A stretch of 40,151 bases of DNA from Myxococcales bacterium (GTDB taxonomy: Bacteria; Myxococcota_A; Polyangia; Haliangiales; Haliangiaceae), in assembly GCA_043737575.1 (NCBI GenBank), contig JAYTAJ010000457.1:1-40151 (forward strand), read 5' to 3'. Below are positions 1 to 40,151 of the stretch, piece by piece. Under the pieces are notes generated by a model. The model was not told the origin of the DNA, did no database searches, and saw only the letters and a list, made by a program, of their open reading frames with translations. Each line of letters begins with the position of its first letter. Position 1 is the stretch's first letter. The position numbers and the translations under genes are program-made.

Positions 1-2973
1 CGAGCCCGCGACCGCGCCGACCTGCTGGCACTCGCCGACGACCTCGACGCGGCGGGGCCGACCGTCGACGATCACGTCGAGCGCGAGCGGGGGCAAGACC
101 GTGGTCGCGGCCGACGGCGCCCGGCCGAGGCCGTAGTTGACGAACGCCTGGGTGCGGCCGCCCCACGACTCGAGCTCGTCGGCCCAGCGCGCGAGCAGCG
201 CGCGATCTTGCGCCTCGGCGACCTCGCCGAACACGCCGACCGGCGCGGCGCCCGCGAGGCGCTCGTCGCGCCAGGCCCGGGTGACCGCGTCCTCGATCGA
301 CATGCCGGCGCGATAGCGCGCGAACGCGGCCCGCAGCACGATCGATCGGAACAGGCCGTCGACCGCCATCGGCTCCTCGTCCTGATCGACCCGCTCGTCG
401 TCGTCCTCCTCGGCGAGGCGCAAGACCGCGCGGGCCCAGCCCTGCGGCGCCGACTCGAGGAAGCTGCGCAGGTGGGTCAGGCGGATCACGGTCGCGCGAT
501 CGTCGTCGAGCGGCGCCACCGCGCCGTGATCGAGCCCGAGCGCGCGCGCGACCGCGGGTCGATCGACCAGCGCGCGGCGCAGCTCGCGCGGCGGCGCCAG
601 CTCGTGGTGGCGCGCCCGCGCCGCGGTCTCGAGGGTGCGGCGCAGCTCGGTCGCGTAGCGCTCGCGCGCTGCCAGCGGATCGCCGGCGTCGTCGAAGCGG
701 TGCAGGCCGTGATGCTCGGTCAGCCGATCGATCGCGTCGGTGGCGGCGCCGCCGAGGTACGGCGCCAGCATCTCGGCCAGCTCATGGACCACCGACGCGG
801 GCGCGCGCGGCTCGCCAGTGACCGGCTCGCGATCGACGTAGCTGACGATCAGCTCGTCGCGCGCGGCGAGCGCCAGCTCGAGGAACGCGTAGCGATCGCG
901 ATCGCGGGCGCCGACGTCGCCGCGCCGGCGGGTCGCGCGCAGCTCGAGGCCGGTGACGCGATCGGTCGACGGGAACACCGCCTCGCCGACGCCGATCGCG
1001 AAGACGTGGGTGAACGGCAGCGGCCGATGCGGCGTGATGCGCGCGACGTGGACGCCGTGGGCCAGCGGCTCGCCACGATCGCCGCGGACCTGGCCGAGGC
1101 GGCGTCGCGCCAGCGCCGCGACCTCGCGGTAGTCGACGACGCGGCCGTCGAGATCCAGCTCGGCGAGGCCGGTGAGCGTCGCCCGCACTCGCGCCAGCTC
1201 GCCCTGCGCCGCCTCGTCGCGGCCGCCGAGGTACGCGGCGGCGACGGTGTCGAGCACCTCGGCCCACGACGCCAGCGGCCGCCGCTCGCCGCGCAACCAC
1301 CGCGCGTCGGCGATGAGCGACCGAGCCAGCAGCGCGAACGTCGCGGCCGACGCCTGCTCGTCGGGCGCCAGCTCCTCGGGCCGATACGGCCGGCCGCCGA
1401 GGTTCGCGATCACCTCGGCACCGCTGCGCCGTCCCGCCATGAATGCGCCGAGCGCGATGCGGCGGATGCCCTGATCCCAGTGGAACGCGTCGACCTCGGC
1501 GAGGTACGTGCCCGCGTGATCGCGCTGATCGGCGCCGTGGACGATGCCGAGCTCGTCGGTCCACGCCACCCAGTCCGCGGGATCGATGCCGGGGTGACGC
1601 GCCAGCACCGCGGGATGCGTCATCACGCCGAGCAGCTCGGGGCGGCGAAAGCGTCCGAGCGGCAGCTCGAGCAGCAGCTCCATCGCCTCGGCGGCGTGGC
1701 CGTGACCGAGCGCGGGCATGTCGACGACGTGGAACGGCAGCTGGTAGCGCTCGAAGGCCGGCGGGATCTGAGGCAGGTAGGTCTCGACCGCCGACGGCGC
1801 GATCAGCACCGCGATGCGATTGGCGGTGAGGCCGGGATCGCGATCGAGGCGCGAGCGGATCGCCGCGGCGATGACCTCGAGCTCGCGCATCGGCGACGGG
1901 CACGCGAGGATGCGCACGCCCGCGGCCGGCGGCGGTGACGGCGCGGTGGTCGGCGGCGCGGCGCGCACCAGGGTATCGAAGGCCCAGCGCTCGCGGGCGG
2001 TCGCGCGATCGCGCGCGCCGTCGAGCTCGCCGAAGCGATCGTCGATGTCGCCGTCGGACAGCTCGGCCAGGCTCGCCAGGTAATCCCGTCCTGGTGTGCC
2101 CCACCGGGTCAGCGCCGCGGGCTCCTCGATCTCCGAGAGGGCTGTCGCCAGCCCTGTCCCCGTCGGGGTCACGCCCCCGTCTTGGGCCCTCTCCAAGACG
2201 TCCACGACGGGACGCCGCGGTTTGCGTTGCACGTCGCCCCAGTACGCCGCGCACGGCGACATCGCCAGCACGGTGACGGTACGGCGCTCGGCGAGGTACG
2301 CCAGCGCGTCGAGATACACCCGCGGCAGGTACGACAGGCCGATCACGAAGATCGGCGGACCGTCGGGCGCGCGCAGCCCGAGCTGTCGTCGCGCCCGCGC
2401 CAGCCGCGGCGTCGGGATCGGCCGCGGCTCGCCGAGCGCCGCGAGGTGGCGCACCGTCGCGCGCCACGCCGCGCCGTGCCAGCGCGCGGTCGCCGCGTCG
2501 ACGACGTCGTCGGCGTCGAGCGTGCGACCGGCCTCCCACGCGTCGAGCCAGTCGGGCCGCGACAGCGCGTACTCCCAGCTGCGATCGGCGAGCTGTGCCG
2601 CGAGCTGCACCCGCCGCGGCCCGACGCCGTCGTCGCCATCGGCGTCGAGGTACGCCCGCGCGGGCGCCAGCTCGGGCGCGGTCGACACCGCCAGCACCGA
2701 CGCCATCGCCGCCTCGAGACCGGCCTTGTCGAGGGCGCGCAGCGCGGTCTGATCGCGCACCAGCTCGCGCGCCAGCAGATCCTCGAGGTAGATGGTCTGG
2801 TAGCCGGCCGCGACGCCGCGGGTGGTCGCGATCGCGTACTGGATCCAGCGCGCCACGACGCGGCCCGGCACCACGACCGCGGGCGGCGCGAACGGATCGA
2901 CCGCGTCGCGCAACCGCTCGGCGAGCGCGGCGGCGAGCTCCTCGAAGCGGTGGCTCTCGACGACGCGGAGCAT
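1..2973 (-). CDS. recC: Exodeoxyribonuclease V gamma subunit RecC, N-terminal ~991 codons; gene continues past the left edge
   Basis: Absent from the ORF track because it has no stop inside the window. The reverse-strand ATG at 2973 lies 2 nt after the lnt stop (TAG, 2978-2976). I read that frame by eye without a stop down to position 1. The product starts MLRVVESHRFEELAAALAERLRDAVDPFAPPAVVVPGRVVARWIQYAIA..., paralleling the E. coli RecC N-terminus (MLRVYHSNRLDVL...DPF) as I remember it. Composition is protein-like, unlike the overlapping Arg-rich track ORFs 208..1938(+) and 782..2539(-). Confidence 0.8.
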   Translation of the reverse strand, partial: MLRVVESHRFEELAAALAERLRDAVDPFAPPAVVVPGRVVARWIQYAIATTRGVAAGYQTIYLEDLLARELVRDQTALRALDKAGLEAAMASVLAVSTAPELAPARAYLDADGDDGVGPRRVQLAAQLADRSWEYALSRPDWLDAWEAGRTLDADDVVDAATARWHGAAWRATVRHLAALGEPRPIPTPRLARARRQLGLRAPDGPPIFVIGLSYLPRVYLDALAYLAERRTVTVLAMSPCAAYWGDVQRKPRRPVVDVLERAQDGGVTPTGTGLATALSEIEEPAALTRWGTPGRDYLASLAELSDGDIDDRFGELDGARDRATARERWAFDTLVRAAPPTTAPSPPPAAGVRILACPSPMRELEVIAAAIRSRLDRDPGLTANRIAVLIAPSAVETYLPQIPPAFERYQLPFHVVDMPALGHGHAAEAMELLLELPLGRFRRPELLGVMTHPAVLARHPGIDPADWVAWTDELGIVHGADQRDHAGTYLAEVDAFHWDQGIRRIALGAFMAGRRSGAEVIANLGGRPYRPEELAPDEQASAATFALLARSLIADARWLRGERRPLASWAEVLDTVAAAYLGGRDEAAQGELARVRATLTGLAELDLDGRVVDYREVAALARRRLGQVRGDRGEPLAHGVHVARITPHRPLPFTHVFAIGVGEAVFPSTDRVTGLELRATRRRGDVGARDRDRYAFLELALAARDELIVSYVDREPVTGEPRAPASVVHELAEMLAPYLGGAATDAIDRLTEHHGLHRFDDAGDPLAARERYATELRRTLETAARARHHELAPPRELRRALVDRPAVARALGLDHGAVAPLDDDRATVIRLTHLRSFLESAPQGWARAVLRLAEEDDDERVDQDEEPMAVDGLFRSIVLRAAFARYRAGMSIEDAVTRAWRDERLAGAAPVGVFGEVAEAQDRALLARWADELESWGGRTQAFVNYGLGRAPSAATTVLPPLALDVIVDGRPRRVEVVGECQQVGAVAGS
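2135..2200. repeat. Structured palindromic element embedded in frame in recC
   Basis: Outer 8-bp inverted repeat: GAGAGGGC (2135-2142) / GCCCTCTC (2186-2193). Inner hairpins: GGGCTG-tcgc-CAGCCC (2139-2154) and CGTCTTGG-gccctct-CCAAGACG (2178-2200). The core AGAGGGCTGTCG.CCAGCCC recurs at 39783-39803 and 39815-39834. The encoded peptide VLERAQDGGVTPTGTGLATALSE uses codons that look atypical for this genome (TTG, AGG, CAA, ACA x2). Confidence 0.6.
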
Positions 2974-2975
2974 CG

Positions 2976-4598
2976 CTACCTGCGCTTCTTGCGCGCGACC
3001 GGCGGCGCCGCCGAGGTCCGCCGCCGCACCCGCGCGATCACACCCGGCACCAGCCACCAGGCGATCGCGCCGAGCGCGACCGCCCAGGTGATCACGCCGC
3101 CGAACGCCGCGTACAGCGAGTGCGCGCGGGTTCCGAACGGCACCTTGACGAGCAGCGTCTCGGGCGGGCCGCCGCGCCGCACCGCGGTGCGCGCGACCAC
3201 GCCGCCGTCGCGATCGATGTACGACGACGGCCCGGTGTTGACCGCGCGGATCATCGGCAGCCCGAGCTCGACGGTGCGGTAGCGCGCCAGCGCCTCGTGC
3301 TCGAGCGGCTCGGCGTGGACGTCGAACCAGGTGTCGTTGGTGATGTTGACGATCAGATCGGGATCGAGCCGCGCCAGCTCGCGGCCGAAGCTCGGCACGA
3401 CGTCCTCGAGGCACACCATCACCGCGATGCGCAGCGGTCCGCCGATGAGCGGCACGGTCAGGATCTGCGGCGCGGTGCCGCCCTCGTAGTGCCCGGCGCC
3501 GTCGGGCAGGTACCTCTCGAGCGACGGGAACTTCTCGACCAGCGGGTTGTACTCGCTGCCGATCATGCGGTGGATCTTGTCGTTGCGGCCGAGGAACGTG
3601 CCGTCGGGCGCGATCAGGATCGCGCTGTTCCAGGTCGCCGTGCCGTCGGTGGTCGCGGCGCCGATCAGGAGCGGCCCGGTGGTGATGCCGCGCAACGACA
3701 GCGGGTTGTCGCGCTCGACGTCGCGCGTGAGCTCGCGCGGCACGGTGAACGGGTACGCGGTCTCGCTCCACACCACCAGCTCGGCGCCGGCCTCCTCGAG
3801 GGCGCGGCTGGCCCGCTGCAGCGCGTGGAGGTGGGCGACACGATCCTTGCTGGTGTGGCGCACGCCGACCGGATCGTTGGGCTGGACGATGCCGATCGTG
3901 ACCACGCGCGTCCCGCCGCGGTCGCTACGGTGGCTGCCGACGATCGCGACCACCGCAAACACGACGACGCCGACCGCGGGCTGCCAGCGTCGGGTCGGCC
4001 GCGTCACCGCGTCGTACACCGCGCCGCCGATCGCGGTGATCAGCGCGACGATGCCGGCGGTGCCGGCGAAGGCGGCGACGGCGCGCAGCGGCCCGGCGTC
4101 GATCTGCGTCAGCGCCAGGCTGAACGGGAACGGCGTCGGCAGCACGATCTCGACGACGACGTAGCCGAGCGGCAGGCACAGCGCCATCGGCCACGGCCCG
4201 CGCGGGTGATCGCGGCGGCGATCGCGCAGCGACCGCGTGAGCCGCGCGCCGACCAGGAACACCAGCCCGTGGTACGCGGCGAGCAACCCCAGCCCGAGCA
4301 CCGCGAGCGGCGTCGGCAGATGAGCGTTGACCTCGAGCAGGTAGATCATCCAGTGGAAGCCACCGACGGTGAAGACGAACGCGGCGAGCCCGCCCCACAG
4401 CCCGGCGCGGCGCGCGGTCGGCGCGCGATCGATCACCCACGCCAGCGGCAGCGCCGCGATCCAGCCCAGCGGCCACAGCTCGTGGGGCGGCGCCGCGAGG
4501 GTCCAGCACGCGCCGCTCACGATCGCCGCGATGACGCCGCACACGATCCCGATCCGCCCCGGCCGCGCCGCCAGCGCGAGCCGTTCGTGCAAGGTCAT
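2976..4598 (-). CDS. lnt: Apolipoprotein N-acyltransferase (Lnt)
   Basis: C-terminal 540 aa of track ORF 2976..5003. The first 135 aa of that ORF are Arg/Pro-rich and were dropped. The ATG at 4598 (MTLHERLALAARPGRIGIV...) overlaps the stop of the upstream kinase gene (ATGA). A multi-TM N-terminal half is followed by a CN-hydrolase domain with Lnt-like Glu/Lys/Cys contexts (VVWSETAYPF, RNDKIHRM, AVMVCLEDVVP) and NITNDTWF. Confidence 0.85.
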   Translation of the reverse strand: MTLHERLALAARPGRIGIVCGVIAAIVSGACWTLAAPPHELWPLGWIAALPLAWVIDRAPTARRAGLWGGLAAFVFTVGGFHWMIYLLEVNAHLPTPLAVLGLGLLAAYHGLVFLVGARLTRSLRDRRRDHPRGPWPMALCLPLGYVVVEIVLPTPFPFSLALTQIDAGPLRAVAAFAGTAGIVALITAIGGAVYDAVTRPTRRWQPAVGVVVFAVVAIVGSHRSDRGGTRVVTIGIVQPNDPVGVRHTSKDRVAHLHALQRASRALEEAGAELVVWSETAYPFTVPRELTRDVERDNPLSLRGITTGPLLIGAATTDGTATWNSAILIAPDGTFLGRNDKIHRMIGSEYNPLVEKFPSLERYLPDGAGHYEGGTAPQILTVPLIGGPLRIAVMVCLEDVVPSFGRELARLDPDLIVNITNDTWFDVHAEPLEHEALARYRTVELGLPMIRAVNTGPSSYIDRDGGVVARTAVRRGGPPETLLVKVPFGTRAHSLYAAFGGVITWAVALGAIAWWLVPGVIARVRRRTSAAPPVARKKRR

Positions 4599-5551
4599 CG
4601 CGGTCGATCTCCAGGCACGATCAGATCGATCGCGCGCGGCAGGTTGCGGAACGTCGCCGGCAAGATGCCGGGGGTCTCGCCGTCGACGTCGAGCTCGATG
4701 ATCTGACCGGGATCGGCGGGCTCGGCGCGCACCACCGCGGCGCGGCGGTGGCTGACCTTGTCCATCGTGAGGTGGGTGCCGGCGTAGAGCCGGCGGCTGC
4801 GCAAGAGGAAGTCGGTCATGCCCATGTCGCCCAGCGCGACCACGTCGAACCGGCCGTCGTCGAGCTCGGCTTCGGGCGCGATGCGCATGCCGCCGCCGAA
4901 GTAGCGGCCGTTGGCGACCGCGACGGTGTTGATCGTCAGGTCGGTGGCGTCGCCGCCGCGGTCGTCGAAGGTGAGCCGCACCCGCTGGTTGTCGTAGCTC
5001 CACAGCGATCGCGCGCTGGCGGCGAAGAACGCGAGGCGACCGCCGAGGCGTTTCTTCGACTCGTTGACCAGCCGATCGGTCATGCCCGACATGCCGAACG
5101 ACGCGATGTTGGTGAACATGCGGATGCCGGTGCCGCCGGTGCGCAGCGTGAAGTCGAGCCGGCCGGCGTCGATGCGCTTGCGCACGCCCGCGGCCAGCAC
5201 CGCGACGGCTTTGGGGAAGTCCTTCGACACGCCGACGGTGCGCACGAAGTCGCCGCCGGTGCCGAACGGCAGGACCGCGAGCGCGGCGCCGGTCACGATC
5301 GGCGCGCCGTCCTCGAACCAGCCGTTCATGACCTCGTTGATCGTGCCGTCGCCGCCGACCGCGACCACGATCTCGGCGCCGCTGCGCACCGCCTCGCGGG
5401 CCAGCCGCGTCGCGTCGCCCGGCCCGGTGGTGAGCGCGTCCTCGAACGGCAGCTCGCGCCGGATCTGATCGGCCAGCTCGGGCCAGCGCCGACCGAGGGC
5501 GCCGCCCTGCGACTTGGGATTGGCGATCACGACGACGCGCGGGCTGGCCAT
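4595..5551 (-). CDS. Diacylglycerol-kinase-catalytic-domain lipid kinase (YegS/BmrU-like)
   Basis: Track ORF 4595..5551 with an ATG start. The N-terminus VVVIANPKSQGG and the motif VAVGGDGTINEV (GGDGT) are typical of the DAGK_cat lipid kinase family. Its stop overlaps the lnt start (ATGA at 4595-4598). Confidence 0.8.
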   Translation of the reverse strand: MASPRVVVIANPKSQGGALGRRWPELADQIRRELPFEDALTTGPGDATRLAREAVRSGAEIVVAVGGDGTINEVMNGWFEDGAPIVTGAALAVLPFGTGGDFVRTVGVSKDFPKAVAVLAAGVRKRIDAGRLDFTLRTGGTGIRMFTNIASFGMSGMTDRLVNESKKRLGGRLAFFAASARSLWSYDNQRVRLTFDDRGGDATDLTINTVAVANGRYFGGGMRIAPEAELDDGRFDVVALGDMGMTDFLLRSRRLYAGTHLTMDKVSHRRAAVVRAEPADPGQIIELDVDGETPGILPATFRNLPRAIDLIVPGDRPR

Positions 5552-5576
5552 CGCGCGCAGTATCGCGCGAACCTCG

Positions 5577-6263
5577 TCAGCTTGCGAGCTGACGGGGCCG
5601 GGCGATCCCGCCGGGAAAATATCGTGCGACCACGCGGTCGGCGTCGAAGCGTCCGAGCAGCGGACCGACCGCCGGGCCCGACGCCAGCTCGCAGCCGAGC
5701 CGCTGCAGCGCGGTGACCTGGGTCAGGCGATCGAGGTTGCGCGCCAGGGTCAGCCAGTCGTGGGCGTGGGCGAGCGAGATACGCCGCGCGATGCGCTGGA
5801 ACGCAGCCTCGTCGCGATCGATGTGATCGACCAGCGCGGCCGGGAGCTCGATCAGATCGATCGGCGCGCCCGCGAGCAGGCCGAGCTCGGCGCCGCGCAG
5901 ATCGGGATCGCGCACCGCGACCACGACGCCGCGGTCGACCAGGCGATCGAGGATCGGCATCGCGACGTCGAGCGAGTAGGTCGGGACGCGGATGATCAGC
6001 ACCTCGGGGGGCAGCTGGTAGGCGTCGAGCAGCGTCGCGATCAGGTCGGTGGTGGCGGGGCGCAGCTCGTCGGCGGCGACGTCGACCATCACCGTCGGGC
6101 CGGTCGGCGAGGTCGCGCGCCATGCCGCGGCGGAGCGCAGGCTGGCCTCGAGGCGGTGCTCGATCGACTCGACGGTGACCATCTCGAAGCCGTGGAGGCC
6201 TTGGGTCGCGAGGTCGACGACCGGGAGGTAGCGCAGCGCGCGGGGAGCGAGATCGCCGATCAC
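5577..6263 (-). CDS. Stand-alone EAL-like domain protein with degenerate catalytic motifs
   Basis: C-terminal 228 aa of track ORF 5577..7661; the rest is Arg-rich and antisense to the methyltransferase gene. The EAL-fold pattern is visible: LRYLPVVDLATQGLHGFEMV (cf. YQPIVDL..G.EAL), GVVVAVRDPDLRG (cf. DDFGTG), and LGCELASGP (cf. GCD..QG). Most catalytic positions are substituted. The start is assigned to GTG 6263 (VIGDLAPRALRY...) and is uncertain. Confidence 0.6.
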   Translation of the reverse strand: MIGDLAPRALRYLPVVDLATQGLHGFEMVTVESIEHRLEASLRSAAAWRATSPTGPTVMVDVAADELRPATTDLIATLLDAYQLPPEVLIIRVPTYSLDVAMPILDRLVDRGVVVAVRDPDLRGAELGLLAGAPIDLIELPAALVDHIDRDEAAFQRIARRISLAHAHDWLTLARNLDRLTQVTALQRLGCELASGPAVGPLLGRFDADRVVARYFPGGIARPRQLAS

Positions 6264-6341
6264 GTCGTGGACCGTAGCGCTCGCCGTGCAGGTGAGAGGA
6301 GTATGGGACGGGTAGCTGCCGGGCAGCGACCGTGAATCACC

Positions 6342-7775
6342 GTGGACGCGCACGCGCTGGCCAGCTTGCTCGGAGACCTTCGTATCGGCGACGGTGGCGC
6401 CGGCCCCGACGCGCGGTCGCGCGGCCAGGTGTTCACGCCCGCGCCGCTCGCCGAGACGGTGTGCCGCATGGTGCTCGGGGCGTCGGCCGCGGCGCCGGTG
6501 GTGCTCGATCCCGCGGCCGGTGACGGCTCGTTCCTCGCCGCGGCGGCGGTGGTGGCGCCCGGCGCGACGCTGATCGGCATCGAGCGCGATCGCGAGCTGG
6601 CGGCGGCGGCGCGGCGGCGGGTCGTGGGCGCGACCGTGCATTGCGCCGAGGCGCTGTTCGCGGCGCCGCGCCTCGCGCCGGTCGACGCGGTCGTCGGCAA
6701 TCCGCCGTACATCCGATCGATCCGGCTGCGCGAGGCCGATCCGGTCTTGTGGGCGCGGGTGCGCGGCGCGTTTGCGGCGACGTCGTTCGGCGAGTGGGAT
6801 CTGTACGGCGCGTTCCTCGAGCGATCGCTCGACTGGGTCCACGCCGACGGCCGGGTCGGGCTGATCGTGCCGTCGCGGTGGCTGACGGCGCGGTGGGCGG
6901 CGCGGCTGCGCGCCTGGCTCGCCGAGCGCGGCGCGGTGCGGGCGGTGATCGATCTCGGCGCCGAGCAGGTCTTCGATCGCGCGACGACCTACGCGTCGAT
7001 CGCGATCCTGGCGCCGCGGCCCTCGACCGAGCCCGCGATCCTGTACCGCCGGATCCGCGGCGCGTGGGAGCGCGGCGAGCTCGACACCCGCGCCCGCGGC
7101 GATGCCCCGTGGCTGGGGCCGGCGGCGGCGCCACCGCGATCGGGGCGCCTGACCCTCGGCGACGTCGCGCGGATCGCGAAGGGCACGGGCACCAACGCCG
7201 ATCGGGTGTTCGTCCTGCCCGACGCGATCGTCGACGGCGCGCTGGTACGGAGCGGCGAGATCGTCGTGGAGGCGGCGGCGACGCGCCCGTGCCTGCGCGG
7301 CCGTGACGTCGGCGCCGCGCCGACCGCGCGCTGCGTGATCCCGTACCGCGACGGCCGGTTGATCGCGTGGGCCGAGCTGGTCGCGTGCTGGCCTCGCGCC
7401 GCCGCGTACCTCGCCGCGCACCGCGACGTGCTCGAGGCGCGCGAGCGCGGCCGCTTCACCGGCCCGCGCTTCCACGCGTTCGGCCGGCCGCAGAACCTCA
7501 CCTTCCACCTCGATCCGGCGGCGAAGATCGTCATCCCCGACGTGACCCGCACCCCGCGCGCTGCCGTCGACGACACCGGCGCGCTGGTGCTCGACTCGGC
7601 GTACGCGCTGCGGCCGCGGCCGGGCGCGCCCGCGCCGTGGGATCGCATCGACCACCTCCACGCCTTCCTGCGATCGCCCGAGCTGGCGGCGTGGATGGAG
7701 CGGGTGAGCGTGCCGCTCCGCGGCGACTACCGCCGCTGGAAGACCGCGTACCTCGCGCCGATGCCGCTGCCGTGA
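6342..7775 (+). CDS. N6-adenine DNA methyltransferase, gamma-class Eco57I/TaqI-like, with C-terminal TaqI-like target-recognition region
   Basis: Track ORF 6342..7775 with a GTG start. Motifs are in gamma order: GQVFTPAPLAETV (X-like), VLDPAAGDGSFL (motif I, AdoMet binding), and VVGNPPYIRS (motif IV NPPY, nt 6699-6710). The C-terminal half (...ILYRRI...LGDVARIAKGTGTNADRVFV...) resembles TaqI-type specificity domains. There is no nuclease-like neighbour. Confidence 0.8.
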   Translation: MDAHALASLLGDLRIGDGGAGPDARSRGQVFTPAPLAETVCRMVLGASAAAPVVLDPAAGDGSFLAAAAVVAPGATLIGIERDRELAAAARRRVVGATVHCAEALFAAPRLAPVDAVVGNPPYIRSIRLREADPVLWARVRGAFAATSFGEWDLYGAFLERSLDWVHADGRVGLIVPSRWLTARWAARLRAWLAERGAVRAVIDLGAEQVFDRATTYASIAILAPRPSTEPAILYRRIRGAWERGELDTRARGDAPWLGPAAAPPRSGRLTLGDVARIAKGTGTNADRVFVLPDAIVDGALVRSGEIVVEAAATRPCLRGRDVGAAPTARCVIPYRDGRLIAWAELVACWPRAAAYLAAHRDVLEARERGRFTGPRFHAFGRPQNLTFHLDPAAKIVIPDVTRTPRAAVDDTGALVLDSAYALRPRPGAPAPWDRIDHLHAFLRSPELAAWMERVSVPLRGDYRRWKTAYLAPMPLP

Positions 7776-7785
7776 CGCGACCCGA

Positions 7786-8352
7786 TCAGCTCTTCAGCTC
7801 GGGCACGCCATCGGACGGCGGCTCGCCGATCGCGGGCGCGGACGGCGCGTCGGCCGCCATCGCGGGCAGGTCGGCGTCCGGCTCGTCGATGGCCGGCTCG
7901 TCGATGCCCGGCTGGGGCTCGGCGCTCGCCGCGGGCTTCAGCGCCGCGACCGGCCCCGACAGCGTCGGGCGAGGACCGATCGGCCGCAGCGCGCCGACCG
8001 CGCCGCGGATCGCCTCCAGCAGGTCGGCGAGGCGGGTCGGCTTGGTCATCACCGCGTACACCGTCGGCGGCAGCGGATCCGGCACCAGCGTCGACGCGCT
8101 CACGATGATCACGGGGACGTCCGCGAGCAGCGGCACCGTCGGCTGATGTCGCAACAGCTCGGCGCCATCCATGATCGGCATATGGAGGTCGAGGAGGATG
8201 ACGCTGGGGCGGGTCCCCGAGCGAGTCACCACGTCGATCGCCTCGGCGCCGTTCGCCGCCACCAGCAACCGCAGGCCGCGCGCGTCGAGGACGCGTCGCA
8301 GCATCTCCTGGATCTCGGAGTCGTCTTCGACGAGGAGAACGGTCCAGCTCAT
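7786..8352 (-). CDS. Single-domain response regulator (CheY-like receiver) with Pro/Ala/Asp-rich C-terminal tail
   Basis: Track ORF with an ATG start. Receiver signatures are present: LLVEDD, phospho-acceptor context ILLDLHMPIMDG, IIVSAS, and VMTKP. The tail contains the tandem IDEPAIDEPDA. The gene is convergent with the methyltransferase gene, with a 10-nt gap. Confidence 0.85.
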   Translation of the reverse strand: MSWTVLLVEDDSEIQEMLRRVLDARGLRLLVAANGAEAIDVVTRSGTRPSVILLDLHMPIMDGAELLRHQPTVPLLADVPVIIVSASTLVPDPLPPTVYAVMTKPTRLADLLEAIRGAVGALRPIGPRPTLSGPVAALKPAASAEPQPGIDEPAIDEPDADLPAMAADAPSAPAIGEPPSDGVPELKS

Positions 8353-8496
8353 GGCACGCCGCCGAACGATCCGGGCATGACCCTCGCACTGTAGCGGTCA
8401 TCGCCACGACGCCAACCCCATTCGATCACGGCGGGTACCTTCCTGGAGCCGACGTCGCCGGTTCTCCGCGGGATCGCGCCTCTGGTATATGCGGAC

Positions 8497-9147
8497 ATGA
8501 CTGATCTCGTCCTCTACATCGGCAACCGCCGCTATTCGTCCTGGTCGGTGCGGCCCTACCTGGCGCTGGCCGCGACCGGCGCCGACTTCCGCGCCGAGGT
8601 CATCGCCCTCGATCAGCCCGCGACTCGCACCCAGATCGCCGCGGTCAACCCGGCCGGACGCGTGCCCGTGCTGCACCACGGCGCGCTGGTCGTCCACGAC
8701 TCCCTGGCGATCTGCGAGTACGTCGCCGAGCTGTACCCCGACGCCGGGCTGTGGCCGCGCGATCGCGCGACCCGGGCCCGGGCCCGCGCGGTCGTGAGCG
8801 AGATGCACGCCGGCTTCGCCGAGCTGCGCCGCAACATGCCGCAAGATCTCTGCGCGTCGAAGATCGGCGTCGGCCACACGCCCGAGGCGATGCTCGACGT
8901 CGTGCGGGTGATGCAGATCTGGCGCGAGCTGCGCGCCCAGGTCCCTGCCGACGCCGGGCCGTTCCTGTTCGGCAGCTTCACGATCGCCGACGCGTTCTAC
9001 GCGCCGATCGCGGGCCGGTTCCGCACCTACGGCGTCACCCTCGACGTCACTTGCCAGGCCTACGCCGACGCGATCCTCGGGTGGCCGGCGATGGCGTCGT
9101 GGATCGGCGCGGCCGGCCTCGAGGCCGAGCTGCTCGATCACAAGTAG
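8497..9147 (+). CDS. Glutathione S-transferase family protein
   Basis: Track ORF with an ATG start. The thioredoxin-like N-domain (LYIGNRRYSSWSVRPYLAL..., GRVPVLHHGALVVHDSLAICEY) plus a helical C-domain (FLFGSFTIADAFYAP) are typical of YfcF/Nu-like GSTs. Confidence 0.8.
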   Translation: MTDLVLYIGNRRYSSWSVRPYLALAATGADFRAEVIALDQPATRTQIAAVNPAGRVPVLHHGALVVHDSLAICEYVAELYPDAGLWPRDRATRARARAVVSEMHAGFAELRRNMPQDLCASKIGVGHTPEAMLDVVRVMQIWRELRAQVPADAGPFLFGSFTIADAFYAPIAGRFRTYGVTLDVTCQAYADAILGWPAMASWIGAAGLEAELLDHK

Positions 9148-9155
9148 GCCGCCAC

Positions 9156-10004
9156 CTAGCGCGACCACAGCGCCGCGTGGTCGCGGATGTAGTCGGCGAT
9201 CGTGCGTGGCGGCGCGCCGAGCAAGCGCGCCAGCGTCGGATCGATCCGGCGATGGTCGGCGCGGCGCAGCTCGGTGTGCAGCACGGTCTGGACGATCGCC
9301 TGCATCCACGGTTGATCGCGGCGTCGGCGCAGGTGCCGCAGGTACCCGACGATGCTCGCGGGGTGGTAGCGGATCGGCCGGCCGACCGCGGCGGTCAGCA
9401 GCGCGGCCACCTCCGAGAACCCGACCGCCTGGGATCCGGTCAGCGTGTACGCGGCGCGCGCGTGGGCGCCGGGATGCGCGAACGTCGCGACCGCCAGCTC
9501 CGCGAGATCGCGGACATCGACCCACGCGATCCGGCCGTCGCCCGCCGGCACGAAGATCCGATCGTCCTCGACGATGTCGCGGCGGTACGCGTCGCCGAGG
9601 TTCTGCGCGAAGAACCCGGGCCGGAGGAACGTCCAGCGCAGCGCGCTGGCGCGCAGGTACTGTTCGGTCTTGTGGTGGGGGACGAGGCGATTGCTGCCCG
9701 CGCCGGCCACCGACAGGAACGTGACGTGCCTGACGCCGGCCGAGTGCGCCGCATCGATCAGCGGATGGAGCGTCGCCGCGACATCGGAGATCGCGGGCGG
9801 GCGCAACAGGAACAGCCCATCGCAGCCGGCCACCGCGGTCGCGAACGTCGCGGGTGACGTCAGGTCGAAGCGCGGACGCGCCGGGGCATGCGCCTCGATC
9901 CCTCGGGCGGCGAGGGCGCGAATGACCTCCCGCCCGACGTTGCCCGACGCGCCCGTCACCAGGACGCGGCGACACGCTTCCGCGCTGGGCTCGGAGGGGC
10001 TCAT
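9156..10004 (-). CDS. NmrA-like / atypical SDR NAD(P)-binding protein
   Basis: C-terminal 282 aa of track ORF 9156..11072. The ATG at 10004 ([27 protein letters not shown]) overlaps the stop of the upstream Fe-S gene (ATGA at 10001-10004). It carries a Rossmann motif TGASGNVG and NmrA-like continuation. Confidence 0.75.
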
Positions 10005-11140
10005 GGCTCGTCGGCGAGCGTCGACGGCGCGGTGTACGGCGTGTCGGTGAGCGCGGCGACCGCGGTCGCGAGATCGCTGACCTCGACCGAGTCGGGCGCG
10101 TTGCGGCGCAGCATGAAGGTGCAGGTGCCGCACGCGGTGACGACGGTGCCCCCGCCCGACGCGGCGACCTCGGCGAGGCGGCGGCGCGCCATCGCGTCGG
10201 CGGTCGCGGGCGCGGTCTTCGGCAGGAGCCCGCCGCCGCCGCAGCACTCGGTGTCGGTGCCCGACCACGACAGCTCGCGCAGCTCGGCGAGGCGGCCGAG
10301 CACGCGGCGCGGCGGCTCGATGACGCCGGCCGATCGCGCGAGGTAGCAGGGGTCGTGGTAGTAGACCGACTTCTTCTTGGCGGGGACCGGCAGCTTGGCG
10401 ACGTGCTCGGCCAGGAACTCCGGCATCGACACCACCTCGACGCCGACGGTGATGCCCTCGCCCTGGTACAGCGAGCCGACCGCGTAGCGACACGCCGAGC
10501 AGCCGATCACGATCGTGCGGAAGCGGCGCATCGCCAGCGCGACCTTGCTGGCGTGCCAGCGAAACAGATCGGGCAGCCCGGCCGCGAGCAGCGGGTAGCC
10601 CGCGCACGCCAGCCCAGCGTCGACGATCGGCACCGGGCCGAGGCCGAGGCGCTCGAACACCGCCTGCGCCGCGACGATGTCGGCCGCGCCCTTGTCGAGG
10701 CTGTCGCAGCCGGGCCAGAACCCGATCGCGCCGGCCTCGGCGAAGGTCGCCGTGCTCAGCCGCTCCTTGGCCTGGGTGGCCAGCCGTTGATCGCGGGCGC
10801 GGAACCGCTCGCCGTAGCCCCCGAGCGCCGGGTGGCCGGCGCCGTGGCGCTGCGCCGCCGCGCGTCCGGCCAGCAGCACCAGGCCCGGCTCGTTCCCGTG
10901 TGCACAGTATACAGTGCACTGTCGACACCCCGTGCACGCCCACAGCGGGTCGGCCGCCTCGGCGGTCCAGGCCTCGGTGCCGCGCCGCAGCCGGTTCAGG
11001 CGATCCATCTTCGCCTGCGGGATCAGCGTCTCGCGGCCGGTCGTGGTCGACACCGGGCACGCGTGGCGGCACATCTTCGGGCAGAACGTGCAGTCGTCGA
11101 GCTGCCGCGCGACGTCCTCGGAAGCGAAGCGGTCGGACAA
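10001..11140 (-). CDS. (Fe-S)-binding CCG-domain protein, GlcF / heterodisulfide-reductase-like
   Basis: Track ORF. The start codon at 11140 is TTG; no other start precedes the first cluster motif. Two ferredoxin-type motifs are present ([23 protein letters not shown]). Two Cys-rich CCG-like halves follow (WPGCDSL..., YHDPCYLAR..., ECCGGGG). Confidence 0.8.
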
Positions 11141-11172
11141 GGCGCCGACTATACAGTGTTAGCCTCGCGGGG

Positions 11173-13143
11173 TTGTCGTCCGTCTCGCCGGTCCAGCACT
11201 TCGCGACCCCGCCCGGGACGCCGCTCTTGACGATCGGCCGGGCCGACTGCGATCTGGTGCTCGATCAGCCGCTGGTCGCGCGCCGCCACGCCGAGCTGCG
11301 GTGGCAGCGCGATCACCACGAGCTGCGCGACGCCGGCTCGGCCCACGGCACCTGGATCAACGGCGCGCGGCTGCGCGGCGCGGCGCGGCTGGCGCCCGGC
11401 GACGTCGTGCAGATCGGCACGTTCCGGCTGACCTACGACGGCGACAGCCTCGACTCGTTCGATCAGCGCGGCGCGATCCGGCTCGACGCCCGCGATCTGC
11501 GCCGCGCGATCGGCTCGAAGGTGCTGCTCGACGACACCACGCTGTCGATCGAGCCGTGCGAGTTCGTCGCGATCGTCGGCGCCAGCGGCGCCGGCAAGTC
11601 GACCTTGATGATGGCGCTGTGTGGCTTCCAGCGCGCCGACGCGGGCGCGGTCGCGATCAACGGCGACGATCTGTACGCCAGCTACGACGCGTATCGCTCG
11701 ATCATCGGCTACGTGCCGCAGGACGACATCCTGCACCGCGCGCTGACGGTCGGCCGCGCGCTGCACCACGCCGCCCGGCTGCGGCTGCCGGCCGACACCA
11801 GCGACGCCGAGCTCGACGCCCGGATCGCCGCGGTGCTCGACGAGGTCGACATGACCGCCCACGTCGATCAGCGCATCGACGCGCTGTCGGGCGGGCAGCG
11901 CAAGCGGGTCTCGATCGCGTGCGAGCTGCTCGCCGATCCGCCGCTGCTGTTCCTCGACGAGCCGACCTCCGGCCTCGACCCCGGCCTCGAGCGCAAGCTG
12001 ATGCACACGCTGCGACGCCTCGCCGACGGCGGCCGCACGATCGTGCTCATCACCCACGCCACCGCGAACATCCGGGTCTGCGATCACATCGCGTTCCTGG
12101 TCGCGGGCAAGCTGATCTACTTCGGCCCGCCGTCGCAGGCGCTCGGGTTCTTCGGCGTCGACGACTTCGCCGACATCTACGCCGCGACCACCGACGACGC
12201 CGCGCCGTCGGCGCCGGCCGACCACTGGCAGGCGCGCTACCGCGAGTCGCTGCAGCACCAGAGCTACGTCGTCGAGCGCCCGGCCCGCGCGCCCGCGCGT
12301 CCGACCCCCGAGCAGCACGCCGAGAAGGCGACGCGGGCCCGCGTCTTCGCGCGATCGCCCTCGCGCCAGCTCGCGATCTTGTGTCGCCGCTACGCCGAGC
12401 TGATGATCGCCGACCGCCGCAACCTGGCGCTGCTGCTCGCTCAGGCGCCCGTGATCGGCGTGCTGCTGGTGCTGGTGTCGGGGCCCGACGCGTTCACCGC
12501 CGACCGGCTCGAGGCCAAGAAGCTGATCTTCATGCTCGCGACGACGGGCGTGTGGTTCGGCGTGATCAACGCGGCCCGCGAGATCTGCAAGGAGGCGCCG
12601 ATCCTGCGCCGCGAGCGGCTGGCCGGGCTGCGCGACGGCCCGTACCTGGCCTCGAAGATCGTCGTGCTGTTCGCGCTGGTGCTGGTGCAGAGCGCGATCC
12701 TCCTCGGCGTGGTCGCGATCCGGATCGCGCTGCCGGATCACGGCGTGCTCGCGCCGCCCGCGATCGAGCTGTTCGTGACGATCGCGCTGGCCGGCCTGGC
12801 CGGGCTCGGCCTCGGCCTGTGCGTGTCGGCGGTGGCGTCGACGCCCGACAAGGCGACCAGCCTGATCCCGATCGTGCTGGTGCCGCAGGTGCTGTTCGGT
12901 GGGATCATGTTCAGCCTGCACGGCGCCACCGCGGCGGCGTCGTGGCTGGTGCCGACCCGCGCCGCGGTCGACGCGCTCAGCGCCACCGTCGACACCAACC
13001 GGCTCGGCGGCGTGCTGCGCTTCATCCACGAGCCACGCTACGCGCCGACGTCCGAGGTGGTGCTGGTCGCGTGGGCGACGCTGCTCGGTCAGGCGCTGCT
13101 GTTCGGCGCGGTCGCGTGGTGGACGCTGCGGCGGCGGCGCTGA
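11173..13143 (+). CDS. FHA domain - ABC ATPase - ABC-2 permease fusion (ABCG-like half transporter)
   Basis: In-frame part of track ORF 10900..13143. The upstream part overlaps the divergent Fe-S gene and was dropped. The likely start is TTG 11173 (MSSVSPVQHF...). FHA motifs: GRADCDLVLD...RRHAEL...SAHGTWINGARL. ABC motifs: Walker A GASGAGKST, signature LSGGQRKR, Walker B LLFLDEPTSGLD, H-loop ITHA. About 6 TM segments lie at the C-terminus. Confidence 0.85.
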   Translation: MSSVSPVQHFATPPGTPLLTIGRADCDLVLDQPLVARRHAELRWQRDHHELRDAGSAHGTWINGARLRGAARLAPGDVVQIGTFRLTYDGDSLDSFDQRGAIRLDARDLRRAIGSKVLLDDTTLSIEPCEFVAIVGASGAGKSTLMMALCGFQRADAGAVAINGDDLYASYDAYRSIIGYVPQDDILHRALTVGRALHHAARLRLPADTSDAELDARIAAVLDEVDMTAHVDQRIDALSGGQRKRVSIACELLADPPLLFLDEPTSGLDPGLERKLMHTLRRLADGGRTIVLITHATANIRVCDHIAFLVAGKLIYFGPPSQALGFFGVDDFADIYAATTDDAAPSAPADHWQARYRESLQHQSYVVERPARAPARPTPEQHAEKATRARVFARSPSRQLAILCRRYAELMIADRRNLALLLAQAPVIGVLLVLVSGPDAFTADRLEAKKLIFMLATTGVWFGVINAAREICKEAPILRRERLAGLRDGPYLASKIVVLFALVLVQSAILLGVVAIRIALPDHGVLAPPAIELFVTIALAGLAGLGLGLCVSAVASTPDKATSLIPIVLVPQVLFGGIMFSLHGATAAASWLVPTRAAVDALSATVDTNRLGGVLRFIHEPRYAPTSEVVLVAWATLLGQALLFGAVAWWTLRRRR

Positions 13144-13147
13144 CCGC

Positions 13148-13918
13148 TCACGTCACCGCGCGCAGCTGATCCCAGGCGCGGGCGACGAGCGCGGCGCGCG
13201 GCAGGATCGTCCACACGCACTGCGCGTCGCCCCACTCCATCTTGGCGCGGTCATCGCTGTCGAAGCCGATCAGCACCTCGTCGTCGGCGCCCTGCTCGCC
13301 GAGATCGTCGGCGGCGGCGTAGCCGAGGAGCTGGTGGATGCCGGGCTCGCCGGCGCGGCCGGGGCGGATCGACGCGCGCCACGGCAGCCACACCTGCTCC
13401 CAGTAGCGCTCGAAGGCGTCGCGCGGCAGCACCGCGAGCGCGGCCTGGGTGGGCAGGTGCAGCTCGGGCAGCACGTCGACGTCGCAGCCATCGAACGGCT
13501 CGTCGTCGAGCGGCACCCAGGCGTGACGCACCAGCTCGGCGCCGGCCGGGAAGTGCAGCACCGCGACGTCGTCGCAGGTGCGATCGGTGAACAGCGCGAG
13601 GTGGCCGTCGCTCGGCAGGAGCTGCTCGAGATCGAAGCGCGCGATCTCGGCGAGGCGCACCTGCATCACGAACAACAGCGGCCCGTCGGCGCCCTCGGGC
13701 CAGTCGACGTCGATCGGCAGATCCGGCTCGCCGCCGACCCGGGTCGCGCGCACGACGTGGCCCTTGCCGGGCCGGGTCCGCAGGCCGATCGCCGGCTTGC
13801 ACAGCGCGTCGATCGCGTCGCGCCACGGCGATAGCTCGGCGGCGGCGAGGCGAGCGTGGAGGGCGGCGCGCTGGGTGGCGTGGTCGGGGGGGGTGTCGGC
13901 GGGGGTATCGGGCTTCAT
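13148..13918 (-). CDS. DUF1963 (YwqG-like) family protein
   Basis: C-terminal 256 aa of track ORF 13148..14026. The ATG at 13918 (MKPDTPADT...) shares one nucleotide with the stop of the upstream oxidase gene (TGATG). The family-like pattern is RVGGEPDLPIDVDWP, PLLFVMQVRLAEI, GHLALF, HQLLGYA, and LIGFDSDDRAKMEWGDAQCVW. The assignment is from memory of the family consensus. Confidence 0.6.
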   Translation of the reverse strand: MKPDTPADTPPDHATQRAALHARLAAAELSPWRDAIDALCKPAIGLRTRPGKGHVVRATRVGGEPDLPIDVDWPEGADGPLLFVMQVRLAEIARFDLEQLLPSDGHLALFTDRTCDDVAVLHFPAGAELVRHAWVPLDDEPFDGCDVDVLPELHLPTQAALAVLPRDAFERYWEQVWLPWRASIRPGRAGEPGIHQLLGYAAADDLGEQGADDEVLIGFDSDDRAKMEWGDAQCVWTILPRAALVARAWDQLRAVT

Positions 13919-15170
13919 CAGCGATCCGTCAGCGCGCCGGGGTTCATGATGCCGTGCGGATCGAGCTCGGCGCGCAGCGCGATCAGGTACGGATCGAGCG
14001 CGGCCGGGCGCGCGCCGAGGAGCCACGCCCCCGCGCGGGTCGCCGCGGCCTCGGCGGCGGCCTGGGTGGTCGCCGCGACGTCACCCGCGAGCGGCGCGCC
14101 GTGATCGTCGACGAACGTCGCGAAGATCACCGCGCCGTCGCCGTCGAAGCGCGAGATGTGGGCGCGCACGCCGGGCGCGGCGGCGCGGATCGCGTGGTAC
14201 GCCGCGCGGAGCTGCCCCGGTCCCGCGGTGACCTGGAAGGTCGGGCCGGGCTCGGGGGTCGGCTCGGTGCCGAACCGCCGCCGCCACCACCGATCGGCGA
14301 GCGCGGGGGGTGCGGCCTCGCCGCCCTCGGCGAGCACCGCGCTCTCGATCAGATCGCGATCGCAGACGGCGAGATCGGTCGGCCCCGCGGTGGCGGCGAC
14401 CAGGAGCGCGTGACCGTCGGGCAACCGGGCGTCGGGGAAGTGGATCCGCGCCTCGGCGGCGTCGATGATGCGCAGCCCTGACGGCGCCGCCTCCTCGCGC
14501 AGCGCCAGGAACGCGGCGGCGATCGCGGCGTCGATCGACGGCAGCGCGAACGCGGCGAGCAGGCGGGCCTCGGGGCGGCGGTGGATGCGCAGCACCGCGC
14601 CGGTGATGAAGCCGAGCGTGCCCTCGCTGCCGCACAGCGCGCGCGCCAGATCGGGCCCGGTCGAGCGGCGCGGCGCGACCCGGGTGTGGATGGCGCGGCC
14701 GTCGGCGAGCACCGCCGACACGCCCGCCACCGCCTCCTCGAAGAAGCCATGGCGCGCCGACGACTTGCCGGGCGTGCGCACGCCGATCAGCCCGCCGATC
14801 GTGCCGCCGAGGATGCCGGGCGGGTAGTCGCCGATCGACAGGCCGCGCGGCGCCAGCATCTTCTCGAGCGCGAGGCCGGTGAGCCCGGCCTGGACGTGGC
14901 AGAGCAGCGAGGTCTCGTCGAGCAGCGACACCTGATCGAGCCGCGCGGTCGAGACCAGGAGCCGCGGCCGATCGCCGAGGCTCTTGACCCGGGCCGGCCG
15001 CGAGCCCGAGCCGAGCGGCACCACCGCGGCGCCGTGCCGGCCGGCGGCGCGCACCACGTCGGCGACCTCGGCCGGGGTCGCGGGCGTCACCTGCCACGCG
15101 GGCTGTCCGGAAACCGGACGAACCGCGTCGGCGCCGAGCAGCGTGACCAGCTCGGCGGTGAGGTCGGTGG

Positions 15171-15174
<4 letters not shown>
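13918..15174 (-). CDS. FAD-binding PCMH-type oxidoreductase subunit (GlcE-like)
   Basis: Track ORF 13918..15186, trimmed to the ATG at 15174 (MTTDLTAELVTLLGADAV), which overlaps the upstream stop (ATGA at 15171-15174). The FAD-binding-4 pattern is present (VVPLGSGS..., LLCHVQAGLTG..., GGTIGGLIG, GSEGTLGFITGAVLR). The C-terminal LDPHGIMNPG is typical of this superfamily. Confidence 0.75.
15099..15120. repeat. 22-nt exact repeat CGGGCTGTCCGGAAACCGGACG (copy 1, inside the GlcE-like gene)
   Basis: It is identical to 29781-29802 on the same strand. It contains the hairpin GTCCGG-aaa-CCGGAC. A close variant, GGCTGTCCGG-tcca-CCGGACGAA, lies at 23175-23197. Confidence 0.8.
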
Positions 15175-16835
<1,661 letters not shown>

Positions 16836-16964
16836 GGGCCCACCGTAGTGCGGTCCGCCGCCGCCGCGCAAGGGTCGCCCTCGATCGATCGCGGCCACGC
16901 GCAACGTCGCCGCGCAACCGCGCAGAAGCCTTGCGTCGGGTGCGGCGGCGATCGATCGTGCGCC

Positions 16965-17847
<883 letters not shown>

Positions 17848-17876
<29 letters not shown>

Positions 17877-18129
17877 CCGGCGGCGGCGGCGTCCACGGCT
17901 CGCCCTTGAAGACGCTGCCCTGCTCGAGCTCGTCGAGCATCTGGTTCATGCGGACCCGCTTGGCGTCGTTGAGCTTCGCCGCGGCGATCCAGTTGAGGTA
18001 CTCGTGCTGCTGGTACTGCGGCCGGGCGCGGTAGGCGTCGGTCAGCGTGCGTGCGGCCAGCGCCGACTTCACGAAGCCGGGCATCTGCGGCGGCGGGAGG
18101 CCCTGGCCGGGCTTGGTCGGCTTGTTCAT
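17848..18129 (-). CDS. Small YdeI/OmpD-associated (OmdA-like) family protein
   Basis: Last 93 aa of track ORF 17848..18405, starting at ATG 18129 (MNKPTKPGQGL...). RPQYQQHEYLNWIAAAKLNDAKRVRMNQMLDELEQG resembles the YdeI C-terminal helical motif. The 3' end overlaps the convergent dehydrogenase gene by 29 nt. Confidence 0.55.
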
Positions 18130-18305
18130 GGTCGCATGAGGTAGCACGAGTCGCCCCTCGTGCCCGCGGTCACAGGCCTGGAATTCCGCGAGCGTGACCG
18201 TGCGGCGCAGGGTGTGGTGTGAACGAGCGCTGACAGCGACGGGCGCGACCGCGTCTGCGGCCGCGCGTGACTGCGTTGCCATCGCGCCGCGGTGTTCACG
18301 CGCGG

Positions 18306-18321
18306 TGGCATATCCGCTGCA
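18306..18321 (+). promoter_or_regulatory. Candidate sigma-54 (-24/-12) promoter upstream of the lipoprotein gene
   Basis: TGGCATatccgCTGCA matches TGGCAC-N5-TTGCA with correct GG/GC spacing and 2 mismatches. It lies in the 245-bp intergenic region, about 55 nt upstream of ATG 18375, and is correctly oriented. Confidence 0.3.
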
Positions 18322-18374
18322 CAGGCGACCGCCACCCGCAGACTTCATCCCCGGGCAGAAAGCTACGACCCGCC

Positions 18375-19130
18375 ATGCGACTCCCCACTCTTCTCGCCTA
18401 TTCATCCGCCACGATCCTCCTCTCCCTCGCGGCCTGCGGCGACAGCGGCAGCCGCGACGACGCGACCTTCGCCAAGGCCACCGAGGCCCAGCGCCAGCGC
18501 GCGGTGATGGCCGCGTCGGGCACCGACGCCGCGATCGCGTATCTGATCGCGAGCACGTTCACCGCGCCCGGCGAGCGGTCGTGCCCGACGGTGTCGACCT
18601 CCGGCTCGACGGTCACCGCGACCTTCAACTGCACCGACGACAGCGGCAGCCGGGTCGACGGCGTGATCGAGGCGACCAACCTCGCGCCGATCTTCGGCCC
18701 GGGCGGCGGCGACTTCGATCCGACCAAGGATCAGGTCGTCGAGCTCGAGGGCTACCGGGTCCACGCGCCCGAGGCCAACCGCGCGCTGGCGTTCGACGGC
18801 GCGATCACGATCCATCCCGACAGTGGCATGGACGTCGCGCTCGACGCGACGCTGCTCGGCGCCGCCGTCTACACCGACGCGACCTTCGACCGCTCGGCCG
18901 ATCTGACGTTCGCCGCGGCGGGCTCGTTCGTCGACCTCGACGGGCTCGGCCGCGCCGACATCGCGGGCTCGTGGAACCTGACCGACGACGCGCCCGCGGG
19001 CATGCTCGAGCTCGTGGGCGCCGACACCCTGCGCGCCGACATCGCCGCGATGGTCGACGGCTGCGTGCCGCTCACGATCGACGGCGCCGCCGCGGGCGAG
19101 CTGTGCCTGCAGACCGCCGACGAGGAGTGA
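18375..19130 (+). CDS. Hypothetical lipoprotein
   Basis: In-frame ATG at 18375 within track ORF 18267..19130. It has a lipoprotein signal peptide with lipobox MRLPTLLAYSSATILLSLAAC-GDSG. The mature part has four further Cys and non-junk composition. I recognised no family. Confidence 0.65.
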   Translation: MRLPTLLAYSSATILLSLAACGDSGSRDDATFAKATEAQRQRAVMAASGTDAAIAYLIASTFTAPGERSCPTVSTSGSTVTATFNCTDDSGSRVDGVIEATNLAPIFGPGGGDFDPTKDQVVELEGYRVHAPEANRALAFDGAITIHPDSGMDVALDATLLGAAVYTDATFDRSADLTFAAAGSFVDLDGLGRADIAGSWNLTDDAPAGMLELVGADTLRADIAAMVDGCVPLTIDGAAAGELCLQTADEE

Positions 19131-19133
19131 TCG

Positions 19134-19925
19134 TCAGCCGTCGATCAGCACCACGAGATCGCTCGCGGCGGCGGTGGCGAGGGTGGCGACGAAGTCGGCG
19201 ATCGGCTGCACCGCAGGATCGGCCGGCGCGGCGATCACCGCGGCGGCGAGGCGGCGGGCGCGCTCGGCGGGATCGCGGAGCAGGTCGAGCTCGAGATCGT
19301 GATCGAGCACGCCGAGGAACAGCGCCGCCATCATGCTGTGGGTCGGCTCGAGGTGGCCGACGTGGAACAACAGGTGGACCAGCTGATCGGAGCTGACCTC
19401 GCGGGCGTCGTCGCCATCGCCCCAGCGCACGCCGTAGGGCACGCGGCTCTCGAAGAACGTGTCGTCCTCGGCCCGCAGCGCCGCGGCCTGGGCGCCGTCC
19501 CACCCGAAATCGTCGAGGGCGCGGGTCAGGAGCTGGCCGGCGGTGGTCTCGATCGTGCGCGGCAGCCGCGCCATCAGCCACGCCTCGGCGGCGTCGGGGA
19601 TCGGGTACGGGATCGATCGGTAGCAGCCGAAGCCACCCGCGCCGCGATCGGCGGGGCAGGTCGCGCAGCCCGCGCGCTCGGCGTCGAGCGGCACCGACTC
19701 GTCGTAGAGCGTCTGGATCGTGACCTGGCGATCGGTCGTGCCCTCGGGGGTCTCGACCGCGATCGTCAGCGCGATCTCCGACGGCGGTCGCGGATCGCCG
19801 CCGCGCCGTACCATCGCGAGCACCGCGTCGGCGCGCGATCGCGACTTGCACAGCTCGACCAGACGCTCGACGCCGAGCCGTTGCTTGGCGCCGCAGTCGC
19901 GGTGAAGGACGTAGTCGATGCCCAT
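19134..19925 (-). CDS. Conserved-looking hypothetical protein with a Cys cluster (CATC...GC)
   Basis: Track ORF 19134..19949, with ATGs at 19949 and 19925 (MGIDYVLHRDCGAK...). It has balanced, protein-like composition and the motif ERAGCATCPADRGAGGFGCYRSIPYPI. There is no signal peptide or TM segment, and I recognised no family. Confidence 0.6.
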   Translation of the reverse strand: MGIDYVLHRDCGAKQRLGVERLVELCKSRSRADAVLAMVRRGGDPRPPSEIALTIAVETPEGTTDRQVTIQTLYDESVPLDAERAGCATCPADRGAGGFGCYRSIPYPIPDAAEAWLMARLPRTIETTAGQLLTRALDDFGWDGAQAAALRAEDDTFFESRVPYGVRWGDGDDAREVSSDQLVHLLFHVGHLEPTHSMMAALFLGVLDHDLELDLLRDPAERARRLAAAVIAAPADPAVQPIADFVATLATAAASDLVVLIDG

Positions 19926-19957
19926 CGCGAGGACGATACGCGATACCATCGCCCGGC

Positions 19958-20866
19958 ATGCTTCGCTGGTCCGCCCTGATCGCCGTGACCTTGGCGGTGA
20001 CGATCCCCGCCGCCCCGCTCCTCGCGCAACCGGCCGGCAAGCCGGCGGCGCCGATCGATCCGAAGAAGGTCGCGAAGGAGTACGTCGATGCGGGCGTCGC
20101 GGCGCAGACCGCGGGCGACTACGACACCGCGCTGACGTTCTTCGGCAAGGCCTACGAGCTGGTGCCGCATCCGGTGCTGCTGTTCAACATGGCGCAGGCC
20201 AATCGCCTCGCCGGTCGGCTCGACGTCGCGCTCGCGCTGTACCGCCAGTACGTCGCCGCCGAGCCGAAAGGCGCGCAGGTGAAGACCGCGCGTGAGTTCA
20301 TCACCGCGATCACCGTGCAGCTCGAGGCCGCGGCGGCGCGCGCGGCCGAGGCGGCGAAGCGCGCGCAGGACGAGGCGGCGGCGGCGGCAGCCGCGACGGC
20401 GGCACGTGAGGCCGAGGCCGCGGCGGCAGCGCAGGTGGCAGCGGACGCGGCGGCGGCGGAGCAGGCGCGAGTGGCGGCGGCGGCAGCGGCCGAGGCGGCG
20501 CGGCGGCGCGACGAGGAAGCGCGGGGGCGACGCGGTCGTGGCACGCGGATCGCGGGGCTGGTGACCGCGGGGGTCGGGGTCGCGAGCCTCGGCGTCGGCG
20601 TCTTCTACGGCCTGCGCGCGCGGACGCTGTCCGACCAGCTGTCGACGCCCGGGACGGTCTACGATCCCGACGACGACGCGGCGGGCAAGGCGGCCGAGAC
20701 CCGGATGATCATCGCGACCGCGGCGGGTGGCGCGCTGCTGATCGGCGGCGTCGTGATCCATCTGATCGGCCGCAAGCAGGACCGCGCCGCCGAGGCGCCG
20801 CGCGCCGCGCTGGTGCCGGTGATCGTGCGCGGCGGCGGCGCGATCGTCGCCGAGGGGCGCTGGTGA
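19958..20866 (+). CDS. Secreted/membrane-anchored TPR-repeat protein with Ala/Glu-rich coiled-coil
   Basis: Track ORF with an ATG start and the signal peptide MLRWSALIAVTLAVTIPAAPLLA. It has TPR-like repeats (AGDYDTALTFFGKAYELVPHPVLLFNMAQANRLAGRLDVALALYRQY). A long A/E/R low-complexity helix follows, then two hydrophobic segments. Confidence 0.75.
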   Translation: MLRWSALIAVTLAVTIPAAPLLAQPAGKPAAPIDPKKVAKEYVDAGVAAQTAGDYDTALTFFGKAYELVPHPVLLFNMAQANRLAGRLDVALALYRQYVAAEPKGAQVKTAREFITAITVQLEAAAARAAEAAKRAQDEAAAAAAATAAREAEAAAAAQVAADAAAAEQARVAAAAAAEAARRRDEEARGRRGRGTRIAGLVTAGVGVASLGVGVFYGLRARTLSDQLSTPGTVYDPDDDAAGKAAETRMIIATAAGGALLIGGVVIHLIGRKQDRAAEAPRAALVPVIVRGGGAIVAEGRW

Positions 20867-21555
20867 TGCGCGCGATCGGCTTGCTCGGGCTCGGCGCGAT
20901 CGTCGCTTGTTACGATCCGACGTACCGCGATCTGGCGTGCGGCGCGAACGGCGAGTGCCCCGAGGGCACGTCGTGCCTCGCCAACGTCTGCGTCTCCGAC
21001 CCGGTCGACGCCAGCGATCCCGACGCCAGCGATCCCGACGCCCGCATCGACGCGCCGTTCGACACCGCGCAGCCCGACGCGCGCGTCGACGCCGCGCCGC
21101 CCGACGCCCGCACCGACGCGGCGACCGATGCCGCGATCGACGCGGTGGCGCCGTGCCCGGTCAGTTCGGTGACCTCGCCGACCGATCCGACGCGGTGCTT
21201 CGTCTTGGTGTCGACGCCGCGGACCTGGGCCGACGCGCGCGCGTTCTGCATTGGCCTCGGCGGCCGTCTCGCCGACGTCCGCAACAGCACCGAGAACCAG
21301 GCCCTGATCCCGCTGGTCGGGACCAACCCGTCGACCTGGCTCGGCGGCAGCGACGCCGTGACCGAGGGCAGCTGGGTGTGGACCGACGGCGTGCCGTTCT
21401 CGTTCAACGCCTGGGGCGAGAACCAACCCAGCAACGTGCTGGGCGAGAACTGCTTGCGTTACGTCGGCCCGGGCGTGGTGGGCTACGGCCCCAGCGACTG
21501 GAGCGATCAGCCATGCGAGCCCGCGTTCGTGAGCATCTGCGTGCGGGCGCCATGA
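20863..21555 (+). CDS. Lipoprotein with C-terminal C-type lectin-like domain (CTLD)
   Basis: Track ORF. The start is GTG 20863 (GTGA overlap) or ATG 20866 (TGATG overlap). The lipobox is LLGLGAIVAC and the linker is PDA-repeat-rich. The CTLD pattern lies at nt ~21175-21546: WADARAFCIGLGGRLADV, TWLGGSD, WVWTDG, NAWGENQPSN, ENCL, WSDQPC, ICV. Confidence 0.8.
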   Translation: MMRAIGLLGLGAIVACYDPTYRDLACGANGECPEGTSCLANVCVSDPVDASDPDASDPDARIDAPFDTAQPDARVDAAPPDARTDAATDAAIDAVAPCPVSSVTSPTDPTRCFVLVSTPRTWADARAFCIGLGGRLADVRNSTENQALIPLVGTNPSTWLGGSDAVTEGSWVWTDGVPFSFNAWGENQPSNVLGENCLRYVGPGVVGYGPSDWSDQPCEPAFVSICVRAP

Positions 21556-22430
21556 TCGCCCGCCGCGCGATCGCGCTGCTCGTGGTGGTCGGGTGCGACG
21601 GCGGCTCGGCGAGCGACGGCGACGGCGGCACCGCGATCGACGCGCCCGCGGGATCGATCGACGCGCCCGCGGCGAGCGGCGGCTGCGGCGCCAGCGGCGC
21701 AGCGACCGGCGTCGTGAACGGCACGATCGTCGTCGGGGGCGTCCCGCGCACCTACGTCCGCGTCGTGCCCGCGAGCTACGACGCGTCGCGCGCGTACCCG
21801 CTGATCCTCGCGTGGCACGGCCGCACGGGCAGCGCGGGCGGCGCGCGCCAGTACTTTCGTCTCGAGGCCCAGACCGGCGACGCCGCGATCATCGTCTATC
21901 CGCAGGGGCTGTCGGTCTCCGCCGATCCCAACGACACCGGCTGGGAGCTGACCGCCGATGGCCGCGACGTCGCGCTCTACGACGCGCTCACCGCCGACAC
22001 CACCGCGGCGTACTGCATCGGCCGCACGTACAGCATCGGCCACAGCTTCGGCGGCTACATGAGCAACGCGCTCGCGTGCTTTCGCGGCGGCGCCGGGCCG
22101 GGTCAGGTCCGCGCGATCGCGCCGATCGCGGGCGGCGGACCGTTCGGCGCGTGCAGCGGCGGCCCGGTCTCGGCGGTCGTCATCCACGGCCGCACCGACG
22201 GCGTCGTGGCGTTCGCGCAAGGCGAAGCGTCGCGCACCGCGTGGCGCACCGCCGCGGGTTGCGACGCCACCGAGGCCGCGGTCGCGCCGTCGCCGTGCGT
22301 CGAGTACGCCGGCTGCGATGGCGGGCTGATCGTCCGCTGGTGCGCCCACGGCGAGACCGCGGGCAACGGCCACGGCTGGCCCACGTTCGCGCCGATCGCC
22401 GCGTGGCAGCTGTTCCAGCAGTCGCCGTGA
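21552..22430 (+). CDS. Lipoprotein alpha/beta-hydrolase, PHB-depolymerase/feruloyl-esterase (LpqC-like) family
   Basis: Last 292 aa of track ORF 20907..22430. The ATG at 21552 overlaps the upstream stop (ATGA). The lipobox is LLVVVGC. Family motifs: RTYVRVVPASYD...YPLILAWHG, nucleophile elbow IGHSFGG, and VVIHGRTDGVV. Confidence 0.7.
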   Translation: MIARRAIALLVVVGCDGGSASDGDGGTAIDAPAGSIDAPAASGGCGASGAATGVVNGTIVVGGVPRTYVRVVPASYDASRAYPLILAWHGRTGSAGGARQYFRLEAQTGDAAIIVYPQGLSVSADPNDTGWELTADGRDVALYDALTADTTAAYCIGRTYSIGHSFGGYMSNALACFRGGAGPGQVRAIAPIAGGGPFGACSGGPVSAVVIHGRTDGVVAFAQGEASRTAWRTAAGCDATEAAVAPSPCVEYAGCDGGLIVRWCAHGETAGNGHGWPTFAPIAAWQLFQQSP

Positions 22431-22434
22431 TCGA

Positions 22435-23040
22435 TCAGAACGCGTAGCCGAGCGAGACCTCGACGTCGACGACCAGCGGCGTCGCGGCGAGGAGGTCCTG
22501 GCAGTACTGCGCCGCCGCCGCGCCGATCGCATCGTCGCGATCGGTGGTGACGTCGTAGGGGCCGTAGCCGGCGGCGATGCGGGTGATGAACACCAGCGGC
22601 AAGCGCGGGTGCGGCACGCGGACGCCGAGCTCGGGCGTCGCGCGGAGCTGGCGGTTGTCGAGCATCGTGTGCTCGGGCGCGTCGCGATCGCCGTAGTGGC
22701 CGAAGCCCTTGCGGTAGCCGACCTCGGCGCCGAGGAAGACGCCGCCCGCGGGGCGCAGGTGATAGCGGTAGCCGATCGAGCCGCCGAAGGTCCACTGATG
22801 CGCTTGCACGTGATCGGCGGCGTGGTGGACGTGGATGAAGTCGGCGGCGACGCGCACCGCGTGGTGATCGCCGAGGCGGCGCTCGTAGGCGAAGACGTAG
22901 CTGCCGGCGTTGATGCGCAGGAAGCCGGCGAAGCCCATGACGCTGACGCTGGCCTGGTTGCGCGGCGGCGGCCGCTCGTCGGCGACGGCGGGGGCGGCGA
23001 GCGCGAGCAGCGAGACGAGGGCGAAGAAGATGATCCGCAT
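22435..23040 (-). CDS. Small outer-membrane beta-barrel protein
   Basis: Last 201 aa of track ORF 22435..23127, starting at ATG 23040. It has the signal peptide MRIIFFALVSLLALAAPAVA and alternating hydrophobic beta-strand patterns. The C-terminal SLGYAF ends in an aromatic residue, typical of OMP sorting signals. Confidence 0.6.
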   Translation of the reverse strand: MRIIFFALVSLLALAAPAVADERPPPRNQASVSVMGFAGFLRINAGSYVFAYERRLGDHHAVRVAADFIHVHHAADHVQAHQWTFGGSIGYRYHLRPAGGVFLGAEVGYRKGFGHYGDRDAPEHTMLDNRQLRATPELGVRVPHPRLPLVFITRIAAGYGPYDVTTDRDDAIGAAAAQYCQDLLAATPLVVDVEVSLGYAF

Positions 23041-23167
23041 GACCGCACCATGCCGATCGCGCGCGCGCGCGTCGTGACACGACCCGCCTGAGCGGTCACC
23101 CGGGGCGCCAAAGCGGTGAGGCTCCAAAGGAGCCGTGCGCTTTGTCTCCGGGAGCCGAGGCGGTTCG

Positions 23168-24157
23168 TCAGGGCGGCTGTCCGGTCCACCGGACGAAGGC
23201 GCGGACGAACGCCGAGCGCTCGGAGTAGCCGAGCCGCGCCGCGACGTCGTCGAGCGGCGTGTCGGCCGCGAGCAACGCGCGCGCGCGGGTGCAGCGGACC
23301 TGATCGACCAGATCGCGGTAGCGGGTGTCGGCGTCGGCGAGCTCGCGCTGCAGCGCGCGGGTGCTGCGGGCCAGGGCGCGCGCGATCACCGCGAGATCGG
23401 GGACGCCGTCGGCGAGGTCGCGCTCGATCGCGCGGCACACCTCGGCGGCGACGCCGCGGCGTCCGGCCACCAGCGCCAGCCGCGGCTCGATCAGGCGATC
23501 GAGCACCGCGAGCAAGACCGGATCGCTGGTGCGCAGCGGCCGATCGGCGTCGGCCGCGGCCAAGGTCAGGCCCGACGCGCCCGCACCGAAGGTCGGCGCC
23601 GGGACGCCGAGCAGCGTCGCGACCGCCGCGCGATCGCGGTGCGCGGCGTGGGCGAACCAGCACGCGGTCGGCGTGATCGCCGCGCCGGTCGCCTCGCGGG
23701 CGCGGTGCAGGAGCGCCGCGATCCACAGCTCGTTGCCGTGACGCGACATGCCGTCGGGCCGACCCGGCACCCGATGCTCGACGGTGATCGCGTCGGCGCC
23801 GTCGACGGTCAGCTCGACCGCGTCGTTGAACAGCCCGATCAGCCGCGGCAACTGCGCGAGGCCGCGGCGCAGGGTCGGCGCCGACAGGCAGCTCACCTGC
23901 ATCACGTCCCAGGGAGCCCGCGACAGCGACAGCCCGACCCGCGCGCCGAGCAGCGGATCGCGCGCCGCGGTCGCCGCCAGCTCGTAGCACCGCGCCAGCT
24001 GATCGAGGGTGAGCTCGACCCACGGCGCCTCGGCGGCGTCGGCGGGCAGCCCGCTGGCGCGCGCGACCGCGGCGCGATCGCCGCCGCGCGATCCGACGTA
24101 GGCGAGGACCGGCCCGAGGGTGTGGGCGCGGAACCGTCGGTCAGCGCGGCTCGCCAC
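23168..24157 (-). CDS. AraC-family transcriptional regulator (N-terminal AraC-type ligand-binding-like domain)
   Basis: Last 329 aa of track ORF 23168..24766. The start is assigned to GTG 24157, 5 nt after the MMPL stop. The C-terminal double HTH is present: VIARALARSTRALQRELA...ALLAADTPLDDVAARLGYSERSAFVRAFVRWTGQPP. Confidence 0.75.
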   Translation of the reverse strand: MASRADRRFRAHTLGPVLAYVGSRGGDRAAVARASGLPADAAEAPWVELTLDQLARCYELAATAARDPLLGARVGLSLSRAPWDVMQVSCLSAPTLRRGLAQLPRLIGLFNDAVELTVDGADAITVEHRVPGRPDGMSRHGNELWIAALLHRAREATGAAITPTACWFAHAAHRDRAAVATLLGVPAPTFGAGASGLTLAAADADRPLRTSDPVLLAVLDRLIEPRLALVAGRRGVAAEVCRAIERDLADGVPDLAVIARALARSTRALQRELADADTRYRDLVDQVRCTRARALLAADTPLDDVAARLGYSERSAFVRAFVRWTGQPP

Positions 24158-24162
24158 CCGCG

Positions 24163-26616
24163 CTACCCGCGCACCGTCGGCAGCTCCAGCGGGGTGCGGC
24201 GCCACGCCACCAGCGCCGGCACCACCACCAGCGCGGTCGCGACGCAGGCCAGCTCGCCGATCAGGCTCGCCAGCCCGAAGCCGCGGATCGCCAGGTTCTC
24301 CGACACCAGGAGCGAGCCGTAGCCGATGATCGTCGTCAGCGAGCACACGAACACCGCGCTGCCCGACGTCCGCAAGGTCGCGATCGGATCGTGATCCTCG
24401 GTGTCGTGGCGGTGGGCGACGTTGATCGCGTAGTCGATGCCGAGCCCGAGCGTGATCGGCAGCGCGACGAAGTCCAGGAAGTTGACCTTGATGCCGAGCA
24501 GCGCGCACACCGCGACCATCACGATCGCGCCGAGCCCGGTCGCGCCGAGCACCGCGGCGGCGCGGCGGTTGGGCCCGACGACGATCACCACCATCAGGCA
24601 CAGCCCGAGCGCGGCCAGCGCGGTGACTCGCAGGCCGTCGTGGCGGATCACCGTGAGGATGTCGGCGAAGATCACCGACGCACCCGACGTGGTGATCGTG
24701 CCGTCGGCGCCGAGATCGATCCGGCGCACCGCGGCGGCGAAGCGGATCATGTCGCGGCCGTTCCACTCGTCGATCGACGGATCGGGCCGCACCGCGATCA
24801 GGAGGCCGACCCGGCCGTCGACCTCGCGCAGCGGCTCGGCCAGGGCCGGCGGCAGGCCCTCGATCGTCAGCGGCCTGATCTTGTCGGCCGGCCGCAGCTT
24901 CTCCAGCTCGGCGCGGTCGTCGTCGTCGAGCGCGTCGAGCGCGTCGTCCTTGAGCAGCTCGCGGATCGCGGCGATCACGGTCTGCTTCGCCGCCTGATCT
25001 TCGTCGGTCGGCACCAGCTCGAGCACCGAGCGGACCGTGCCGATCGCGCGGGCGTGGCCGGGCTGGGCCCGGGTGAGCGCGGCGACGATCGCGGCCACCT
25101 GCGCCTTGTCATCGGCGGCGACGTAGGTGACGCCGCTGATACCGCGGCCGAAGTGATCGTCGCTGATCTTCAGCCACTTCCGTCCGAGCAGCGCCTCGTC
25201 GCCCTCGCTGCGCAGGTTGCGCAGGTCGTACTCGAATGGATCGGCGACGACGTAGCGGTAGGTCACGACGCCGCTGGCGATCGCGACCAGCGCCGCCGCG
25301 ATCAGCACGCGCCCGGGGTGGCGGAAGCCGAGCAGCCGCGCCAGCAGGCTGCCGAGCACGGGCGCGCCGACGTGCTGGCGCGGCGTCGGCGCCCGCAGCA
25401 GCAGCACCGGCAGCAGGGTGTACGACGCCACCCAGCACACGATCATGCCGACCGCGCCGATCAGCGCGAAGTCGGCGAAGCCGCGGAAGCTGGTCGCGGC
25501 CAGCGAGCCGTACGCGATCGCCGCGCCGAGCGCCGCGACCAGGGTCGGCCGCAGCGTGCCCCACAGCGCGATCGCCAGCGCCTCGTCGCCGTCGTGGCGG
25601 CGGCGCTCCTCGAGGTAGCGGGCGATCAGCAGGATGCCGTAGTTGACGCCGTTGCCCGCGATGATCGCGCCGAGGAACGCGGTCGCGGCGTTGAGGTGGC
25701 CGACCGTGAGCGCGGCGGCGCCGAACGAGATCACGGTCGCCGCGCCGAGCGTGATCGTCAGGACCACCAGGAGCGTCGCCGAGCGGAAGTAGAGCGCGAT
25801 CACCAGCCCGACCAGGATCGCGGTGATGAGACTCGACAACAGGATGCCGCGCTCGAGGGCGTGGTGCTCGGCGACGCCGTTGACGACGCCGCCGGTCAGG
25901 CCGATCTCGACGCCCGGGTGCGCCGCGGTCACCACCGCGCGCACGCGATCGATCTCCGCGAGCAGGCGCTCGCCGTCCTTGGCCGAGGTCTTCGAGAAGC
26001 CGGTCCGCACCACCAGCAGCTGGTGCTGGCCGTCGGCGGCGACGTAGCGCGATCGATCGATCTGCGCCTGGCCCTCGGCCTGCCGGGCCTTGAGCCGTTC
26101 GAGCCGCGCGGTCCGCGCCGCGTCGTCGTCGTCGTCGAGCTCGATGTAGAGCGGGTTGGCCTCGAGCTTGGCCTGCTCGATCTGCTCGACCAGCACCGCG
26201 TGGGCCTCCTCGAGGAGATCGAGCGGCGCCAGGAGCTCGCGGTTCGCGGCGATGTAGTCGCGCAGCGGCCGATCGTCGTCCTCGACCTGCGCCACCAAGG
26301 TCGGCGGCAGCGCCCGCAGTCGGGTCGCGAGATCGGCGGCGGCGGCGGCGCGGATCGCCGGATCGCGCGCGACCACGACCACCAGCACGGTGTCCTGGGT
26401 CCGCACCCGGGCCTCGAGGCGGCGCAGATCGCGCACCGCGGGCGCGTCGGGCGGCAGGAGATACGAGAAGTCGGCGTGCAGCGGCAGGCGGAACCCAACC
26501 AGGTACGTCGCCGCCGCGATCGCGACGACCGACACCGCGATCACCAGCGCGCTGGCGCGGCGCAGCCACCCCACGTACCGACGGGCCAGCGCCAGATCGG
26601 ACACGCCTCGCCTCAC
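24163..26616 (-). CDS. MMPL / RND-superfamily exporter (HpnN-like, 12 TM with two large periplasmic loops)
   Basis: Track ORF. The start is GTG 26616, which lies inside the pentanucleotide repeat; an in-frame alternative is GTG 26604. There are two homologous halves, each with 1 TM, a soluble loop, then 5 TM (e.g. GILLSSLITAILVGLVIALYFRS..., LRVTALAALGLCLMVVIVVG...). Conserved membrane motifs are GAIIAGNGVNYGILL and LGLGIDYAINV. Confidence 0.8.
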   Translation of the reverse strand: MRRGVSDLALARRYVGWLRRASALVIAVSVVAIAAATYLVGFRLPLHADFSYLLPPDAPAVRDLRRLEARVRTQDTVLVVVVARDPAIRAAAAADLATRLRALPPTLVAQVEDDDRPLRDYIAANRELLAPLDLLEEAHAVLVEQIEQAKLEANPLYIELDDDDDAARTARLERLKARQAEGQAQIDRSRYVAADGQHQLLVVRTGFSKTSAKDGERLLAEIDRVRAVVTAAHPGVEIGLTGGVVNGVAEHHALERGILLSSLITAILVGLVIALYFRSATLLVVLTITLGAATVISFGAAALTVGHLNAATAFLGAIIAGNGVNYGILLIARYLEERRRHDGDEALAIALWGTLRPTLVAALGAAIAYGSLAATSFRGFADFALIGAVGMIVCWVASYTLLPVLLLRAPTPRQHVGAPVLGSLLARLLGFRHPGRVLIAAALVAIASGVVTYRYVVADPFEYDLRNLRSEGDEALLGRKWLKISDDHFGRGISGVTYVAADDKAQVAAIVAALTRAQPGHARAIGTVRSVLELVPTDEDQAAKQTVIAAIRELLKDDALDALDDDDRAELEKLRPADKIRPLTIEGLPPALAEPLREVDGRVGLLIAVRPDPSIDEWNGRDMIRFAAAVRRIDLGADGTITTSGASVIFADILTVIRHDGLRVTALAALGLCLMVVIVVGPNRRAAAVLGATGLGAIVMVAVCALLGIKVNFLDFVALPITLGLGIDYAINVAHRHDTEDHDPIATLRTSGSAVFVCSLTTIIGYGSLLVSENLAIRGFGLASLIGELACVATALVVVPALVAWRRTPLELPTVRG

Positions 26617-26630
26617 CTCACCTCACCTCA
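26606..26630 (-). repeat. Pentanucleotide tandem repeat (TGAGG)4-CGAGG at the M23 peptidase / MMPL junction
   Basis: The plus strand reads CCTCG CCTCA CCTCA CCTCA CCTCA. On the coding strand, the first TGA (26630-26628) is the peptidase stop. The repeat supplies iterated GAGG Shine-Dalgarno cores, TGA in all three frames, and the GTG at 26616 used as the MMPL start in the ORF track. Confidence 0.85.
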
Positions 26631-27494
26631 CGAGCGGTTGCGATCGCGCGCGGGCGCGTGGCGGCGCTCGGGGCGGCGCTGCTTGCCGTGGCGGCGCGGC
26701 GGATCGTGGCGATCGACGCGCTGCTCGAGCGCGGCCGGTGACAGCAGCCACGCGGTCCAGCGCGCCGCCGCGGGATCGGTGCGCTGCAGCGCGCCGACTC
26801 GCATCGCCAGATCGGGATCGACGGCGCGACCGTCGAGGCGCACCTCGAAGTGCAGGTGCGGTCCGGTCGCGCGGCCGGTCGAGCCGACCCGACCGATGCG
26901 GTGCGCCGACGCCACCGCGGCGCCGCGCTTGACCTCGATGCGCGACAGGTGGGCGTAGCGGGTCACGACGCCGCCGCCGTGATCGACGTAGATGACGTTG
27001 CCGTAGCCGGTCTGGCGGCCGGTGAACGCGATGACGCCCGCGCCCGCGCTGTAGACCGGCGTGCCGCGATCGGCGCTGAAGTCGGTGCCCTTGTGAAACT
27101 TCGCGTTGCGATGGATCGGATCGCGGCGCCAGCCGAAGCCCGAGCTCTCGACGCCCGGGACCGGTGACGCCGCGAGGATCGTGAGATCAGGCAGCGCCGG
27201 CACCGGGATCAGCGCGAGCGTGTCGGTCATCGTGTCGGCGGCGACGTCGCGCAGGCCGATCAGCCAGCGCGTCGACCAGCCGGTCGGATCCATCAGCGCG
27301 TCGATCGTCGGCAGGACGTGGGAGAGGCGGCGCGACGCGGCGGGCAGCTCGGCCGACCACTGCCACACCTGTTCGAACAGCGACGCGATCGAGGGCGCGG
27401 CGGGCGGCGGTGGCTCATCGGCCCGGGCCTCGACCGTCGTCGCCGAGACGGCGATCCCGATCGCGAGCACGCTCAGCATGGAGCCGGACTTCAT
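26628..27494 (-). CDS. M23-family (LytM-type) metallopeptidase, secreted
   Basis: Last 288 aa of track ORF 26628..27572, starting at ATG 27494 (MKSGSMLSVLAIGIAVSATTVEARA signal peptide). M23 motifs: FHKGTDF (HxxxD), GYGNVIYVDHGGG, GRVGSTGRATGPHLHFEV (HxH). Confidence 0.85.
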   Translation of the reverse strand: MKSGSMLSVLAIGIAVSATTVEARADEPPPPAAPSIASLFEQVWQWSAELPAASRRLSHVLPTIDALMDPTGWSTRWLIGLRDVAADTMTDTLALIPVPALPDLTILAASPVPGVESSGFGWRRDPIHRNAKFHKGTDFSADRGTPVYSAGAGVIAFTGRQTGYGNVIYVDHGGGVVTRYAHLSRIEVKRGAAVASAHRIGRVGSTGRATGPHLHFEVRLDGRAVDPDLAMRVGALQRTDPAAARWTAWLLSPAALEQRVDRHDPPRRHGKQRRPERRHAPARDRNRS

Positions 27495-27605
27495 GGACCT
27501 TCGAGTCTTCGTCGGAGCGATGGGCACGATCAACCCGAGTCGGCCAAAATCGTCCGCGCGCAACCTGCGCAAATGTGGTTGCGTATCGGCGCACGCCTGC
27601 CAAGA

Positions 27606-28085
27606 ATGCCGCTGATGTCGACGACCCGCCGCGCCCTCGCGATCGTGATCGCGCTGATCGGCGCGGGTTGCTTCGCGGTCGCGGTGCAGGGCGGCCGGTG
27701 GTGGGTGATCGGCCGCGACGTCGACGTCGGCACGACGACGACGACCGCCTGCTTCAGCGATCCGTGCCGGGTCAGCAGCCTCGCGTGGACCGGCGGCGGC
27801 GACACCTGGATGCGGGCCGGCTTCGCGACGATGGTCGCCGGGCTGTGCGCCGCCGCGGTGCTGGTCGCGCTCGCGGGTGCGGTCGCGGCGAAGCGGACCG
27901 GACGCCTGGTCGCGGGGATGGTCCTGGTCGCGGTGACGACCGCCGCGGTCGCGGGCGCGACGTTCTACACCACGCGGCCCGAGCTGCCGGGCGCGTCGCT
28001 CGGGCGCGGCGCGATCCTGTTCGTCGCGGCGATCGTCGCCGCGATCGTCGCCGCCGCGGTCACGCTCACCGCGCGTCGGCCGTGA
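27606..28085 (+). CDS. Hypothetical integral membrane protein (about 4 TM)
   Basis: In-frame ATGs at 27606 and 27615 in track ORF 27318..28085 (MPLMSTTRRALAIVIALIGAGCFAVAV...). It is hydrophobic and Ala/Val-rich, with a short Cys-containing loop (TTTTACFSDPCRV). Its stop overlaps the next start (GTGA). Confidence 0.55.
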   Translation: MPLMSTTRRALAIVIALIGAGCFAVAVQGGRWWVIGRDVDVGTTTTTACFSDPCRVSSLAWTGGGDTWMRAGFATMVAGLCAAAVLVALAGAVAAKRTGRLVAGMVLVAVTTAAVAGATFYTTRPELPGASLGRGAILFVAAIVAAIVAAAVTLTARRP

Positions 28086-28558
28086 TCGACTCGTTCCTCG
28101 CCGCGGGCGGGCTGTACCTCGGCACCTTCCTCTACGGCATCGTCGCCGGCCTGGTGCCGTTCGTCGTGCCCGCCGAGATCCTGCTGTTCGGCATCGCCGC
28201 GAAGTACACCGACTGGCGCGTGCTCGCCGCGTGCGCGGTGCTGACCGCCGCCGGCCAGATGGTCGCGAAGGTCGCGCTCTACTACGGCGCCCGCGGCGCG
28301 ATCGCGCGCGCGACCGGCAAGCGCAAGGCCCAGATCGATCGCGTCCACGCCCGGCTCGATCGCTGGAAGGACAAGCCGCTGGTGCTGCTGTTCATCAGCG
28401 CCACCGTCGGGCTACCGCCGTTCTACGTCATCAGCTTGCTGGCCGGCGCGCTGAAGATCCGGATGCGCGCGTTCCTCACGATCGGCATGGCCGGGCGGGT
28501 GATCCGCTTCGCGATCTGCGTCGCGTTCCCGGCGACGATCCGCTCCGTCATGTGGTGA
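28082..28558 (+). CDS. Small DedA/VTT-like (YqaA-type) membrane protein
   Basis: Last 158 aa of track ORF 27410..28558, starting at GTG 28082 (VIDSFLAAGGLYLGTFLYGIVAGLVPFVVPAEILL...). The overall pattern resembles YqaA/SNARE-associated family proteins. The assignment is from memory of the family. Confidence 0.5.
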   Translation: MIDSFLAAGGLYLGTFLYGIVAGLVPFVVPAEILLFGIAAKYTDWRVLAACAVLTAAGQMVAKVALYYGARGAIARATGKRKAQIDRVHARLDRWKDKPLVLLFISATVGLPPFYVISLLAGALKIRMRAFLTIGMAGRVIRFAICVAFPATIRSVMW

Positions 28559-29174
28559 GGTCGACGCCGTCGACGGTGCCGATCAGCGCCGACAGCTCGC
28601 GGTACCAGCGCGTCGCCGCCGCGGTGCGGCCGGGCAGGGCGCTGGTGCCCCACACCACCGACAAGGTCGTGCGCGTGGTCGCGCTGGTCTTGGTCACCTG
28701 CGCGTCCTTCACCGCGGTGCCGCATGGACCGGTCGCGTCGCACAGCGCGAGCAGACCCGCGGCGTCGATGACCTGGCCCGACGGGTTGAAGACGTAGCTG
28801 GTCGGCGTCGGGCACACGCCGATCGACAGCGGCGCGGTCGCGCGATCGAGATCGATCACGCTGATCGGCAGGCCGCTGTGGAGCGACACCAGGTTGCAGA
28901 CGTCGACGACCGGGTTGAGCGCGGGGAAGCGGCCCTCGGCCTGGGCCTGCGCGAGGTACTCCGACGCCGGCTTGCCGCGGCCCGACGGCTTGTAGCCGCC
29001 GTGACGGAGCAGCCCGCGGACCGCGGTGCGCACCGCGTCGTCGACGGTGAGGCCGGGCGGCGGCGCGGCCGGCAGCGCGGGCGCGGGTAGCTCGGCGAGC
29101 GGGGCGTGGAGGCGCGTGACGAACGCGCCGACCTCGAGCAACGGATGGGACGCGACCGCGATCGTGATCGTCAT
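28548..29174 (-). CDS. B3/B4 tRNA-binding-domain protein (PheT B3_4-like, stand-alone)
   Basis: Track ORF with an ATG start. The pattern RGLLRHGGYKPSGRGKPASEYLAQAQAEGRFPALNPVVDVCNLVSLHSGLPISVIDLD matches the stand-alone B3/4 domain family. The 3' end overlaps the convergent upstream gene by 11 nt. Confidence 0.6.
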   Translation of the reverse strand: MTITIAVASHPLLEVGAFVTRLHAPLAELPAPALPAAPPPGLTVDDAVRTAVRGLLRHGGYKPSGRGKPASEYLAQAQAEGRFPALNPVVDVCNLVSLHSGLPISVIDLDRATAPLSIGVCPTPTSYVFNPSGQVIDAAGLLALCDATGPCGTAVKDAQVTKTSATTRTTLSVVWGTSALPGRTAAATRWYRELSALIGTVDGVDLTT

Positions 29175-29202
29175 GAGAGAGGCATGCTACCAACTGCCCT
29201 GC

Positions 29203-30786
29203 ATGACCGCCGCGCGCTGGGACGCGATCATCGTCGGCAGCGGCTTCGGCGGCGCGATGGTCGCGCACCGCCTGCTCGCGGCCGGCGCGCGGGTCCTGAT
29301 GATCGAGCGCGGCGACTGGGTCGAGCGCGGCCCGGCGGCGTGGGAGCCGGCGGCGTCGCTCGAGCTGACCCGCCACTACGATCGCGAGATCCCGTACCGC
29401 TGCGTCGCCGGCGGCTACGGCGGCGAGATCGCCGGCTACGCCTGCGTCGGCGGCCCGTCGGTGTTCTACGGCTGCGTGTCGTTCCGCTTCCGCGAGCGCG
29501 ACTTCACCGGCGACCCCGACGTCGTCGCCGACTCGGGCGCGCAGTGGCCGTTCGGCTACGACGAGCTCGAGCCGTACTACGGCGAGGCCGAGGGCCTGCT
29601 GTCGATCGCCGGCGACGATGCCGGCGATCCGACCGCGCCGCGCCGCTCGACGCCGTACCCCCAGGCGCCGGCGCCGCTCGCGCCGATCTCGCAGCGCATC
29701 GCCGCCGCCGCCCGGGCCGCCGGGGCGTCGCCGTTCGCGCTGCCGCTGGCGATCAACCACGGCACCGGCCCGCGGCCGGCCGGGCTGTCCGGAAACCGGA
29801 CGGCCTGTGTCGCGTGCCGGACCTGCGACACCTTCGGCTGCGCCATCGAGGCCAAGAACGACGTCGCGACCATGATGATCGCGCCGATGGTGGCGCGCGG
29901 CCTGACCCTGTGGCCGAAGACCGTCGTCACCCGCATCGTCACCGCCGGCGATCGCGCGGTCGGCCTCGAGGTCTGCCGCCGCGACGACGGCGCGATCGAG
30001 CGGGTCGCCGCCGATCAGATCATCCTCGCCGCCGGCGCCCTCGGCACGCCGCACCTGCTGCTCGCGTCGGAGCTGGAGGCGCGCTCGCCCGCGCCGGCCG
30101 CGGTCGGTCGCTACCTCACGCGGCACGCCAACGCGATGGTGTTCGGCTTCTACCCGCGCCGCCCCGATCGCGAGCGGGTGTTCCACAAGCAGCTCGCGAT
30201 CCACGACTGGTACTTCGGCGCCGATGGCAAGGACGCCGTCGGGCTCGGCAAGCTCGGCGGCGTGCAGCAGGTGATGACGCCGCCGCGCCAGCTGGTGCGC
30301 GCGCATCTGCCGCCGGTGGTGCGCGGCCCGATCGGCGCGCTCACCGAGCAGCTCACCGGCCTCCTGTGCATCGCCGAGGATCAGCCGCAGCGCGGCAACG
30401 GCGTCACCGTCGATCGCGATCGCCGCGATCGCTTCGGCCTGCCGCAGCTGGTGATCGAGCATCGCTACAGCGCGCGCGATCGCCGCGCCGTCGGCGTGCT
30501 GGTGCGCCGCGCCAAGCGGGTGCTGCGCGGCAGCGGCGCGTGGTTCTTCCACACCCACGGCATCAAGACCTTCTCCCATGTGCTCGGCACCGTGCGCATG
30601 GGCCGCGACGCCGCGACCGCGCCCGTCGACGCGGCCGGACGGTTCCGCGGCGTCGGCGGCCTGTGGATCGCCGACGGCAGCGCGCTGCCGCTGTCGGCCG
30701 GCGTCAACCCCAGCCTGACGATCGCGGCGACCGCGCTGCGCACCGCCGACTTCGTGACCGGCGCGCGGCGCGCGGAGGACGCGTGA
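29203..30786 (+). CDS. GMC-family FAD-dependent oxidoreductase
   Basis: In-frame ATG at 29203 in track ORF 29026..30786 (MTAARWDAIIVGSGFGGAMVAHRL). An alternative ATG at 29173 forms the palindrome TCATGA with the divergent start. Motifs: GxGxxG, mid-protein Cys pattern CVACRTCDTFGCAIEAKND, and C-terminal GTVRMG and IADGSALPLSAGVNPSLTI. Confidence 0.8.
   Translation: MTAARWDAIIVGSGFGGAMVAHRLLAAGARVLMIERGDWVERGPAAWEPAASLELTRHYDREIPYRCVAGGYGGEIAGYACVGGPSVFYGCVSFRFRERDFTGDPDVVADSGAQWPFGYDELEPYYGEAEGLLSIAGDDAGDPTAPRRSTPYPQAPAPLAPISQRIAAAARAAGASPFALPLAINHGTGPRPAGLSGNRTACVACRTCDTFGCAIEAKNDVATMMIAPMVARGLTLWPKTVVTRIVTAGDRAVGLEVCRRDDGAIERVAADQIILAAGALGTPHLLLASELEARSPAPAAVGRYLTRHANAMVFGFYPRRPDRERVFHKQLAIHDWYFGADGKDAVGLGKLGGVQQVMTPPRQLVRAHLPPVVRGPIGALTEQLTGLLCIAEDQPQRGNGVTVDRDRRDRFGLPQLVIEHRYSARDRRAVGVLVRRAKRVLRGSGAWFFHTHGIKTFSHVLGTVRMGRDAATAPVDAAGRFRGVGGLWIADGSALPLSAGVNPSLTIAATALRTADFVTGARRAEDA
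29781..29802. repeat. 22-nt exact repeat CGGGCTGTCCGGAAACCGGACG (copy 2, inside the GMC oxidoreductase gene)
   Basis: It is identical to 15099-15120. Here it is read on the plus strand as GLSGNRT, whereas copy 1 is read on the minus strand as RPVSGQP. Confidence 0.8.
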
Positions 30787-31757
30787 AGATCGTCCTGCTC
30801 GGCGCCGGTCGGGTCGCGCGGCGCCACGGCACCCTGCTGCGCAAGCTCGGCGGCGCCGAGGTCTGGATCGCGTCGCGCGATCGCGCCCGCGCCGAGGCGA
30901 TGCGCGCGGCGGTGAAGGCGGCGGGCGTGTTCGCCAGCTACGACGACGCCTACGCCAGCGACGCCGACGTCGTCGCGATCCTGACGCCGCCGCACCTGCA
31001 CAAGCCGCAGGCCCTCGCGGCGCTCGCGAGCGGCAAGCACATCGTCCTCGAGAAGCCGCCGTTGCCGCGGGCCGCCGACTTCGACGAGGTCGCCGCCGCC
31101 GCGCGCGCCGTGGACCGCCGGGTCTTCGTCGCCGAGAACTACTTCTACAAGCCGGTCCTGGCCCGGCTGCGCGCGCTGCTCGCCGATCGGGTCGTCGGCG
31201 ATCCGCTGTTCATCCACGTCAACGCGATCAAGCGTCAGCGCATCGCGGAGGACGACTGGCGCGCCGATCCGACCCGCGCCCTCGGCGGCGCGCTGTACGA
31301 GGGTGGCATCCACTGGATCGACTTCATGGCCAACCTCGGCCTCGAGGTCGAGCGGGTCCGCGGCTTCGCGCCGCGCCCGCAGCCCGGCCAGCCCGAGACC
31401 AGCATGATGGTCGGCTTCGACTACCGCGAGGGCGCGGTCGGCATGCTGTCGTACTCGTGGGAGGTGCCGTCGACGTTCCACGGCGTCCGGCTGTCGAAGA
31501 TCTACGGCCGCGGCGGCACGATCACGTTCGAGTCGAACGGGCTGTGGCTGTTCGCGCACGGCACCCGGACCCGACCGTACTTTCCCGGCGTGCGCGATCT
31601 CGCCGGCTACCGCGCGATGTGGCGCGACTTCCTCGGCGCCTGGCGCGACGGCCGCGACGCCGCCTTCACGCTCGATCGCGCGCGCCGCGATCTCGAGCTG
31701 ATCGAGGCCGCCTACGCGAGCGCAGGCCTGCCACTTCCTGCTACGCCTTCGCCGTGA
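30783..31757 (+). CDS. Gfo/Idh/MocA-family NAD(P)-dependent oxidoreductase
   Basis: Last 324 aa of track ORF 29106..31757. The GTG at 30783 overlaps the upstream stop (GTGA). Motifs: Rossmann N-terminus KIVLLGAGRVARRH, the EKP motif (HIVLEKPP), and ENYFYKP. Confidence 0.75.
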   Translation: MKIVLLGAGRVARRHGTLLRKLGGAEVWIASRDRARAEAMRAAVKAAGVFASYDDAYASDADVVAILTPPHLHKPQALAALASGKHIVLEKPPLPRAADFDEVAAAARAVDRRVFVAENYFYKPVLARLRALLADRVVGDPLFIHVNAIKRQRIAEDDWRADPTRALGGALYEGGIHWIDFMANLGLEVERVRGFAPRPQPGQPETSMMVGFDYREGAVGMLSYSWEVPSTFHGVRLSKIYGRGGTITFESNGLWLFAHGTRTRPYFPGVRDLAGYRAMWRDFLGAWRDGRDAAFTLDRARRDLELIEAAYASAGLPLPATPSP

Positions 31758-32581
31758 GCTACGTCGTCGCCACGCTGATCGGGCTCCTCGCAGGCCTCCA
31801 CACCTGCACGTGGGGCATGTACAAGGACGCGCCGCACGAGGGCTTCTCGTGGCCGAAGTACTTCCGCTCGGCGATCGTCGGGTCGGTGCTGGGCGCGATC
31901 GCGCACTACTTCACGCAGTGGGATCTGGTCCACGATCCGGGCAAACGGTTCCTGTACTGGGGTCTCCTGTACTGCCTCGAGCGCGCCGCGACCGAGTTCT
32001 GGAAGTACTTCATCCGCGAGGAAGACCAGAGCAAGTACTTCATCCCGATGCAGTTCGGGATCATGGGCGTGCCGATGAAGGATCCGCGCAAGCGCATCCC
32101 GATCGGCCTCGCGGTCGCGGCGATCTGCGTCGGGCTGTTCTTCGGGCTGCGGGCGCTGAACCACCGCTATCCCGACGTGCCGACCTGGATCTTGATCCTC
32201 ACCGTCGGCAGCGTGTTCGGCTGGATCTCGGCGTTCGGCGGCGCGTGGAAGGACGCGCCGATCGAGGGCTTCGAGACCTTCAAGTTCTTCCGCAGCCCGG
32301 GTGTCGCCGCGGCGTGGGCCGCGATCTGCGCGTTGTTCACCCGCGAGTGGGTGGTGCTCGCGATCGCTGCCGAGGGCTTCACCGTCGCCGGGATCGAGAC
32401 CTACAAGACGTTCTTCTTCCCCAACAAGCCGCGCGGCAAGTTCGCGGGCAAGCCGATCACGCATCCGCAGTACCTGACCTTCCGCTACAAGTTCGTGCCG
32501 CTGTACGCGGGGATCTGGGTGCTGGTGTTCATCCACCTGGCGTGGGGCATCGCCCGCGGGACGCTGCCGTACCAGTGGTGA
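31754..32581 (+). CDS. Integral membrane protein of unknown function with internal two-fold duplication (KDAPxEGF...FRS motif twice)
   Basis: Last 275 aa of track ORF 31457..32581. The GTG at 31754 overlaps the upstream stop (GTGA). WGMYKDAPHEGFSWPKYFRSAIVGSVLGAIAHYF (from nt 31811) repeats as GGAWKDAPIEGFETFKFFRSPGVAAAWAAICALF (nt ~32240-32340). There are several TM segments. The gene is visibly less GC-rich and rich in Phe/Tyr/Lys. Confidence 0.7.
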   Translation: MSYVVATLIGLLAGLHTCTWGMYKDAPHEGFSWPKYFRSAIVGSVLGAIAHYFTQWDLVHDPGKRFLYWGLLYCLERAATEFWKYFIREEDQSKYFIPMQFGIMGVPMKDPRKRIPIGLAVAAICVGLFFGLRALNHRYPDVPTWILILTVGSVFGWISAFGGAWKDAPIEGFETFKFFRSPGVAAAWAAICALFTREWVVLAIAAEGFTVAGIETYKTFFFPNKPRGKFAGKPITHPQYLTFRYKFVPLYAGIWVLVFIHLAWGIARGTLPYQW

Positions 32582-33270
32582 CCGTCGACGACCTCGGCCT
32601 GCCGATCGGCCCGCGGATCGACGTGACGCCGGCGCGGCGGCCCGAGCGGGTCGTGCTCGACGGCCGCTACGGCCGCCTCGAGCCGCTCGATCCCGATCGC
32701 CACGCTGCCGCGCTGTTCGCGGCCGCGACCGCGCCGGGCGCCGCCGCGCGCCACCGCTACCTGTTCGCCGACGTCCCCGACGACGAGGCGACGTATCGCC
32801 GATCGCTCGACCATCAGGCCCGCACCGCCGATCCGCTGGTGTTCGCGGTGGTCGATCGCGCGACCGGCCGCGCCGAGGGCCAGCAGTCGCTGATGCGGAT
32901 CACGCCCGAGCACCGCTCGATCGAGATCGGCTCGATCCTGTGGGGCCCCGCGATCGCGCGGACCCGGGTCGCGACCGAGGCCAACTTCCTGTTCGCGCGC
33001 TACGCGTTCGACACGCTCGGCTACCGCCGCTACGAGTGGAAGTGCGACGCGCTCAACGCGCCGTCGCGCCGCGCCGCGCTGCGCTTCGGCTTCCAGTTCG
33101 AGGGCGTGTTCCGCCGCCACCTGATCGTGAAGGGCCGCTCGCGAGACACCGCCTGGTACGCGATCACCGACGACGACTGGCCCCGCCTCCGCGCCGCCTA
33201 CCAGCGCTGGCTCGACCCGGGCAACTTCGACGCCGACGGCGTCCAGCGATCGGCGCTGACGACCGGTTGA
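32578..33270 (+). CDS. GNAT-family N-acetyltransferase (RimJ/RimL-like)
   Basis: Last 230 aa of track ORF 31810..33270. The GTG at 32578 overlaps the upstream stop (GTGA). The pattern SIEIGSILWGPAIARTRVATEANFLFARYAFDTLGYRRYEWKCDALNAPSRRAALRFGFQFEGVFR is typical of RimJ-type GNATs. Confidence 0.7.
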   Translation: MTVDDLGLPIGPRIDVTPARRPERVVLDGRYGRLEPLDPDRHAAALFAAATAPGAAARHRYLFADVPDDEATYRRSLDHQARTADPLVFAVVDRATGRAEGQQSLMRITPEHRSIEIGSILWGPAIARTRVATEANFLFARYAFDTLGYRRYEWKCDALNAPSRRAALRFGFQFEGVFRRHLIVKGRSRDTAWYAITDDDWPRLRAAYQRWLDPGNFDADGVQRSALTTG

Positions 33271-33301
33271 CGGCGCGGCCGGCGACGACGACGCTGGCGC
33301 C

Positions 33302-34789
33302 ATGGGATTCCCCGAGTACGGCGATCACGATGCGATGGGGCTGGCCGAGCTGGTGCGGACGCGCGCGGTGCATCCGCGCGACCTGGTCGCCGAGGCGATC
33401 GCGCGCATCGAGCGCGACAACCCGCGGGTGAACGCCGTCATCCACCGCATGTACGAGTCGGCCCGGCGCGAGGCCGAGCTGCCGGTCAGCGGCCCGTTCG
33501 GCGGCGTGCCGTTCCTCGCCAAGGATCTGCTGTCGATGTGGCAGGGCGAGCCGCAGGCGTCGGGCACGCGGTTCCAGGTCGGCTGGGTCGCGCCCCACGA
33601 CAGCGAGCTGACGACGCGGTACCGCAAGAGCGGCGTCATCTGCGTCGGCAAGACCAACACACCCGAGCTGGGCATCCTGCCGACCACCGAGCCGGCCGCG
33701 TTCGGGCCGACCCACAACCCGTGGGACCTGACCCGATCGCCGGGCGGATCGAGCGGCGGCTCGGGCGCGGCGGTCGCCGCCGGCTTCGTGCCGATGGCGG
33801 GCGGCGGTGACGGTGGCGGATCGATCCGCATCCCGTCGTCGTGCTGCGGGCTGTTCGGGCTGAAGCCGACCCGCGGTCGCACGCCGATGGGCCCCGATCA
33901 CGGCGAGGCGTGGCAGGGCTGCGCGATCGAACACGTGCTGACGCGATCGGTGCGCGACTCGGCGGCGATGCTCGACGCGATCCACGGCGCCGATCCCGGC
34001 GCGCCGTACCACGCGCCCGCGCCGAAGCGGCCGTTCCTCGACGAGGTCGGCGCCGCGCCCGGCCGCCTGACGATCGCGTTCACCACCCGCGCGCTGATCG
34101 AGGCCGAGGTCCATCCCGCGTGCGTCGCCGCCGCCGAGCGCACCGTCGCGCTGTTGCGCGAGCTCGGCCACGACGTCGTCGAGGCCCACCCCGAGCTCGA
34201 CAGCGCGCAGCTCGCCAACGACTTCGTGACGATGCTGGTCGGCGAGGTCGCGGCCGAGGTGGCGCAGGCCGAGGCCCGGCTCGGCCGCAAGGTGAAGCGC
34301 GGCGATCTCGAGAAGGAGACCGCGATGCTCCATCGCATGGGCCGCGCGGTGCCCGCGGTCGACTTCGCGCTGGCGTCGCGGCGCCTGCACGCGATCGGCC
34401 GCCAGGTCGCGGGCTTCTTCGCACGCTTCGATCTGCTGCTGACGCCGACTCTGGCGCAGCCGCCGCTGGTGCTGGGCTCGCTGGCGACCCGCGGCGCCGA
34501 GGCCGCGGTGCTCGCGGTCGCCGAGCGCTTGCCGATCGCGAAGCTGCTGCGCCGCCTCGGCGGCGTCGAGCGCATCGCCGCCAAGGCGTGGAGCTTCACG
34601 CCGAACACCGCGGTGTGGAACGCGACCGGTCAGCCCGCGTGCAGCGTGCCGATGCACTGGACCGCCGAGGGCCTGCCGATCGGCGTCCAGCTGGTCGGAC
34701 GGTTCGGCGACGAGGCGACGCTCTTGCGGGTCGCGTCGCAGCTCGAGCGCGCTCAGCCGTGGCGCGATCGCAAGCCGCCGACGCCGTAG
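33302..34789 (+). CDS. Amidase-signature (AS) family amidase
   Basis: Track ORF with an ATG start. AS motifs: GVPFLAKD (catalytic Lys context), GKTNTPELG, and [14 protein letters not shown]...[16 protein letters not shown] (Ser-cisSer). Confidence 0.85.
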
Positions 34790-34921
34790 CGCGCGTCGCA
34801 GGACGACCACGGACCTGTCACGTGCGCGACGCGATCCGGCTCTGCGACCCCGCGATTGGCGCGCTCGGTTACAGCCAATCGACGACGGGAAGCAAGCCGC
34901 GCGCGCGCGCGTAGAAGAGGT

Positions 34922-37798
34922 GTGAATCGCGACCTCCACAGCGCGTCCTCCTCCCCGATCTCCGACGGTGGCGACAGCGCGGCGGCGCCCGGCAAGCGGA
35001 CTCGCACGCAAGGAATGGTGAGCGGTGCGGCGGCGCCGCAGGCCTGGACCGATCTGCTCGGCGTGCTCGGCGTGCCGCGAGCGCCCGCCTCACCCCCGGG
35101 CGACGATCCGTTCGCGATGCACCTGCTCGGGACCGCGGCCCGAGCGCCCGCGTCGGGGCCACCGATCCAGCGCAGCCAGGACCCCGGTCGCGAGGACACC
35201 AGCAGCGGCGCCTGTCTCGACCCCGAGGCGCTGCTGGCGGATCTGCTGCGCATCGCGCGCGAGGTCGCGGTGGTCCGCACCGCGATCGATCCGGCGGGCG
35301 CAGGCGGCGCGGGCGTCGCCGATCCCGCCGCGGCCACCACGACCCTGCGCGCGCTGACGCAGCAGACCGAGGTGCTGCGGCCGTGGGTCGACGGCTGCGG
35401 CGTCGCGATGTTCGCGGTGCCGCTCCGCGCGCAGTTCGACACCACCCAGGGCGCGCTGCTCGCGTGCTTCCAGCTGCTCGCGGTCTATCACGCCGATCAG
35501 ACGCTGCAGGCGTGGGACGGCGCGACCGACGAGCAGCAGGCAGCGCAGCGCATCCAGTGGGAGCGCGAGGCCGGCAACGCCTACGCCCCCGCGGTCACCC
35601 AGGACTGGTGCGGCAAGTTCGTCAACGCGCAGTACCGCGCGTCGGGCATGACCGGCGCGTTCCGCATGGCCTTCAACCACGTCGACAACGTCGCCGCGTT
35701 CTTCTCCTACAACGCCGTCACGCCGACCGAGCGCTCGCCGGATCTGATCCGCCCGCACGGCGCCGCGCCCGAGGCTGGGATCGATCTGCGCGGCTACCAC
35801 GAGGAGCGCGGGTCGTTGCGGAGCTGGGTCATCGGCGAGGCGATCGGCAACGACCTCCGCGCCGGCGACGTCGTCACGCTCGACTGGACCGACGACGGCA
35901 TCGCCGATCACATCAACATCGTCGCGTCGTACACGCCGCCGACCGGCACCCAGCCCGGGGTGCTGACCACGATCGACGGCAACGCCTACGGCGCGCGCAA
36001 GCCGGGCGCGGCCCGCCCCGCGTTCGACGGCGCCGCCGACAGCGTCACCACGCACGGCGACATGACGACCAACGACGTCAGCACCAGCAGCTACCAGACC
36101 ACCGCCACGCCGGGCACGCTCGATCGCAGCGGCATGATCCCGCAGGCCAACCAGGACCAGGGCAACGCCTGGCTCGGGGCCACGCTGTTCGGGCGCGGCC
36201 GGCCGTCGCTGGTCGACTTCGAGGGCGATCACACCTACCCCGACGCGCCGCAGGTCGCGGTCCCGGCCGCTGCGGCCGATCCGATCCAGCGCAGCGAGCA
36301 CGGCGCGGTGGCGACCGTCGATCCCGCGCAGGCGTTCACCGCCGCGACCGCGGGCGGCGGCTCGGCGATCCCGTACCGCGCCGAGATGGAGCAGCGGCTC
36401 GGCGCCGACTTCGGCTCGGTGCAAGCCTACGTCGGCCGCGACCTCACCGCGCTCGGCGCCCACGCCGCGGCCCGCAGCGAGCAGGTCGCGTTCACCTCGG
36501 CGACGCCGGATCGCGAGCTGGTCGCCCACGAGCTCACCCACGTCGTGCAGAGCCGCCAGGGTCGCGCCGGCAGCGCCGCGGTCAGCGATCCCGGGGACGC
36601 CTCGGAGCACGAGGCCCGCGGCGTCGCGTCGGCGTTCGCCGGGGGCGGTGCGATCGCGATCGGCTCGGCGCCGAGCGCGGCGATCCACCGCGACGACGAC
36701 GACGGCGGCACGGTGCCGACGCCGGTCTTGCCCGAGTTCAACAACCGCGGCGGCGGGCCGATCAACTTCGACACGTACAACTACATCATCGGCACCGCGA
36801 CCCGGCTGCCGGCGCCGAACAACGGCCAGCCCGGCACCGTGCGCGAGGCGTATCACTTCTACCTCCTGCGCTACCTGCAGCTCGAGCTGCCCGACCTGTG
36901 CACCGAGTTCGGCGCGATCCCCGCCGAGACCGTGGACTCGGGCCCGGCGGGTCGCGCGCTGCGGGCCACCGCCGTCGAGGGCCTGAGTGCGCTGATCACG
37001 CTGCGCATGCGCGAGCACCTCGGCGGTCCTGATCCCGCGATCGGCCGCAACCTCGCCGAGCAGATCCGCCTCGCGCTGTTCCGCGCCAACGAGCACGCCC
37101 TCGCCGACGCGCTGCAGAACGAGACCGCGGAGCGATACGAGGCCACCCGCGATGCCAACGGCGTCGCGACCGAGACCTGGTGCAACGTGTGGGCGTACGA
37201 CATGGTGACCGCGATGGGCGGCTACCTACCGCGGCAGTGGTGGACGCCCGAGGCCGAGGTGAAGTGGGCGCGCAACGAGGTGCCGGGCCCAGGCGAGGTC
37301 GTGCAGCAGCGCGCCAACGACGTCTACGACTGGATGATCCGGTGGGGCGACGAGTTCGGCTGGGGCACCGTCGACACCGCCGAGCTGGCGCAGGCCTCGG
37401 CCAACGCCGGCCGCCTCGTCATCATCCTCGCCAGCACGGGCAACGACGATCCGGGCGGCGCCGGCCCCGGCCATGTCAGCGTCGTGATGGCCGAGAGCAC
37501 CGCGCTCGGCCGCGTCCGTCCCAACGCGATCGCGCCGCTGCAGTCGCAGGCCGGCGCCGAGAACTTCTCGTCGAACGCGGCCGGCGTCGACATGGGCGTG
37601 ACCACCTCGATCGGTCATCGCGCGTGGTGGGAGGACTCGCTGTGGAGCGATCACGCCAACGCGGGCGTCGGGTTCTTCGTCTATCGCGGCGTTGGCCCTG
37701 CGCGCGGCGCCAACGCGATCCAGACTCCCGAGGCCACCGGGCTGGTGCTGCCGCGGCCGCTGCCGCCCGAGGAGACCACCGCGCCCGAGGCGTCGTAG
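34922..37798 (+). CDS. Multidomain polymorphic-toxin-like protein: N-terminal leader, CHAP/NlpC-P60-like Cys-His domain, DUF4157 (HExxH) domain, C-terminal second papain-like Cys-His domain
   Basis: Track ORF 34856..37798. The likely start is GTG 34922 (VNRDLHSASSSPISDGG...); the alternatives are TTG 34856 and ATG 35015.
- Domain 1: DWCGKFV (Cys 35609-35611), ADHINIVASY (His 35909-35911), TIDGNAYG.
- DUF4157: IPYRAEMEQRLGADFGSVQAYVG...AFTSATPDRELVAHELTHVVQSRQG, with HExxH at 36527-36541.
- C-terminal domain: ETWCNVWAYDMV (Cys 37181-37183) and GPGHVSVVMAE (His 37472-37474).
There is no signal peptide. Confidence 0.8.
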   Translation: MNRDLHSASSSPISDGGDSAAAPGKRTRTQGMVSGAAAPQAWTDLLGVLGVPRAPASPPGDDPFAMHLLGTAARAPASGPPIQRSQDPGREDTSSGACLDPEALLADLLRIAREVAVVRTAIDPAGAGGAGVADPAAATTTLRALTQQTEVLRPWVDGCGVAMFAVPLRAQFDTTQGALLACFQLLAVYHADQTLQAWDGATDEQQAAQRIQWEREAGNAYAPAVTQDWCGKFVNAQYRASGMTGAFRMAFNHVDNVAAFFSYNAVTPTERSPDLIRPHGAAPEAGIDLRGYHEERGSLRSWVIGEAIGNDLRAGDVVTLDWTDDGIADHINIVASYTPPTGTQPGVLTTIDGNAYGARKPGAARPAFDGAADSVTTHGDMTTNDVSTSSYQTTATPGTLDRSGMIPQANQDQGNAWLGATLFGRGRPSLVDFEGDHTYPDAPQVAVPAAAADPIQRSEHGAVATVDPAQAFTAATAGGGSAIPYRAEMEQRLGADFGSVQAYVGRDLTALGAHAAARSEQVAFTSATPDRELVAHELTHVVQSRQGRAGSAAVSDPGDASEHEARGVASAFAGGGAIAIGSAPSAAIHRDDDDGGTVPTPVLPEFNNRGGGPINFDTYNYIIGTATRLPAPNNGQPGTVREAYHFYLLRYLQLELPDLCTEFGAIPAETVDSGPAGRALRATAVEGLSALITLRMREHLGGPDPAIGRNLAEQIRLALFRANEHALADALQNETAERYEATRDANGVATETWCNVWAYDMVTAMGGYLPRQWWTPEAEVKWARNEVPGPGEVVQQRANDVYDWMIRWGDEFGWGTVDTAELAQASANAGRLVIILASTGNDDPGGAGPGHVSVVMAESTALGRVRPNAIAPLQSQAGAENFSSNAAGVDMGVTTSIGHRAWWEDSLWSDHANAGVGFFVYRGVGPARGANAIQTPEATGLVLPRPLPPEETTAPEAS

Positions 37799-37799
37799 C

Positions 37800-38708
37800 T
37801 CAGCGCTTCTTCGTCGGCGGCAGCGGCTGCGGTGGATACGCGTGGCCGCGCGGCCAGCCGCCGGCCCACGGATAGCCGGGCGGATAGCCGTGGGGCGGAT
37901 GCATCGGCGCGTGCGCCATCGGCAGCGGCTGCACCGGCACCGGTCCGCTGGCCGGGATGCCGCCCATCTTGCGCGCCGCGTCCTCGTCGTCGAGCCGCAG
38001 CGCCAGCCGCGCGTAGCGCTTCACGATCCACCACGACGCCACCATCGCGAGGATCGGCACCGCGAGCAGCGCGTACGCGAGCGTCTCGTGGCCGTCCATC
38101 GCGAGCGGCGCGGTGAGGAACAGCCCGGCGTCGTAGGTGCCGTGCAGGAGCACCGCGAGCAAGAAGCCGCCGATGAGGCCGAGGCCGCGCTTGTCGAAGC
38201 GCTGCCGGGTCGCGCCCGCGCACGCGATCGTCGTCCACAGCGCGTGGCCCGGCACCGCCAGCACCGCGCGCAGGATCCAGGTCACGATCAAGCCTTGCAG
38301 CTCGACCTGGCCGAGCAGGTAGAACACGTTCTCGACCAGCGCGAAGCCGAGGCCAGCGCGGGCGCCGTACACCACCGCGTCCATGCGCTCGTCGTAGGCG
38401 CGGCGATCCCACGCGACCGCGTAGACGATCATCACCTTCATCGCCTCCTCGACCAGCGCGGCGACGATGAACGCGGTGAAGATCGCGCCCGCGTAGCTGG
38501 TCTCGGGCGGCCGATGCTCGCCGAGGCCGCCGAGCAGCGCGCCGTCGTAGATCAAGGTCGGGATCACCGACAGCCCGCCGAACAGCGCCACCCAGCGCCG
38601 CAGCCCGGCCGGTTCGGGACGTTTCCGATCGAGGCGATCGAAGTACCACATCGCCAGGAGTGCCGGCAGCGCGCCTGCTGCGGCGACGTAGATCGGTGGG
38701 ACGACCAC
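37800..38708 (-). CDS. PrsW-family intramembrane metalloprotease with Pro-rich C-terminal tail
   Basis: Track ORF with a GTG start at 38708. PrsW motifs: ALVEEAMK (EExxK), GLGFALVENVFY (FAxxEN), PGHALW, and LLHGTYD (HxxxD). There are about 7 TM segments. The tail is ...HPPHGYPPGYPWAGGWPRGHAYPPQPLPP. Its stop lies 1 nt from the convergent toxin-like gene stop. Confidence 0.8.
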   Translation of the reverse strand: MVVPPIYVAAAGALPALLAMWYFDRLDRKRPEPAGLRRWVALFGGLSVIPTLIYDGALLGGLGEHRPPETSYAGAIFTAFIVAALVEEAMKVMIVYAVAWDRRAYDERMDAVVYGARAGLGFALVENVFYLLGQVELQGLIVTWILRAVLAVPGHALWTTIACAGATRQRFDKRGLGLIGGFLLAVLLHGTYDAGLFLTAPLAMDGHETLAYALLAVPILAMVASWWIVKRYARLALRLDDEDAARKMGGIPASGPVPVQPLPMAHAPMHPPHGYPPGYPWAGGWPRGHAYPPQPLPPTKKR

Positions 38709-38823
38709 GGCGCAGTATACGAATATTCGGAAGGTTCCGATCGTCTGTGCGGTTCCGACGGGCTATACCCGGCGGGTCGCCGAGAAGGACTCGGCCAGCA
38801 CGGCCTTTCTGCCGGGAGGATCC

Positions 38824-39783
38824 ATGTTCAAGACCATCGCGCTCGCTGTCCTCGGTACCGCTCTCGTCGCGACTGCCACGCCAATCTCCTCAGCCCATGC
38901 GGGCGACGGCACCGACCTCCTGAAGTTCGCGCCCGAGAACAGCCAGATGGTGCTGGTCTTCGACTTCGCCGACTCGCGCGACTCGGCGCTCTTGCAGAAG
39001 GGCTTCCAGAAGCTCCTCGACGCCAGCGCCGACGCCAAGGCCAAGCTCGCGGAGCTCGGCCTCGATCCGATGAAGGACATCGACACCGTCATGTTCGCGG
39101 GCGGCGGCGCCAGCGAGCTGGAGATGGACAAGGTCAAGGACATCCTCATCGTCATCGAGGGTCGCCTGCCCAAGGACAAGCTCACCACGATCCCCAACAT
39201 CAAGACGTCGGCCTACGGCGGCGTGACGATCTACACCAACGCCGAGACCGACGCGGCGTTCATCGGCGATCGCCTGTTCTTCGCCAAGAAGGGCAAGATG
39301 AAGGCGGCGATCGACGTCGCCCAGAACAAGGGCAAGGGCAAGGGCAAGAACGTCGCGGCGTCGAAGAAGGCCAAGGCGCTGCGCGACGCGATCGCGATCA
39401 CCGACACCACCGCCGACCTGTGGGCCGCCGTGCTGGTGCCGGCCAAGAACCAGAAGTCGATGAAGGCCGATCAGGGCATGAGCGCGAAGACGGTCTCGGC
39501 CGGCTTCAACTTCACCGCGGATCTCGGCATCAAGCTGAAGATGGGCACCGACAGCGAGGCGTCGGCCGGCAAGACCGTCGGGATGATCCAGGGCCAGCTG
39601 CCGCAGGCGGTGTCGGGCCTGACCCAGTTCGGGCTGGCGAAGGCGGCGAAGTCGCTGACCGTCACCCAGGACCTGGCGTTCGTGAACATCGCGCTGACCT
39701 TGACCGAGGTGGAGCTGATGTCGCTCGTGAAGCTGGCGCAGCAGTTCGGCGGCGGCGGCGCCCCGGGCGCTGGCAACCCGTAA
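38824..39783 (+). CDS. Secreted Lys/Ala-rich protein of unknown function
   Basis: Track ORF. The ATG is preceded by a strong SD (GGGAGGAtccATG). It has the signal peptide MFKTIALAVLGTALVATATPISSAHA. GC is lower and the composition is Lys-rich, with a (AAGGGC)3 repeat encoding KGKGKGK. I recognised no family. Confidence 0.75.
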   Translation: MFKTIALAVLGTALVATATPISSAHAGDGTDLLKFAPENSQMVLVFDFADSRDSALLQKGFQKLLDASADAKAKLAELGLDPMKDIDTVMFAGGGASELEMDKVKDILIVIEGRLPKDKLTTIPNIKTSAYGGVTIYTNAETDAAFIGDRLFFAKKGKMKAAIDVAQNKGKGKGKNVAASKKAKALRDAIAITDTTADLWAAVLVPAKNQKSMKADQGMSAKTVSAGFNFTADLGIKLKMGTDSEASAGKTVGMIQGQLPQAVSGLTQFGLAKAAKSLTVTQDLAFVNIALTLTEVELMSLVKLAQQFGGGGAPGAGNP

Positions 39784-39834
39784 GAGGGCTGTCGGCCAGC
39801 CCCAACGTCTTTTTAGAGGGGCTGTCGGGCCAAG
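39783..39834 (+). repeat. Two direct copies of the AGAGGG(G)CTGTCGG(G)CCA(A)G motif immediately after the last CDS
   Basis: Copy 1 at 39783-39803 (AGAGGGCTGTCGGCCAGCCCC) contains the hairpin GGGCTG-tcggc-CAGCCC. Copy 2 lies at 39815-39834 (AGAGGGGCTGTCGGGCCAAG). Both are related to the recC-internal element at 2136-2154. Confidence 0.6.
39786..39814 (+). terminator. Weak candidate intrinsic terminator of the secreted-protein gene
   Basis: The stem GGGCTG/CAGCCC (39786-39802) starts 3 nt after the TAA stop. A T5 run lies at 39810-39814, but it is separated from the stem by 7 nt and the stem is only 6 bp. Confidence 0.3.
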
Positions 39835-39855
39835 ATCGCGCGGCGATCGGCCGCC

Positions 39856-39917
39856 GTGTCCGGCCGGTCATGTCCGGTTCTCGAACATTGTCCGAAAGCC
39901 GGACACTGGCCGGACAC
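39856..39917. repeat. Long interrupted hairpin built from TGTCCGG / CCGGACA units
   Basis: GTGTCCGGCC (39856-39865) pairs with GGCCGGACAC (39908-39917). TGTCCGG (39871-39877) pairs with CCGGACA (39899-39905). The 21-nt loop contains another GTCCGA. A further TCCGGAATCCGG lies at 39941-39952. The region is intergenic, with no credible ORF. Confidence 0.55.
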
Positions 39918-40151
39918 CCGCGCCGCCCGTGGTGCGCAGGTCCGGAATCCGGCCACCGCCCGCGTCGCGCTCGCGTCAGGCGGCGCGCCGGGCGGCCGTG
40001 CTCACGCTCATCGAGAATGGTGATCCCCCGAGATCCATTTCGAGCGCGACTCGATCGACTCGCCCGTTCGGGAGCCTTAAGGGCTCGCGAATCATGCGTC
40101 TTGTGCGCAGTGGAACGGATCCTCAGCGGATCGCGCGGGCGATCGCGGCGG

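Follow-up and report, generated by a model that had tools for sequence, protein, structure and literature searches.

A gene from a predatory soil-type bacterium of the order Haliangiales encodes a 958-residue protein in which a DUF4157 zincin core lies between two different papain-fold domains. The reading that we favor, and hold with about even confidence, is that this protein is orphan-encoded cargo of an injection system, carries two peptidoglycan hydrolases, and is a polymorphic toxin of the PVC-metallopeptidase (DUF4157) class. We infer the toxin role, and delivery by an extracellular contractile injection system (eCIS), a machine resembling a phage tail, from the sequence. The domain order is a leader, module 1 (CHAP-type), the DUF4157 core (module 2) and module 3 (Tse1-like).

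Gene, family and conserved residues

The window analysed here is the whole contig, 40,151 nucleotides long. The gene occupies positions 34,922–37,798 of its forward strand, where all features described below also lie. The reading frame is open from stop to stop over 34,790–37,798 and is listed as beginning at TTG 34,856; translation from GTG 34,922 gives 958 codons plus a stop. Homologues start M-N/T-R-D in our alignment, which supports the GTG start, and a putative Shine-Dalgarno-like sequence, GAAGAGG, lies at 34,914–34,920 at a short spacing from it. GC content at the three codon positions is 0.71/0.56/0.93 (GC3 0.93), a pattern typical of real genes in a window of 74% GC. On this ground, and from its homologues, the frame of about 958 codons picked out by the first-pass annotation is a genuine gene. 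Its description as an orphan fits the isolated locus but not the protein, of which about 24 full-length homologues exist, restricted to Kofleriaceae/Haliangiales.

In an alignment of 20 homologues (42–50% identity), C230, H330, D352, N354, H536, E537, H540, C754, H851, Q874 and Q876 are invariant. C230, H330 and N354 of module 1 also remain invariant in a more diverse alignment of 17 sequences (24–53% identity), as do C754 and H851 of module 3 in a second diverse alignment of 17 sequences. The first-pass annotation had named five putative catalytic positions and all are where it placed them: Cys230 at 35,609–35,611, His330 at 35,909–35,911, HELTH at 36,527–36,541, Cys754 at 37,181–37,183 and His851 at 37,472–37,474. 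It had staked its reading of the domains on conservation of the Cys/His pairs and the HExxH in homologues; since the proposed pairs are conserved, that reading stands.

Two papain-fold modules

Module 1 consists of a conserved N-terminal extension (residues 96–215; 35,207–35,566) and a catalytic core (residues 216–445; 35,567–36,256). In the extension, residues 96–164 are conserved in the family alignment, and residues 166–198 and 203–216 form long helices in an AlphaFold2 model of the rest of the module (pLDDT 80.7, pTM 0.85). Sequence and model together support the first proposal for the core, predicted to be a divergent papain-fold amidase of the CHAP/Amidase_6 type in the CHAP/NlpC-P60 clan. 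It matches two PHROG endolysin families, phrog_21825 (E = 5.9e-7) and phrog_21357 (5.4e-4). Among 17 diverse relatives, 6 match CHAP (PF05257; best E = 1.2e-6) and 10 match Amidase_6 (PF12671), and one relative clears the Pfam CHAP cut-off, whereas the 958-residue protein itself stays under the Pfam thresholds for both families, its own Amidase_6 match included. The top Foldseek matches, all weak (E = 0.056 or worse), were the lysin Ly7917 (5d74), the E. coli Gsp amidase (3a30), trypanothione synthetase amidase, LysK CHAPK (4csh) and Ssp1; the list includes the Serratia T6SS amidase 4bi4.

Module 1 shares with these CHAP enzymes the order Cys...His...Asn and its spacing. In the model, a helix (65–76, Cys at 66, in model numbering) carries the proposed nucleophile, Cys230 (in DWCG), at its N-terminal end, and a β-strand begins with the proposed general base, His330. 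A profile comparison with Ly7917 aligns the His and G-N motifs, placing His330 on the lysin's His and Asn354 on its E-Q-N. Asn354 (in IDGN; 35,981–35,983), invariant even in distant relatives, is a more likely third catalytic residue than D352 because D352 varies there. Module 1 differs from CHAP enzymes in its long helical N-terminal extension and in the extra invariant motifs YHxxRGSxRxW and GRGRPSxVDFE. The second of these (GRGRPSLVDFE, residues 424–434; 36,191–36,223) is a C-terminal signature strand, modelled with confidence, in which G424, R425, S429, D432 and E434 show no variation throughout the wide module 1 family.

Module 3 has a helical N-terminal sub-domain (residues about 640–731; 36,842–37,126), modelled as four helices at pLDDT 92–98 and conserved in part in stand-alone relatives, followed by a Tse1-like papain-fold catalytic core (residues 736–940; 37,127–37,741). 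Searches of Pfam, NCBIfam and PHROGs matched it to no family. Its best structural match was Tse1 (Tae1; PDB 4fge, 4f4m), a type VI secretion system (T6SS) effector and peptidoglycan amidase from Pseudomonas aeruginosa. Foldseek aligned 4fge_A with probability 1.00 and E = 5.5e-3 at 21% identity over 135 columns, ahead of staphopains; with a target-normalised TM-score of 0.41, the match is weak. As in Tse1, Cys precedes His in the model, with the proposed nucleophile Cys754 as the first residue of a helix and the proposed general base His851 (in PGHVSVV) as the first residue of a strand. A weak profile match sets His851 on GHVAVV of Tse1 through a common GHV-x-VV motif, but this sequence link is not significant and vanishes with a broader profile. 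Q874-S-Q876 (in PLQSQAG; 37,541–37,549), invariant in both alignments, are candidate third catalytic or oxyanion residues. Module 3 is also about 100 residues larger than Tse1, with the helical sub-domain as an extra. Profile–profile comparison of modules 3 and 1 gave a probability of 6%. This comparison and the structural match support what had been proposed from the Cys...His arrangement, that module 3 is probably a second papain-fold domain, distinct from module 1.

Relatives of both modules are repeatedly associated with predicted peptidoglycan-binding and -degrading domains. Ten module 1 relatives were scanned; PG_binding_1 occurs in four and SH3_3 in one. Among module 3 relatives the fusion partners are PG_binding_1, lysozyme, GH108, M15, LysM and SH3; one relative combines M15, lysozyme, GH108 and PG_binding_3, and one DUF4157-led polytoxin carries a module 3 relative together with lysozyme and PG_binding_1. 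These fusion partners suggest that module 3, like Tse1, acts on peptidoglycan. We consider it probable that both amidases cut peptidoglycan, and probably at different bonds, hence a joint action.

Instead, one or both modules might act on proteins, as a protease, deamidase or ubiquitin-like hydrolase in a eukaryotic or bacterial cytoplasm after injection. That compartment is the destination of eCIS cargo, staphopains come next after Tse1 in the Foldseek list, and module 3 relatives weakly match Peptidase_C39_2 and Gln_amidase, a papain-fold toxin family. EAT14, whose fold is of a Cys-His transglutaminase-like kind, is a DUF4157 toxin lethal to E. coli and yeast alike. However, the C39 and Gln_amidase matches are far sub-threshold, the best family-level matches are to CHAP, Amidase_6, endolysins and Tse1, and the fusion partners are overwhelmingly directed at the cell wall (PG_binding_1, PG_binding_3, LysM, SH3_3, lysozyme, GH108, M15, SLT), so we regard a protein substrate as quite improbable.

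The DUF4157 core and the sandwich layout

Module 2 (residues 485–547; 36,374–36,562) is unambiguous as a DUF4157 domain by its sequence, as first annotated: its match to PF13699 (eCIS_core, the PVC-metallopeptidase domain) scores 51 bits, where the cut-off is 22 (E = 1.7e-13). In the predicted zinc-binding and catalytic signature HELTHVVQ (36,527–36,550), H536, E537, H540 and Q543 are invariant. The module matches the HExxHxxQ-E signature published for PVC-metallopeptidases (PMC3482391). By that signature the candidate third-ligand Glu would lie in EHEAR (residues 562–566; 36,605–36,619), which falls outside the Pfam model and in which E562, E564, A565 and R566 are invariant.

The first-pass annotation had described DUF4157 as enriched among eCIS cargo, and published surveys bear this out. 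It is the strongest marker of eCIS toxins known, with an odds ratio of 2614 (PMC8213781), and 36% of eCIS toxins contain it, compared with 0.06% of other proteins (PMC11297309). DUF4157 proteins of Streptomyces bind CIS spike and tube-initiator proteins. In AlgoCIS such proteins fill the tube lumen, but the domain is dispensable there, as loading proceeds without it. Haliangium was noted in 2012 as a carrier of PVC-metallopeptidase toxins, and the class typically lacks an immunity gene.

The 958-residue protein shares several features with the DUF4157 toxins, which include the EAT toxins and the validated AlgoCIS cargo Cgo1 and Cgo2: its PF13699 core bears the HExxHxxQ-E signature, its disordered leader lacks a Sec signal, a variable toxin-like enzyme domain (here module 3) lies C-terminal to DUF4157, there is no immunity gene, and the class occurs in Haliangium-type bacteria. 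Unlike these toxins, the protein has two hydrolases rather than one, its gene lies away from CIS genes (8/8 loci), each of its three borders bears a short conserved motif, and the folded module 1 precedes DUF4157, against the published scheme of a "constant N-terminal peptidase, variable C-terminal toxin".

The first-pass annotation knew of no described protein with this combination of domains. This holds for the sandwich order and the presence of two amidases, both unusual among predicted architectures, but each pairing of an amidase with DUF4157 already exists elsewhere in the canonical order. In other phyla, relatives of module 1 (10 cases) and of module 3 (7 cases) are joined to DUF4157, always C-terminal to it; each module is mobile among predicted architectures. 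Judged by its sequence, an amidase N-terminal to DUF4157 inverts the usual polarity of these toxins, and the departure from the rule makes the protein a natural test of the marker domain's role. Giant DUF4157-led polytoxins, such as a 4,481-residue Saprospiraceae protein and P0146, likewise combine several effector modules with DUF4157 and share module 3 or module 1 with our protein. In these, DUF4157 stands N-terminal of the array or of each unit, whereas none stands ahead of module 1 here, where it was either lost or never present.

A conserved [ILV]-[QH]-R-x-[ED] motif occurs at all three domain borders. At the boundary of leader and module 1, IQRSQ (residues 82–86; 35,165–35,179) lies in an otherwise variable linker, with R84 invariant and Q83 and Q85 at least 90% conserved. 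The second, IQRSE (residues 455–459; 36,284–36,298), is 81 residues ahead of HExxH; conservation in the family is at least 90% at R457 and E459, and the motif recurs at the same offset (-81/-83) in two unrelated DUF4157 proteins, L033 and L036. The third, IHRDD (residues 588–592; 36,683–36,697), is 52 residues past HExxH, with R590 invariant and Q591 at least 90% conserved; three unrelated DUF4157 proteins carry the motif at +56 to +59 (0.15 expected). One natural variant, P0059, terminates at the second motif. Most plausibly, the family arose when a "leader + module 1" gene like P0059 fused to a "DUF4157 + module 3" gene like P0054, which comes from a Haliangiaceae MAG.

Leader, delivery and genomic neighbourhood

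The leader (residues 1–95; 34,922–35,206) is polar and disorder-prone, with disorder-promoting residues at 0.66 and aromatics at 0.02. Sequence analysis found in it no Sec, Tat or lipobox signal and no hydrophobic segment. Over the whole protein the maximum 19-residue Kyte-Doolittle hydropathy is 1.23; it has neither a transmembrane segment nor a signal peptide, the latter in agreement with the first-pass annotation. In being polar, disorder-prone and without a signal peptide, the leader resembles the loading sequences of known CIS cargo. Its sequence is variable across the family except for four conserved islands. In the island P-G-K-R-T (residues 23–27; 34,988–35,002), conservation is at least 90% at G24 and K25, and PGK[RS]TL recurs about 30 residues from the N-terminus in three effectors outside the family (P0056, P0130, P0156).

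We propose that the protein is a modular effector that would be made in the cytoplasm and would not use the Sec pathway. The leader and DUF4157 would load it onto or into a contractile injection system whose genes lie at another place in the genome and which would fire it into other bacteria; our confidence in this route is even at best, perhaps a shade lower. The producer could do without an immunity gene, since an enzyme that lacks a signal peptide would never enter the producer's own periplasm. Against the eCIS-cargo reading, an eCIS puts its cargo in the target cytoplasm and not obviously in the periplasm, the site of peptidoglycan. eCIS toxins that are peptidoglycan hydrolases do exist, namely EAT10 of Pseudoalteromonas luteoviolacea and a pesticin-domain toxin, and they give a precedent for an eCIS with a peptidoglycan hydrolase whose toxicity is about 10^4-fold higher when it is directed to the periplasm. 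EAT10 differs from our protein in having no DUF4157, another fold and a single catalytic domain, and in lying in its eCIS operon.

An enzyme without a signal peptide, as canonical endolysins are, could also build up in the producer's cytoplasm and break down that cell's own wall, for release of CIS particles or in developmental lysis. Module 1 matches phage endolysin families and viral contigs carry small endolysin-like relatives of module 3; moreover, producer lysis releases eCIS particles, and eCIS toxins have been suggested to possibly contribute. We nevertheless find self-directed lysis unlikely. The gene has no holin-like or lysis-cassette neighbor and no conserved one, module 1 sits in a toxin architecture rather than a lysis cassette, and an endolysin has no use for DUF4157 and a 95-residue leader with islands. 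Both modules also turn up repeatedly in the C-terminal toxin position of DUF4157 proteins, and polytoxins carry them beside the offensive TNT and EndoU toxins.

The next gene downstream encodes a convergent PrsW protease, in line with the earlier remark that no co-directional immunity-like gene follows, and we found no adjacent immunity gene at the locus. That the window is free of CIS, T6SS and Rhs genes was likewise borne out, and no injection genes were found within ±10 kb at eight loci (the window and seven related ones), nor any conserved neighbor at the loci compared. Of the known eCIS toxins, by contrast, 88% are encoded no more than ten genes from their operon. One module 3 relative, P0048, is encoded between Baseplate_J and a large baseplate gene of a CIS operon, which is of eCIS type (Phage_sheath_1, gp19 tube, CIS_tube) and not a T6SS.

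A T6SS, which many Myxococcota carry, would put such an effector into the neighbors' periplasm, as with Tse1, and a peptidoglycan hydrolase is suited to that destination. In structure, module 3 is closest to Tse1, the matches of module 1 include 4bi4, and some T6SS effectors have DUF4157-like domains. T6SS amidase effectors normally come with an immunity gene (the Tae/Tai families), whereas this protein has neither a Tsi-type or other adjacent periplasmic immunity gene nor a conserved neighbor. Modules of the PAAR, VgrG, MIX/FIX and Rhs types are also missing from it; the window and the seven related loci yielded no gene for an adaptor, a VgrG or a T6SS; and its sole machine-linked relative, P0048, lies in an eCIS-type operon. 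We therefore regard T6SS cargo as improbable.

The isolation of the gene would also suit a predation enzyme independent of any CIS, released by outer-membrane vesicles, a Tad-like Kil apparatus or lysis, with DUF4157 serving only as an intramolecular maturation protease. The gene always lies apart from injection loci, CIS are rare in Myxococcota, which have several other export routes, and DUF4157 proteins occur in bacteria without known eCIS, for example adjoining ripC in mycobacteria. This too seems a poor prospect: the protein lacks a lipobox or signal peptide that would route it to vesicles or the periplasm, the specificity of DUF4157 for eCIS neighbourhoods is high and spans 13 phyla, a module 3 relative is embedded in a CIS operon, and CIS have now been reported in Haliangiales MAGs (10.1101/2024.12.19.629468).

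The gene, its start and its homologues

The target lies in an open frame that begins at position 34790 and runs to a stop at 37796–37798. Translation from a GTG at 34922 reproduces the protein of 958 residues described in the first-pass annotation (34922–37798, forward strand). We favor this GTG as the start because the homologues open with M-N/T-R-D and because a GAAGAGG sequence lies upstream of it, at 34914–34920. The window is 70–78% GC and crowded with spurious ORFs; the target frame has a codon-position GC of 0.71/0.56/0.93, the pattern of real genes. Neither a sigma-70 promoter nor an intrinsic terminator was found around the gene. An amidase gene (PF01425) lies upstream of it. Shadow ORFs of up to 668 residues, antisense (35090–37096, reverse strand) and in other frames within 34922–37798, overlap the gene and even give BLAST matches between loci. 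They arise as an artefact of high GC and of the conserved true frame, and automated annotation can easily be misled by them.

The protein had been called an orphan. A search of 5.8 billion proteins returned 19 full-length homologues at 42–50% identity, and an exhaustive HMMER search together with a scan of one genome per species brought the total to ~24 with the same three-module order. The term fails as a statement about homology and holds as a description of an isolated locus. All taxonomically labelled members of this family come from MAGs of the Kofleriaceae/Haliangiales (the Kofleriaceae fall within the Haliangiales, Myxococcota). In an alignment of 20 sequences, the invariant residues include C230, H330, D352, N354, H536, E537, H540, Q543, E562, E564, C754, H851, Q874, and Q876. 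Both Cys/His pairs and the HExxH are conserved, and their codons lie on the forward strand exactly where they had been placed: Cys230 at 35609–35611 and His330 at 35909–35911 in module 1, HELTH at 36527–36541 in module 2, and Cys754 at 37181–37183 and His851 at 37472–37474 in module 3.

A metallopeptidase core and two papain-like modules

The evidence supports a reading of the target as a PVC-metallopeptidase/DUF4157 polymorphic toxin of inverted polarity, with two peptidoglycan-hydrolase-like modules and an isolated locus. Its domain identities are well supported. In module 2, residues 485–547 match PF13699 at 51 bits, well above the Pfam gathering score of 22 (E = 1.7e-13), as the earlier DUF4157 call had anticipated. 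This Pfam family, eCIS_core, is the former DUF4157; its original description, under the name PVC-metallopeptidase, gave the signature HExxHxxQ-E (Zhang et al. 2012, PMC3482391). Every residue of that signature is present in the target (H536, E537, H540, Q543, E562, and E564, invariant in 20 homologues). No published experiment demonstrates zinc-dependent (auto)proteolytic activity for this family. Among known markers of extracellular contractile injection systems (eCIS; PMC8213781, PMC11297309), DUF4157 is the strongest; in Streptomyces, DUF4157 proteins bind the spike and tube-initiator proteins of the contractile injection system (CIS), and in AlgoCIS the lumen cargo carries the domain. The target also has the sequence features by which eCIS-associated toxins are recognized, namely DUF4157 and a hydrophilic, disorder-prone, aromatic-poor N-terminus as judged by composition: its leader, residues 1–95, scores 0.66 for disorder-promoting residues and 0.02 for aromatics, with a mean hydropathy of −0.51.

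Module 1 spans residues ~216–445, with long helices ahead of the core (model pLDDT 80.7, pTM 0.85). The model places Cys230 at the N-terminus of a helix, His330 at the start of a strand, and Asn354 just past the next strand; as modeled, this is the papain-like arrangement of a Cys at a helix N-terminus, a His on a strand, and a polar third residue. The earlier reading of this module as CHAP or NlpC-P60 gains support at the family level, from relatives and PHROG endolysin families. The target alone stays below the Pfam gathering score for Amidase_6 (PF12671; 14.3–16.4 bits vs a cut-off of 23.2) and has no CHAP match. It does match the PHROG endolysin families phrog_21825 (E = 5.9e-7) and phrog_21357 (5.4e-4). 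Among 17 diverse relatives, six match CHAP (best E = 1.2e-6) and ten Amidase_6; one of the relatives, P0130, reaches 26.8 bits on CHAP (PF05257), above the Pfam cut-off of 26. The best Foldseek matches, all CHAP or NlpC-P60, were the Ly7917 endolysin, E. coli Gsp amidase, trypanothione synthetase amidase, LysK CHAPK, and Serratia Ssp1, each of them individually weak (best E = 0.056, probability 0.82; TM-score 0.19–0.33). A PDB sequence-profile search with module 1 gave nothing significant; a broad module 1 profile puts the His and G-N motifs on those of the Ly7917 lysin. D352, unlike C230, H330, and N354, is not invariant in the broad alignment, so the triad is probably Cys-His-Asn. The module 1 profile found 315 clusters. 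Ten relatives were scanned: PG_binding_1 occurs in four and SH3_3 in one, and in two DUF4157 leads and module 1 forms the C-terminal "toxin". For scanning viral contigs, the alignment of module 1 was too diverse.

Module 3 comprises a helical sub-domain (residues ~640–731) and a core (736–940; model pLDDT 79.6, pTM 0.80), with Cys754 at the start of a helix and His851 at the start of a strand. The first-pass annotation had proposed a second Cys...His...polar domain here; C754, H851, Q874, and Q876 are invariant, and the best Foldseek match is the papain-fold type VI secretion system (T6SS) peptidoglycan amidase Tse1, followed by staphopains. Although its probability is 1.00, the Tse1 match is weak (E = 5.5e-3, 21% identity over 135 columns, target-normalised TM-score 0.41, rmsd 8 Å). 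A sequence-profile link to Tse1 reached E ~0.7 on the His motif only and was gone with a broader profile. No family in Pfam, NCBIfam, or PHROG covers module 3; a PDB sequence-profile search gave nothing significant, a match to RecG being rejected as spurious, and the viral-structure library BFVD returned no match. Modules 1 and 3 are not duplicates of each other (hhalign profile-profile probability 6%). The likeness to Tse1 raises the possibility, which we consider unlikely, that the target is a T6SS cargo effector; against this, the window has neither T6SS genes nor a periplasmic immunity gene for the target, both of which are traits of the Tae1/Tse1 type. Tae1/Tse1 enzymes act on the gamma-D-Glu-mDAP bond of peptidoglycan, whereas for module 3 a peptidoglycan substrate is suggested only by the fusion partners of relatives.

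Those partners are varied. The module 3 core occurs in many unannotated proteins of ~430 residues, three of them with PG_binding_1. A Henriciella protein joins it to Peptidase_M15, phage lysozyme, GH108, and PG_binding_3, and DUF4157-led proteins with LysM also carry it. Small endolysin-like module 3 proteins are encoded on eight IMG/VR contigs, two of the eight with an SH3-like wall-binding N-terminus. In a Saprospiraceae polytoxin of 4,481 residues, DUF4157 is followed at a distance by lysozyme, module 3, two PG_binding_1 domains, SH3, TNT, and EndoU. Giant polytoxins of this kind, ~4,500 residues long with N-terminal DUF4157, were seen at two loci in Saprospiraceae MAGs (L011, 737–14179, which encodes the protein just described, and L014); ~2,600 residues past DUF4157, a single chain carries lysozyme, module 3, two PG_binding_1 domains, SH3, DUF6861, an NADase (TNT), and a nuclease (EndoU). 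Because the partners of relatives are cell-wall-binding or cell-wall-degrading domains, we consider peptidoglycan the most likely substrate of modules 1 and 3. A rival, less probable reading has the papain-like modules aimed at proteins; staphopains come second in the structural search with module 3, and the partner domains point instead to the wall. The module 3 family, a widespread and uncatalogued Tse1-like papain-fold group, is represented in CIS operons, in polytoxins, and on phage-like contigs, and may be a new class of peptidoglycan hydrolases.

Domain order, border motifs and leader

According to the published rule for DUF4157 toxins, the peptidase is constant and N-terminal, and the toxins that come after it are variable and C-terminal (PMC3482391). 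Module 3 obeys this rule, but in all 24 full-length family members module 1 lies N-terminal to DUF4157. Outside the family, a local census found the DUF4157-first order in 18 of 19 multi-domain proteins (DUF4157 then module 1, n = 10; DUF4157 then module 3, n = 7; a DUF4157-module 1-DUF4157 polytoxin, n = 1), the lone exception being a fragment of 141 residues. Within this census, the family alone places an enzyme before DUF4157. That the units can exist apart is seen in natural variants: the complete gene P0059 encodes no more than the leader and module 1, P0021 retains the two amidases with a Gly/Glu-rich linker in place of DUF4157, and P0054 consists of DUF4157 and module 3. Fusion of a P0059-like and a P0054-like gene would be the simplest origin of the family. 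A further protein, P0113 (919 residues, from a low-GC organism), has a DUF4157 core (…AHELTHVVQQTGTIQNKP…) and then a degenerate partial repeat of that segment (…NELTHLVQKTGGVQTKP…) that lacks the first His and is flanked by a middle region of papain-like appearance and a module 1 at the C-terminus; the repeat may be the remnant of a second DUF4157 unit.

The linkers between the units are variable, and within them the pentapeptide [ILV]-[QH]-R-x-[ED] forms islands of conservation. It occurs in the family at three domain-border sites and nowhere else in ~950 residues, with 2.75 matches per protein vs 0.39 expected by shuffling. In the target, the first site is IQRSQ at the end of the leader (residues 82–86), the second IQRSE between module 1 and DUF4157 (455–459, 81 residues before HExxH), and the third IHRDD between DUF4157 and module 3 (588–592, 52 residues after HExxH). 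The strict motif also recurs around 37 DUF4157 cores that belong to other phyla and lie outside the family: three proteins have it at +56 to +59 from HExxH vs 0.15 expected (+52 in the target), and there are seven hits anywhere from −250 to −40 vs 0.78 expected, which include two proteins with it at −81 or −83 (−81 in the target). The motif is real across phyla, but is present in a minority of proteins only. The papers we consulted do not mention it.

DUF4157 could be a two-sided releasing peptidase that would cut at the motifs 81 residues before and 52 after HExxH, and at the end of the leader, freeing two cell-wall hydrolases after delivery. This would fit the releasing-peptidase prediction of 2012 (PMC3482391) and the symmetric placement of the motifs about DUF4157. 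On the other side, the literature reports no processing of any DUF4157 protein, the toxicity and loading of Cgo1 are independent of DUF4157 and its HExxH, and the end of P0059 at the second border motif fits a recombination boundary at least equally well. On balance we regard proteolytic release as improbable; the border motifs could also be recombination handles for module swapping. If release did occur, they would provide DUF4157, whose function has been unknown since 2012, with its first candidate recognition sites. With two flanking enzymatic domains and the same short motif on both sides, the family is a natural test case for the role of DUF4157, for which adaptor, chaperone, and releasing protease are the candidates.

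Four islands of the leader are conserved, M-x-R-D, PGK[RQ]T, W-x-x-L-x-x-x-L-G-V, and IQRQE. A local motif search found a PGK[RS]TL island common to three effectors of different architectures, a sharing that recalls the system-specific loading sequences known from eCIS cargo; two of the three, P0130 and P0156, lie on contigs of 3 kb, whose gene context is uninformative. A profile of the 100-residue leader, too short for the purpose, retrieved nothing at E ≤ 0.01 from 5.8 billion proteins.

Locus context and proposed route of delivery

No CIS genes are present in the 40-kb window, which is the whole contig, and BLAST of the window with the CIS proteins of another operon (that of P0048, described below) gave no match; annotation and BLAST thus bear out the earlier statement that eCIS and T6SS genes are missing here. 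Six other family loci and a DUF4157 + module 3 gene in a Haliangiaceae MAG likewise lack CIS genes over ±10 kb. The target does not lie within the ~10 genes of an eCIS operon that define eCIS-associated toxins by location (Geller 2021; Danov 2024). No phage genes occur in the window, and a prophage location was rejected. Across eight loci no neighbor is conserved, and a conserved immunity or adaptor gene was accordingly rejected; apart from Ser/Thr kinase paralogues and the target gene's own antisense shadow ORFs, no flanking match recurs. There is no classical toxin-immunity cassette: as had been noted, the target has no co-directional immunity gene downstream, where a convergent PrsW protease gene lies instead. 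This PrsW-family intramembrane protease gene (37800–38675, reverse strand) ends one base past the target stop. PrsW peptidases have been counted among toxin-releasing peptidases (Zhang et al. 2012, PMC3482391). The adjacency is not kept at the loci of homologues, which led us to reject PrsW as a dedicated partner, and it is probably coincidental. At one locus in a Kofleriaceae MAG (L006), a second, divergent DUF4157 protein of 1,011 residues (6776–9811, reverse strand; eCIS_core E = 8.3e-9) is encoded head-to-head with a target homologue, a small DUF4157 effector cluster with no CIS genes nearby.

A direct link between an amidase of the module 3 family and a CIS is provided by P0048, which combines PG_binding_1 with module 3 and whose gene lies inside a CIS operon. 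The operon is complete (L054, 1–16387 of contig CAXWIZ010000005.1, GCA_964267705.1) and reads sheath, gp19 tubes, CIS_tube, spike, PAAR, gp25, Baseplate_J, P0048, and a large baseplate protein. P0048 lies between Baseplate_J and this protein of 1,338 residues, in the baseplate block and not at the 3' cargo end; FHA/Tail_P2_I and FHA-kinase genes come next. Its position suggests a structural, tail-lysin-like role for the module 3 amidase family in some systems.

For the target itself, a CIS encoded elsewhere in the genome is plausible, because a previously overlooked CIS, with a truncated spike that HMMs are said to miss, is reported from Haliangiales MAGs (2024 preprint, 10.1101/2024.12.19.629468) and Haliangium was already among the hosts of PVC-metallopeptidase toxins in 2012. 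The target would be made in the cytoplasm where, lacking a signal peptide, it could not reach the cell's own wall, which would explain the missing immunity gene. The leader and DUF4157 would then recruit it to the distant CIS, and on firing a target bacterium would receive, inside it or on its surface, two distinct peptidoglycan amidases. The least secure step of this sequence is CIS delivery, for which we judge the case to be nearly balanced, if anything a little short of even. Less probably, the target might be exported by another myxobacterial route, a rival that the lack of CIS genes at the family loci would allow and to which the standing of DUF4157 as an eCIS marker runs counter. It might also, again with low probability, be a self-lysis enzyme for particle release; the endolysin matches of module 1, the endolysin-like module 3 proteins, and the absence of a signal peptide are in keeping with such a role, and the lack of any conserved neighbor weighs against it. 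If CIS delivery holds, the family is a lead to effectors that the Haliangiales, predatory bacteria whose injection system has been recognized only recently, encode at a distance from the machine. eCIS machines are now being engineered for protein delivery.

Several other features of the window were observed. An M23 peptidase gene (26628–27959, reverse strand; E = 6.9e-34), encoding a peptidoglycan hydrolase, lies 7 kb upstream of the target beside an MMPL transporter gene and, as far as we could see, bears no relation to it. A C-type lectin domain protein (20863–21555, forward strand; PF00059, E = 1.3e-13) is encoded directly downstream of a TPR protein (19958–20866, forward strand); C-type lectin domains are uncommon in bacteria. 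At 11128–13143 (forward strand) lies a gene for an ABC transporter that carries an FHA domain at its N-terminus (FHA + ABC_tran + ABC2_membrane). FHA and Ser/Thr-kinase genes recur near family loci and in the CIS operon that encodes P0048, which probably reflects the abundance of such genes in Myxococcota. Over the last 2 kb of the window (38000–40151) GC falls to 0.68–0.69, and a 319-residue ORF there (38824–39783) has no Pfam match and an unusually low first- and second-position GC (0.59 and 0.45); this DNA may have been acquired recently.
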